A DNA stretch of 51,003 nt. It comes from a virus. Lineage: Duplodnaviria; Caudoviricetes. The stretch covers positions 1 through 51,003 of the IMG/VR virus record IMGVR_UViG_3300027691_000041. One strand, written 5' to 3'. Below are positions 1 to 51,003 of this stretch, piece after piece. The notes under the pieces were generated by a model. It saw nothing but the letters and a program-made list of their open reading frames with translations, did not search any database and was not told the DNA's origin. Within the stretch, counting starts at the first letter, position 1, and every line of letters begins with the position of its first letter. Made by a program: the position numbers and the translations under genes.

Positions 1-264
1 AACCTCTCGGGGATGAGCGCCTTGCCCTCGTTTCTCGGCAAGCCAAAGTTTCAGCAGGCCAGCAACGCGCCCAAGATCCCCGTTTACTTTAGCCAGTTCG
101 TTGACAGCGTTAATGTCGATGACTGAGCGAATCTGTTGATGAAGTCCGGCAGCGCGAAGATATGCGGAAAGCGATAGATTAGCGGACGCGGCAAGACGCG
201 CTATCTCGGCGCGTTCTTCTTCGGTTACGAATACCTTGATGGGCTTATCGCGTGGGCGTGTCAT
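1..264 (-). CDS. traJ: Relaxosome accessory protein TraJ (RP4-type RHH/MobC), truncated by the window edge
   Basis: Manual translation from ATG 264 gives MTRPRDKPIKVFVTEEERAEIARLAASANLSLSAYLRAAGLHQQIRSVIDINAVNELAKVNGDLGRVAGLLKLWLAEK, which closely follows RP4 TraJ (PIKVY..ER..I...AGMSLSAYL...ELARINGDLGRLGGLLKLWL). ATGA overlap with the upstream gene. Absent from the ORF track. Confidence 0.9.
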   Translation of the reverse strand, partial: MTRPRDKPIKVFVTEEERAEIARLAASANLSLSAYLRAAGLHQQIRSVIDINAVNELAKVNGDLGRVAGLLKLWLAEKRGQGAHPREV

Positions 265-872
265 TTGTTCAATTCTGCATCCAGGTCTTTCATTGCCTCG
301 GCGCGGTTTCCGCCTTCGTTCAGAATGCGGAGCAATTTTTTTGCCGCTTCCCTGAGCTTGTCGTCTGGCCTATCCGGTACCCACCCGCCGTCATCCAGCA
401 TTTGCAAGTACTCAATCCCGTCGTTCACCCATACGTGACTGGCGCTGTTCCAATTTACGCGCACCAGATCAATGGTTGCCCCTGGATGGTGTTTGAACCA
501 ATCTCGCAAATTGTCCGCAAGATCATTCCCAATCGGCCTGCAAACTTGGGGCACGAGCCCCGGCTTTCGCATGATGTAAAACACGATTTGCTCAGGCTCA
601 ACCTCCTGCGCTGGCGGTGTCGCAGGCATTGTCCGAATGTAGTCGATTAAATCCGCCCGTGACTCAGGGGAAAGTTCGTCTAGCAATTCACGGACTCTAT
701 CAGCGGCCCGCCCTGTTGCTGGCGGTGTCGGGGCGGCTGCGAGCATCGCTTTGTAAGCGTATACGGGGTCAGGGGCATCGCTCGTTTTCTCATTGCCGTA
801 TTTCCACGCTGCGTCAGCCATTGCTTGAGTAGGCTCAACCGGCACTAATTGCCATCCTTCCGGTATTTTCAT
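261..872 (-). CDS. Phage hypothetical protein (Eaa/DUF551-like N-terminus)
   Basis: IPEGWQLVPVEPT..M...AMLAAAP motif typical of lambdoid early genes; GGAG RBS. Confidence 0.65.
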   Translation of the reverse strand: MKIPEGWQLVPVEPTQAMADAAWKYGNEKTSDAPDPVYAYKAMLAAAPTPPATGRAADRVRELLDELSPESRADLIDYIRTMPATPPAQEVEPEQIVFYIMRKPGLVPQVCRPIGNDLADNLRDWFKHHPGATIDLVRVNWNSASHVWVNDGIEYLQMLDDGGWVPDRPDDKLREAAKKLLRILNEGGNRAEAMKDLDAELNK

Positions 873-881
873 TTCGGCTCC

Positions 882-1271
882 TTAATAGTGTTCTTTGTAT
901 GACGGCAAGTTAGCCTTCCATTCCCGATACGATTCAGCATCCTTCCGCAACCGCTTCACTTCCTCGTTGAGTGTTGATAGCCTCCCTACCAGAGCGGATA
1001 CTCCGGCGTCTAACGCATTCAGATCGTCGTCTGATGAGATAAGGTGCGCCCATACGCCATCGGCCAGAGCATCACCCATAGTCTGGATGCCGTCTCGGAG
1101 CATTCTCAATTCGGCCTTGAGCGCATCAATCTCTGGCTGGCGACGAGCAAATATGCACAAAGCCAAATCTGTCCTGCTGTCAACATACGGGCCGTCACCC
1201 TCTCTTACTCTTCTTAGCGGAAGCCCCAAATCTCTCGCCAGATTCTCGAATTCTTCTCTTTGCTCGTCCAT
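882..1271 (-). CDS. Phage hypothetical protein (Ead/Ea22-like, coiled coil)
   Basis: Likely start MDEQREEFE at 1271 (TAATG coupling); paralogous to the next ORF. Confidence 0.6.
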   Translation of the reverse strand: MDEQREEFENLARDLGLPLRRVREGDGPYVDSRTDLALCIFARRQPEIDALKAELRMLRDGIQTMGDALADGVWAHLISSDDDLNALDAGVSALVGRLSTLNEEVKRLRKDAESYREWKANLPSYKEHY

Positions 1272-1549
1272 TATTCTTCCTTGTATTTGGCGATCATGGT
1301 TCTGGCCTCGTCGCATATCACATCAAGTTCATCTGCAATCTCGATAATCCTGTGATGGGAATAAATGCGGTGCGATGGATATTTATCGTTCCATTGAACG
1401 ATCTTTCGCAAAGCCGCCAGCAGTTCGTCGCGTTCTTTAACTAGTGCGGCGTTTTCGTCGTCAAGTCTGATTCGCTCACGTGTTTCCCTGTTCAGGCTGT
1501 CATAGAGGTCTGCGTTATCATGCTTGAGCGCATCAATCTCTGGCTGGCG
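1116..1549. repeat. 27-bp direct repeat (1116-1142 and 1523-1549)
   Basis: CTTGAGCGCATCAATCTCTGGCTGGCG occurs twice and encodes RQPEIDALK in both adjacent ORFs. Confidence 0.9.
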
Positions 1550-1672
1550 GGCTTGCCATGCTTCGAAAGCGCCATAGGTCTTGTAGTGGACATAGATGTT
1601 CAATTTGTTTTTCGTGAGCACATAACCTTTGGGATAGGCCCATCTCTCAAATTCCTCTCTCTGTTTTTGCAT
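1271..1672 (-). CDS. Phage hypothetical protein (coiled coil)
   Basis: QREEFE..W...AWQARQPEIDALK motif; AGGAGG RBS; coupled to its neighbours. Confidence 0.65.
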   Translation of the reverse strand: MQKQREEFERWAYPKGYVLTKNKLNIYVHYKTYGAFEAWQARQPEIDALKHDNADLYDSLNRETRERIRLDDENAALVKERDELLAALRKIVQWNDKYPSHRIYSHHRIIEIADELDVICDEARTMIAKYKEE

Positions 1673-1836
1673 TATTCAACCTCCTTTACGCTGAGAATGT
1701 CCCAATCCTCCATGCCAGTTTCGAGTTCATCGACTGAATGATCCCAAGGATTGCTCTCAGCTTCTTCTATCGTTTCGCATTCAACGGTCACGGTTTTCGT
1801 AACAACGCATTTCATTTTTACTTCGAACTGTTTCAT
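1672..1836 (-). CDS. Small acidic hypothetical protein (54 aa)
   Basis: Manual translation MKQFEVKMKCVVTKTVTVECETIEEAESNPWDHS...; overlaps the start/stop of both neighbours. Confidence 0.65.
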   Translation of the reverse strand: MKQFEVKMKCVVTKTVTVECETIEEAESNPWDHSVDELETGMEDWDILSVKEVE

Positions 1837-2006
1837 GGTTTTTCCCCTTTATTTGATTCCAGTATTCGGTATCCGCCATCGATATAGTTGGACGACCAGT
1901 CTTGCCATGCTTGTTCCAATTCTTTTTCTGTTGTTTCGTCGGAAAACTCCACCTTCTCTTCTTGTCGCTGTCCTATTCCGATTGATAGCGTGAATCTAAC
2001 TAGCAT
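1833..2006 (-). CDS. Small acidic hypothetical protein (57 aa)
   Basis: Start MLVRFTLSIG at 2006 with AGGAGG RBS; first gene of the leftward operon. Confidence 0.65.
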   Translation of the reverse strand: MLVRFTLSIGIGQRQEEKVEFSDETTEKELEQAWQDWSSNYIDGGYRILESNKGEKP

Positions 2007-2071
2007 TGTTATTTCCTCCTGATTAGGGTTTTGCTTCAAGATTTCCGTCGAGCCAAAGGCGAGTAAAGGAA

Positions 2072-2125
2072 GTATTGGGGAGTCGAAGCGCGTAGCGCGT
2101 AGGCCCACAATACACATCTTGCCAT
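2072..2125 (+). other. oriT: Origin of transfer oriT (RP4/IncP-type, MOBP); nic between 2121 and 2122
   Basis: Imperfect inverted repeat GTATTGGGG...CGCG-TAG-CGCG...CCCACAATAC (2072-2113), then exactly 8 nt ACATCTTG^CC. This matches the RP4 layout (IR, CTATCCTG^CC). Lies between divergent traJ and traK. Confidence 0.85.
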
Positions 2126-2149
2126 AGATTTATAACCAGACTTTAAAGA

Positions 2150-2178
2150 AATATATTCGAACGACTATTGACTGTCAA
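2150..2178 (-). promoter_or_regulatory. Sigma70 promoter for the leftward (traJ) operon, reading across nic
   Basis: TTGACA(2178-2173)-N17-TATATT(2155-2150). Confidence 0.6.
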
Positions 2179-2197
2179 GTCTTTTTGATATATTTAG

Positions 2198-2278
2198 ATA
2201 GTTATATTGACTTATAAAGAGTTATCGTGAGATAGTTAAGTTGCAGTCAAGAGTTATGAAGAGTATAAGAGAGTTTTG
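2198..2278. repeat. Phased ~10-bp AGTTAT-like repeats upstream of traK (putative TraK/StbA binding array)
   Basis: AGTTAT 2200, ACTTAT 2210, AGTTAT 2220, AGTTAT 2252, AGTATA 2262, AGTTTT 2272. Confidence 0.5.
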
Positions 2279-2302
2279 CAGTGTTCTTAGGGAGTTCAAG
2301 CA

Positions 2303-2617
2303 ATGAAGGCTTCTAAAGAGAAGAGATTGGGAGCTGGCAGAGTGGCTTTCCTGGCAAGAAGGGATGTCTTCAGGGAAAAGATCGAAGCCGGTCACACAAT
2401 GGCAACCGTGTATGAAGAATACGAGAAGCAGTTAGGAATCAGTTACAGCCAATTTGTTCACTACGTCAATCGTTATATCAGGAGCAAACCAGATGGAGAT
2501 AAACCAGGAATCGAAGCAACAAACAAAGAACCAGTCAAGAAACCGGAATACGGTCAGCCAAAGTTCAAACGAACTGAAAACAGAGACGACCTCTTCAAAC
2601 CTAAACCAAAGGAGTGA
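2303..2617 (+). CDS. traK: TraK family oriT-binding protein (StbA-like)
   Basis: GRVAFLA...GH....Y...LGISYSQF..Y.NRYI core plus a K/P-rich tail, as in IncP TraK; first gene after nic. Confidence 0.8.
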   Translation: MKASKEKRLGAGRVAFLARRDVFREKIEAGHTMATVYEEYEKQLGISYSQFVHYVNRYIRSKPDGDKPGIEATNKEPVKKPEYGQPKFKRTENRDDLFKPKPKE

Positions 2618-2624
2618 ACAAGAA

Positions 2625-3344
2625 ATGAATCAAGCGCATTTCATTCTGCAAGCGAAAGGCGGGGTCGGTAAATCACTAGCGGCCTCTGTAATCGCGCAAT
2701 TCTTGCGTGGCCGTGGTGAATCTGTCGAAGTAGTAGACACAGATCCATCGAACGCAACCCTTTTCGGGTACAAGGCATTAAACGTACAACGATTAGACTT
2801 GATGGAGGGCACGGTGCTGAATGAAGGAAAATTCGATTCACTGATAATGCGAATTATCAGCGAGGATACAAACTTTGTTGTCGATAATGGCGCGTCCAGC
2901 TTTATTCCGTTGAACAACTACCTGATAGAAAACTATGTAGTCGATATGATCGCTGAGCATGGTAAACAGGTGATTGTTCATACTGTCATAGCTGGCGGTT
3001 CATCCTTAACCGACACTCTCAACGGTTTCGCGGATTTAGTTGAACAGATGCCTGAGAACGTTCGAATTGTCGTGTGGCTGAACGATCATTTTGGAAAGAT
3101 AGAGTATGGAGGAGACACTTTCGAGGAAATGAACGTTTACCAAAAAAACAGGGATCGAGTACATGGTATCGTTCGGTTAGCGAAACTAAATCCCTCAACA
3201 TTCGGCGCGGATATGGAGAAAATGCTTACCGCAAAGTTGACATTTGATGAAATCAATATGTCTCAAGACTTCGATCTGATGAAAAAATCCCGCCTGTTTA
3301 GGGTTAAACAGGACATCTATCGACAACTGGAAGAGGTTATTTAA
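2625..3344 (+). CDS. traL: TraL P-loop ATPase (StbB-like)
   Basis: LQAKGGVGKS, DTDPSNAT, VVDNGASSFIPL and VIVHTVIAGG motifs are colinear with RP4 TraL; start ATG 2625 with GGAG RBS. Confidence 0.9.
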   Translation: MNQAHFILQAKGGVGKSLAASVIAQFLRGRGESVEVVDTDPSNATLFGYKALNVQRLDLMEGTVLNEGKFDSLIMRIISEDTNFVVDNGASSFIPLNNYLIENYVVDMIAEHGKQVIVHTVIAGGSSLTDTLNGFADLVEQMPENVRIVVWLNDHFGKIEYGGDTFEEMNVYQKNRDRVHGIVRLAKLNPSTFGADMEKMLTAKLTFDEINMSQDFDLMKKSRLFRVKQDIYRQLEEVI

Positions 3345-3345
3345 G

Positions 3346-3768
3346 ATGGTTAACGTTGATGAAATTCGGAAGGAAATAGCGGTTAAGCACGACATCCTTC
3401 TGCCAGAAAATGATTCGTCCCTGGTGTTGGTTACGATGGTCGATTCGTTACTGACCCAATATGTGGATGATTTGAACAAACAGCAGGAGGAAAACGTAAA
3501 GGCTTTGATAAATGCAGTTCAGCAAGGCATTGCCGAAGGGAAAAAAACAGCCAAAGAAATTATTACCAAAGGCGCGGACTACGTGAGTAACGAAGCCCAC
3601 ACCGCTGTAGTGTCAGCAATGGATGAGGGCCGGGAACAGGTGAGGAAGGATCTGATCCTGGCGGTGACTCGAATCGAAGAGGCCCGAATAGCATCCGCAA
3701 GGTGGGCAGCGGTATCAAGTCTCTGTGCCGCTATCACTGTAGGCGCAATGCTGGCGCATGTTTTCTGA
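3346..3768 (+). CDS. traM: TraM (IncP-type) with C-terminal hydrophobic segment
   Basis: EIRKEIAVKHDI.L..D..LVL resembles RP4 TraM; traKLM synteny. Confidence 0.8.
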   Translation: MVNVDEIRKEIAVKHDILLPENDSSLVLVTMVDSLLTQYVDDLNKQQEENVKALINAVQQGIAEGKKTAKEIITKGADYVSNEAHTAVVSAMDEGREQVRKDLILAVTRIEEARIASARWAAVSSLCAAITVGAMLAHVF

Positions 3769-3907
3769 AGTGGTTGCGGTTGCCCTGGTCGTCTTGGCAA
3801 TTGTGATGACCGGGGTTATGGCCTCTGCGGTCTACGCGAACCGGGATGCCTTGCCAGTGGTTGGTTTAGTGTTCTGCGCCCTGGTTGCCTTTGGGCTTTT
3901 CTGGTAG
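3758..3907 (+). CDS. Small two-TM membrane protein (49 aa)
   Basis: Manual translation MFSEVVAVALVVLAIVMTGVMASAVYANRDALPVVGLVFCALVAFGLFW; overlaps the end of traM. Confidence 0.5.
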   Translation: MFSEVVAVALVVLAIVMTGVMASAVYANRDALPVVGLVFCALVAFGLFW

Positions 3908-3914
3908 ATTTTTT

Positions 3915-3985
3915 CGGAGTTATCCACATCGAAGCCTACCGCACCCTACCAAGTGCAAGAGTAGGCGTAGTTGTGGGTAACTCCG
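3915..3985 (+). other. DnaA-box hairpin, copy 1 (candidate ssi / single-strand priming site)
   Basis: CGGAGTTATCCACA pairs with TGTGGGTAACTCCG; inner stems GCCTAC/GTAGGC and GCAC/GTGC; perfect DnaA box at 3920-3928. Confidence 0.55.
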
Positions 3986-3991
3986 TTCTAA

Positions 3992-4327
3992 TTAGAACGT
4001 CTTGACCCCGATCCATTCGGCAAACGTCATCCCGCAATCAGCGTCAAGGAATTCCTGGTAACGCTTTTGGCTTCGTGTTAATTTGGGACGCTTCTGGCTG
4101 TTGAGTGCAACGTAATCCCGGCCTTTTTGCGTCACGTAAAAGACAGAATCGCCACCAGCTAAGGGGTGATTCATTTGCTCCGTCATCAAACCCTCGGCAA
4201 CCAGCTCTTTGCACAACGGAAAGTCTTTGCTTCCCGCGCCGGTTACAAAATGGTTCCGGTATTGCTTTCCTTCTCCGTATTCATCCAACCCTAACGAATG
4301 CTGAAGAATGTGTAATTTGCTGTCCAT
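3992..4327 (-). CDS. Conserved phage/plasmid hypothetical protein (winged-helix-like)
   Basis: LHILQHSLG...YRNHFV...C..LV..GLM...VT..G pattern; AGGAG RBS. Confidence 0.7.
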   Translation of the reverse strand: MDSKLHILQHSLGLDEYGEGKQYRNHFVTGAGSKDFPLCKELVAEGLMTEQMNHPLAGGDSVFYVTQKGRDYVALNSQKRPKLTRSQKRYQEFLDADCGMTFAEWIGVKTF

Positions 4328-4346
4328 AAAAGACTCCTGTAATTAA

Positions 4347-4603
4347 CTGGTGAGTGTGGCCGGTACTGGGTCTCCGGCTTCGTCGTTTAAGTTACGCGCC
4401 CCGGTCGGGTTGATCGTCTGGAACATGTAGCTAGCATTCTGTCCGTCTACATCCGGCGCGTTATCAGCCACCCACGACATTTGCGTATCAGCCTACGCAT
4501 TCACACTCATACGGCTGGCGACTGCTTGCTCGGAGCCTCTCAAGTTGCCTGCCCATAGATGCAGGACTCAACCGCCATGCGTATGAGGCCGGTTTCCCGG
4601 CCC
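4347..4603 (-). ncRNA. Highly structured intergenic RNA candidate (tRNA-like unit ending in CCA plus a second multistem unit)
   Basis: Nested stems on +: TGAGTGTG/CACACTCA, GCCGG/CCGGC, TGCGTA/TACGCA, CGCGCC/GGCGCG, ATGTAG/CTACAT, CTCATACG/CGTATGAG, GGCCGG/CCGGCC. Confidence 0.5.
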
Positions 4604-4615
4604 CCTTAGTGGTTT

Positions 4616-5041
4616 TTAGAATGGAATGTCGCTGTCGTCGAATACGCCGGTTGGCGACGGTCCAGTAGCAGGAGTTCGATCTTCCTTGCGCTCATCGTCT
4701 TTGCCATTCCCCTTGCCGCCGAGCATCTTCATTGTATCGGATATGATTTCGGTGTTGTAGCGATCAACACCGGCCTTGTCAGTCCATTTGCGCGTAACAA
4801 GCTTGCCTTGGATAAAAACCGATGCGCCCCTCTTCAAGTATTCCCCGGCAATCTCGGCGAGCTTGCGGTAAAAAACCACACGGTGCCATTCCGTGCGCTC
4901 TTCCTTCTCTCCGTCTTTGTTCTTCCATGATTCAGTAGTCGCTACCGTGATGTTGCAAACCGCTTCCCCATTGGGCATGTAACGCAGTTCGGGATCTTTG
5001 CCCAGGTAGCCAATGATTTGAACCTGATTGAATGAAGCCAT
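4616..5041 (-). CDS. ssb: Single-stranded DNA-binding protein
   Basis: N.V..IG.LG.DPE..Y, TEWHRVV, G.L.TRKW and C-terminal DDSDIPF. Confidence 0.97.
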
Positions 5042-5048
5042 GATATTT

Positions 5049-5133
5049 TCTCCTTGCCCCTCTTACCCCGGAGGCGCGGTGCGGGACTGAATGTCCACGG
5101 TTTAATGATATACAATGTATCCCATTAAGTCAA
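5049..5133 (-). promoter_or_regulatory. Strong sigma70 promoter with GATACATTGTAT operator and conserved leader (copy 1)
   Basis: TTGACT(5133-5128)-N17-TATCAT(5110-5105); operator in the spacer; leader CCGCGCCTCCGGGG...GGGGCAAGGAGA. Confidence 0.75.
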
Positions 5134-5250
5134 GCATTTTTATCAATTATTTTTGATATTTTCAGGGGAACAACATTAAACCGAATGTCATAATAGCAAA
5201 GAGACAATGGTATAAAAACCTTGATAACCACTTCCTGCCGAACAATGCTT

Positions 5251-8200
5251 TTAAGATTCTGCCGCTGTTTCTTCCCGGTATCGCTTGTTGAACCGCGCCA
5301 TTGCCGCGCGTTTCTTTTCCTCGATCTCCTTCCGAAGTTGTGCTTTGTTCGGTACGTCTCCCTTATCCAGCGCGATATCACGTTTTCTAAGCTGGCTGAG
5401 TATCCGCTTGGTTTCTTTTGCGGCGGTGGCAAGCCTCAATTCTCCCGCGTGCGCCTCTCGTATCCTTCGCACCATTTCGGTATCGCCTTTCTGCCGGTAC
5501 GTCTTTAGCTCATCAGCCGCAAGTTCCACGGCTTTTACCGCTTCGTAGTATTTCCGCTCTGTCTGGAATTCTGGCCGCGCGCCCACGAAGATATTCAGGA
5601 ATGGAATTTCTCGCGCTTGTAACTGGACGTCTCCCGCCGCTTTAATGGGGCCGCTTACCGTTTGCATGTACGTACGCCCAGCGCCCCCGGCAACGGATGA
5701 AACCGCGAAGTCAAAGAAAGCCGGGTTGACGTTGATGAAACCAGGTCGAACCTCATTGCCGCCAGTGACATTGTTCAAGCGTTCGGCCAGCCATTTAGCA
5801 GGCGCACTGGTGGATTTGAAACCCATCTGGTACTCGGGATTCGGTACGCCAAAGGGGTTCTGTTGGCGGCGTAGCGGATTCCCGGCAAAGTTCTTGTTCT
5901 CTGCCCACTGAATGAAAGGATCGGCCACGGTAGGGGCCACATACTGAAGCCCAGATCCTGCTTGTCCGGTGGGACTGAAGGCGTCAAGGAAGACTGAGGC
6001 CAGATCCACGGCGCTTTTTACAGGACTGTAGTTCTCCCGGAAAATCATTTCGCTCAACTTGCGGCCAGTGCTGGCAAAGAAGTTATACCCATAGGGCATG
6101 GGAATAGTTACCGGTTGACCGCCTACCATGAAGACGAAGTTCATGGCCTTGGTGTGTTCCGGCAGTTGATCGTAATCGTTCTCTCCGTCCTCGTCGTCGT
6201 CTCCCGCCATTGCTCGTGCAACGACATCCATCAGGAAGCCGGAGAGAACCACGCCAGCAACGATCTTGCGAACTTGTTTGTTAGATAGCGCCTTGACAAG
6301 CCGCGCAGTGCCCTGAATGGAAGCATTCATGAACATGTACCAAGCGTTCAATTCCACGCTCTTTGCGCCCCGCGTATTGAAGTTTACGGTAAGGTTCTTT
6401 GCGAGCTGCGCGGCTTTGCCCTCGGATAAACCGGATCGTCGTGCAGCAACATAGGCCGAAAGCCTTGCGCCGTTCTCAACTGCGTTATTGGCATCCTGAA
6501 CGATATCCCACCAGGATTTCAGCGTGCGCCTCGCAAAATTCACCTTCCCTGGTTTCATGACTTCGAGTTCCTTCTTCAAGGACTCCGCACGCGCCCCGAT
6601 GGTGTTGTAATGCTCCATCCATCCAGTTTGACCACCAGCCGCCTTGAATTCCTCGGCATACTTCGCCCACTGCGATTTATGCTTGCCGCGAGACAGCGCC
6701 CACATTCCTTTAATTGCTGCGGGCACATCCCGGAACACTTCCCTTTTCTTTCCGGCAATCTCGGTATCCGACAAGTTTACGAAAGCTGTTTGCAGGTCGC
6801 GCAAGAAATTGCGTGCGACAAAAACAGGATTGGCGGTGGTGTTCATCGTAGCCAGGACTCGCGTGAACCTGCCCACCATTTGCGTTACTTCTCCCAATTG
6901 CTGGGAAGCCATGTTCTTCATGCTGGCCGCAAGCCGCATTGCTTCGAGATTGCTTTCTGTAAAACTGATTGTGTGTTCTTCACCGTCAATCTTTAGGGTT
7001 AAGACTTCAGGCCGGTTCTTGTAAGTCGGGTCCACTCTTTCAACGACGAATCCCGAAACAGGGTCCACGGTACGAAGCATGGGTGCGTTATCCAACGTCC
7101 ACAAGGAAGGGTCCGGGTGTGTTGAAGCGAACTGGAAAAGCGCACGGTCTACTTTCGCCTTTTCTGAGCGAATAATCGCGGCCTCATGCTGGGCTACGAC
7201 GTGCGCAAGAATATTGGTTACATCCTTGTTTGAACCCGTGGCACGCTTCGATTCCTTACCCCTGATGTTGAACCCCTGCCCCACCTTTGGCATGGCGTTT
7301 CCATCCACTTCCCCGCGATGCAACGGTACATAATGCTCGTACTTGCGGTTCCATGCGTCAATGGCGTCTGCCTTCTCTAAGCCGCCCTCCACGTAGATTT
7401 GCCGCGTCCGTGATGTGATGGCGTCAACGATGGACGAAACGCGCTCTAGCGCCTTGGCGGTACCGTTCTTGGTGGCTTTATCAAGGATACTTTTCGCTTC
7501 CTTGTCGCTCATGCCAGAAAGAGCGGTGTTGTCTCCCTGAAAAGGTTTCACCAGGCGCAATGCCTTCAGTTTGTCCAGCGCATCTACATAGTCCTTCACG
7601 TTCGGAAGTTTGCGTAGCTGGGCGAGTTCCTGCTTTATCATTCGAGCAAGCGACTCGTCGGCTATTCCATCCTCAATGTCGGCCTCTGCCTGCCGAAGAT
7701 CCCGGCGCTCCTTCAGGAATCTTTCAACATCCTTGTCTTTGGCAAGGAAATCACGCTGCTTTTCCAGCGCTGCCGTCTGTGTCTTGAGTTCGGATTCGGT
7801 CGGATTGATTTCGTGCATTGCGGCGTTGCGGCTTGGCGCGTGCAGCGCGTGCAGATACTCTTCCACATCCTCGTAGGAAACACCCGAGTCATGAATGGCC
7901 TTTAGGAGTGGATCACGCATCTGTTCTTCGAAGGTATCCATCCTGGCGCGAACAGTGCCGGAATAGCGTTCTTCGGCAAGCGCGGCGTCCTCGTCTTCGG
8001 TTACGGGACCAGCGCGTTTCTGGATGTCCTTAAGCGGTTTGAAACGATCCTGGAAGTTGAAGATAAGAGAGTCTGTGATTTTTTCGAAACGGTCCTTGCT
8101 GAAGAATGGCGCCGAGTCCTGATTGAGTTCTACCCCGCCATCCCCTGGTTCTTGCCCGAACCGTTGCCCTCGTCTATTTTTTGCAACGTAATCTGTTCCG

Positions 8201-11200
8201 GTGTCGTCTGTTGCCCCTCGCAAAAAGCCTTCACTTGCCAACAGGACCGCATTGCCTGCTTTCAAATCTGCCGCAGAGCCATAGGCAAAGACAGAACCGG
8301 AGCCTGTGCGCCTTGCGAAACGCCGTATTGCGGCTCTTGCCAGAGCAGGAGTAACGAAGGTCTTTGAAGGAATTTCAGCAATAGCTCGTACACCGGTCAC
8401 TCCCGATACGCCTATGAGCGTTACCCACCCTTCTTTCTGGAAAGACTTGCCGATTTCAACGACGGTTTCAGGGCTTGGAACATCCCTACCGATGTATTCA
8501 TGCGGCTTGGATGCCTTAATGAGTTTATCTTCCCCGAAATCTTTAGTAATGACTTGAGATTTGGGATTGCCACGTCCGGGCATGATCGTTGCGTATTTGT
8601 TTGAATTGATGACGACATGGCCTTTCATGCCCGGAATTATTCGAGCAAGCTGTTTTGTTGTTACCACGTCTTCATTGCTTGGCGTAGGGTTGCCTGAAGG
8701 ATGATTGTGCAACATCCAGTAACCGTCAGCACCAGAGGTCCGCATCATTTCCCTGATCCAGTCTAACCCCTGTTGTTGGGTCATTCCTTTCGGGAAGATG
8801 GGAGTGTTACCGGGCAACCGTACCGTTATCCCGGAAGCGTGAACAATCTTGTTGCCTTTGGTGAAGAAGAGACGGAAAGTTTCGTATTGAGGATCGCGGT
8901 AGACTTGCGCGAGTTCGGCTAGTCTTTCCGGTGACGTGATTTTTTGACCGACGAGCGCGGCGACGCCTTCCCTTTGTAGGGTTTCAACAATTCCGTTTGC
9001 GAGGATTCGGCCTCCCCTTGGTACGGGCTTTGTATTCCCCCGCACAGCCAGGGAAGGCTTTTCTGTTTCTTTTGTTTTTTCTTTTGGGGCATGGGCCTTT
9101 ATCGCTTCGCTGATCCTGCCTAATATCTCTGACGTTTCAGCGTCGGCTTTTTTCATTGCCGCTGCGTGCGCCCTGAACCATTTTGATTCCGCTGCGGTAT
9201 CGGTACGCTTTCCGTCCAGAATCTCTTTGGCGCGAGTAATCGCGTTATTGAGACTTCGTTCCTTGCCGGTTTCCTTTGACGCCGCACGGCGCTTTATCAG
9301 CGCGTCAATGTGTTGGCGGATTGGTGGTGCGCTGGGTGTGGCCGGTTTCTCTTCAGGCGCTTTTGCAGGTGCGGGCGCGGGTTTAGGTGCGGGTTTAGGT
9401 GCAGCCTTCGGCTCTTCCTTCTTTACTTCGCTATTTTCTTTGCGGCTTTCTGGAGCGCCTGCATTATCCTTGGGTTGCTTTGGGCTTTGCGTGCCAGGTT
9501 CACCAGTGGGTCGGCTGAAGAGGTCTTTGGTGTCCGGTTGTTTTTCGGTGATACGCTCTTTTGCATTTTTCAGTAGTTCCGGTTTGGTTGGAGTAGGCGC
9601 ACCGAAAATGTCCTCAGTGGAGGTGTCTATGCGCGAAACCGAATCGTAGTACGTACGGATAAAGTCGGCTATCTTTTTCTGAGAGCGTATATTCTCATCC
9701 AGCACGCGGAGAATGGCGCGGGTATCCTCGTTGACTTCTTCCCCGAACAGTCCGATTTGCGAGAGGTATTCATCAACATTCATCCCCTGCGCTCTGATCT
9801 TCGACAGGGTTTCTACCGCGCCTACCAGTGCTTCGCTTATATCGAGTTCTTTCGGCAAGTTTCCGGCTTTTATGTCGGCCCTGACTTTCGCTGCCGCGCC
9901 TGCCGCCCGGACCAGTGCGCCGGATATGTTTCTCAAATCGTTATCTGTCGATTCAACCAGTCTTTCCAGCGTAGGGTTTGATCCGTACGCGGAGTAGAGC
10001 ATCGCGTTTCGAATCCGGCGAACGCCCTCCTGAGAAAGCCTGCCGTCCTTGTCCACAAGGGAACCGAGTTCTGCCGCGCTGTATCCACCCAGAGAATGCC
10101 GTATGTTCTGAATATTTCCGGTTGTTAGCGCAATGTCCCCGGAATCGGTTATCTCAAGGTTTTCGAGTCCCTGCATACGTTCCGCATCGATCTTCGCCAG
10201 TTCCAGTCCGGAATACTGCAAGCCTGTCCCGGAGTTCGATGCAATGGCGAGTTTGCGAATATCGAACGGTTGCGTAATGCGCCGGACCAGTACCGGCTTT
10301 TTCATGCCTTCCAGCTTTGCCGGATCAATGCCTTTCGCTGCTGCGTCGGCTTTGAGGTTCGTCAGGTAATTGGCAGCGCTGCCCTGGTCATAAGCGCGGC
10401 TGATACCTTCAAACCGGCCATTGCCCCCGACAATCAAGCCGTCATGCGAAAGTGTTGGCGAACCTACGTCCATTACCGGAGAATCGGCCAGTCGGCGGTA
10501 ATCCGGAGAGTTGGCGATGCCTTGAACCTGAATATCGGAAGCTGCGCGGGAACGGTCACGCGGCTGATTTTTGCCTTCCTTGATGGTTGCCTTGATCGAA
10601 TCAGCGTCAACAACGTCCCATTGCGCGGGTAGCGATGTATTGTCCGGTAAAACCACCTGAAGATTTGCGGCATTCATGCTGGTTGCCGCTGGTTGTGGAG
10701 CCGCTGGCTGCACTATCGCGGTTGGAGCAGGGGTAAGTATCGAGTTCTGCTTCTTGGTCGTTTCCTTGGCCTTCTCCGCGCCGGTGGCAACTATCCTTTT
10801 TACCGTGTCTTCCGGTTTTTCGGGAGCGTTCGCAATAGCGGGATCGATGCCCTCTTTTCTACGACGTGCCAGTTCGTCGGCAGCAATCTTCTTGGCCCGT
10901 TCGCTTCCCCGGTTTGCCGTGTATTCGAGCGCGTCATTTGACATATCCCCGGCTGTTTTCCCGGCAATCATTGGCGGCAGATTCTTGGCGATGACTATAG
11001 GGTTTTTGGCGTATTCCTCGTCTCTTTGCCGTTTGAGTTCCGCTTCCCGAACCTTGTCTTCAGCCGTTAACTCGAATCCCGGTTTGTTCGCAAGGTTGAA
11101 ATCGGCCTGAGTGGATACGGGCGTTACTGGTTTCAGGTTGCCTTCAGCGTCACGGGTAAGTTCTATGCCTGCTACCGAACGCGCCTTTGGCACCGCGACG

Positions 11201-12432
11201 AATTTATCCGCTTCGGTTGGATGAGCAATTGCTTCATGCTGAATACCAGTCTTTTTAGTTTCGGCTTCCGCTGTCGCTTCCGCGTCTTCGGGGGAATCCA
11301 ACAGGCGTTGTAACCCTTTGCGGTTGAGTGCGCTGGTAGCTGCAATCTCCCCGATACTCGTTCCGAGTCCGGCGAAACCCTCTACTACCGCATCTATCGC
11401 ATTCGCCTTGCCCGTGGCCGCGAGTTCGCCCAGGTATTCCCCGGCTCCTTCTCCTATGGTTTCAAGGGCTACCGCACCGCCTGTTCTGGCAAGCCTGTTG
11501 CCCAACTTGCTTGCACCCTGCTTTGCCAATTCTTGCGCGGTCTTGACGGATTCCGCTATCTCTGGTGTTTCCATCGCCGCCCGTCGCGCTGCGGCACTGG
11601 TCACGTCTATCCCGTTATCTGCCAGTGTTTTGACGGTGGCGCGTTCGACTGCACGCCTGGTAGTGTTTGTGATGAATTTGGTTACACCAAGAGTGGCCGC
11701 ATCGATTCCGGTAATGATTCCACCCTTCACAAGCCCCTCTTGACGTACGCGGCTTTGTTCTTCAGGCGTGAATTCCTTGTCCTGTGCCGCTTCCAGCGCC
11801 TTATGTCCGGTTTCAAGCCCGATATTGGCCGCTGCAAGTCCTGCCAATCCGCCTATTGCGGCCCCGACTGGTCCACCAAAGGAACCAGCAAGTGCGCCCG
11901 CGCCCGCCGCGCCTAACGCCGCCCCTGAGTTCGGTATCTGTTCGGCAACCATGAGGCCGAAGCCACGCGGGTTATCGATTGCGGCCCCGCCCACGGCCTT
12001 GATGCCTTCCCAAAGAGAGGGATTTTCCCCGAGCGCTCGCTTGCGTTCTTCTATGTGCTGGTAGAACCTTTCCAGATCCGGGTCTTTGGGAGCGTCCGCC
12101 TGCTCCTGCGCTGCCGATACCACGCCTTGCGCGTCTCCTTGCATGGTGTCGGCAGTCGCGCCCAAGGCTCGCAGTGTGCCCTTTGCGCCTTCCCGGATCG
12201 TTCCCATAAGTCCAATGGGCTTGGGCGCTTCCGGCTGTTCTGTCGGCGCGGATTGGAATGAGCGTGTGGATTGCGCGAGTTCCTTCAGTTGCAACTCTGC
12301 ATCATCGGAAAGATCGAAAGTTCTCGGCCTTGAGCGAGAAACGGGAGCGTCAAGCCGCCGTGATCTGCGTTCCTGTCTTACCAGCTCGCCGGTAGCATCC
12401 TCATCGGGAAGTAGCGTGTCATTCAGGGGCAT
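5251..12432 (-). CDS. Large polyvalent virion ejection protein (DdrB-like ParB, JAB/RadC-like and LPD38-like domains)
   Basis: 2393 aa at the end of the late operon; NQPRDRSR...P.L..DG.IVGGNGR (ParB-like); E.F..F...HNHPSGNPTPSNED (JAB); C-terminal NLTVNFN...WYMFMNA...PMPYGYN (LPD38-like). Confidence 0.75.
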   Translation of the reverse strand: MPLNDTLLPDEDATGELVRQERRSRRLDAPVSRSRPRTFDLSDDAELQLKELAQSTRSFQSAPTEQPEAPKPIGLMGTIREGAKGTLRALGATADTMQGDAQGVVSAAQEQADAPKDPDLERFYQHIEERKRALGENPSLWEGIKAVGGAAIDNPRGFGLMVAEQIPNSGAALGAAGAGALAGSFGGPVGAAIGGLAGLAAANIGLETGHKALEAAQDKEFTPEEQSRVRQEGLVKGGIITGIDAATLGVTKFITNTTRRAVERATVKTLADNGIDVTSAAARRAAMETPEIAESVKTAQELAKQGASKLGNRLARTGGAVALETIGEGAGEYLGELAATGKANAIDAVVEGFAGLGTSIGEIAATSALNRKGLQRLLDSPEDAEATAEAETKKTGIQHEAIAHPTEADKFVAVPKARSVAGIELTRDAEGNLKPVTPVSTQADFNLANKPGFELTAEDKVREAELKRQRDEEYAKNPIVIAKNLPPMIAGKTAGDMSNDALEYTANRGSERAKKIAADELARRRKEGIDPAIANAPEKPEDTVKRIVATGAEKAKETTKKQNSILTPAPTAIVQPAAPQPAATSMNAANLQVVLPDNTSLPAQWDVVDADSIKATIKEGKNQPRDRSRAASDIQVQGIANSPDYRRLADSPVMDVGSPTLSHDGLIVGGNGRFEGISRAYDQGSAANYLTNLKADAAAKGIDPAKLEGMKKPVLVRRITQPFDIRKLAIASNSGTGLQYSGLELAKIDAERMQGLENLEITDSGDIALTTGNIQNIRHSLGGYSAAELGSLVDKDGRLSQEGVRRIRNAMLYSAYGSNPTLERLVESTDNDLRNISGALVRAAGAAAKVRADIKAGNLPKELDISEALVGAVETLSKIRAQGMNVDEYLSQIGLFGEEVNEDTRAILRVLDENIRSQKKIADFIRTYYDSVSRIDTSTEDIFGAPTPTKPELLKNAKERITEKQPDTKDLFSRPTGEPGTQSPKQPKDNAGAPESRKENSEVKKEEPKAAPKPAPKPAPAPAKAPEEKPATPSAPPIRQHIDALIKRRAASKETGKERSLNNAITRAKEILDGKRTDTAAESKWFRAHAAAMKKADAETSEILGRISEAIKAHAPKEKTKETEKPSLAVRGNTKPVPRGGRILANGIVETLQREGVAALVGQKITSPERLAELAQVYRDPQYETFRLFFTKGNKIVHASGITVRLPGNTPIFPKGMTQQQGLDWIREMMRTSGADGYWMLHNHPSGNPTPSNEDVVTTKQLARIIPGMKGHVVINSNKYATIMPGRGNPKSQVITKDFGEDKLIKASKPHEYIGRDVPSPETVVEIGKSFQKEGWVTLIGVSGVTGVRAIAEIPSKTFVTPALARAAIRRFARRTGSGSVFAYGSAADLKAGNAVLLASEGFLRGATDDTGTDYVAKNRRGQRFGQEPGDGGVELNQDSAPFFSKDRFEKITDSLIFNFQDRFKPLKDIQKRAGPVTEDEDAALAEERYSGTVRARMDTFEEQMRDPLLKAIHDSGVSYEDVEEYLHALHAPSRNAAMHEINPTESELKTQTAALEKQRDFLAKDKDVERFLKERRDLRQAEADIEDGIADESLARMIKQELAQLRKLPNVKDYVDALDKLKALRLVKPFQGDNTALSGMSDKEAKSILDKATKNGTAKALERVSSIVDAITSRTRQIYVEGGLEKADAIDAWNRKYEHYVPLHRGEVDGNAMPKVGQGFNIRGKESKRATGSNKDVTNILAHVVAQHEAAIIRSEKAKVDRALFQFASTHPDPSLWTLDNAPMLRTVDPVSGFVVERVDPTYKNRPEVLTLKIDGEEHTISFTESNLEAMRLAASMKNMASQQLGEVTQMVGRFTRVLATMNTTANPVFVARNFLRDLQTAFVNLSDTEIAGKKREVFRDVPAAIKGMWALSRGKHKSQWAKYAEEFKAAGGQTGWMEHYNTIGARAESLKKELEVMKPGKVNFARRTLKSWWDIVQDANNAVENGARLSAYVAARRSGLSEGKAAQLAKNLTVNFNTRGAKSVELNAWYMFMNASIQGTARLVKALSNKQVRKIVAGVVLSGFLMDVVARAMAGDDDEDGENDYDQLPEHTKAMNFVFMVGGQPVTIPMPYGYNFFASTGRKLSEMIFRENYSPVKSAVDLASVFLDAFSPTGQAGSGLQYVAPTVADPFIQWAENKNFAGNPLRRQQNPFGVPNPEYQMGFKSTSAPAKWLAERLNNVTGGNEVRPGFINVNPAFFDFAVSSVAGGAGRTYMQTVSGPIKAAGDVQLQAREIPFLNIFVGARPEFQTERKYYEAVKAVELAADELKTYRQKGDTEMVRRIREAHAGELRLATAAKETKRILSQLRKRDIALDKGDVPNKAQLRKEIEEKKRAAMARFNKRYREETAAES

Positions 12433-12441
12433 TCCGGTTCC

Positions 12442-13959
12442 TTACTTCAGGGAGTCGCGTCGAACAGCGATTTCTTGCGCTTTCAGTGCAAGGGATTTCT
12501 TTTGGTTCACATCAAGGTTTGGTGTTTGCAAAGCTTTCTGGATTGCATCCATTTCTCCTTTGAGCGCTTGCCGTTCTTTTTCCCTTTCTTTGAGCGCTGC
12601 CAGTGATCCAGGCTTGGGACCGGCAGGCTGTGCCGCTTTCGCAAGTCCTTGCGCCGGTGCTGCGGCACTCGCATTCCCCGTGGGTTGTTCAGCGCTTTTT
12701 GCCTTGCGCTTGCCGCCAAAACGCGGCAGGAATTCCTTGTTCTGCCATGCCTCTATCTGTGCAGGCGTGCCGTTTACCGGATAGCTAACCATCGCATCCG
12801 TGAACTTGTGATGCTGCCTCGAATCCAGTTCTTCCCCGAGCTGGTCTTCAAGGAAGGTTAGATACTGATTGGCAGCGCTATCGAGTACTTGACGTTTTTG
12901 CGGGTCTACCTCGAATTTTCCCTCATCGTTCTTTACTGAACTCACGCGGTCAAAGCTGGTATCCCGGCGCTTGATTGCGGTATTGATTTGTGCTTCGGAT
13001 GAACGGCTTGGCTTTAATCCGCCCGGTTCGTATCTGTCCGCTTTTTCTGCGTTGGCTTCCGCAAGTGTGCTGCGGCTTTTCAGGTAGCCAATTTCAGCAT
13101 CCGTCTTGCGCCGGTCAAGCGATAGTTTTTCTTCGCCAAGCCGTCGTCCATGTTCAAACTTGCGCTCGTCAAGATTCGCTTCCCGTTCTTCCTTTTGCCG
13201 CCGGTCCTCTGCCTTAAAGAATTCCTCCGGGTCCATCGTGGATCGGAGCCAGTCGCGGACATTGACGGTCTGTTCGCCCTGCCCCTTGATGCTGATCTTC
13301 CAGTTCATATCGTTTGGGTCGTCGGCCTTGACCTTGACGGGCAACCCATCCAGTTCGATCCCGCCGCCCTTGAGAGCTTCTGCCGCCGCCCCCGGATTGT
13401 TCTGCATGAATGCCATAGCCGCACGAACCCCGCCCCGCTTCTCGGTTTCATAAGCCTGGTTCATGTACTTTATGCCCTCATCCTGCAAGCCATGCTTTGC
13501 CCAAATATTGGCAATGTCGGTCAGATGCTTTGGGGTGTACATTCCTGTCACCATGCCTTTTTCTAACACTTTGGCAGGCGGTAATTCCGGCTGTTGTGGT
13601 TGCGGTTGTGTCGCTGCGGCTAGAGTGCCAGGCACACCGCTTGCCTGTTCCGCTGGCAGACTCGCGGCGAGTCCAGCTTGCGGCATTGATGTTTGCATAG
13701 GTGCTGCCGCCGCTTGCGCGGGCGCTGGTGCTGCGCCTTCCCCGGTAGCTTGGTTGTGATATGCCGCTATCTCACGCAAAGCATTATTCCGCCGATCCCT
13801 CATTTCCTTTTCGGAAGCGTACTGATCCTTGCGGAGTTCGTGTATTTCAGCATCCCGCTCATCTGCCTTGGCAAGTCGCTCCGATTGTGTAGCTTGTAAA
13901 CCAAGCTGCATCCCGTTTGTAATGCCTTGGGCTAAACCGCCCGCGAATCCACCAGACAT
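12442..13959 (-). CDS. Putative DNA ejection (internal virion) protein
   Basis: MSGGFAGGLAQG start, A/Q-rich helical composition, position in the podoviral ejection cluster. Confidence 0.6.
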   Translation of the reverse strand: MSGGFAGGLAQGITNGMQLGLQATQSERLAKADERDAEIHELRKDQYASEKEMRDRRNNALREIAAYHNQATGEGAAPAPAQAAAAPMQTSMPQAGLAASLPAEQASGVPGTLAAATQPQPQQPELPPAKVLEKGMVTGMYTPKHLTDIANIWAKHGLQDEGIKYMNQAYETEKRGGVRAAMAFMQNNPGAAAEALKGGGIELDGLPVKVKADDPNDMNWKISIKGQGEQTVNVRDWLRSTMDPEEFFKAEDRRQKEEREANLDERKFEHGRRLGEEKLSLDRRKTDAEIGYLKSRSTLAEANAEKADRYEPGGLKPSRSSEAQINTAIKRRDTSFDRVSSVKNDEGKFEVDPQKRQVLDSAANQYLTFLEDQLGEELDSRQHHKFTDAMVSYPVNGTPAQIEAWQNKEFLPRFGGKRKAKSAEQPTGNASAAAPAQGLAKAAQPAGPKPGSLAALKEREKERQALKGEMDAIQKALQTPNLDVNQKKSLALKAQEIAVRRDSLK

Positions 13960-14637
13960 TTATTCATCCCCCCTTAGTGCGTCGGCCAAAGCCTGAGTTA
14001 ATTGATCGCGCCTTTGCGCGTACTTCCGATACAACTCCGGGTGAGTGGAGAGGGTATATCGCCACCGATCTTGGGAATCGCTCTTAAAAGCCGTGCAGTC
14101 GTAGCAATCCAGAGAGGAATGCTTAATTGCGTAATGTTTGGGTATCTCCATTACGGAAGCGAGATAATCAAACACCTGCTGGCTCGTCCAATTCTCTATC
14201 GGGTGCAGTCTAGTCATTCCCTCTATCTTGTCACCATTCCGCGCCGTCGATTTATGGCTGTCTTCATTGCGCTGCCCGTACACTATCTCCGTCGCGCCAA
14301 TTCCCTTGGCCTCAGTTAATAACGGGTATGCGATATTCTCGAAACAGCATGAAATATAACTCTGGATCATTACCGGTTTTGCCGACGTGTGCGACTGTCC
14401 AAGGCGGGTCCAGTCGATGGGCACAATGTCGGCAGGTATTCCCTCACGCTGGTTCTGTTCTGCCTGATTTGTGTGTACGGTAATAACCGGAACGATCCCT
14501 TCTGCGTAGCGCACCATCTCGAGGGTTTCCGGGTACGCCTTTCCGGTATCGACGTAGATTGCACAGTCGAGGCTATGCCTGCAAAGATGCAGGCAAGCCA
14601 TAGAATCCTTGCCGCCTGAGAATGCAAGGACTCTCAT
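13960..14637 (-). CDS. PAPS reductase-family (PP-loop) protein
   Basis: AFSGGKDS, DTG, GQRNEDS, HPIENW and SLDCYDCT motifs. Confidence 0.85.
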   Translation of the reverse strand: MRVLAFSGGKDSMACLHLCRHSLDCAIYVDTGKAYPETLEMVRYAEGIVPVITVHTNQAEQNQREGIPADIVPIDWTRLGQSHTSAKPVMIQSYISCCFENIAYPLLTEAKGIGATEIVYGQRNEDSHKSTARNGDKIEGMTRLHPIENWTSQQVFDYLASVMEIPKHYAIKHSSLDCYDCTAFKSDSQDRWRYTLSTHPELYRKYAQRRDQLTQALADALRGDE

Positions 14638-15446
14638 TAATAGACTGCCCCGGCCATTCCCAGCGTGCCAACAAGACTACCTATCCCCCCCATTGCTTCC
14701 TGCTGCATCTGCGCACCCTGTAACGCGCCTTGATACAGTCCAAGGCCGAGATTTCCTGCTGAACTGTTGGAGTTGGCGGCTCCACCGAACCATTGCATCG
14801 CCGCCGCGTTGTTCGCATTGCGTATCTGTGAATTGTTGGCGAGATTGCCCACGGCGTTATTTCCCGCATTAAGCGCCATACTGTCTGCTGCAATCCCGGT
14901 ATTCGGCATGTTGCGCCCGAATTGTGCTGCCCCGGTTCTTAATGCGATGCCTTGTAGTTCGGTATCTCGTCTGGCCTTGTTCATGGCACCGGCTGTGTCC
15001 GTAGCCTGAGCAATTGCGTTTTCGTTGGACATGGCGGCAAAGCGCCCGGAATTCGGATTAACGCCCATTGCCCCGAGCGCCCGCGCATTCTGTTCCTGTG
15101 CCGCGCCGTAGCTGCGAGTTACATCCGCCGCCGCTTCCGCCGCCATGCGCTCCTTTCGTTCGGGAGAATCGAAGCTCATGGCTTCGCCTACCATGCGCTC
15201 TTCAACCGGCTTGAAAAGGTTCTGGTAGATGCTCCACTGATCCGCCGCGCGTGCTTCGTTTGCATCGCCGCTTCGTATCTGTTGGTTGACGATGCCACGA
15301 ACCAGTGGATCTTCAACCGCCGCCCTTTCTCTCTCCCATGCTAATTGCTGTTTTGCGACGTCGAGCTGTTGCTGTGCAATGTCTGCGTTTTGCTTCGCGG
15401 CTTGCCCTATAAGAGGATCAGGCTTCGGAATCTTAGGTTTACACAT
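14637..15446 (-). CDS. Putative small ejection/pilot protein
   Basis: MC..K.PKPDP start, A/N/G-rich, GVNPNSG motif, hydrophobic Gly-rich C-terminus. Confidence 0.65.
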   Translation of the reverse strand: MCKPKIPKPDPLIGQAAKQNADIAQQQLDVAKQQLAWERERAAVEDPLVRGIVNQQIRSGDANEARAADQWSIYQNLFKPVEERMVGEAMSFDSPERKERMAAEAAADVTRSYGAAQEQNARALGAMGVNPNSGRFAAMSNENAIAQATDTAGAMNKARRDTELQGIALRTGAAQFGRNMPNTGIAADSMALNAGNNAVGNLANNSQIRNANNAAAMQWFGGAANSNSSAGNLGLGLYQGALQGAQMQQEAMGGIGSLVGTLGMAGAVY

Positions 15447-16050
15447 TCTGGTTCTCCAATATCTTCGTTAATCCGTTCTCAACATGGCGATAGCCGAGCC
15501 TTTGAAAAAACAGTCCGGCCCGGTTTACAGTTTTTACCGTTACGGTTATTTCCTTGACTCCCAGGTGTTTCAGGGCAGACTCGCAATAGGCAATAAAATG
15601 CTTTGCCACATTCCCCTTTCGGGCTTCCGGTAGCAAATAGAGCGTGTCTTCCGTGGCAATAAGCGTTTGTGTGTGTGTGCTTCTATCCAGATACATTGCA
15701 CAGTTGCCAACGAGCTTTCCTTCATGCCTTATCGTGAAAAGGATGTAGCGCCCCGCCCGTTCGTAGCGAATAAAAGTCGTGTAGTCCGGATTGAGCGTGA
15801 GGCCGTGGCGATGCGCTTCTGTTTCATCCCAATGCGCTTTGTGCAATGCCCGCATTTCGCCCTCGGTAGCGTCCATTTTCTCCACCGAGAAAATAAAGCC
15901 TTCATGTTCAAGGGGAGCAATTTGCTCTATATGCTCTCCCGAGATAAGCGGTTCGAGCATTGATGCTGCCCTGATAATATCCAATGCCAAAGAGGGTGTT
16001 ATTTCGCGCCCCATGCTGGCGTCCAAAATGGAAAACAGAACTCTGTTCAT
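15439..16050 (-). CDS. GNAT-family acetyltransferase-like virion assembly protein
   Basis: EDTLYLLPEARKG.VA...F..LGY pattern; usual podoviral position before ejection genes. Confidence 0.75.
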   Translation of the reverse strand: MNRVLFSILDASMGREITPSLALDIIRAASMLEPLISGEHIEQIAPLEHEGFIFSVEKMDATEGEMRALHKAHWDETEAHRHGLTLNPDYTTFIRYERAGRYILFTIRHEGKLVGNCAMYLDRSTHTQTLIATEDTLYLLPEARKGNVAKHFIAYCESALKHLGVKEITVTVKTVNRAGLFFQRLGYRHVENGLTKILENQNV

Positions 16051-17490
16051 TCAACTGTCCAGCCTGTTTATAAGTTGTTCGAGTGAGCTGCGCACAGTAT
16101 TTGTGTAGTTAAGCAAGGCTTCGCACTCAGCCTGCGTGGGCGTGGATGAAAACGTGAGAGTTTGCTGCTCTGGCACTTCTATCCGGTTTCCCCTGCGCCC
16201 TAAAACAATCTCGATGGTCGTCTTGAGCCATGCCGGGGTGTCGTTCGGAATCCCAGGCTTTTTGAGTCCAGTGGTATCCCCGGTAACTGTGGCAAGGGCA
16301 GTCTCAAATATGATCCCGTCGCTCAATGCCCCTGTGCTGGCATTGTTCGCCTGCACCGCGTTTTCTGCTGTTAGTGTTTGCGTTCGCGTTACTGCCCCGG
16401 TCCCGGCAATATTTCCTTGCGTAACTGGATCGACGGCAAGATCATTCGTGTCAACAATGACAATCTCGCCATCGCTTGCGATGTTTCCTTGCGATGCGTT
16501 CTCAAGGGCGAGAATGTGTTCCTGAACAATCGCACTCGCAGCCGCTATGTTGTCCTGGATACTGGCCGCAAAGACAAGCACATGATCCTGCGTGATTGCT
16601 GCGCTTGCGCCAGTGTTTTCCTGAGCAGGACTTGATACGGACAGATCATGAGCAACGCCTACGGAAATCTCAACGTCACTTGCCGTGTTGGTTTGTACGT
16701 TGGCGTCACCAGTAAGCGCGTGATCTTGAGTTACTGCGACCGCCGTCCCGGTATTAGCCTGAGTAGCATTGGCTATGATGAGGTTATGTTCGGAAACGGT
16801 TGCCGTAACCAGCTTACGTGCTACCCTGCGGTGCGCGTAAATAATCGGCGGGTGAGGCTGCGCGGCTGTACCTGTTACCGTCGCTGGGGCACCCCATTTG
16901 TCAATCGCGCCCGAGCGTATGAACGGGAAATAGTGCTGCAATGCTTCCGGCCTGATCTGATTTGGCGAGATACCTTTTTGCAGAGCGTAGAATTCATCAT
17001 CTGTCAGAATGACGTTCCACCAGGCTATTTCGGCTTCGTCTCCGTCCCAACCCCTGATCCCGTCCGATACCCTATTCCCTATACACCACGCGGCAGATGC
17101 AGTGGGCCACGTCATGGCTGCGCCGTCTCGCGTTACTCCGCTACCTATCGTGAGCTTAGTGCCGGATTGATAGACAGTCGGAGTATTCGCGGAAGATGTC
17201 GTGTCAACGGAAAAGCCGGTGGGTGCCCATACCCCCGCTGCTGGCCGCGCCCAGCGGTATCTTGTATCCGCCGCAGCATTCAACCCGAGCGCGTAAGTCC
17301 CGGCTGTATTAGGATTGTTGTTGAAGAACAGGAATGATCCCCTGTCGAAAATACGCCCTAAGCTGCCGCCGCCCTCGCCGTTTCGATTAGCCCAGATGTG
17401 AAAGCTAAATTGCGCGGGAATCGTCTCAGATGCCGTTACAACTCTGTCGGCACTATTAACACCCCGAGTCGAGCCAAAGCCAAGTGCCAC
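16051..17490 (-). CDS. Tail appendage protein (LamG-like domain plus ~22-aa repeats)
   Basis: IGNR...WDG..AEIAWWN..LT.DE LamG-like motif; repeated H.L....A.Q.N.A units; C-terminal WLKT..EI.LGRRGN. Confidence 0.55.
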   Translation of the reverse strand: MALGFGSTRGVNSADRVVTASETIPAQFSFHIWANRNGEGGGSLGRIFDRGSFLFFNNNPNTAGTYALGLNAAADTRYRWARPAAGVWAPTGFSVDTTSSANTPTVYQSGTKLTIGSGVTRDGAAMTWPTASAAWCIGNRVSDGIRGWDGDEAEIAWWNVILTDDEFYALQKGISPNQIRPEALQHYFPFIRSGAIDKWGAPATVTGTAAQPHPPIIYAHRRVARKLVTATVSEHNLIIANATQANTGTAVAVTQDHALTGDANVQTNTASDVEISVGVAHDLSVSSPAQENTGASAAITQDHVLVFAASIQDNIAAASAIVQEHILALENASQGNIASDGEIVIVDTNDLAVDPVTQGNIAGTGAVTRTQTLTAENAVQANNASTGALSDGIIFETALATVTGDTTGLKKPGIPNDTPAWLKTTIEIVLGRRGNRIEVPEQQTLTFSSTPTQAECEALLNYTNTVRSSLEQLINRLDS

Positions 17491-17493
17491 TTA

Positions 17494-17982
17494 TCAGGTT
17501 TCCTTCAACTCAACTGAAATCAATTCCGCATCGCTCGCTGCCGTATCGAGCGCGACATTGCGCTTGATTCGGAGGCGGAAAGTGTCACCCGCCGCGATAC
17601 TGTCCATATTCGCGCCGTTGCTTATTGCGACATTAAGGATCAAGGGAAGTCCACTTGTAGCGGGCACGGTTGCGGCAGTCACCGTCTGGTCGGCAGCAAA
17701 CGAATCCGTATCAAGATTGGTCCCCGCGTCCATGCGCTCGAACGCAACCAGCCAACCGAGCGTCCCGGTTGTAGCACTGGTCAGCGCTGCGTGGATGTAA
17801 ACAGTTATCCCGCCACCGGCATAATTGCGGGGAAGCAGGCAGGTAAAGATTGCTATTTCTTCCGTTGTGGTGTCGAAGTCCAGAACGGGGTGTCCATTCC
17901 TAGAATCCACTGTTGCATAGCCGCTGGCAGGTGGCTCGTTGTCCGAAGGGAAAAGTGAGAGTAATGTATCTCCGCTTGCCAT
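17494..17982 (-). CDS. Virion structural protein (beta-rich)
   Basis: T/A-rich beta composition within the tail gene cluster. Confidence 0.5.
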   Translation of the reverse strand: MASGDTLLSLFPSDNEPPASGYATVDSRNGHPVLDFDTTTEEIAIFTCLLPRNYAGGGITVYIHAALTSATTGTLGWLVAFERMDAGTNLDTDSFAADQTVTAATVPATSGLPLILNVAISNGANMDSIAAGDTFRLRIKRNVALDTAASDAELISVELKET

Positions 17983-17983
17983 C

Positions 17984-18229
17984 TTATGCTCCTGTTATAT
18001 AGCGCCTGGTTACGACATACTTCAATAATTGCGCTTTTTGTTCAGACGTAAGCGCCGCCCTTGCTGGTTGTGGAATTGCCGAATTGAGGGACAGCGCGTT
18101 ATCGCTTACCCATTGGTCGATTGCGTTCACTGCCGCTCTCACGTCAATTTTCGTTAAGCCAGGAAAACCCATTTCACTCATCGCTTCCCCCGCCGCATTA
18201 AGTCTTTCTTGATTCGTCATCGTAGCCAT
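17984..18229 (-). CDS. Hypothetical virion-module protein
   Basis: Tightly packed in the late operon. Confidence 0.55.
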   Translation of the reverse strand: MATMTNQERLNAAGEAMSEMGFPGLTKIDVRAAVNAIDQWVSDNALSLNSAIPQPARAALTSEQKAQLLKYVVTRRYITGA

Positions 18230-18232
18230 GAT

Positions 18233-18616
18233 TTATGCCGGTTGACTGCTAGTGTAGGTAAGTGCCGGAAAATTGACTGTGTTCCCGCTCGTAATGACTT
18301 GATTGGTCGTTTCATCCGTGACCATCAAAACCTTGCTCACGTTGTCTGTGAACGCGATGTGAAGATCAGGCGCGGCACCGGAACCAGCCGAAGCAGTCCC
18401 GCTCTTGACCGCAACCGTCAGGACACGAGCCGCGCCGTCTGCACCGGACAAAACGTAATCGGTTGAGGCCATTACGACCGTGCAAACAGCATTGCTGGTG
18501 ACGGTAGCGTAGGAGTTGCCGGCCGCATACGCTTTGAGCAAAAGCATCCTTATTGCGCCGTTTTTTATTGCATTCAACCCACCATCCAGAACATCGGAAT
18601 GAACGTACTTTGCCAA
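18233..18616 (-). CDS. Tail-associated structural protein
   Basis: Likely TTG start at 18616 (AKYVHSDVLDGGL) with GAGGAG RBS. Confidence 0.6.
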   Translation of the reverse strand: MAKYVHSDVLDGGLNAIKNGAIRMLLLKAYAAGNSYATVTSNAVCTVVMASTDYVLSGADGAARVLTVAVKSGTASAGSGAAPDLHIAFTDNVSKVLMVTDETTNQVITSGNTVNFPALTYTSSQPA

Positions 18617-18639
18617 TTTAAATACTCCTCTTAGTTGAT

Positions 18640-20676
18640 TTAGGTTTGTTTCAATCCGTCCATCGTTTCCGCCAGGACGACTCCCGAAACCTTCACGTTG
18701 CCGGATAACACTACTTCGCAGTTGTCGGCCTTGTACCCGCTTGGGAGCCTGAAAGCCCTGCTGTTTGTCACCCGCTTGGTGTGCTTCAGCGCACCGTCTG
18801 CCCATAACTGGAATTGTAGGGAGTCGATGACAAGCGCGGGAATCGCCTGCATGTCGTCTCCGCCAATCTCGTATTCCCCAATCGCCGGATCAGCAAACCC
18901 ATCATCGACAGTTCCGGTGTCAATCAATTGCTGGTTGGATGCAATGATGATGTCGTAGGACGACTGGACGCCCGTTGATTCCGCTTCAGCCATCGTGAAG
19001 TCGGCATCGAGCTTTGCCGCGCCATAGTTGACCGGAGAGGGAAAAAGAAAGTATTTGCTGCGCCATTCATAAAGCAGCTTCGTTCCGGGGTCTCCTTCCC
19101 ACCTGTAAATGCTACCGTCATTTGCCACATAGAGATTGCCGGTAGCCGGATCAGTCCATATGGAAGTTATCTTCTGGTTTATTTTCAGGAATGACGCGGC
19201 TTCGGTCTTGTCGATGACGAACATGAGCGAACTGCCGTCCGAGTAATACCCGGCGTAATAGCGATTGTCGGCGGTAGCCGCAATGAAAGTATCCGGGTTG
19301 AGGTCGGCCCACTCTTTTTGCGTAAATAGATCCTTGGTCACAACATCGTTATGCGTGCCGATAATCACAAGCCCCTGCGGTGCGGCATAGGCCACGCCAA
19401 AGGCGAAACTTGCAACACTGCGCTTGGACATGCAGGGCCACGCCACGGCCAGCTTTTCCATGCCGCCACCCATCGTCAGGGGATCGACGCCGGTAATGGT
19501 GAAGGGATTGCCCTCTGTCATTCCTACAAGCGTTGTGCCGGTAACGCCTATGGCAACAATGTCCTGATCGTACGATTGACGATAACCAACAGGCCACGCA
19601 TAGGGCTTGAAAGGTTCGGAAAAGTGAATCTCGTTTCCGGTGAACCCGGCAGCGATCCCATTCGGCAAAATGACAATGCCTTTCAGGTTCGCGGGTGGCA
19701 TTTTCCACTTGGTCGAAGGCAAGACTTCGCCAAGACTGGAATCGGCCACGGTGTCCGCGAACGTCGTGACTCCCGATGAGAGGGTAACGACGTATTGCAT
19801 TTCGGAACCGGTATTGCCGGAAGTCACTACCCGGTAGACACGCTTTGTCATGCCGGACGTATTGTGGGGTGCAACCCGTATCCAGGCTCCACCGGAGGTA
19901 TAAGTCTGTGTGGTGGACAAGACGACAACGATTTTATTGGTAACCGCATCCACGCTATGGATCGGAAATGTCTGGTTTAAATCCGTCATTCCGACGACTG
20001 CTGAAATCGTTATTTCCTCGAACGCACGAAGTCCGTAGACGGTGTTCAAGGTGACGGTAACAAAGCCGGTAGTGGGTGTGTTCTTGACTGCCGCCGTTAT
20101 TGTCCCGCTGTTTCCCGGAGGTGTGGCCAGCCCGGAAAGGTTCCAGGTAGCGTCTATCTTTCCGCTTACCGTAGTTGATGGTGGCGACGGTTCCGATTCT
20201 TCGTCCCACTGAGTAACGAAGGTGTACACGTAGCTTCTTGAAACCATCGTGCCGCTTACCCCGCCAGAAGGCGTTACGGTCGGTTTGGTGAGGGGAGGGG
20301 AGACGCCCAGCACGTAGCTGTCGGATGGATAAGCCCCTGTTCCCTGAGTTGCCAGGTCGTAGTTCGACACGCGAGGTTCACCGTCCCCGGTGTAGTAGAA
20401 ACGCCTGTCCTCGTTTTCGGCAATGGGGGACCGAGCAACGTCCACGTCTCTGTTCCATGCAAGCCACTTTTCGTTTCCATCCTTTTCCATCCTGAACATT
20501 GAAACAATATCGCCGTCCACAACAGGCTTGAAAACGAGCAGAGGACCGTTTCGCGGTCTCACGTCACCCGAGGTAAGAGTGCAATTCGTCGCGGTCTGTG
20601 CCTGGTTTGGCGCGAGCAGTTGTCTTGCAAGCCGGGGCACCAGGCCAGAGAATCCACTAATACGGAATCCGGTCAC
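18640..20676 (-). CDS. Podoviral tail nozzle/stabilisation protein (P22 gp10 / T7 gp12 equivalent)
   Basis: F.G..PR...LL....AQ.A.N start, FSEP..PYAWP and WRSK.F motifs; beta-propeller-like; 678 aa. Confidence 0.7.
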   Translation of the reverse strand: MTGFRISGFSGLVPRLARQLLAPNQAQTATNCTLTSGDVRPRNGPLLVFKPVVDGDIVSMFRMEKDGNEKWLAWNRDVDVARSPIAENEDRRFYYTGDGEPRVSNYDLATQGTGAYPSDSYVLGVSPPLTKPTVTPSGGVSGTMVSRSYVYTFVTQWDEESEPSPPSTTVSGKIDATWNLSGLATPPGNSGTITAAVKNTPTTGFVTVTLNTVYGLRAFEEITISAVVGMTDLNQTFPIHSVDAVTNKIVVVLSTTQTYTSGGAWIRVAPHNTSGMTKRVYRVVTSGNTGSEMQYVVTLSSGVTTFADTVADSSLGEVLPSTKWKMPPANLKGIVILPNGIAAGFTGNEIHFSEPFKPYAWPVGYRQSYDQDIVAIGVTGTTLVGMTEGNPFTITGVDPLTMGGGMEKLAVAWPCMSKRSVASFAFGVAYAAPQGLVIIGTHNDVVTKDLFTQKEWADLNPDTFIAATADNRYYAGYYSDGSSLMFVIDKTEAASFLKINQKITSIWTDPATGNLYVANDGSIYRWEGDPGTKLLYEWRSKYFLFPSPVNYGAAKLDADFTMAEAESTGVQSSYDIIIASNQQLIDTGTVDDGFADPAIGEYEIGGDDMQAIPALVIDSLQFQLWADGALKHTKRVTNSRAFRLPSGYKADNCEVVLSGNVKVSGVVLAETMDGLKQT

Positions 20677-20906
20677 ACTTCCCCCGCGATAAGATTCATT
20701 GATTTCAATCTATCTTCCACTGCGTGGCGTTGTGTTTCGTTCATGGTATGTTCTGGGGTAATGGCAAACCTGTTATCTCGAATGCGAATCGATGCCAGAA
20801 GACGATCCGGTTTCCTCAAGCAAAGTACCGCTTCGGCAACGTAGAACCACGCACCTTTCGAATCGATGCCGTTTTCTTCGTACGTACATAAAAGGTTAAG
20901 ATTCAT
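20673..20906 (-). CDS. Hypothetical protein
   Basis: Start MNLNLL at 20906 with GGGGAAGG RBS; GTGA overlap with the nozzle gene. Confidence 0.5.
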   Translation of the reverse strand: MNLNLLCTYEENGIDSKGAWFYVAEAVLCLRKPDRLLASIRIRDNRFAITPEHTMNETQRHAVEDRLKSMNLIAGEV

Positions 20907-20938
20907 GTTCCTTCCCCAATCCACGAACAATGGGCGAA

Positions 20939-21451
20939 TTAGCGGCTTCTGCCTTCGCATATCGCTCTTTCTTCGGCACGTCGCTTGACGAGTCCTGGCA
21001 GCACTTTTCGTCCAGGTCCGTACTTGAATGCCTCGATTCGCTCGCACGCGGCGGCATATTCCCCCGCGTTTATCAGGTCAATAAGGTTAGGCGGCTTTCC
21101 AGGCTTTGCTTTCCGGCAAAAAGTAGGGACACCAATGTTGTATGCCAGAGAAACGAACGCGCCGAACTCGTAGGGTGTCAGCGGAGCCGTGACACATCGG
21201 CGTACGCCTTGGGCGTAAACGTTGTCCACGTCTTCTAGCAACCGCTTCAATGCTCGTTCTGGCGTGATTCTGTCTCCCATCTTCACGCCACGAGTAGAGC
21301 CATAGCCGATAGTGGGAACATCGCCTTTGACTGGAACATAGGCAGTCTCACGAAAACTCTCGTACCCCGCGATTCCAGTTAATGTGGATGCCGCAAGCAC
21401 GATCACGCTTGCTGCGCTGCGCAAGGCAATCTGTGCGCTTTCCATTCCCAT
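20939..21451 (-). CDS. SAR endolysin (GH24 lysozyme)
   Basis: N-terminal A-rich weakly hydrophobic segment, then E...D.PTIGYG.T catalytic region, FVSLAYNIG and GLVKRR.EE..IC. Confidence 0.92.
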   Translation of the reverse strand: MGMESAQIALRSAASVIVLAASTLTGIAGYESFRETAYVPVKGDVPTIGYGSTRGVKMGDRITPERALKRLLEDVDNVYAQGVRRCVTAPLTPYEFGAFVSLAYNIGVPTFCRKAKPGKPPNLIDLINAGEYAAACERIEAFKYGPGRKVLPGLVKRRAEERAICEGRSR

Positions 21452-21726
21452 TATTTACGCTCCAAAAGGCAGTCCAGCAATTCCAGCTTGCGGATGATTT
21501 TTTCGGTCCCTGGCACGTCCTCGTCTGCGGGAGGACATGGCGGCAAGGTCGCGGCGGGTTTCTGTGCCCGCTTCGGAACGTGCTTTTTCTCTGGTTCCTT
21601 ACGTTCCGGTTCCGGCTCTACATACTTTTCTTGTGGCGTGGCCGCTGTTGCGGTCCCATCGTACGATTGCGGTGGGGGGACAGTGCAGGCCACCAATGCC
21701 ACACAGAAAATCATCATTCGGATCAT
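21451..21726 (-). CDS. Pro-rich lipoprotein in the lysis cluster
   Basis: Lipobox ALVA-C after a short hydrophobic signal. Confidence 0.55.
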   Translation of the reverse strand: MIRMMIFCVALVACTVPPPQSYDGTATAATPQEKYVEPEPERKEPEKKHVPKRAQKPAATLPPCPPADEDVPGTEKIIRKLELLDCLLERK

Positions 21727-22046
21727 CGTCTACGACGCTCTTTCTCAATCAGGATATCGAGGCGTTTCAGCGTTTCATCCTGGAATTCATGCTGACTGTC
21801 ATGCAGCGTGTCGTAAGAATCTTCAAGCCTGTCCTGTCTGGCCTCCTGCCGATGCTGCCTTGCGTCTTGCTGGTCCAGCCGCCATGTATTTCGAGCGATA
21901 TCGCGCTTGTTGCCGATGTTGTCCATGAACAAGCCGATGCTTCCCCCGAGCAAGCCCATGAGTGCCCAGGGCAGCAACTTGAAGCCCAGGTCGCGCAACC
22001 AGTCGGGCACGCGCCAGCCTTTTTTTTCGGTTTCTTCCACCATCAT
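21723..22046 (-). CDS. Single-TM protein, holin/antiholin candidate
   Basis: Probable ATGATG start at 22046; TM LLPWALMGLLGGSIGLF followed by coiled coil; upstream of the endolysin. Confidence 0.45.
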   Translation of the reverse strand: MMVEETEKKGWRVPDWLRDLGFKLLPWALMGLLGGSIGLFMDNIGNKRDIARNTWRLDQQDARQHRQEARQDRLEDSYDTLHDSQHEFQDETLKRLDILIEKERRRR

Positions 22047-22204
22047 TTGATAAGGAGAAAAACAGCAGTGATTCCAGCTGCGATCACCGCAGCACCGGTC
22101 CACTTAGAAGCCTTCAATTTGTCGAGCAATGAATCAGCGCCCGCATCCATCTTTTTGTTAATTGCCTGAAGTTGCTCTTTCTCTCGTTGAAACTTCGTCG
22201 TCAT
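22043..22204 (-). CDS. Small C-terminal TM protein (53 aa), holin candidate
   Basis: Manual translation MTTKFQREKEQ...KWTGAAVIAAGITAVFLLIK; GGAG RBS. Confidence 0.5.
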   Translation of the reverse strand: MTTKFQREKEQLQAINKKMDAGADSLLDKLKASKWTGAAVIAAGITAVFLLIK

Positions 22205-22218
22205 GTGTGGCTCCCAAT

Positions 22219-22247
22219 AAAAAAGCCGCTCAAGGCGGCTTTGTTTT
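22219..22247 (-). terminator. Rho-independent terminator
   Basis: AAAAAGCCGC-TCAAG-GCGGCTTT hairpin with A/T tails. Confidence 0.75.
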
Positions 22248-22266
22248 AATCACTGATGTACGGTTT

Positions 22267-22764
22267 TTACCAGACAATGGCGTCTAGTTGCTCTGCCGTT
22301 GCAGATGGTCCGAGTGCGTTTATCTGGTCTTCCAGTCGTTGGCGTTTCCCCGTGAGGTCACCGTGTATCATCGAAAACAAAACCGCCTTGGTCATGATCC
22401 TATTCACGAACTGAATCTTCGGTATCCCGCGAGCAGCTGCGGCAGCATCAATCCAGGGTGTAGAAACAGTTGATCCACTGGCAATCCAGGAACGTGCCTC
22501 GCTCTCCTGCTTGGCCCAGCTTTGCACTTCGCTTTCTGGATAGCCTTGAGTCAACTCACGCATTGCTATCTCATAACTTGCATTGATACGCATCAACGCT
22601 TTTTCTTTTAATAGAACGGGCATAGCCGCGTCTATCTGTTGTTGCGTTGGCGGCGGTAAATGGTAGTTCCACTCTTTGATGTATGGACCTTCGCCATCGT
22701 CTTGTAGAGAGAACTGAGAATCGTGGATTTCAGGGTAAACGCTTTTAATTTCTTCGTATAACAT
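22267..22764 (-). CDS. Tail fibre assembly chaperone (XkdW-like N-terminus)
   Basis: LQDDGEGPYIKEWN...P.PT and YP..E..SW..Q..EA motifs, ends in W; follows the fibre gene. Confidence 0.75.
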   Translation of the reverse strand: MLYEEIKSVYPEIHDSQFSLQDDGEGPYIKEWNYHLPPPTQQQIDAAMPVLLKEKALMRINASYEIAMRELTQGYPESEVQSWAKQESEARSWIASGSTVSTPWIDAAAAARGIPKIQFVNRIMTKAVLFSMIHGDLTGKRQRLEDQINALGPSATAEQLDAIVW

Positions 22765-23718
22765 TCATGCGTTCCTAATAAAAGAGCCTGTCATGACAGC
22801 GGAAGTTGCTTTTATAGTCGTTCCAGCGGCATAGACATACAATTCCACGTAATCACTTGTACCGTTACAATAAATTACATTTGAAACAACGGGAGCAATG
22901 CAATCGGCATACCCTGCACTTGAAATATTTAGCTGCGAGCCACGCCTTTCCAGCGTGCCATTCCTGTATAAAGCCGCATAACCTACAAGGATCGGCAAAC
23001 CAACGATGTTGACCATTCCGTTTATTTGATAATAACCGGCCACGGTTGGGGTGAACCGGCTCGCCGCGAAGTTCGAGTTAGTGTCAAATTCCTCACTTGC
23101 GAGTGTTACTTTTGTGAGCACTGCCGACGAAAGCGTTTGAGCGGTGAAATTGCCAACCGAGAAAGCAGGCCCATAAGACAACCCCAGCGTAGCCCTTGCA
23201 GCAGAAGCATTGGTGTCATCAAGCAATGTTTTGATGTAGGTAGTAACGCCCAGCGTTGTGAGCATTTCCCCCGCGTTTGCATCGTCCAGCAGATTCCTTG
23301 CAGCCGAAGTTAAGGATGCAAGTGCTGCCGTACCTGAGCCTGTGAAATACGGTAACTTGTCAGCACCAGAAATAAGTGTCGCAATCGCTGCTAGGTTTGG
23401 ATTTGCAATCGACTCCAAAAGAGCAATATTCACCATCCCGGCTACAAAGTAATCTCCTGCGGCCCATGTTCGCGCATCCGTACCGTCCAAACCGCGCCCA
23501 CCTGTTGCGATGGTCAAGGAGTCGCTTGATCTGGCATCTACCTTGACTATTTCTCGGTTACCGGAGGCATCCTTGAATATTCCGTAGAAGTAATCCCCGG
23601 TTCCGAGCGCCGGGAAAAGCGAACCTTTTCCGGCCTCCACGGAAAAACTCAGGCCAGTAGTCCCGGTAGGGGCGGAAGCAACAATGGCTTTCCCGAAGTT
23701 AGAGAACTTTATCCCCAT
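22765..23718 (-). CDS. Tail fibre protein (C1q-like tip)
   Basis: EIVKV..RS.D.LTI..RG.DGT.AR.W anchor, ADKLPYFTG repeat, C-terminal PAFS...FDT...RFTPTVAGYYQ. Confidence 0.75.
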   Translation of the reverse strand: MGIKFSNFGKAIVASAPTGTTGLSFSVEAGKGSLFPALGTGDYFYGIFKDASGNREIVKVDARSSDSLTIATGGRGLDGTDARTWAAGDYFVAGMVNIALLESIANPNLAAIATLISGADKLPYFTGSGTAALASLTSAARNLLDDANAGEMLTTLGVTTYIKTLLDDTNASAARATLGLSYGPAFSVGNFTAQTLSSAVLTKVTLASEEFDTNSNFAASRFTPTVAGYYQINGMVNIVGLPILVGYAALYRNGTLERRGSQLNISSAGYADCIAPVVSNVIYCNGTSDYVELYVYAAGTTIKATSAVMTGSFIRNA

Positions 23719-23720
23719 GA

Positions 23721-24344
23721 TTAACGCCTTCTCATGATTGAAGTCCGAAGCGGCGAGCGGTTATAACTTTTCGCCTCCCTTACCCCGGCACGCGCCGTCT
23801 GGATCAGGAACATTTGCGCGTGATAATTCGCCAGCACCGCATCCGTGTACGGCTTTTTCGGGGAGAGCATGAGCCGTGCGAGAGCGCCGTGTTCTATTGC
23901 CTCGTGATACTCATTGAAAATGTCGTCATCGATCCCGGCAGAACCTTGCGAGGGCTTGAGAACAACCCGTACTTTCAGCGTGCCGGATAAATCCGGCTTA
24001 GGAACAAGGGTGAAGGAAATAGGCCCACCAAGCACATATTCAGGAATCCCCGATACATTGCGCCAGTTCCATATTTTTATTTCATGCTCCATCGTACTGA
24101 CTTCAATTTGCTTGTCGTTGAACTCAGCGTAGGTTACCGCGTGTACCGTGGCGCCCTCTGGCGGATCGAAAAAGTATTTTGCGGTGTCTGAAAGAACCAG
24201 TATCTCCGGGTGTGCATAGCGCCACGCTAACGATTGCTCGCAAAAAGCGATAGCGGCCTGCCGCAGCGCGATTGTTTGAGCGGCTTGCGGGCACCCTGGA
24301 ACATGAGGGGAAAGCAGGTCGAAAAAATTGTTCCAGGTTTTCAT
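23721..24344 (-). CDS. Head-tail adaptor / tail tubular protein A-like
   Basis: VPGCP...ALRQAAI.FC..S..W and I..GALARL...P.KP motifs. Confidence 0.7.
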   Translation of the reverse strand: MKTWNNFFDLLSPHVPGCPQAAQTIALRQAAIAFCEQSLAWRYAHPEILVLSDTAKYFFDPPEGATVHAVTYAEFNDKQIEVSTMEHEIKIWNWRNVSGIPEYVLGGPISFTLVPKPDLSGTLKVRVVLKPSQGSAGIDDDIFNEYHEAIEHGALARLMLSPKKPYTDAVLANYHAQMFLIQTARAGVREAKSYNRSPLRTSIMRRR

Positions 24345-24673
24345 ATAGGTGCCTCGCCACCGAACAGATTGACAAAGGCCGCTGCCCTTCCAGAATTGGC
24401 GTGTTCGTCGTCTGTCATTTCAGCACGCGCGACCACGTAGTCAGCCAGGACCTGCGCGTAAGCCGCCTCGGTTGGCAGCATATCTGTCAGGATCGCTTCG
24501 CCGGAAGGAAGACTGTCGAACTGCCCTATGAACAAATCAGGGCGGCGTTTAACGAGCGCAAGTGTGCCGTGGTTGGCAAACAACATAAGTTGCTCATCGG
24601 AGTACCGCGCCTTGTCTGTGTCGTTCAATGGCACGCGAGCCAGATCAACTACGGTCTGGTAGGTGTATGCCAT
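24341..24673 (-). CDS. Head-completion/adaptor-like protein
   Basis: AR..LND...RY...L....N....L..RRPD motif. Confidence 0.6.
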   Translation of the reverse strand: MAYTYQTVVDLARVPLNDTDKARYSDEQLMLFANHGTLALVKRRPDLFIGQFDSLPSGEAILTDMLPTEAAYAQVLADYVVARAEMTDDEHANSGRAAAFVNLFGGEAPI

Positions 24674-25050
24674 TAGGCGTTACCTGCCTCATGCTTACCG
24701 AACAGAGCGATTACTTTATGCCTGATGGTTTCTTCGCTCTGGCGTTTGTCCAGCCGCTCGTTATAGTTCGTTTCGGCAAATTCGAGCAAAGCCTGTTTGT
24801 TCATGCCGTGAAAGTCGATTACCGGCAGCGGTTCTTCAACCGGCTTTTCTTCCGGCTTCAAGCCCACGGATTCCGTGCTTACAGCTTCCTCGTCAGGCGT
24901 TTTCGCCCACGTGTCGGTATAGACCGCCAGTTTTTCCGCCACTTCCGGGCTTACGTTTCGCGTTTGCCCAGGTTCCCACAGCAACCCTACGCCGGTTATG
25001 GAGTCAGTCTTGGGATAATTCAGCAAATATTTGATTAACATTTTTATCAT
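24673..25050 (-). CDS. Hypothetical head-module protein
   Basis: C-terminal M.K..L..FA...Y...LDKR small helical domain. Confidence 0.55.
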   Translation of the reverse strand: MIKMLIKYLLNYPKTDSITGVGLLWEPGQTRNVSPEVAEKLAVYTDTWAKTPDEEAVSTESVGLKPEEKPVEEPLPVIDFHGMNKQALLEFAETNYNERLDKRQSEETIRHKVIALFGKHEAGNA

Positions 25051-25053
25051 CCA

Positions 25054-25085
25054 TAAAAAAGGGCGACTCCAAAGAATCGCCCTTA
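25054..25085 (-). terminator. Terminator after the capsid genes
   Basis: AAGGGCGA...TCGCCCTT stem with an A6 run (U-tract on -). Confidence 0.75.
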
Positions 25086-25107
25086 ACCACCGTACTTAAA
25101 AGGAACC

Positions 25108-25548
25108 TTACTTGATACCTTCGGCTATACCCGTGGCAATGGCTGTTACTGCGCCAGAGGCGAACACGTTCGCGGATGCAGTTAAGGTAATCGTGATGTA
25201 AACGTCTTTCTCGAACTTGATGGGTTGAAACACCATTTCCTTGCGCCCAGCAGCGGCTAGCAGGGTTGTGGCTGTCGCGGCAAAGTAATCATCGTCGGCA
25301 GTCGGCCCATCGGAATCGACGGGCGCATAGCCCACTTTTCCTGAGATTGTGCCGGTGCCGCTATCCAGATCGTCCGTGACAAAAGCCAAACCTGTTACCA
25401 GCATCCCAGCCGGAATGCGAACAGGCCGGTAAACGTCGGCGGACGCGCCAGCGGTCGGCGTCACCGAACCGGTGACTATAACGGCGTTGCCGTATCCGCC
25501 CATGAAACGGGCTTTGCTATTCAAATCTGCTGCATTAAATGTTGGCAT
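25108..25548 (-). CDS. Capsid decoration/cement protein
   Basis: 146-aa A/T/G-rich beta protein directly after the major capsid gene. Confidence 0.6.
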   Translation of the reverse strand: MPTFNAADLNSKARFMGGYGNAVIVTGSVTPTAGASADVYRPVRIPAGMLVTGLAFVTDDLDSGTGTISGKVGYAPVDSDGPTADDDYFAATATTLLAAAGRKEMVFQPIKFEKDVYITITLTASANVFASGAVTAIATGIAEGIK

Positions 25549-25613
25549 TGCTCGAACTCCTTAAAAAATGGGGAAAGTAGCGGAACTAGCGCCCCGCTAT
25601 ATTCGGTATTGGC

Positions 25614-26885
25614 TTAGAGTTGTACGGCTGAATCCACGGCGATTACACCGAAGTCCGTAGGCACCTTGGAGCCGGTGCCGTCGTCCACGCTGAAGCGCGT
25701 CTTGGCCTTTCCGGAAACCTTCTCACCCATGACCTCCAAATTGCTTTCGAAGTTGTACCAATGCTCTTTCCAGCCGAACTGCATCCCGCTTACTTTGGTT
25801 TTGCCGTAAGCAATCCCCAGCGCTTGAGCGCCGAGCAGCAGTCCGCGCTCAACCGCGTAACCGGCAGTCAATGATGCGCTAACAGCCTGATCCGTTTCCG
25901 TTGCGGTTGCGGCATTGGCGGCGGTGATGATCTTCGTGGTTTCGCTGGGCATGAAACGAATGGCACGCTCGTTTTTGATAACCAGAATGCCGTTCCACAT
26001 ACCGACTTCACCAGCAAACAAGGGATGGCGGGTATCAAAATACGCAGCCCGGTTTACCGCATTTTGTTGAAATGCGCGAAGCGAACCTTCCGTCAACAGT
26101 ATTGAATACTGGTTCGGGGTTGCCAGGAATACCCACATCTTGGATGTTTGCGCAGCCCTGTCACCGGACATCTTGACCGATTGCAAGGGTTGATCCATAT
26201 CATCCAGGCGCTTGCGAAGCACGTCCAGGTGCGCGAGTTTCAGCAAGTCGGTTGACGCTATGGAACCGAGTTGCTGCCCGCCAGCGGTCAAGTTTGCCCC
26301 GTTTACAACGAAGTGCCGGTTGTAGGTCGGAGCCTTGACCGGGTTGACCATGATCGAACCGAAGTTTGCCGCGCTTTGCAGCGGAACGGTCCAGTCGGTC
26401 CCCATTTGGGAGCCACGCGCCCCGGCAAGATGTACAAGTGTTTCTTGTGTGTCGAGACGGGGAAAGTACCCCGACAATTGCGCCAGGGCGATTTCGCGCA
26501 GTTGATGCTTCGTGCGCTGTTGGCTCATGCTGCCGCCAGCGTCGATCACTTTGGAAGCCAGGTCGATCTTGATTTCCATCGAAGAGAACGAAAGAGGACT
26601 TCCCCGGCCTTCACGGTTGACGTCACCCATCAGCGGCTCGCCACTGATAGTGTCCACCAGGTCGAGAGAGACAACATCGCCCGCGCTCTTCATCAGGTTA
26701 TCGATACGGACAATGGGCATTCCAGCCTGTGTCTGACCAGCAATCTTCTGCATTGCGGCAGTAGGTTCGACAGGTCCGACCAGATTATCCATTGCCGTCG
26801 TGCCCCTAAGCGTGTTTGCAAAGAGAGCTGCCGAATAATGCTTTATGGCAATCGAGCTGCCACTTGCTACGTTTGTTTCAGCCAT
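25614..26885 (-). CDS. Major capsid protein (N4-gp56/DUF4043 family)
   Basis: PIVRI..L.KSAGD.V..DL, GG.MSQQRT...LR, HPLF.GE.GMWNGIL, LLGAQAL and DFGVIAVDSA motifs. Confidence 0.9.
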   Translation of the reverse strand: MAETNVASGSSIAIKHYSAALFANTLRGTTAMDNLVGPVEPTAAMQKIAGQTQAGMPIVRIDNLMKSAGDVVSLDLVDTISGEPLMGDVNREGRGSPLSFSSMEIKIDLASKVIDAGGSMSQQRTKHQLREIALAQLSGYFPRLDTQETLVHLAGARGSQMGTDWTVPLQSAANFGSIMVNPVKAPTYNRHFVVNGANLTAGGQQLGSIASTDLLKLAHLDVLRKRLDDMDQPLQSVKMSGDRAAQTSKMWVFLATPNQYSILLTEGSLRAFQQNAVNRAAYFDTRHPLFAGEVGMWNGILVIKNERAIRFMPSETTKIITAANAATATETDQAVSASLTAGYAVERGLLLGAQALGIAYGKTKVSGMQFGWKEHWYNFESNLEVMGEKVSGKAKTRFSVDDGTGSKVPTDFGVIAVDSAVQL

Positions 26886-26897
26886 TTCATTTAATCC

Positions 26898-27917
26898 TTA
26901 ATCGAGTTCGGCACGCATGGCGGCGGCTTTATGATCCGGCATCTTCAGCAGCTTTTGAGCCAGTTCAAGGGGACTCAAATTCTCAAGTTGCTCGCGCTCA
27001 GATGTAGGGTTATCCCCGCCACGAATATCCGAAAGGGTTGTGGGTTTCTTCACCACGGCTTTCTCAAGTTTTTCCTTGGCTTTTTCCTTGGTTTTTTCCT
27101 TGTCTTCCGGTGGTGAAGCAGTAGGTGGTTCGGTTGCTTCTGGCATGATTGTCTTGACGCGCCGGACCACTTCGACAAAGCGCTCGTCGTAGGTTTTCTT
27201 CGCCCACTTCGGGTTTTGCAAAAGTATCTGGTCCTGCATCAACGCTTCCTTCCAGGCGTCCTCGTCGTTCGCTTCCCAATGCACCAGGTGAGGGTTGTTT
27301 TCCTTCGCTTCCTGAACTTGCTCATCGATCACTCGCTTTTGCGCAGCGGCTTCCTCGTCGGATTTCTTCTTTGCTTCGGCCCTATCTTCTTCGATCTGCC
27401 GCGATAAGTCGCTAACAATCTCTGTGACAGAATCGAATGAAGCCCCGATTTCTGGAAAGTCCTCTTTCAAGGCAGCGATACGATCTTTGAGCTGCTTCTG
27501 AATCTCAGAACGCCCTTCCGGTGTTTTGGCTTGCGCTTGCTGTTTCCTCAGAGATTCAAGTTCAGCTTGGGTATTCTGCAAAGATTGCAGTTTGTCCCGA
27601 AGCGTCGCGTTTTCCACACGAAGCTCTTTGAGCTTTTCGTACGGAATCGTCCCTTTGCCGCTCTTGTTCAGAACAACAGGCTCATCCTCTTGGTCCTGTT
27701 CTTCTTCCTTTTCCCCATCGTCCTTGCCCGCGCCGTTAGCCGCGCCTTCTTCCTCTTCCTGTTTGGGTTCGTCCTTTGGTTTATCGGTTTTGTCTTCCTG
27801 GCTTGCCAGAATCTCGGCAAGTTTGTCCGGATCGTTCTCTAAGATTTCGATCTGTTCCGGCGTAAGGTTTGCGATCTGTTCGTCTGTGACGTCTGAAAAT
27901 TCCATGCCTTTCTCCAC
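26898..27917 (-). CDS. Scaffolding protein
   Basis: Acidic coiled coil, K.GK.TIPY..L motif, upstream of the capsid gene. Confidence 0.75.
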   Translation of the reverse strand: MEKGMEFSDVTDEQIANLTPEQIEILENDPDKLAEILASQEDKTDKPKDEPKQEEEEGAANGAGKDDGEKEEEQDQEDEPVVLNKSGKGTIPYEKLKELRVENATLRDKLQSLQNTQAELESLRKQQAQAKTPEGRSEIQKQLKDRIAALKEDFPEIGASFDSVTEIVSDLSRQIEEDRAEAKKKSDEEAAAQKRVIDEQVQEAKENNPHLVHWEANDEDAWKEALMQDQILLQNPKWAKKTYDERFVEVVRRVKTIMPEATEPPTASPPEDKEKTKEKAKEKLEKAVVKKPTTLSDIRGGDNPTSEREQLENLSPLELAQKLLKMPDHKAAAMRAELD

Positions 27918-28002
27918 TTCGGTAACGTCGTTAGCACGCCTGCAAAAGCAGGATGGTTAAAAAAACTGCGATATCGCCGTGAGCGCGGCCCGTCCGGGCA
28001 AT

Positions 28003-28030
28003 AAAAAAAGCCGCTCGAAAGCGGCTTCTT
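28003..28030 (-). terminator. Rho-independent terminator
   Basis: AAAAAAAGCCGC-TCGAAA-GCGGCTT. Confidence 0.75.
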
Positions 28031-28048
28031 GAAAACTGATGATGGAAT

Positions 28049-29593
28049 CTATGGTTTCAACAGGTAACGCGGCGTGTCTATGTCATCGACCGCGCCCAGG
28101 TTCGGTTTCTCGAAGAACCTGTTTCCGTAGTAATCCTTTCCTTCTATCCTGAATGCTGATTTCTTGCACGCGACGGCACGCGGCCTGTAATTGCTGTCAA
28201 TGTCCGGGTTTGTGGAAATGTCGTTCGCACCCGCGACAACCCCGTTTGCGTAGGCCGTGGTCGATCCATAAACGCAGTTGTAGTCGTTCACTATCGACGG
28301 GAACGCATAAGACGCAAATCCGGTGGTACAGTTGAGCAGGATATTATTCTTAGCCATGAGACTGCCGGTAGTGGCCGAACCCCCCGCCTTTTGTATGCCA
28401 ACTGTGCAATTGATGAATGTATTGTTGTAGAACGCATTACCGGTTTCTATTGGTGCGCCGTAGATGGCTCCGCACGCCACGTTTTCGACAATATTCCCGT
28501 AGTAGGTAGCGTTGGTGCAGTCCCAAAACGACAATCCCGCCCCGCTGCCTATATTGCCGGTTGTAATCAGGTCGGTAATGTAGTTTCCGTACGCAATCCC
28601 GCCCCGCGTGCCGTTGTCGAAGAATATTCCATTGCCGTCAATTGGTAACCCGTTCTGATAGAGCGACGTGGGCGTTCCAGCACGAATGCCGGACACGTAG
28701 TTAAAGCAGATTATTGGATTGTAATTTCTGAGGGTTTGTATCCCAGCGCCAGTCGCGTAGCAGTTGGTCACTCTATTCCCACAAATTAACGGTGCAATTG
28801 CGCCTGTCACATGCAGGCCCCCGTGACTTCCATTGTCACCCGCGATCACGCCGGAATCGCGTGCGATGTTGCCAGTAATCTCCAAGCCAGAAGAGTAAAT
28901 AGTTGGAATATCGGGCGCTGCCAGCATCGTTCCACTAAAAAGGATGGTCGATGATTTGGTGTTATAGACCTCGTTATTCCTGATCTTTACATTGTTGATG
29001 TACGACGTGTTACCAGTGACTCTTACATCGATCCCGAATCCGTTGCTGTCATGAACCAGGTTATTAGTAATCGTGACTCCGCTCGATGTAGAGCCTTCCG
29101 TTGTAAGCATGTATCTGATGCCAGTATCAGTGCATCCGCTCACGTGACAACCTATAACCTCATAGAGCGTAATGGCTCCGAGTGCGGCATAGATACCCCC
29201 AACGCCTCCTGTCACCGTGCATCCAAGCACGCGCACACCGTCGGCGGTAATGGAGATAGCATGACTTCCGACTACTGTCGTTATGAGAGTAAGGTTTAAG
29301 AGCGTCGACCAGGCTACCGGCACATCAAGGTGCCCCCACGAACTGATTGTGAACTGACCGGGATCGCCAGCGTAATCACCCCTGATTGTTACCGGCAATG
29401 CGGAGGTTCCACCGTGTGCGCCTATCGTCGTTAGATTCCGCGCATGATTCCCGCACAGATAAAGCGTATCACCGGCCACCACACCGGCCCCGCCCCATAC
29501 AATGGCTGTCCACCCCTGCCAGGCATTAGCGTAACTCGTCCCCGTGTTCGTGCCGCCGTGCGTAGCATCCTCTCTTACGTACCAAGTAGTCAT
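28049..29593 (-). CDS. Right-handed parallel beta-helix protein (tailspike/depolymerase-like)
   Basis: TWYV...G...GTS.ANAW, AGDT.YL.G, repeated I.NN.V / YNNTF.N units, C-terminal PNLGA. Confidence 0.75.
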   Translation of the reverse strand: MTTWYVREDATHGGTNTGTSYANAWQGWTAIVWGGAGVVAGDTLYLCGNHARNLTTIGAHGGTSALPVTIRGDYAGDPGQFTISSWGHLDVPVAWSTLLNLTLITTVVGSHAISITADGVRVLGCTVTGGVGGIYAALGAITLYEVIGCHVSGCTDTGIRYMLTTEGSTSSGVTITNNLVHDSNGFGIDVRVTGNTSYINNVKIRNNEVYNTKSSTILFSGTMLAAPDIPTIYSSGLEITGNIARDSGVIAGDNGSHGGLHVTGAIAPLICGNRVTNCYATGAGIQTLRNYNPIICFNYVSGIRAGTPTSLYQNGLPIDGNGIFFDNGTRGGIAYGNYITDLITTGNIGSGAGLSFWDCTNATYYGNIVENVACGAIYGAPIETGNAFYNNTFINCTVGIQKAGGSATTGSLMAKNNILLNCTTGFASYAFPSIVNDYNCVYGSTTAYANGVVAGANDISTNPDIDSNYRPRAVACKKSAFRIEGKDYYGNRFFEKPNLGAVDDIDTPRYLLKP

Positions 29594-29596
29594 TGC

Positions 29597-30511
29597 CTAC
29601 CCCACATAATGCAACACACGGCAGTATTCCAGCTTGAGCGTATCGGCAACGTTCACACGCCTGCCGATTATCTGGACCAAAACATCCTTGGAAAAATCAA
29701 TCGCATAAGTAACCGGCGCACCGGTTCCCGCCGTGACATACCCGCTTTCGTATGGCTGAATCTGAGAGGTAAGCGAATTTCGATTAGCCAGTATGATTAA
29801 GGGAGATTCCTTCGTAGATGTAGTCCTAACCGCGTTGTAAATGGTTATGCCGCCAATGATGACTTTACAGGTCTTGTTGTTCGCGCTGCTGGTGTAAGTC
29901 CAGAGAGGTTCTATCTGCAAGATACTTTTCGCGCCCATTGTTCCTGCGGTAATCGTGAAAAGTTCGAGATATTCATCTATGAACGTGTGTATGCACGTCG
30001 AAGATCCCGCAAAGTTCAGAAGCGACTCCACCGGCTTTCCAATGGCGGCATGTACCAGGGCAGTGCTGTCCAGGATCAACGCCGTGGCTTTATCCGCCGC
30101 GTTAGCGTTGTATGCCGTCGTCGCAGTGGTTGCGGTAGTCGCTGTTACAGCCGTCGTCGCGTTCGTCGCCGTGTCAGCCGTGGTCGCATGGCCTGCGGTA
30201 TCGGCGGCTCCTGCGGTATCGGCATGTTGCGCAGTGGTTGCCGTAGTCGCTGAATTCGCCGTCTCCGCGGTATCGGCGGTGGTTGCATGATCCGCTGTCG
30301 TCGCGGTGTCAGCAGATAATGCCGAGGTAGCCAAGTCCGCTGTGTCTGCGTGCTGCGCATTGATCGCATTTTCCGCCGTTCCGGTAACCTCATAAATTAC
30401 CGCATCGCCATTCTGAATCAAGTCGGCTTCGATTCGTGGGTCGAAGTCCGCAATCATCCCCGCCGTGAATGCCTGTCCGCCTATATAGGCATTGTCGATG
30501 AATTTAATCAT
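29597..30511 (-). CDS. Virion appendage protein with A-x-T-A repeat stalk
   Basis: About 95 aa of ADTA/ATTA/ADHA repeats between globular N- and C-terminal domains. Confidence 0.55.
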   Translation of the reverse strand: MIKFIDNAYIGGQAFTAGMIADFDPRIEADLIQNGDAVIYEVTGTAENAINAQHADTADLATSALSADTATTADHATTADTAETANSATTATTAQHADTAGAADTAGHATTADTATNATTAVTATTATTATTAYNANAADKATALILDSTALVHAAIGKPVESLLNFAGSSTCIHTFIDEYLELFTITAGTMGAKSILQIEPLWTYTSSANNKTCKVIIGGITIYNAVRTTSTKESPLIILANRNSLTSQIQPYESGYVTAGTGAPVTYAIDFSKDVLVQIIGRRVNVADTLKLEYCRVLHYVG

Positions 30512-32733
30512 TTAGCGGCCTGCTTCTGGGGAACGGGTTTGTTTGCGGCAATGTGCCCTAGCACAAGCTGCTCGGCTTTCACGTTGGCGTCAACCTGTAG
30601 CTTTTGCCGTTCAATGTCAACTCTCTGCGCTTCAAGCTGCAATTCTCCCGACTTGTTGACCAGTTGTAGCTTTAGGGTACCGATCTGTTCTTGCAGCTTC
30701 TGCATTTGCTGCAACGAGCGCAGTTCCTGCTCCATCGCTTGGAGTTTGACCATTGCGTACTGCTGTTCGTCGCCGCCTTCTTCTTTGGGCGCGGACTCTG
30801 CGGCCAGACGCTGCGCCTCGGCGCGAGTCTTCATAACCTGGGCTTCTTTCAGTTGCAGTTCGAGCGCGACAAGCTGCATTTGTATCTGCTCCGCTTGTGC
30901 CGCTTTCTGGGCTTCTGCCTGCTCCTGTTCCGGCGTCATGGGACCAGGCACGCCCCCGACCTTGCGCAACTGATCCGCAACCTCATGTCGGTTCGGTACG
31001 TCGGACAGCTCGAGCATGATGGGATACAAAACAGCCTGATAAGCAGGCGGTGCGGACTGCACAATCAGCGAGAAGGACTGCAATTGCTGTGCGCGGTATG
31101 TCGGCGTTGCCGGGATGTCTTCCAGCACTACTTTAACCTGAGCCATCGCAACATCGTTTTGAACGACAGGACCGTCAGGCGTGATTACTTCCCGGTTGAA
31201 GTAGATAAGTTTTTGCTTTGCCCCTTGCCTGACGGCAATTTGCGTAGGCTTGCCTATCATATCCGCGACAGCAAACGCCAGTAATTGTTGGCCGCACAAC
31301 CGCCGTGCGTAGCGAAAATTATCATTCGGCTCGGCCAGCACGGTCGAACCCTGCTCTACCAGATTATTAATCGCCACACCGCTTTTTGCGGATTCGCCGG
31401 AATCCCCCAGCATGGCGCGATACACGCCCCCTACCTCTTCAATTCTGCGCTTCCGCTCCTGCACCAATTGGAATACCTGTGCCGCAAGCGCGTGTTCCCG
31501 CGTTACCTTGAACCCGTCCACGTTCCGCCGCTGCGCGTTAAGAACCGTGATCGATCTTAGGCTATTGATGTTTTCAGCCATTTCCTGGTACGTATTCTGA
31601 TTCAGGTCCAGGGCGTCGTTATCGACTTCCACCTTGACCGAATTCATGATTTCATAGAGCAGGATATCCAGGTCGATAATTTGATCTTGCGGCCCCCGCA
31701 TATCGCGTATCAATCCGTACGGGGACCGGCTGCGGTCTTTCCGAAAACACCAGAACGGAATATAAGGGAAGTTCTGATGCGGCAATGGTGTAGGCACATC
31801 CATTAGCTTGTGAGGACCAAGCCAGATTGACACACGCACGCGCGGTGTCAGCGCCTTTTGAACTTGTACAAGCCCTTGTGCGACGGCTTGCTGATGATAC
31901 GGATTATCTTCGCGGTACTCGATCCCCCGGCCATCGGGCAGATACATAATGTGAGCGTGTTCGTGGTATCTGTACCAGAGCTCCGACAGCTTCACCATTC
32001 CTGCCGCATGGTTCAGGTACGTGTCTTGTGTATGACTCCATGCCTGTTCATTCTCGTATGCTCTTGCCAGCCCGGTATTGTCTCCGTCGTACACATCGAC
32101 TGTGTTCCAGCCGTTCCAGGAATTTTCGATTACAGTCTTATGCTCCCGAAAAATGCTCACGGCCTGTTCCCGGTCTATCCACTTATCCCGGCGCAGGTAG
32201 CGCGCATCGGATAGGTCCGGTTCTTTCGCGCTCCAATCCCAGAATATTTCGTTACGGTGGATCTCCCGCACGCGGTAAGGAAACTTCCCCGGTTCCGTTT
32301 CGCGCGAGACTTCCACCCAGCCCACGCCCGTTCGAATCATGCTCGAATAGGCGTCACTCATGGCCCGATCTGCGCGTGATTCCGTCTCTATTTCCTTCAG
32401 TTTTGCGCTCAAGCCCTCGGCAATGTCGTTCTGCGCCTCATCATCGCTAGTCACCTTGTAATCGGTGCGCGAACGGGCCTCAAGCCCCAATACCGCATTG
32501 ATGGTCGGCTTGATAAGGTTCGAGTCCTGTTCGGGGATTCCGGCTTTTTTCAACCGATCTATAACGGCCACATCCATCTGTGCGCCGTCGTAGTAATCCG
32601 CATCCCGATCCGAGTCTAAGCGCCACTTTGGTTGATTGCGGATATCCCGGCAGATTTTGTCGTACGCCTCGATGGTGATGTCTTTGGTTATCGGGAATAC
32701 CTTATTATTCATGCGCTCCATCAGGCACGCCAC
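30508..32733 (-). CDS. Portal protein (P22-like)
   Basis: D.DYYDG.Q, NLIKPTINAVLGLE, D.SDARY..R.KW, PYG.IR.M...QD, SGVAI motifs; Q-rich C-terminal barrel. Confidence 0.92.
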   Translation of the reverse strand: MACLMERMNNKVFPITKDITIEAYDKICRDIRNQPKWRLDSDRDADYYDGAQMDVAVIDRLKKAGIPEQDSNLIKPTINAVLGLEARSRTDYKVTSDDEAQNDIAEGLSAKLKEIETESRADRAMSDAYSSMIRTGVGWVEVSRETEPGKFPYRVREIHRNEIFWDWSAKEPDLSDARYLRRDKWIDREQAVSIFREHKTVIENSWNGWNTVDVYDGDNTGLARAYENEQAWSHTQDTYLNHAAGMVKLSELWYRYHEHAHIMYLPDGRGIEYREDNPYHQQAVAQGLVQVQKALTPRVRVSIWLGPHKLMDVPTPLPHQNFPYIPFWCFRKDRSRSPYGLIRDMRGPQDQIIDLDILLYEIMNSVKVEVDNDALDLNQNTYQEMAENINSLRSITVLNAQRRNVDGFKVTREHALAAQVFQLVQERKRRIEEVGGVYRAMLGDSGESAKSGVAINNLVEQGSTVLAEPNDNFRYARRLCGQQLLAFAVADMIGKPTQIAVRQGAKQKLIYFNREVITPDGPVVQNDVAMAQVKVVLEDIPATPTYRAQQLQSFSLIVQSAPPAYQAVLYPIMLELSDVPNRHEVADQLRKVGGVPGPMTPEQEQAEAQKAAQAEQIQMQLVALELQLKEAQVMKTRAEAQRLAAESAPKEEGGDEQQYAMVKLQAMEQELRSLQQMQKLQEQIGTLKLQLVNKSGELQLEAQRVDIERQKLQVDANVKAEQLVLGHIAANKPVPQKQAAK

Positions 32734-33971
32734 CCGACCATACGCACGCCCCGAGCGCTAACGCTGGGCGCATCGTCTCCTATCGAGAGGGCAAAATACC
32801 GGAAAGCATCAGCACCGTGGCTTGCCCAATCATGGAGCGGCCTGCCCGATAGCTGCTTACTCTCCGGGTCCACTTCGTAACGGTAGTGCCTCAAAGCCTG
32901 TAGCCCCTCTGCGCATTTTTCTTCATCGAAGTAACACCGGCTGAATATGGTTCGCGCTGCGTTGATACCGTCAAAGATGGATAGGTTCGAAGTAATCTGC
33001 ACCTTTCGGCCCATTGCCAACATGATTTCCTCGACTGATCGGCCAGTCGCAAGACTCTTAGCTTTTGCATCGTGCGGAAGCCAGTCAGTGCCATAGATGT
33101 ATCCTTTGCTTTGCAATGTCTGAATGTAGTGCTGTAACGGCTGTTGGCTGTTGCTGTAATAGTCTATGAGGCGCAATTCCATACCTACCGATTGAGCAAA
33201 CCAAATGCTGGTATTGTCGGCCCACCCGAGATCCCAAAACGTGTGAACCTGTTTCAGAGCGTCATACGGCACGGTTCGAATGCGTCCCTCGTCCTCGGCT
33301 TGCCGGATTTCTTTCGCGTATATCGCCCCGGCGAGCGTGGACAGGCAATGCCCTTCCCAGATGTTGCGGTATGCGTCAGGGTCGCGTGCCAGGTCATCGA
33401 GCCGTTCCTGATTCAGTACAGCGTTAAACCACGGGTTGTCCGTCCAGTTGACTTTTGCGACTACAGCATCCGTTGGCGGGTGTGCAACGAAGCGCTGATA
33501 TGTTTCATCCGTCGCCAGCTCCGGGTTAAACGTAATCCAGATTTCTGAGCCATCCTTCCGAATGGTGGGTATCAAGTCCTTCCATGATCCCCGGCTGACT
33601 GTCTGGGCCTCTTCGATCCATGCCCGGTCTATGCCCTCAAATGATTTAATGCTGCTTGTATTGTTCCTGAGTCCGGCGAAAACGATTTCCGTCCCGTTTG
33701 CGCCGGTTATCACAGTGTTCTGCACGCGGTAAAAGTCTTCCAGGCCAAGCGCCTTTATTTGAGAACTCAATAAATGATGTACCGATTCATTAATCGATTT
33801 CTGGAATTCCCGAGCGCACAAAATACGAAGGGGGCTTGCGGCCCCCTGTATCAGTAATGCTCTTGCGACTCCCCAGCTTTTAGCTCCACCCCGTCCGCCG
33901 TATAGCACCTTGTAGCGGTGCGGCTCAAACAGGAATTGCAGCTTCTCGGGAAATTCGGCGTTTGTATCCAT
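32721..33971 (-). CDS. terL: Terminase large subunit (PBSX family)
   Basis: YGGRGGAKS Walker A, WIEEA Walker B, FNP, WDLG, H.ADAFRY. Confidence 0.95.
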   Translation of the reverse strand: MDTNAEFPEKLQFLFEPHRYKVLYGGRGGAKSWGVARALLIQGAASPLRILCAREFQKSINESVHHLLSSQIKALGLEDFYRVQNTVITGANGTEIVFAGLRNNTSSIKSFEGIDRAWIEEAQTVSRGSWKDLIPTIRKDGSEIWITFNPELATDETYQRFVAHPPTDAVVAKVNWTDNPWFNAVLNQERLDDLARDPDAYRNIWEGHCLSTLAGAIYAKEIRQAEDEGRIRTVPYDALKQVHTFWDLGWADNTSIWFAQSVGMELRLIDYYSNSQQPLQHYIQTLQSKGYIYGTDWLPHDAKAKSLATGRSVEEIMLAMGRKVQITSNLSIFDGINAARTIFSRCYFDEEKCAEGLQALRHYRYEVDPESKQLSGRPLHDWASHGADAFRYFALSIGDDAPSVSARGVRMVGWRA

Positions 33972-33989
33972 TCAATAGTTTTTTTGAGC

Positions 33990-34145
33990 ACAAAAACAAA
34001 TGCCCCACCACTGGAATGGTGAGGCATCTGGGGTAGGTATGGAACGGTCTCGAACACCATTCCTTCCAACTGGAGGACTAGGTGCTTACATACCTGAAGA
34101 CTACTAGTCGATTTGCACTATATGGGCAATATCAATAAACGTCAA
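33990..34145 (-). ncRNA. Candidate ~115-nt sRNA with its own promoter and terminator
   Basis: TTGACG(34145-34140)-N17-TATAGT(34122-34117); terminator-like stem ATGCCTCACCA...TGGTGGGGCAT followed by TTGTTTTT; contains GUCCUCC. Confidence 0.35.
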
Positions 34146-34156
34146 CCACTCGTCAT

Positions 34157-34753
34157 CTAATGATTGTTTCGTACTGCATTGTTGATTTCCTCGTCCGTTC
34201 GCCGCAAGTATTGATAAAGAGTTTCCCGGCTGATCTTGAACTTACGAGCTGCCGCCGCTTTTGGCACACCATCGGTAATCATGCTTGTTAATTTCTCAAG
34301 CTGTTCCGCATCGAGCTTTGGCTTTCCGCCCCGGTACGCTCCTTTCGCTTTGGCAATGGCGATACCTTCCCGCTGACGCTCCCGAATGAGTGAACGCTCA
34401 AACTGCGCGAACGCGCCCAGCATGGTAAACATGAGCATGTTTCGCGGGTCCGCGCCTTCATTATCAAACGTCATATTCTCTTTTACGAATTTGACTGAGA
34501 CGCCTTTTCCGGTCAACTCCCGAACGATCCTCAACATATCTTCGACGTTCCGGGCCAGCCGATCCATCGAATGTACTATGAGCTGATCCCCTTCGCGTAC
34601 GTACGTTATCGCGGCCTGTAGTTGTGGCCGGTTCATATCCTTGCCACTCGCCTTGTCCGTGAATACTTTGTCCAGGCTGATCCCGTCTAACTGCCGTTCC
34701 GCGTTCTGGTCTATCGTGCTGACCCGAACGTAGCCTATCGTTTGATGTTTCAT
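34157..34753 (-). CDS. Serine resolvase (recombinase family, C-terminal HTH)
   Basis: IGYVRVST.DQN..RQ, DRLAR, AQFER.LI.ERQ.EG, SRETLYQYL; start ATG 34753 with AGGAG RBS. Confidence 0.95.
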   Translation of the reverse strand: MKHQTIGYVRVSTIDQNAERQLDGISLDKVFTDKASGKDMNRPQLQAAITYVREGDQLIVHSMDRLARNVEDMLRIVRELTGKGVSVKFVKENMTFDNEGADPRNMLMFTMLGAFAQFERSLIRERQREGIAIAKAKGAYRGGKPKLDAEQLEKLTSMITDGVPKAAAARKFKISRETLYQYLRRTDEEINNAVRNNH

Positions 34754-34774
34754 GATGTCGCTCTCCTGTTTTAG

Positions 34775-34895
34775 TGTCAGGACGAACTCTATCACGTATT
34801 CGCAAATATGTCATGTTGAAATCTAAATCTAATGCTGTTCTGACAGAATCACGGTATTTTCCCGGTGTCATGACAGGGTGTACCCCAACCTGACA
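34775..34895. promoter_or_regulatory. res site (three subsites)
   Basis: TGTCA...TGACA inverted pairs at 34866-34895 (core GGGTGTACCC) and 34809-34845, plus TGTCAG at 34775, directly upstream of the resolvase. Confidence 0.7.
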
Positions 34896-34901
34896 ATGGG
34901 C

Positions 34902-35096
34902 TTATATCTTGTGCTTCAAGAAATCGTCATACCATCTGACCAGCTTGTCGTCAGGCATCTTGCGTTGTGCCCCGGATAGCTTGCTGCGCTTCTGCAACTC
35001 ACGACTACAAACCGAATGATTGCTTCCCTTGCCTCTGTGCTTGCCGCAAATCTGGCAATTGTAACTAGTATCCAAATATCTAATCACGGCACCCAT
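34902..35096 (-). CDS. Small Zn-binding hypothetical protein
   Basis: CQICGK.R...NH..CS motif. Confidence 0.55.
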   Translation of the reverse strand: MGAVIRYLDTSYNCQICGKHRGKGSNHSVCSRELQKRSKLSGAQRKMPDDKLVRWYDDFLKHKI

Positions 35097-35167
35097 GCTA
35101 AGGTATCGACTACATTAAAATAATCGCTTAAAACGCCTCTACGTTGCACAATAGTTGTGCAATTCCG

Positions 35168-35665
35168 CTATTTCGGGGTATTTGACGCAATAAATGACAC
35201 GCTGATATTTTTTAGGATTGGCTTGTCAGGATCGCCGCCCTGATGTTCGTTTACTATCTTGTCGCCATACTTCTTTGGTGCGAGTTTTGATGCGTACCAT
35301 TTGCGAGCGTCAACCCGTAGCTTTGAGCGAGTGATGTACTCATGATTAACAACCTCACGCCCTTCATCATCAAAACGAGTATCAAATTCACTATCGTCCG
35401 CAATCTCGATGGTTTGCTCAGCGTAAACGTCAGCTCGCATTATCATTGCGAATTCATAGCGCCTTAGAATCGTTTCATCTTCGGCCACCCATTCGTAAAA
35501 GGATTTACGCGCAGGCATTCCAGGCTCAGAGCAAATCTTGTTCAATGATTCGCCATTGGCAATGCGGTCGAAAATCTCATTCAGCAGCTTTTCGCTACGC
35601 ACAATTCGTGGTTTTAATTGCCTCGCGCGCGCGTGCGCGTTATTTGTTACCTTCTTGTCGCTCAT
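35168..35665 (-). CDS. terS: Terminase small subunit (Sf6 gp1-like)
   Basis: I...IA.GESL..IC...MP, EIADD, R.KL.VDARKW.ASKLAPKKYGD. Confidence 0.92.
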   Translation of the reverse strand: MSDKKVTNNAHARARQLKPRIVRSEKLLNEIFDRIANGESLNKICSEPGMPARKSFYEWVAEDETILRRYEFAMIMRADVYAEQTIEIADDSEFDTRFDDEGREVVNHEYITRSKLRVDARKWYASKLAPKKYGDKIVNEHQGGDPDKPILKNISVSFIASNTPK

Positions 35666-35862
35666 GACAAGTTAAGCGTCCCGTATTTAAGAAGCATTCG
35701 AAGTTTGCCAAAAGCATCCGCTTTTGCGTCATCTCCATTAGTCGAGCTTTGCGAAACCACTCGATAGCCATTATTCAATATCAGCACGTGAAAGAATTGA
35801 CCATCACTTTCAACCGTCTCCTGAGACTTGATAAGGGCCTCAAGGTTATCCACGTCTGTCAT
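35662..35862 (-). CDS. Short N4 Gp49/Sf6 gp66-like protein (possible Acb4-type sponge)
   Basis: VLILNNGYRVVSQS...A...AF.KL..L..Y resembles the Gp49 pattern with an internal deletion. Confidence 0.4.
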   Translation of the reverse strand: MTDVDNLEALIKSQETVESDGQFFHVLILNNGYRVVSQSSTNGDDAKADAFGKLRMLLKYGTLNLS

Positions 35863-36067
35863 TTTTTGCGAACTCCAAAACTTTCAACCGTTTGCAGTCC
35901 CATAATTTGAATTTGTCAGGATCATTCGTTGCGACCAAAATAAAGTCAGGCTTGAGTAATAAAATCCATTGCCCGAAAGGAGCCTTCAGGAGCTTCCCGA
36001 CTACTTGCCCTTCTGTGTCGTATTGCAGCCTTTCATAGCCGCCGTCAATTTGATCTGACATTTCCAT
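35846..36067 (-). CDS. Hypothetical protein (start uncertain)
   Basis: Fills the gap in the late operon; overlaps the o-spanin. Confidence 0.3.
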   Translation of the reverse strand: MEMSDQIDGGYERLQYDTEGQVVGKLLKAPFGQWILLLKPDFILVATNDPDKFKLWDCKRLKVLEFAKNDRRG

Positions 36068-36279
36068 CGTTCTTCAATCTCTGTTCGTAGCGCCCTGTTT
36101 ATCGTTATCGGATCATCAGCAGGGCTTACGCGGTCAACCGCGTAGGAGTCCTTGCACTCCGCAGGCATCTGAACTTTGCAGTAGATCGGGAATGGCTTCT
36201 CAATCACCTGCGTTTCTATTACAGGCTTTGCCGCACATCCACTGAGCAAACCCACCAAAACCAGGTAACCCCTACTCAC
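36001..36279 (-). CDS. o-spanin (Rz1-like lipoprotein)
   Basis: Lipobox LLSG-C, Cys/Pro-rich; 4-nt overlap with the i-spanin. Confidence 0.7.
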   Translation of the reverse strand: MSRGYLVLVGLLSGCAAKPVIETQVIEKPFPIYCKVQMPAECKDSYAVDRVSPADDPITINRALRTEIEERWKCQIKLTAAMKGCNTTQKGK

Positions 36280-36668
36280 GAACCCCGCCGCATTTGCACG
36301 TACTCTATCTGTTCCCGCTTTATCGCCTCACACTGCCCATCTGGGGAAACCGTGGGTAATGCTTTTATCTTCGTGATAGTCGCGGTGCGTTTCTTCACTT
36401 CCGGTTCGGCCTGGCGCATTGCTGCGAGCGCTTGCCGCTCCAAGTCCTCGGCAGCTTGAGTGAGCGCGGCCATTGCCGCGTGCACGTTTCGTACGTTCGT
36501 CTCGCATTGCCTGTTGACGGACGTCAGGACCGAATTGGTGCCTTCGAGCTTGGCTATCCTCTCACCGCTGCGCCAGTCGCTAACCATAAAGCCACCACCG
36601 AAACCCGCGATAGCGGTAACGCCTATCACGATAGCGGCAATTGCAGGGACAGGAAGCACGGGAAGCAT
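36276..36668 (-). CDS. i-spanin (Rz-like)
   Basis: N-terminal TM, G...W motif, coiled coil, C-terminal Cys. Confidence 0.7.
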   Translation of the reverse strand: MLPVLPVPAIAAIVIGVTAIAGFGGGFMVSDWRSGERIAKLEGTNSVLTSVNRQCETNVRNVHAAMAALTQAAEDLERQALAAMRQAEPEVKKRTATITKIKALPTVSPDGQCEAIKREQIEYVQMRRGS

Positions 36669-36916
36669 CAGAACGACTCCGGCCTAGCAACTGAGCGGAT
36701 CACGGCCATAAATCCTTTTTGAAGGTCGGTAGTGCCGATTGCAAGCCACCGGCCATCAATAGTAATTCCCGTTTGCCCGTTAGGAGGCGCGAGCGACTGT
36801 AACTTTTCGCAGAACTCCCCGACTTTAGCAGCGAGTTCCTTAGCCTCATTCATTAGCGCGATTTCTTGCTCCGATAAATCGCGGTAGCCTTTTATATGTT
36901 TGTGTTGGTTATCCAT
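36668..36916 (-). CDS. acb2: Anti-CBASS protein Acb2 (cyclic nucleotide sponge)
   Basis: MDNQHK.IKGYRDLS..EI..MN..KEL...GRWLAIG.TD.Q.G.MA.IR..A.P.SF closely follows Pseudomonas phage Acb2. Confidence 0.9.
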   Translation of the reverse strand: MDNQHKHIKGYRDLSEQEIALMNEAKELAAKVGEFCEKLQSLAPPNGQTGITIDGRWLAIGTTDLQKGFMAVIRSVARPESF

Positions 36917-36926
36917 TCGACGCCCA

Positions 36927-36952
36927 TAAAAAAACCCGCGTGTGCGGGTTTG
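36927..36952 (-). terminator. tR'-like terminator in the late leader
   Basis: AAACCCGC-ACAC-GCGGGTTTTTTT on the - strand. Confidence 0.8.
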
Positions 36953-36974
36953 GTTGTTTGGTCGGCATTTCTCG

Positions 36975-37017
36975 ACTATAGAAACTTTATCATAAAAGTG
37001 CTTCCCGTAAAAATCAA
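36975..37017 (-). promoter_or_regulatory. Late promoter pR'-like with -10-like pause element
   Basis: TTGATT(37017-37012)-N17-TATGAT(36994-36989); TATAGT (36980-36975) just downstream of the predicted TSS, then a terminator. This is the Q-antitermination layout. Confidence 0.7.
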
Positions 37018-37057
37018 GGGTTTATCGAAATAAATAAAAAATATTTTCCTCTACCTA

Positions 37058-37086
37058 TTGACACGAAGGGATACATTGTATACTAT
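37058..37086 (+). promoter_or_regulatory. Strong sigma70 promoter with GATACATTGTAT operator (copy 2)
   Basis: TTGACA-N17-TACTAT with an AT-rich UP element; ATACA-T-TGTAT palindrome in the spacer. Confidence 0.8.
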
Positions 37087-37124
37087 GGGAACCGTAGCAA
37101 GTGAATAACGAACCGGAGCAAAAA

Positions 37125-37364
37125 ATGAGAACCAGACAAAGTGCCGAAGAATACTTAGAAGGACGGGACCGCAGAAGAATGAAAGTGGAGCACCGCCACT
37201 TGACCAAATTAGAAGAACAGGAAAAAGCATCTGAGAAGATGATCGGAGAATTAACAAGAAACGGCAGGACGGTCTATTACGTATATCCAGTAGGCGGGCG
37301 CTACAAGGAAAGCAACTCGTTTTTTGACCTGATGTTTTACTTGATACGCAATAAATACATCTAA
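37125..37364 (+). CDS. Hypothetical protein (79 aa), anti-defence candidate
   Basis: ATG 37125 with GGAG RBS; first gene after promoter copy 2. Confidence 0.65.
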   Translation: MRTRQSAEEYLEGRDRRRMKVEHRHLTKLEEQEKASEKMIGELTRNGRTVYYVYPVGGRYKESNSFFDLMFYLIRNKYI

Positions 37365-37432
37365 ACAATTTTTAGCAATTCTGCTAAATCCGCGCCTCGG
37401 GATTCAGGGGCCAACTAAAAGGAGATACAAAA

Positions 37433-39184
37433 ATGGATGCAACATATTCACCAGACGACAACAAATTGAGACTGTACTCGATGGGCAGGCTTGACCGCGA
37501 GACATATGACCGCGTGAAAGCAGCCGGTTTCAAGTGGGCACCGAAGCAGGAATTGTTTGTTGCCCCAATGTGGACGCCAGCCCGCGAGGATTTGCTAATA
37601 GAACTGTGCGGAGAAATCGAGGACGAGGATAAAAGCCTGGTAGAACGCGCAGAAGAACGCGCAGACCGATTTGAGGACTACAGCGAGAAACGCGCCAATG
37701 ATGCAAATAACGCGCATAAGGCAGTTAAAGGCATCATGGAAAATATCCCTCTCGGCCAGCCTATTCTGATCGGCCATCACAGCGAAAAACACGCGAGGAA
37801 GGACGCACAACGCATTGAAAACGGAATGCGTAAAGCGGTTCAAATGTGGGAAACGTCTCAATACTGGCAAAGCCGCGCAACTGGCGCGATTCGTTCCGCG
37901 AAATATAAGGAGCGTCCCGACGTTCGCGCTCGTCGCATTAAAGGACTGGAGGCCGATAAGCGCAAGCAAGAGCGTTACAAGGAAGAGTCAGAGCTATGTT
38001 TGAAGCTATGGAGCAAAGAAGGGTTAACCCACGAGCAAGGAGTGGCGATTGCTAACCGCTTCCGCCTTATATTGTCGAGAAAAGAGGGTGACCGTGAAGA
38101 CTTCAACCAGAACCCAAGCGCCTATGACGCACTGACAAACTCATATCCAAGCCTGTACGCGCCTCGCACCCTTGAAGAAGTTATAGAGGCCGCAAAACGA
38201 GTTTACCCGCGAGCCATCGCCCACTGCGAACGCTGGATAAACCACTATAACAACCGTATTGCGTACGAAAAGGCCATGCTACAAGAAGTAGGCGGGACCG
38301 CAACGGATAAGACAGGACCAGAGAAAGGCGGCGCGTGCAAGTGCTGGGCATCCCCACGCGGCGGATATTCTTATATCCAGAAGGTAAATAAGGTATCTGT
38401 AACCGTGCTCGACAATTGGGGCAATGGCGGACCTAACTTCACGCGCACGATCCCATTCGACAAACTTTCCTCAATCATGACTGCCGCCGAGGTAAACGAA
38501 AAACGCGACGCTGGCTTGATCGTGGAGGTTTCTGACGGTACCGGCTTTATTCTTAGAACAGAACCACCGAAAGAGCCGCGCACCCCTAAAGAACCAGCCC
38601 CGGAAGCCGCCGACTTCCAGGCGATGAAGGATCAATTGAGGAATGGAGGCGTTAAGGTGGTTTCAGCGCCTCAGTTATTCCCTACCCCCGTTGATTTGGC
38701 GCAGCGTATGGCAGACCTTGCAGAAATAAGACCAGGTGACAGAGTTTTAGAACCAAGCGCCGGTACTGGTCGCCTTATTGGTGCAATGGGTGGACGTATG
38801 TTCGGCCATAACCCGGAATGCGGAGAAGTCTTAGCCATCGAAATCAATCATTCGCTTACCGATACACTCCGCGCCCAATTCCCATTAACTGACGTGCGCT
38901 GCACTGATTTTCTACAGTGCAATGGGGACATTGGAACATTCGACGCCGTAATCATGAACCCGCCTTTTGAAAACGCGGTTGACATTAAGCATATTACCCA
39001 CGCCATGACGATGTTAAAGCCTGGAGGACGGCTTGTGGCTATATGTGCGAATGGTCCGCGCCAGAACGAGAAACTAAAGCCGCTCGTTGAATCTATGGGG
39101 GGAATATGGGAACCGTTGCCCGCCGGAACCTTTGCCGAGTCGGGGACCGGAGTTAATACGGTTTTACTGAGCATGTACGCTTAG
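37433..39184 (+). CDS. DUF3560-domain N6-adenine DNA methyltransferase
   Basis: ATYSP.DNKLRL, IP.GQPIL.GHHSE..AR (DUF3560), QLFPTP, VLEPSAGTG, MNPPF, F.ESGT.V.T. Confidence 0.88.
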   Translation: MDATYSPDDNKLRLYSMGRLDRETYDRVKAAGFKWAPKQELFVAPMWTPAREDLLIELCGEIEDEDKSLVERAEERADRFEDYSEKRANDANNAHKAVKGIMENIPLGQPILIGHHSEKHARKDAQRIENGMRKAVQMWETSQYWQSRATGAIRSAKYKERPDVRARRIKGLEADKRKQERYKEESELCLKLWSKEGLTHEQGVAIANRFRLILSRKEGDREDFNQNPSAYDALTNSYPSLYAPRTLEEVIEAAKRVYPRAIAHCERWINHYNNRIAYEKAMLQEVGGTATDKTGPEKGGACKCWASPRGGYSYIQKVNKVSVTVLDNWGNGGPNFTRTIPFDKLSSIMTAAEVNEKRDAGLIVEVSDGTGFILRTEPPKEPRTPKEPAPEAADFQAMKDQLRNGGVKVVSAPQLFPTPVDLAQRMADLAEIRPGDRVLEPSAGTGRLIGAMGGRMFGHNPECGEVLAIEINHSLTDTLRAQFPLTDVRCTDFLQCNGDIGTFDAVIMNPPFENAVDIKHITHAMTMLKPGGRLVAICANGPRQNEKLKPLVESMGGIWEPLPAGTFAESGTGVNTVLLSMYA

Positions 39185-39221
39185 TACCAAAAAAGGGGCT
39201 GCGGCCCCTTGCAAAAACCAC

Positions 39222-39310
39222 TTGACTTAATAAGATACATTGTATACCATTAGAACTGTAGGCATCGAGCCTAAACCCGCGCCTCGGGGTTCAAGCTGGG
39301 GCCAGGAGAA
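39222..39310 (+). promoter_or_regulatory. Strong sigma70 promoter with GATACATTGTAT operator and conserved leader (copy 3)
   Basis: TTGACT-N17-TACCAT; leader CCGCGCCTCGGGG...GGGCCAGGAGA. Confidence 0.8.
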
Positions 39311-39314
39311 ACAA

Positions 39315-39383
39315 ATGGAACCTATCACTGTTACCCTCTTCAGCATCCTCATTGCCTGCCTTATCGCTGTTATGTACTTTTAA
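39315..39383 (+). CDS. 22-aa hydrophobic peptide
   Basis: MEPITVTLFSILIACLIAVMYF with AGGAGA RBS. Confidence 0.5.
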   Translation: MEPITVTLFSILIACLIAVMYF

Positions 39384-39403
39384 CCCAACGCTACCAAGGA
39401 TAA

Positions 39404-39595
39404 ATGAAAATGCAAAAGACGCAAATCACCCTCGGTGAACTCCATATGGCATTAACAATTTGCCAATTAGCGATCCATCAAGCAAGAGAAGCGGGAGACG
39501 AAACGGAATTTTATGAGTTCCTAGCAGCAGGCTACATAGATGGACATCTTAACAATCATTACGAAATTGTTGATTCACGTACAGAGTTGAACTAG
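39404..39595 (+). CDS. Small acidic hypothetical protein
   Basis: 63 aa, AAGGA RBS. Confidence 0.55.
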   Translation: MKMQKTQITLGELHMALTICQLAIHQAREAGDETEFYEFLAAGYIDGHLNNHYEIVDSRTELN

Positions 39596-39659
39596 TCCCT
39601 CAATCCATGCCCTTTCGGGGCATGTGTGGATGGATTAATAACACAATAGGAGAGACAGC

Positions 39660-39839
39660 ATGGAAATCTGCCTGGTCAGCGGAGCAATCGACACAAACGA
39701 CAATCTGGATGGATGGGTTGTAACAAGCCAACGTGCAACAGCCGAAGGCGCAGAGGACTTACTGCTAATTCGCGGCGATCAAATAAAAATTAACGGCGAT
39801 GTCTACCGGAACAATGAGTTCATTGGAAACATAGCTTAG
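39660..39839 (+). CDS. Small acidic hypothetical protein (59 aa), Acr-like candidate
   Basis: Manual translation MEICLVSGAIDTNDNLDGWVVTSQRATAEGAEDLLLIRGDQIKINGDVYRNNEFIGNIA; AGGAG RBS. Confidence 0.55.
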   Translation: MEICLVSGAIDTNDNLDGWVVTSQRATAEGAEDLLLIRGDQIKINGDVYRNNEFIGNIA

Positions 39840-39955
39840 GCAGGTGGATTGTGCAAGGGGTAACAAGATCAGAACTGACAGCCGCAATGAAGAAGACGCA
39901 AATACGAGAAGTGTAGCAAGTAGTAAATAAACCTTAAACGCAAGGCAGATCAAAA

Positions 39956-40246
39956 ATGGTAAGCCACCCGAACCGATCAAAAAAAACTCCGAAAGAGGGA
40001 CGTAATCCGTCTCCTGAAGAAATCATCCAGGCCCGGAATATGGCCGGTCTTACTCAAGAAGAAGCCGCCGCTGTTGTCTACAAAAGTACGATAGCCTGGA
40101 AGAAATGGGAAGGCGGAAACAGAAGAATGCCGCCTGATACCTGGGAACTATTACTAATCAAGCTGGGTTTTGTTAGAACGCCACAAGGCGAGATTGTTGT
40201 GGCAACAAACAAGAATGAACCGGGGCGGGTAAAACATCTTGAATAA
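39956..40246 (+). CDS. XRE-family HTH regulator (Aca/KorC-like)
   Basis: PSPEEI..AR..AGLTQ.EAA..V......W.KWE.G.RRMP...W.LL. Confidence 0.8.
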   Translation: MVSHPNRSKKTPKEGRNPSPEEIIQARNMAGLTQEEAAAVVYKSTIAWKKWEGGNRRMPPDTWELLLIKLGFVRTPQGEIVVATNKNEPGRVKHLE

Positions 40247-40257
40247 GGAGGAATGAA

Positions 40258-40536
40258 ATGGAAAAGACAGTAGAAGAAAAGAAGGAAATTTGGGAATATC
40301 GGAAAGCATCTATACAAGCAATTTTAATCCTTGCTTCTCTGATGGCTCTAAGTGTTTATGCTGTTTTCAGTACAGGTATTCCTCAACGCATGGAAGAAGA
40401 AAGAAATAAATCGTATGAATGCAGGAAGTCAGGCGGCGATTGGATAGATATAGGCCGGGGTGATCAGATTTGCCGGAAGGATAAAAATTATTATATTGAT
40501 GAAGACTTATCCACGCCTGAAGCCCCCGCCAAGTGA
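40258..40536 (+). CDS. Membrane-anchored protein with periplasmic Cys pair
   Basis: TM AILILASLMALSVYAVF and C...GG.W......C motif. Confidence 0.6.
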   Translation: MEKTVEEKKEIWEYRKASIQAILILASLMALSVYAVFSTGIPQRMEEERNKSYECRKSGGDWIDIGRGDQICRKDKNYYIDEDLSTPEAPAK

Positions 40537-40570
40537 ATAGGGCAAGAGGGGCGGAAGGGGTGGGTAAGTC
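40504..40570 (+). other. DnaA-box-like hairpin, copy 2
   Basis: GACTTATCCAC pairs with GTGGGTAAGTC; same 61-nt span and internal loops as 3920-3980. Confidence 0.5.
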
Positions 40571-41216
40571 AGTAGTTCGTTACCGCCTGCCGTAGCAACC
40601 CATGTTTTTCAAAAACCTGGCGCAATTCGTTCATGGCGTTATCATGTATAACATCGAGCGTATCGTACAAACTCTGCCGCACAATCACGGCGTACACATC
40701 CCGGCAACCAAGCGCCTTTCTAATTGAGCGATGATTCATACTGCCGTCGAAGTACCCCCTCACCATGTTATAGACAACTTCTGTCTTTTCCGGGCCAAAT
40801 CCGAGCGACACACGCCCAAGAAACACCACGGATGTTAAATCATCCTTACTCAGCTTCCTGCCAAACTTTGCTTCTATGTATTGCCGCTCTGCCGGATCTT
40901 CCAATACCTCTACCATTCCAACAATTTGAGCCGCTTGAGCGTGCTGAGCATAGGAATCAAGTTCGAGTAAAAGTAGATTCTGTGCGTCCCAGGTGGGCAC
41001 CTGGCGCATATGATTGATAGCGGACATCTTAACTATTGGCCGGTTGACCACGTTATATGCCCAATGCAGCACGGATTCGCAGCTCAGGAACAAGGTTTTA
41101 CCGCCCGTGATTTGGCTACACATACCGGACAGCGCAACACAACCTGTTGTCTTCGTCCCTTGATAATTATGTGTTTCCATCCTTCTCGCGGCCTCATTGC
41201 GTTGCAGTTCACGCAA
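40569..41216 (-). CDS. Q-like late antiterminator/activator (true start probably TTG 41093)
   Basis: Last gene of the nin region, upstream of a pR'/tR' arrangement; F.S....L.WAY...AQAA.I pattern. Confidence 0.5.
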   Translation of the reverse strand: MRELQRNEAARRMETHNYQGTKTTGCVALSGMCSQITGGKTLFLSCESVLHWAYNVVNRPIVKMSAINHMRQVPTWDAQNLLLLELDSYAQHAQAAQIVGMVEVLEDPAERQYIEAKFGRKLSKDDLTSVVFLGRVSLGFGPEKTEVVYNMVRGYFDGSMNHRSIRKALGCRDVYAVIVRQSLYDTLDVIHDNAMNELRQVFEKHGLLRQAVTNY

Positions 41217-41254
41217 TAACGCTTATCTGCTGTTGATTGTTTCTGTAGTGTCAC
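41084..41254 (-). CDS. Zn-ribbon protein (56 aa)
   Basis: Manual translation contains YCVNC...RCPVC; GTGA overlap upstream. Confidence 0.5.
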   Translation of the reverse strand: MTLQKQSTADKRYCVNCNAMRPREGWKHIIIKGRRQQVVLRCPVCVAKSRAVKPCS

Positions 41255-41532
41255 AGCCGGTCCTCTGCTAGAAATTTGTTAACGAACAGCAACAAGTGAT
41301 ATTCGGTCGGCAAGCCATAGCGAACAAGAAACAGTTTCGGCGCAGCGTGAAAGCCCTCTGGCCCTTGATGACACCAATAGCAGAGCGGAGCCACCATATA
41401 CTCCGAACGCAAGCCTGAACCTTCAGCAATGTGATGAATACTGGCCGGAGTGATGACGCCCAAAAACTCGCGGCATATCACGCACCCGAGACGGCGCACA
41501 ATGTCCTGATGGTGTTTTTCAGCATTAGTCAT
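41251..41532 (-). CDS. Ref-like/HNH-type Zn nuclease (nin region)
   Basis: LGCVICR...IHHI...PLC..CHQG..G.H; start MTNAEK at 41532. Confidence 0.7.
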   Translation of the reverse strand: MTNAEKHHQDIVRRLGCVICREFLGVITPASIHHIAEGSGLRSEYMVAPLCYWCHQGPEGFHAAPKLFLVRYGLPTEYHLLLFVNKFLAEDRL

Positions 41533-41971
41533 GAATACACCTGGCCTTCTCACTCCAAACAACAGGAGGATCTTGCTGTGCCCCAAATGCGTACAGATGC
41601 TCAATAAATTCGCTTGCGACCGACTTTCTAAAGCCTCGAGACTGAATACCAAGTTGCACGAATCCGGTTCCGTCAAGGCTGGGAACGATTCTCCCCCATC
41701 CTCTTAGCGGCTTTCCTTCTTCTGCTTTCACCCGTGCAAAAGCATCAATGAGCATACGTTTCCAGTCTTCTTTGTCGAATTTCTGGCCCATGAATTTGCA
41801 CTGCTTTGCGATATCTCCAATCTGAGCATGATATTTTTCCTCTTGCTCCCGCTTCTTTACTTGCTCCTGGATCGTAACCATCCAACCTATGGGAGCCTGT
41901 TCTATGCATTGCTTGGCGAATTGACGTTGCTGCGGCCCGACGAGGAAAATGGTTTGTTTGTCGTCACTCAC
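41525..41971 (-). CDS. ninB: NinB/Orf-family recombination protein
   Basis: KR..Q..K.HA.I.DIA.Q...WK....VP.LDG..FV.LG...S.FIE...AFG pattern. Confidence 0.8.
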   Translation of the reverse strand: MSDDKQTIFLVGPQQRQFAKQCIEQAPIGWMVTIQEQVKKREQEEKYHAQIGDIAKQCKFMGQKFDKEDWKRMLIDAFARVKAEEGKPLRGWGRIVPSLDGTGFVQLGIQSRGFRKSVASEFIEHLYAFGAQQDPPVVWSEKARCIHD

Positions 41972-42342
41972 AGCTTTTCTTTTAAATACAGTTCGATGAT
42001 TTCAGCCGCTTCTGTCCAATCCCAACAGTAAGTGACGTACCACCCTTCTTCTTCAAGCATCTTTCCGTAGTCGAGCTGCGCTGCCGTGGGCGCGTTGTCG
42101 CCAAATTTAAGCTCAATAGTGAGGCCGGTATAACCGCATCTCGGAACTGGTAGGGTTACGTCTAGCTCACCCTTCTTCATCCCCGCCGCCTTTGCCTTTC
42201 CCGCTTGCGCTGGGGTGAGGTAAACACCGTTCATCGATCCTCGTAACAACCGTAGTGCCGGATATGTTGTCTGTACGAGTTCGGACCAGTTGAAAAGGGC
42301 GCATTGCATCTGGAACTCAGGGGATAAGCGTGCTGCTTTCAT
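41968..42342 (-). CDS. VRR-NUC nuclease
   Basis: E...Q, NG, K..G.K.G..D..L, IELK...PT..Q. Confidence 0.8.
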   Translation of the reverse strand: MKAARLSPEFQMQCALFNWSELVQTTYPALRLLRGSMNGVYLTPAQAGKAKAAGMKKGELDVTLPVPRCGYTGLTIELKFGDNAPTAAQLDYGKMLEEEGWYVTYCWDWTEAAEIIELYLKEKL

Positions 42343-42641
42343 GATATCTCTACGCCCTTTTCCAATAGTTTTCGTTGACGCTTGACTGCGGAAACAAGCG
42401 TTTCAACTGCATCCTGTCCAATGTTTGCCTGGATGTTGCGGTAATATTCCTGCCGCGCTTCATAATCTAGTTTCAGAACTTGATTCGCTTCTTGCGTAGC
42501 GACTTCAGCCTTGAGTTCGTCCAATCCCTTCTGTTTTCGGTTTGAAAGCACTCCCTTGTAGTAATCCTGCCGCTTGTCGTAGTCCATTTTTAGAACTTGA
42601 CGCGCCTCACATTCCTTACGATATTGTTCTGAATTATTCAT
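42339..42641 (-). CDS. Hypothetical protein with internal duplication
   Basis: EARQVLKMDYDKRQDYY and EANQVLKLDYEARQEYY. Confidence 0.65.
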   Translation of the reverse strand: MNNSEQYRKECEARQVLKMDYDKRQDYYKGVLSNRKQKGLDELKAEVATQEANQVLKLDYEARQEYYRNIQANIGQDAVETLVSAVKRQRKLLEKGVEIS

Positions 42642-43324
42642 GCTGACTTTCTCAGCGCTAATTTGATTTCAGCGATTCGTTTCAATCCGGTTTGTTTGTC
42701 GATCGGCTTTTGTTCTTCGATCTGCGCCTGCTTGTATTGCAGCAGGAAGGGGTGATTGTTGTTCCCGGTGAGCTGCAATACTTCGGCTTTTTCATCTGGT
42801 CCCATCAGGCTTATAGCGTGATCGATTCCGACCTTTCCGGCACGTATGGCGTCGGATACTGGCTGTGCCCTACCCTGTTTGTCATGGCCGAGGGAGACGA
42901 ACCATTTTGGCTTTATTCGGTTTTCCCTTGCTTCTCGAACGATACGAGCGTAGGAATCCTTGAATGCCATACGCGCAGCTATGTGATCCCCATCGTTGAG
43001 CAATGGCCGCGCAAATTGCATCGCTTCCGCCATTTGCTCGGTAATGACCATAGTTTCATCTTCTCCCCTGCTCATGACTGCCCAGGCTTCTTCCGGTCCA
43101 GGCATTCCATCGCGGGACTCGATTCGCTCAATTATGTCCGCCAGGGTTAAGCGCCTAGATAGCTCCTGCCTGCATCTTCTGAGGGCAGTGAGAACATCCT
43201 TCACGTCGTATTCCGATAAATCCTCTGCCATCATTCTTAATGCAGTTGATTGCAATTGCGTTCCCATGACGTCAGCCGTGGCACCCAGGGCTGATATCAG
43301 GGTTTCAATATCAGTTCGCTGCAT
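42638..43324 (-). CDS. Helicase loader-like replication protein
   Basis: AL.RCR.E...L.LADII....PG.EEAW...AARMAFK..Y.R; follows the initiator. Confidence 0.65.
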   Translation of the reverse strand: MQRTDIETLISALGATADVMGTQLQSTALRMMAEDLSEYDVKDVLTALRRCRQELSRRLTLADIIERIESRDGMPGPEEAWAVMSRGEDETMVITEQMAEAMQFARPLLNDGDHIAARMAFKDSYARIVREARENRIKPKWFVSLGHDKQGRAQPVSDAIRAGKVGIDHAISLMGPDEKAEVLQLTGNNNHPFLLQYKQAQIEEQKPIDKQTGLKRIAEIKLALRKSA

Positions 43325-44219
43325 GGTTCCTCCTGCTCATCATTGCGATTGCTTCTCTTACCGCGTCCGCATTACCAGCCGTTCGGTCCAACTGTGTCGC
43401 TTTGCTGGCCGTCATCACTGTGTTCGTTGCCCATTGCGTGCGGAGTCCTTCCGCGTCTTTGTTCATCAGCGAAGGATGGTGAGTTTTCTGGACGTAATAC
43501 TTGTCGTTGTGGGAAACAAAGAAGGAAGCAACGTGTGGGGCTTCTTGGTGTGGGATTTTTTTGCAGAAAGATTTTATTGCGGTGTTTACTGCGGCGTTTC
43601 TTATCGGGTCTACGTGGTAGCGATTGAAGTAAGCGTCTGAGTAGCTTTTCCAGGTAGCTTTACAAGCAGCTTGTAATTCTGATTCCGGCGAATGATCTTG
43701 CACGCCGGATTTATCCGGCAAGGGAATATCTGTTAATTTGTCTGTTAATTGGTCTGTTCTTCTTATGCGTGTAGCCGATTGGGCTACCATATGTGTAGCC
43801 GATTGGGCTACCGTTGTAGTAGCCTGTTCGGCTACCGTAGCCGATTGGGCTACCGTAGTCGATTCGGCTACTTTTTTAGACTTTCTTGCCTCGCTTTTTT
43901 CCTTGTAAACCTGAGCTAGTTCCGCTACTTTTTCAGGTATGCAAATGGTGTATTTTGTTGCTTTTCCATATCCGCCGAGTCCGTCTTTTACCAGCCATCC
44001 TAGTTCTACGAGCTTCTTCGTTGCATCACTAATATTGGATGGGTGCATACCGCACCGTTCCGCTATAGCTTCACGACGAGGAAAGGCAAGACCTGTTACT
44101 TTGTTGCGAAAGGAAAAAAGGGTAACAAGGACACGCATTGTTTCGAGGGTTAATCTGTTATCCATCATTACTTCGACAGGTACTATGGCGAATGGATGTA
44201 CCTGTTCATCGTCTCGCAT
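43311..44219 (-). CDS. Replication initiator (lambda O-like, N-terminal wHTH)
   Basis: FP.RE.IAE.CG....IS.A.K.L...GW motif; internal iterons; start MRDDEQ at 44219. Confidence 0.8.
   Translation of the reverse strand: MRDDEQVHPFAIVPVEVMMDNRLTLETMRVLVTLFSFRNKVTGLAFPRREAIAERCGMHPSNISDATKKLVELGWLVKDGLGGYGKATKYTICIPEKVAELAQVYKEKSEARKSKKVAESTTVAQSATVAEQATTTVAQSATHMVAQSATRIRRTDQLTDKLTDIPLPDKSGVQDHSPESELQAACKATWKSYSDAYFNRYHVDPIRNAAVNTAIKSFCKKIPHQEAPHVASFFVSHNDKYYVQKTHHPSLMNKDAEGLRTQWATNTVMTASKATQLDRTAGNADAVREAIAMMSRRNHAAN
43729..43871. repeat. Replication origin: five 17-bp palindromic iterons plus AT-rich repeats
   Basis: GTAGCC-N5-GGCTAC at 43771, 43795, 43819, 43837 and 43855 (last has 1 mismatch); TCTGTTAATT repeats at 43729 and 43741. 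Confidence 0.85.
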
Positions 44220-44285
44220 TGTTCTTCTCCACTTTGTCACTCCCAACAAAACCGCCCGCAAAAGCGGTTACTCCAAAAAAAAGGC

Positions 44286-44345
44286 GAGCGCACGGTGACA
44301 GGTGGAGTAATCCCGTCGTTCGGCTTTGCGGTTCCTAGTGCGCTC
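44286..44345 (-). ncRNA. C4/CI-like antisense RNA candidate
   Basis: Closing stem GAGCGCAC/GUGCGCUC; hairpin GACGGG-AUUACUCCA-CCUGUC; loop segments complementary to downstream UGGAGUAA and GCUUUUGCGG. Confidence 0.55.
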
Positions 44346-44372
44346 ATTGACACAAAACGGCTGATTCGATGC

Positions 44373-45404
44373 TCATACAGCTGCTTCCAAAATTAATCCT
44401 GCTTGTACTGTTCGCTGCGCTTGTAGATTCAAATATTCATGATTTAATTCGCATCCGATCCAGCGGCGACCTAAGTTCTGCGAAACTTCAGCAGTTGTAC
44501 CGCTACCAAGGAAAGGATCAAAAACGATGTCACCAGGACGGGAACCCGCAAGGATGCAAGGGTCGATTAATGCAGGTGGGAATGTGGCGAAGTGAGCATC
44601 TGAATACGGTTTTGTGGGTATCTTCCATACGCTGCGTTTGTTGCGTAAGCCGCTACATTGTTCTTCTTTCGTCATGCTATCCCATCGATCATTGAATCCG
44701 GCGTGACGCCTTCCATGCCCTCGCTGTTTATCGGTAGTCCCTTTCTCGCGTCCCTGCTTGTGAAACGAGCCGTGCCCACCATTACCTTTGCTTGTGTCCC
44801 ATCCATCCGGAGTTTTGTAGTCACCTAACGCACACGGCTCCTTTATCGCAATGTTGTCGTAGTAGTAACGTTCTGATTTACTCAGCATGAAAATGTACTC
44901 ATGGGACTTGGTGCAGCGGTCAGTCACGCTTTCAGGCATGGGATTTGGCTTGTGCCAGATGATGTCTTGGCGGAGATACCAACCATCGGCTTGTAACGCG
45001 AACGCTACGCGCCAGGGAATGCCGATTAAGTCTTTTGGCTTAACACCAATATTGGAAAATCCATTACGAGCAGGAGCCGACGTGCCATGCTTGGATTCCC
45101 AACTAGGCTTTGGCGCATTCGTTTGTTCGCCGCGCCCGCGGGCGCCCCATGAACCAGCGTAACTATCCCCAAGGTTCAACCACAAAGTTCCGTCATCGCT
45201 CAACAGTTCGCGCACAAGCCGGAATACTTCAACCATGTTAGCGACGTATTCCTGCGGGGTTTGCTCGAGGCCTAGTTGCCCAGGATGTCCGTAGTCACGC
45301 AATCCGAAATAAGGCGGCGAAGTGACGCACGTTTGCACCTTGATTCCGTCCTCTATGAGACTGCGCATTGAATCACGGCAGTCTCCGACCAGGCATTTAT
45401 TCAT
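44373..45404 (-). CDS. Orphan DNA methyltransferase (beta class, m4C/m6A)
   Basis: TSPPY, IIWHKPNPMPES..DR, HFATFP, DPFLGSGTT. Confidence 0.93.
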   Translation of the reverse strand: MNKCLVGDCRDSMRSLIEDGIKVQTCVTSPPYFGLRDYGHPGQLGLEQTPQEYVANMVEVFRLVRELLSDDGTLWLNLGDSYAGSWGARGRGEQTNAPKPSWESKHGTSAPARNGFSNIGVKPKDLIGIPWRVAFALQADGWYLRQDIIWHKPNPMPESVTDRCTKSHEYIFMLSKSERYYYDNIAIKEPCALGDYKTPDGWDTSKGNGGHGSFHKQGREKGTTDKQRGHGRRHAGFNDRWDSMTKEEQCSGLRNKRSVWKIPTKPYSDAHFATFPPALIDPCILAGSRPGDIVFDPFLGSGTTAEVSQNLGRRWIGCELNHEYLNLQAQRTVQAGLILEAAV

Positions 45405-45610
45405 TTTCGTTGCTGAAAAAACTTCGCATGGAGATTGGCTATCAAAATTCCACGGTTTATGTCCGTGGTTTTATGTACGCCGGTTCGAAGCCTGGTTATT
45501 GTTGCTGCCGGAGCATCAATCTCTTTTCCGATCTTCGCGTCCGACAAACCGGCATTGGCCCAAAGATCCGTGAGTAATTTTTTTACGTCGATTGGTTGTA
45601 TAGTGTTCAT
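45401..45610 (-). CDS. cro: Cro-like HTH repressor
   Basis: GLSD..I...I......TI.RLR.G; divergent from the cI-like gene. Confidence 0.7.
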   Translation of the reverse strand: MNTIQPIDVKKLLTDLWANAGLSDAKIGKEIDAPAATITRLRTGVHKTTDINRGILIANLHAKFFQQRK

Positions 45611-45617
45611 GGCTGTA

Positions 45618-45706
45618 ATTATGGTACGTAGTCGAATCACATGTCAATACGTAGACGAAGTTTTTTCGTTGTAGAACTTGACAAGACAGTACGTTTGCGT
45701 AACCAT
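45618..45706. promoter_or_regulatory. OR-like switch: divergent promoters and TACG-N4-CGWA operators
   Basis: Operators at 45625, 45648 and 45690; TTGACA at 45647-45642 (-) and 45678-45683 (+). Confidence 0.65.
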
Positions 45707-45713
45707 ATCCGTC

Positions 45714-46241
45714 ATGTCTCAGACTAAAAAAATTCTAAAAGCCCTAATGGACCGCAGAGGTCTGAATGCCCATGATTTGTATAGGCTAAGTGGGGTTTCT
45801 GCGCCAACCACATACCGGTTTCTGACGGGTAGGCACGACGAACCAAAAGCAAACACCATTCGCGCGTGGGCGCACGCGCTAGGGGTTACGGAAGGTCAAT
45901 TAAGGGGAACCGAGCCAATTGATGGTGTGAATACACCTGAACGCGCTCGTGATTTGCAAGATTTGCTAACACCGGATGAATACAGCCTTGTATCCAATGT
46001 TAAAATAATGGACAAGGGATCACGGGACATCTTATGTCAGCTTGCGGAAAGACTGGTAGCAGAACCGCAAGCGGCCTACGGAGACAGTCCCGGCGATAGA
46101 AGAAAAGAAGAAGTTTATCCTAATCAGCAGTTGCGCATCGGTGATAATCGCCATAAAACACCCCCCACTAAGAGACGCTTGAAAAACCACTCGAATGAAA
46201 GAGATCATTTTAGCGGGTCAAAATCGTCCCAAATCGCGTAA
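45714..46241 (+). CDS. CI-like XRE repressor lacking an S24 peptidase domain
   Basis: N-terminal HTH (LKALM...GL...DL..LSGVS..T..RFL.G...P); ATG 45714. Confidence 0.7.
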   Translation: MSQTKKILKALMDRRGLNAHDLYRLSGVSAPTTYRFLTGRHDEPKANTIRAWAHALGVTEGQLRGTEPIDGVNTPERARDLQDLLTPDEYSLVSNVKIMDKGSRDILCQLAERLVAEPQAAYGDSPGDRRKEEVYPNQQLRIGDNRHKTPPTKRRLKNHSNERDHFSGSKSSQIA

Positions 46242-46575
46242 ATCAATTGATGATGATTCCCTGGAATCGGTAATAGGAATCGTCCGAGCCTTCCCAAAAA
46301 ACACTATAGAGATAGTGGCTAATCCTAGAAACAGAAAAAGAGATTCCATTCAAAAAGAAATTCCACTTTCCCAGGTCAACTTAATAAAGTTGACCGAAAA
46401 ACTTGCCGAAGAAGCCAGAAACGGAAAACTCAAAGGAATTGGCGGCTTTGCGGAATACGAAGATGGTTATGACTTTGGGCTGGAAGGATCTTATCTCGTA
46501 AACCCAGAATCAGCCGTGTTACCGCTCATGCGCCTCCATCGGCGCATCATGGGTCAGATCGAAGAAGAAGACTAA
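46195..46575 (+). CDS. Hypothetical protein downstream of the repressor
   Basis: L..L.EEAR.G.L.G motif; start uncertain. Confidence 0.55.
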   Translation: MKEIILAGQNRPKSRKSIDDDSLESVIGIVRAFPKNTIEIVANPRNRKRDSIQKEIPLSQVNLIKLTEKLAEEARNGKLKGIGGFAEYEDGYDFGLEGSYLVNPESAVLPLMRLHRRIMGQIEEED

Positions 46576-46595
46576 CCCTCAAAAGGGAAAATTTT

Positions 46596-47288
46596 TTGTG
46601 CAAAAAAGTACGAGTACGTATTGACAACGGTTCGAGTACGTACTACGATTCATCTGTCTGTATCGAAAAATATTATCCACTGGTCAAGAAAATAGCCCAT
46701 CAAATGGGTCTTCAGCTATCCGCCAATATCGAAATAGATGACTTGATTCAGGCCGGAATGATCGGTTTGCTGAATGCCTTGAATCGGTACAGGGAGGTGC
46801 CCGGAGCGAAGTTCGAAACCTACGCGATATACCGGATACGTGGCGCGATGGTGGATGAAATAAGGAAAGGCGACTGGTTGCCACGGCTTGCGCGTAAGAA
46901 TGTTCAGCAAATCGCCGCTGCGACGAAAGAGTTGCAACAACGGCTCGCAAGAACGCCTCTTGATAGCGAAATTGCTCGAGAGCTGGGCGTCTCCATGCGA
47001 ACGTGCCGGAAGATGTTGATTGACGTGTATCAGGAACAGGTTACCTACTACGACGAAGAATCAATGTCGCAGGCCGTCGTTGTCACAGACAGTTACTTGA
47101 GTGAGGCGGTTAAAAACCTTATGCCGAGAGAAAAAGAGTTGATCGATATGTATTACGAGCAAGAACTCAACTTCCGGCAGATAGGGGCAATTCTAGGGAT
47201 ACACGAATCTAGGGTTTGCCAGATCCACAGCGAGGTTATCGCCTTGTTGCGGGAGAAGATGAAGAACTACAGAGGGAACAAACCATGA
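46596..47288 (+). CDS. fliA: FliA/sigma28-like RNA polymerase sigma factor (start uncertain)
   Basis: PLVK.IAH, DDLIQAGMIGL, FETYA..RIRGAM.DE.R..DWLPR, PREK....YYEQELN...IG..LG..ESRVCQ.H. Confidence 0.85.
   Translation: MCKKVRVRIDNGSSTYYDSSVCIEKYYPLVKKIAHQMGLQLSANIEIDDLIQAGMIGLLNALNRYREVPGAKFETYAIYRIRGAMVDEIRKGDWLPRLARKNVQQIAAATKELQQRLARTPLDSEIARELGVSMRTCRKMLIDVYQEQVTYYDEESMSQAVVVTDSYLSEAVKNLMPREKELIDMYYEQELNFRQIGAILGIHESRVCQIHSEVIALLREKMKNYRGNKP
46609..46649 (+). promoter_or_regulatory. pL-like promoter with two repressor operators
   Basis: TTGACA(46621)-N17-TACGAT(46644); operators TACGAGTACGTA at 46609 and TTCGAGTACGTA at 46631. Confidence 0.7.
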
Positions 47289-47560
47289 ACTACGCATTAC
47301 GAGAGCCGAGCGATGAACAGATTTACGCGCAGCGCGAACGCTTTGCGGTTGTAGAACGCCGCCTTGCCCCGCTCGAAATGACGGGGAACGAGATTACAGC
47401 GTTTCTTGATGACAACGAGGTTTCGGTTACATGGACGCCACGTTCCAGGGAAACGACGCGAATCTGCACGCTTACATCTGATGAGTTTCCGACGATGAAG
47501 GGGCAAAGCTTAAAAGAAGCTGTTGGACGGGCCGCAGCATGGATGGAGGAAAACCAATGA
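47285..47560 (+). CDS. Hypothetical protein
   Basis: Start MNYALRE; ATGA overlap with the fliA-like gene. Confidence 0.55.
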   Translation: MNYALREPSDEQIYAQRERFAVVERRLAPLEMTGNEITAFLDDNEVSVTWTPRSRETTRICTLTSDEFPTMKGQSLKEAVGRAAAWMEENQ

Positions 47561-47724
47561 GTGAAGAAACGAAAACTATCCGGTTCCGAGTGGCCTACTT
47601 CGCCAGCGAAGTTGAGCCTTACACCGTAACCGCCGATAACGAGCGTGAGGAACAAGCTGTAGAAAACGACAGGCGGTTTATAGAGTGGGCCACACCCTGG
47701 ATCGAAGCCACGGTAAAAAAATAA
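47557..47724 (+). CDS. Hypothetical protein
   Basis: Start MSEETK with GGAGG RBS. Confidence 0.55.
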   Translation: MSEETKTIRFRVAYFASEVEPYTVTADNEREEQAVENDRRFIEWATPWIEATVKK

Positions 47725-47781
47725 CCCCTCACCAGTTCCCCGGCTCTGGTTAAAAGCCGGGACAAATTCAGGAGAAAACCA

Positions 47782-48750
47782 ATGAGCCTTCCATCGACTC
47801 AGACAGAGAAAAAGCCGAAGAACTTTCCGGCGATGCTAGAGCAATACAAAGGCGAGATAGCGAGAGCGTTGCCGCGTCACTTGAACGGTGATCGGATGTC
47901 TCGTATCGCGCTCACGGCATTCAGGAGAAACTCGAAACTGGCAGAGTGCGATCCCCGCAGTGTGTTTGCCGCCGTTATTCAAGCGAGTCAGTTGGGCTTG
48001 GAAATCGACACGCTGGGACGCGCATATCTTCTCCCGTACAAGAAAAGCGAAAAAGTTAATGGGGAGTGGGTTACGTCGTACGAGTGCCAGCTTATCCCCG
48101 GTTGGAAGGGGCTTGTCGATCTTGTCAACCGTGCTGGCAATGCCACGGTATGGACTGGCGCGGTGTTTGATGGTGACGAGTTCGACTACGCCCTTGGTGA
48201 TCGGCCATTTGTGAATCACAAGCCGGGAGAAGAATTCGATATTGAACACCTTACTCATGTCTACGCCGTTGGGCGTGTTAAAAGCGCGGAGTGGCCGGTA
48301 ATAGAAGTGTGGCCGATAGGCCGAGTAAAGAAACACTTGGCGCGGTACAACAAGGTAGGAACGGCACACTACGCACATGAAAATATGGAAATGTATGCCA
48401 GAAAAGTAGTACTGCTTCAGGTTCTTAAATACATGCCAGCATCAGCAGACCTTGCAGCCGCAATCAGCCTGAATGATGCGGCAGAAATCGGCAAGCAGGG
48501 ATTAACAATCAAGGATGCGATTGACGGCACCTGGGCACCAGTGCCGGACGAGCCAGAAGCGGAAGCAGAGGTTCAAGCGCCAACGATGGCAGAGGCAGAA
48601 TTCAACTCAAAGAAAGAAGGCTGGAAAAAACTCGTAGTCGATAAAAAGAAAAGCCCAGCCGCCTTGATTGCCATGATCGAAAGCAAGGGTGTTTTATTTA
48701 CGAAAGAGCAGAAGTTCGAGATTGATTCATGGACGCACGCGACGGACTAA
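47782..48750 (+). CDS. recT: RecT single-strand annealing protein
   Basis: ALPRHL...RM.RIALT....L..C...S....LGLE...GRAYL.PY, G.KGL..L..R, M.RK.V....KY.P. Confidence 0.92.
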   Translation: MSLPSTQTEKKPKNFPAMLEQYKGEIARALPRHLNGDRMSRIALTAFRRNSKLAECDPRSVFAAVIQASQLGLEIDTLGRAYLLPYKKSEKVNGEWVTSYECQLIPGWKGLVDLVNRAGNATVWTGAVFDGDEFDYALGDRPFVNHKPGEEFDIEHLTHVYAVGRVKSAEWPVIEVWPIGRVKKHLARYNKVGTAHYAHENMEMYARKVVLLQVLKYMPASADLAAAISLNDAAEIGKQGLTIKDAIDGTWAPVPDEPEAEAEVQAPTMAEAEFNSKKEGWKKLVVDKKKSPAALIAMIESKGVLFTKEQKFEIDSWTHATD

Positions 48751-48752
48751 AT

Positions 48753-50342
48753 ATGAGAACAGATCACAGACTTGTTCAGGGTAGTGACGAATGGCATAAA
48801 TTCCGCCTGGAACACTTCGGCGCGAGTGAAGCGGCAGCGATGCTGGGTCTCTCAAAAAAAGTGACTCGCACCGAACTTCTGCACATGAAGCACACCGGTA
48901 CGCCGAAGGAATTCAGCGAGTGGGTACAAAAGAACATCCTCGATTACGGCCACGAAGTTGAAGCGCTGGCACGCCCAATCATTGAAGAGTTCTTCGATAT
49001 CGAACTATATCCGGTTACCTGTTCAGACGGCCTATTATCGGCTTCATGCGATGGCCTGACGCTGTGCGATAAAGATTCGTTCGAGCATAAACAATGGAAT
49101 GAGGCGCTGGCCGAAAGTGTACTCCAAAACATTCTTCCAGAAGAACATATGCCGCAATGTCAACAGGTATTGATGATAACCGGCGCAGAAAGACTCATTT
49201 TCACCGTGTCCGATGGCACCCGTGAAAACCTAGTCTGGATGGAAGTATTCCCGGATCGGGAGTGGTTTGAGCGCATCCGGGCTGGATGGCAACAGTTCGA
49301 GAAAGACCTTGCCGAGTACGTTCCGATAGCTCACCCCGAAAAGCCCGAAGCGCAAGCTGTAATGCAGCTCCCGGCACTGACCATCCAGGCTTCCGGTTCT
49401 ATCAGCATCATATCCAATCTGGAACTGTTCGGTAAAAAGCTAAACGAGTTTGTAGAACGCCTTGACCTTGAGCCAAACGACGACCAAGGGTTTGCTAATG
49501 CAGATGCCGCCGCGAAGACGCTCCAAAAGGTAGAAACCGCCCTCGAAGCAGCGGAGCAAAACGCGCTCGCGCAAGCCGCTGAAGTCGATGAAATGCGCCG
49601 TACGGTAGAGCTTTATCGTGAGATTGCACGTAAGACTCGGTTGATGCTGGAAAAGATGGTTGTGGCGCGAAAGAAACAGATCAGGGAAGACATCATCAGC
49701 AAGGCGACAAAGGCGTTTTCGGCTCACATGAAAAGCCTGGAAGAAGAAATCAAGCCGATTAAGTTGGTTGCTCAGTGGCCGGACTTCATTACCGCAGCGA
49801 AGAGCAAACGCACGCTCAAAAGCCTGCATGACGCTGTTGATACGGAACTAGCGAACTCGAAAATTGCGGTTGATGCAACGGCGAAGGAAATTCGCGCAAA
49901 GCTGGCATGGTATCGGGAACATTCCAAGGGCTATGAATTACTGTTCCCCGATCTTGACCGAGTGATTTACAAGCCGTCCGACGACTTTCAAATGCTGGTT
50001 CAGAACCGCATCGCGCAGCACAAAATGGACGAAGCGAAGAAACTGGAAGCAGAGCGCCTACGCATCCAGGCAGAAGAGAAGGCGAAGATGCAAGCCATGC
50101 AAGTAAAGCCAGTGGAAGCGGATGCGCCGAAAGCGGAGCCAACAAAACCGACTCTTATTAAATCCGGCGACAACATTCCGACTCTATCAAATACGTACGC
50201 ATTGATGTTTGATTTGTCCGTACGCGATGCAATCGCTTTTCGGAACAAGTATTCAGGAATTGTCGAACTGGAAGTGGTACACGCAGCGCTTGATAGATTC
50301 CTGGCCGTCAATGCACCAGCAGAAGTAAGGAGCGGAACGTGA
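48753..50342 (+). CDS. YqaJ/lambda-exonuclease-family recombination exonuclease with coiled coil
   Basis: QGS.EW..FR...GASEA, GH..E, SAS.DG, EHK, Q.QQ.L motifs. Confidence 0.88.
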   Translation: MRTDHRLVQGSDEWHKFRLEHFGASEAAAMLGLSKKVTRTELLHMKHTGTPKEFSEWVQKNILDYGHEVEALARPIIEEFFDIELYPVTCSDGLLSASCDGLTLCDKDSFEHKQWNEALAESVLQNILPEEHMPQCQQVLMITGAERLIFTVSDGTRENLVWMEVFPDREWFERIRAGWQQFEKDLAEYVPIAHPEKPEAQAVMQLPALTIQASGSISIISNLELFGKKLNEFVERLDLEPNDDQGFANADAAAKTLQKVETALEAAEQNALAQAAEVDEMRRTVELYREIARKTRLMLEKMVVARKKQIREDIISKATKAFSAHMKSLEEEIKPIKLVAQWPDFITAAKSKRTLKSLHDAVDTELANSKIAVDATAKEIRAKLAWYREHSKGYELLFPDLDRVIYKPSDDFQMLVQNRIAQHKMDEAKKLEAERLRIQAEEKAKMQAMQVKPVEADAPKAEPTKPTLIKSGDNIPTLSNTYALMFDLSVRDAIAFRNKYSGIVELEVVHAALDRFLAVNAPAEVRSGT

Positions 50343-50503
50343 AAAATTCCTATGCTTACCTGGTATTCGTGCTGTTTATGGCTATTTTTTTCATAAGCGG
50401 AAACATGAAAGACCAGGAAGAACCAGAGTACGCCGAGATAGACCAGGCACCGGCTTTTGAATTATCCATGCCGATAGATCCGGAAAAGATGGAAAAGTCG
50501 TGA
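50339..50503 (+). CDS. Small membrane protein
   Basis: Manual translation MKNSYAYLVFVLFMAIFFISG...; GTGA overlaps on both sides. Confidence 0.45.
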   Translation: MKNSYAYLVFVLFMAIFFISGNMKDQEEPEYAEIDQAPAFELSMPIDPEKMEKS

Positions 50504-51003
50504 TTCATACGAAAGGCGACGAACGAGCTGGTGCGGTTTTTTCTGACTGCGAACGCTACAGATACCGGTTATGGAGGGTGTGGGACGAATCTAAGCCGAA
50601 GCTGTGTTTTGTGATGCTCAACCCTTCCACGGCAACGCATGAGGCGCTTGATCCAACCGTATCACGGTGCAAGAAAAGAGCGGATTCGCTGGGTTACGGC
50701 GGGCTGGAAGTGGTCAACATCTTTGCGCTTAGGTCTACCGATCCAAAGGCGCTTTATGAAGTCACAGATCCTGTTGGCCCCGAGAACTTTAGGGCAATCG
50801 CAGATACGGTTAACCAGTGCGCTATTGCAATATGCGCTTGGGGTGGGCACGGCAGGTTTTTGAACATTGGTCCTATGATTCGGGAGAGAATTAATCAGTA
50901 TTACCCAGGAAAAGCGCACTATCTAAAACTCAACTCTGATGGTTCCCCGGCGCACCCGCTATATCTCCCCTATTCACTGAAACCGGTTTTATGGAGAGGA
51001 TAA
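50500..51003 (+). CDS. DUF1643 family protein
   Basis: S.C..YRY.L.R.W, F.MLNPSTA....DPT, N.FA.R.T.P, AWG, P.HPLY. Confidence 0.9.
   Translation: MIHTKGDERAGAVFSDCERYRYRLWRVWDESKPKLCFVMLNPSTATHEALDPTVSRCKKRADSLGYGGLEVVNIFALRSTDPKALYEVTDPVGPENFRAIADTVNQCAIAICAWGGHGRFLNIGPMIRERINQYYPGKAHYLKLNSDGSPAHPLYLPYSLKPVLWRG

What the first reader, a model, noticed from the sequence alone, without database searches (positions are those of the whole stretch)
1..3907. Intact-looking RP4-type conjugative relaxosome locus inside a complete tailed-phage genome: a candidate mobilisable phage-plasmid
Seen in sequence: traJ (1-264, missed by the ORF track), an oriT with correct IR-8nt-nic geometry, and traK-traL-traM in RP4 divergent order. 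These are contiguous with a full virion, lysis and lambdoid control gene set. A resolvase/res pair and SSB are present, and no integrase is in the window. Established: in RP4, traJ leads the relaxase operon (traJ-traI) and traKLM is transferred first from nic. Inference: traI, and perhaps a coupling protein or T4SS, lies left of position 1. The element may spread both as virions and by conjugation, bypassing receptor limits. traJ is translationally coupled to a phage-type gene, which argues against an assembly chimera.
Basis: partly seen in the sequence, partly recalled or inferred. Interest (0 to 1): 0.92.

Follow-up and report, generated by a model that had tools for sequence, protein, structure and literature searches.

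The report
Conjugative phage family of soil nitrifiers
This soil virus sequence is part of a likely circular 68-kb genome in which virus-particle genes and intact bacterial mating (conjugation) genes are woven into the same gene clusters, as in several relatives, so it likely spreads both as virus particles and by direct cell-to-cell DNA transfer, a combination a 2025 review said had not been found.

Summary
Confirmed and under-called. traJ, oriT and traKLM are real. The window is a trimmed 51-kb piece of a 68.2-kb element. A second assembly, identical over 10,264 bp, continues left into an intact MOBP relaxase, coupling protein, TraF, transglycosylase and trbI-H-G-F-L. Circularity is inferred from two differently opened assemblies; 7.2 kb stays unseen. 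Depth is equal over tra and virion genes, so it is no chimera.

Four more elements with DNA in hand share the design. One (G130, 69.5 kb) shows the whole trb operon following the phage recombination genes, with no integrase or TrfA found. Eight further contigs carry both the relaxase and a virion protein, judged by matching contig length. All five have phage-type genes between oriT and traJ, unlike 51 of 52 other loci. Tra-less relatives carry xis-int or parA-trfA at the same place. The host is likely Nitrosospira.

Best reading (0.6): a non-integrating conjugative phage-plasmid. Neither virions nor transfer are shown, the lysogenic replicon is unidentified, and 68 kb is at the top of this capsid family's range. 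The scan noted three conjugative soil phages before, on other DNA.

The parts
1..264 (-). traJ, 5' 88 of 111 codons. It continues outside the window into a NinX-like ORF, traI, traG, traF, slt, then the convergent trb operon (L086 10001-20264)
261..2006 (-). five small phage-type ORFs (261-872, 882-1271, 1271-1672, 1672-1836, 1833-2006) between oriT and traJ; variable among family members
   Evidence: PHROG hits for 3 of 5; PF23768; spacing; other ORFs in relatives
2037..2123 (+). oriT core; hairpin arms 2072-2077 and 2108-2113; predicted nic at 2121/2122
2150..2178 (-). sigma70-like promoter match (11 of 12) pointing through oriT towards the five ORFs and traJ
   Evidence: 8 sites found against 6.0 expected in the region, so a consensus match only
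2207..2236 (+). sigma70-like promoter match (9 of 12) towards traK
   Evidence: weak
2303..2617 (+). traK (oriT-binding; StbA-like by literature)
   Evidence: PMC3098194
2625..3344 (+). traL (ParA/MinD-type ATPase; StbB-like)
3346..3768 (+). traM
3915..3985 (.). 25-nt inverted repeat between the convergent traKLM and ssb/late-gene transcripts; likely terminator
   Evidence: role inferred
4616..5041 (-). ssb
5251..20676 (-). podovirus tail and ejection genes, including a 2393-aa protein (LPD38, ddrB-ParB, RadC domains)
20939..22103 (-). endolysin and neighbours
   Evidence: PF00959, phrog_7
22267..33971 (-). tail fibre, adaptor, major capsid protein (25614-26885), scaffold-like protein, portal (30508-32733), large terminase (32721-33971)
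34157..34900 (-). small serine resolvase with upstream TGTCA/TGACA-type repeats (res-like)
   Evidence: subsites read by eye
35168..36668 (-). small terminase and spanin-like genes
42638..44261 (-). lambda O-like replication protein with five internal 23-nt repeats (43771-43877) and a P-like neighbour
45401..46241 (.). divergent cro-like and cI-like repressors
47782..51003 (+). recT, yqaJ, DUF1643: the leftward-type early operon that, by the circle and by relative G130, would run on into trbA-trbB-C-D-E-J-K-L

Best explanation
The window is three quarters of a likely circular 68.2-kb temperate podophage genome, likely of Nitrosospira, that carries its own relaxase, coupling protein, origin of transfer and P-type mating-channel genes, and would move both in virions and by conjugation. 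Shown: the genes are on one contig, are intact where seen, and are interleaved (phage-type ORFs inside the traJ operon, traKLM abutting the late genes); the layout recurs in diverged relatives. Inferred: in the lysogen it stays outside the chromosome under cI control. It would replicate from the lambda-type O/P origin or from an unseen Rep in a 1.5-kb gap, segregate through TraK/TraL acting like StbA/StbB, and resolve dimers with the resolvase. TraJ/TraK would load TraI on oriT, TraI would nick at 2121/2122, and TraG would feed the strand, traKLM end first, to the Trb channel. On induction the same circle would be headful-packaged and released by lysis. The transfer module occupies the distal end of the recombination operon, where relatives carry xis-int or parA-trfA.
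For: Left extension 100% identical over 10,264 bp. TraI NF041893 472 bits (cut-off 250), TraG NF010453 776 (586), TrbG TIGR02775 220 (181), TrbL TIGR02783 171 (129); TraF, TrbI, TrbH, TrbF hit their families under the cut-offs. The relaxase keeps Y21 and the H129-H136-H138 motif (motif identity recalled). All 10 of 10 tested proteins from both ends of the window and from the tra/trb region occur on a 68,229-bp contig, and the window's last protein also on a 68,211-bp contig, the length of L086's contig, whose base 1 equals window 40176. One unitig of 34,258 bp at depth 11.7 runs from traJ through trbL and 6.2 kb further than that contig has left; a 17,880-bp unitig at depth 12 joins oriT-traKLM to virion genes. 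Same layout in L085/G001, L089, L214/G196 and G130. G130 contigs C65-C2-C152 chain by exact 55-nt overlaps; with C155 they total 69,497 bp; TrbB, D, E, J, L, TraI and TraG pass curated cut-offs; no integrase or TrfA lies on them. Eight contig lengths of 20 kb or more are shared between TraI and virion-protein hit lists (null mean 0.03), one confirmed by accessions 10 apart in a Nitrosospira sp. MAG. nic-to-traJ is 866-2786 bp in 5 of 5 phage-borne elements against 119-227 bp in 51 of 52 others. In 15 of 15 gene pairs pS is near saturation (0.66-0.84), pN/pS is 0.15-0.47 and there are no stops. A complete relative G201 carries parA-RHH-trfA, and G192 and a prophage in G172 carry an integrase, at the same place. 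PMC3098194 links TraK_RP4 to StbA (stability) and TraL_RP4 to StbB.
Against: No virion, induction or mating data. 7,208 bp of this element were not seen, so trbA-E, J and K are inferred; about 1,480 bp are unaccounted for and could hold an integrase or a Rep. No TrbE on a 68.2-kb contig appeared among the best 120 of 3,460 hits. No plasmid-type Rep was found in the window or G130 (only TrfA was searched as a family). 68.2 kb slightly exceeds the largest of 60 listed phages with this capsid family (67,978), and G130 would be about 71 kb. The TraL tree interleaves phage-borne with plasmid-borne copies (3 changes in all 200 bootstrap trees), so part of the purifying selection may have acted on plasmids. 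The resolvase is not between terS and terL in G001 or G196. Nitrosomonadaceae chromosomes keep an intact capsid module with no phage replication genes, so intact virion genes need not mean self-packaging.
Confidence: 0.6

Rival explanations
1. Only one route works. Either it is a conjugative plasmid whose phage half no longer packs the whole genome (too long, or transducing like a gene transfer agent), or a phage that keeps tra/trb for something else, such as exclusion or plasmid stability.
For: Size at the top of the capsid family's range; papers argue hybrids are usually impaired in the lytic cycle; domesticated capsid modules exist in the host family; tra genes are exchanged with plasmids.
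Against: Both halves are intact in members whose synonymous sites are near saturation. Co-occurring contigs cluster at 65-72 kb (4 of 8, plus one of 131,088, twice 65.5 kb), as a packaging limit would give. The relaxase is about 100 aa shorter than in pNRS527-1, though one locus without phage genes has the short form too.
Confidence: 0.2
2. It is conjugative and virion-forming but integrates, like an ICE that is also a prophage, through an integrase in the unseen 1.5 kb or through its relaxase or resolvase.
For: A 1,480-bp gap could hold an integrase; relatives have int at this place; no Rep was found; IMG/VR calls the record 'provirus'.
Against: In G130 the same interval holds only three ORFs of 56-76 aa and no integrase lies on its four contigs. 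No host genes were seen at any contig end of the five members. The element assembles as an apparent circle. The 'provirus' trim fits removal of the tra/trb part. No dif-like site above chance.
Confidence: 0.15
3. A recent cointegrate or phage-ICE tandem, or an assembly chimera.
For: Such fusions are in print; the three assemblies of this element may come from the same reads.
Against: Gene-level interleaving with ATGA overlaps; a second sample covers the traJ junction on one 1,082-bp contig; four other elements at 44-85% protein identity share both junction types; no plasmid Rep/par or ICE integrase block flanks the tra genes; GC is 0.53-0.54 in tra, trb and virion parts.
Confidence: 0.05

Closest known systems
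pSN1216-29 / pMBUI2-type and Nitrosospira plasmid pNRS527-1 transfer systems (MOBP relaxase, P-type trb)
   Same: Order traM-L-K / oriT / traJ-I-G-F-slt with a convergent trb operon; 42-82% protein identity to pNRS527-1; same oriT core. pSN1216-29 is self-transmissible and its authors name the same putative nick word (PMC6232296).
   Different: Those records have RepA and par genes and no virion genes. Here phage ORFs split oriT from traJ and traJ from traI, no primase or topoisomerase gene follows slt, and the relaxase is shorter.
Phage-plasmids (P1, N15 and families of Pfeifer et al.), and relative G201
   Same: Temperate phage with an apparently circular, integrase-free genome and a resolvase; G201 has parA-RHH-trfA.
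   Different: [quoted passage not shown] Only 6 of 222 E. coli P-Ps had conjugation elements, read as cointegrates or artefacts. No dedicated Rep was found here.
Phage-ICE tandems (PMC13651849) and cointegrate p1002-1 (10.1101/2025.03.14.643293)
   Same: Phage and conjugation genes travel on one DNA.
   Different: Side-by-side accretions of two elements; the tandem authors say 'rather than a hybrid element' and report no transduction. Here the operons are interleaved and the total stays near capsid size.
Conjugative prophage Phi1207.3 (PMC4260502)
   Same: A prophage reported to move by cell contact.
   Different: Mechanism stated as unknown; 'relaxase' and 'type IV' occur 0 times in the text.
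933W/F116-like temperate podoviruses with N4-gp56-family capsid
   Same: Capsid, P22-like portal, giant ejection protein, lambdoid control; genomes mostly 55-68 kb.
   Different: TraL hits 0 and TraI hits 1 (25% identity, 19-kb record) of 50,697 phage records.

Membership tests
MOBP/MPF-T conjugation system | MOBP relaxase with catalytic Tyr and three-His motif | tested here: met
MOBP/MPF-T conjugation system | coupling protein (TraG/VirD4) | tested here: met
   over cut-off
MOBP/MPF-T conjugation system | oriT with hairpin, 8 nt and nic | tested here: met
   (sequence only)
MOBP/MPF-T conjugation system | complete Trb set including VirB4 (TrbE), VirB11 (TrbB) and pilin | tested here: inconclusive
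   trbI, H, G, F and part of L seen in this element; B, C, D, E, J, A seen only in relative G130; 7.2 kb unseen
MOBP/MPF-T conjugation system | actual DNA transfer | not testable with these tools
   needs mating assays
IncP-1 (RP4) plasmid | TrfA replicon | tested here: not met
   no PF07042 in G000, G001, G196 or G130; works like RP4 Tra1/Tra2 but is not filed as IncP-1
Temperate tailed phage | terminase, portal, capsid, tail, lysis and repressor genes intact | tested here: met
Temperate tailed phage | genome fits the capsid and forms infectious particles | tested here: inconclusive
   68.2 kb against at most 67,978 in 60 listed of 396 records; no particle data
Phage-plasmid | extrachromosomal circle without integrase | tested here: inconclusive
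   circle inferred; no integrase family in the 51-kb window, none annotated in the 10-kb extension, none on G130's 69.5 kb; 1.5-kb gap open
Phage-plasmid | plasmid replication initiator and partition system | tested here: inconclusive
   no Rep or ParAB among 67 scanned window proteins; O/P origin and TraK/TraL are candidates only; the gap could hold a Rep
Phage-ICE tandem | two adjacent elements, each with its own integrase | tested here: not met
   interleaved genes and no integrase found

The most novel reading that the evidence does not exclude
A widespread, long-standing family of soil podophages of ammonia-oxidising bacteria are true dual-mode elements: one 65-72-kb circle that is packaged into virions and also conjugates itself. 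The transfer module replaces the integrase, TraK/TraL serve as the segregation system, and the family swaps between integrating, plasmid and conjugative lifestyles at a single locus.
Probability: 0.55. Interest if true: 0.96.

Novelty: categorically new. Interest (0 to 1): 0.91.

Why it matters
[quoted passage not shown] A conserved family with both machines interleaved inside a capsid-sized genome breaks that dichotomy. It makes the choice between killing and conjugating directly testable, along with how a virus could enter cells that lack its receptor. It also explains why such elements are missed: virus pipelines trim the tra/trb part as 'host' DNA (three members are filed as truncated proviruses). 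The likely hosts drive soil nitrification.

Tried and rejected
Terminal repeats in the window: none. A single-protein TraL scan, a TraG scan and an end-of-window pattern in IMG/VR found nothing; a TrbB alignment found one unrelated record without this capsid; 71 YqaJ loci showed no tra, trb or TrfA neighbours. The rest of L086's contig is not held, so the 7.2-kb gap stayed closed. A single origin of the phage-borne tra module is not supported by TraL (3 changes) and is unresolved by TraG, where only the quick tree finished. The short relaxase as a phage-specific mark was rejected, because L088 has it without phage genes. TraL hits in 67 of 190 Nitrosomonadaceae genomes are mostly 40-48% ICE- or plasmid-type; of the two best, only G130 was phage-linked, G146 not. 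XerCD/dif integration, prompted by a weak XafT-family hit (30.5 bits, cut-off 70): no site above chance. TraK had no PDB match. RP4-type reference records could not be fetched. No structure or complex prediction was run. Literature: nine searches found no description of this family; a paper on phages of ammonia oxidisers has 0 occurrences of 'conjuga' or 'relaxase'. Supplementary Table 3 of 10.64898/2025.12.20.690322, which lists potential phage-plasmids, was not seen and may bear on novelty; most subscription journals are not searched.
Full report
OBSERVATION. The window is a whole IMG/VR record of 51,003 bp, classed 'provirus' and 73% complete, with no terminal repeats. Its left end cuts traJ at codon 88 and its right end stops exactly at a stop codon. 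traJ, traK, traL and traM were confirmed by profile searches. The oriT core (2037-2123) aligns with the traK-traJ interval of 47 other tra loci. In 41 distinct rows the 6-bp outer stem pairs in 230 of 246 cells with changes on both sides (one column breaks in 15 rows), the nic word is identical in 33 of 41, and conservation falls from 0.89 to 0.61 just past it. Of 67 scanned proteins, the rest form a podovirus-type temperate phage: small and large terminase, portal, capsid, fibre, ejection proteins, endolysin, spanin-like genes, cI/cro, O/P-like replication, recT/yqaJ, resolvase and SSB.

WHAT LIES LEFT. It continues with the rest of traJ, a NinX-family phage gene, traI (547 aa), traG (622 aa), traF and slt, then on the other strand a 140-aa ORF and trbI, H, G, F and part of L. 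TraI, TraG, TrbG and TrbL pass curated cut-offs; the others hit their families below them. The order equals that of Nitrosospira plasmid pNRS527-1 and of the self-transmissible pSN1216-29.

ONE MOLECULE, LIKELY A CIRCLE. Base 1 of L086's contig corresponds to window 40,176, so the last 10,827 bp of the window can lie on it only at its far end. The window's last protein is on record on a contig of exactly 68,211 bp, and all 10 tested proteins on one of 68,229 bp. In run X1 a 34,258-bp unitig (depth 11.7) runs from traJ through trbL and 6,207 bp further than that contig has left; a 17,880-bp unitig (depth 12) joins oriT-traKLM to the virion genes; a 750-bp unitig (depth 9.4) links them. Run X2 covers the same stretches in shorter pieces, one across the traJ junction. 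Both runs may be sources of the record. The circle minus the window is 17,208 bp, of which 10,000 were read. By G130's gene lengths about 5,730 of the unseen 7,208 bp would be trbL to trbA, leaving about 1,480 bp.

A FAMILY. L085/G001 and L214/G196 (both also hold the capsid gene), L089 and G130 show giant virion gene, (ssb), traM-L-K, oriT, different small phage-type ORFs, traJ, further ORFs and, where the contig reaches it, traI (traK falls in a gap in G130). G130 is a genome of the family of G002, whose contig is titled Nitrosomonas eutropha. Its contigs C65, C2 and C152 chain by exact 55-nt end overlaps; C155 is placed by gene content only. Together they hold 69,497 bp, with gaps inside the giant gene and around traK. 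There trbA-B-C-D-E-J-K-L follow the recombination genes on the same strand after three ORFs of 56-76 aa, and no integrase or TrfA is on these contigs. The best 120 of 673 TraI homologues and the best 120 of 264 homologues of virion protein 14637-15446 share 8 contig lengths among 51 and 30 distinct lengths of 20 kb or more (null mean 0.03, max 2 in 20,000; one match at 1,810 bp fell under the cut). Equal length is indirect evidence; it was confirmed for one contig, where the two accessions are 10 apart in a Nitrosospira sp. MAG. nic lies 866-2,786 bp from traJ in 5 of 5 phage-borne elements, against 119-227 bp in 51 of 52 other loci with the motif (52 of 81 had it).

THREE LIFESTYLES AT ONE LOCUS. 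Of 20 capsid-positive IMG/VR records, picked mostly as the longest of the 80, 2 have TraL, 2 a tyrosine integrase and 0 TrbB (most are fragments). G192 has xis-int, and a prophage in G172 an integrase, at the end of the recombination operon; that operon also holds ssb and NinX in G192 and a homologue of window ORF 1271-1672 in G172. G201, complete with terminal repeats at 61,595 bp, has parA, an RHH gene and trfA there, plus a resolvase. I infer that the transfer module took the place of the integration module and split the small-ORF run of that operon.

MECHANISM. Shown: gene content, order, overlaps, intact frames, and pN/pS of 0.15-0.47 with near-saturated pS in 15 of 15 pairs. From knowledge of MOBP systems (recalled, except where cited): TraJ and TraK bind oriT, TraI nicks, TraG couples to the Trb channel. 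PMC3098194 places TraK_RP4 and TraL_RP4 with StbA and StbB, says this operon enters the recipient first, and shows StbA stabilising R388. This suggests the missing partition function. The only replication genes found are lambda O/P-like, with five 23-nt repeats inside O; a lambda-dv-like plasmid state is possible (recalled), as is a Rep in the gap. Phages with this capsid family in a 60-row spread of 396 records are mostly 55-68 kb, the largest 67,978, so 68.2 kb is at the edge.

AGAINST. There are no particle or mating data, and VirB4 and VirB11 of this very element are unseen (one search did not show them). TraL of phage-borne elements is not one clade, so modules are exchanged with plasmids. 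The resolvase position is not universal. Host-family chromosomes keep a replication-less capsid module; 40 of 190 genomes matched the capsid protein, 39 at 79-90% (the count includes G152, which is unpublished, and no other claim rests on it).

LITERATURE. [quoted passage not shown] Passages only: PMC10123127, PMC7969092, 10.1101/2025.08.29.673033 (52), PMC10879196, PMC3098194, PMC6232296, PMC4260502, 10.1101/2025.03.14.643293 (123), 10.64898/2025.12.20.690322 (it uses the phrase 'conjugative phage-plasmids', supplement not seen), 10.64898/2026.05.02.722434 (75). Abstract and passages: PMC13651849. Known cases are cointegrates, tandems or conversions with loss of phage genes. Earlier notes of this scan describe three conjugative soil phages on other DNA; no look-alike of this stretch was indexed, and I did not test them.

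VERDICT. A real, recurrent phage-conjugation hybrid. Dual mobility as a non-integrating element is likely (0.6), as an integrating one 0.15; one route dead 0.2; cointegrate or artefact 0.05. Interest 0.91.

Noticed in passing
G140:C1 1648110-1673830; G172:C2 350284-370580; G171:C33 38800-59800: A structural-only module (terS to ejection protein; no giant gene, replication or integrase seen) at 85-90% capsid identity to the window, mostly one copy per genome in about 38 related Nitrosomonadaceae genomes, with the same host genes beside it in G140 and G172: a likely domesticated, gene-transfer-agent-like prophage.
   Followed up: partly
G201:C1 20462-23373: Complete 61.6-kb relative with parA, RHH and trfA genes and a resolvase: a TrfA-replicon phage-plasmid.
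   Followed up: partly
window 2123-3918: Run X2 holds an alternative 1,409-bp path replacing the traKLM block, starting 2 nt after the predicted nic, and G130's C65 also begins there. This could be nic-bounded module exchange or simply the end of conservation among relatives.
   Followed up: no
window 2030-2043: Most plasmid loci have an inverted copy of the nic word about 80 nt upstream; in 3 of the 4 aligned phage-borne elements (not L089) it is degenerate.
   Followed up: no
L218-L228: Unrelated lambdoid prophages carry a small DNA-binding gene plus a TraL-like ATPase (36-38%), in L218 and L228 shortly before an integrase-like ORF, without relaxase or coupling protein hits in the loci.
   Followed up: no
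window 46596-47288: FliA-type sigma factor over the NCBIfam cut-off inside the cI-side operon.
   Followed up: no
window 36668-36916; 37433-39184; 44373-45404; 13960-14637: Acb2/Tad1-type anti-defence protein, DUF3560-methyltransferase fusion, N6/N4 methylase and PAPS-reductase-family gene.
   Followed up: no
contig of 131,088 bp: Holds two different TraI and two different virion proteins; twice 65.5 kb, perhaps two family members assembled in tandem.
   Followed up: no
L002 15511-35394 (plasmid pNRS527-1): Annotated SpvB/TcaC-domain, encapsulin and 'neuraminidase-like' giant genes on a Nitrosospira plasmid.
   Followed up: no
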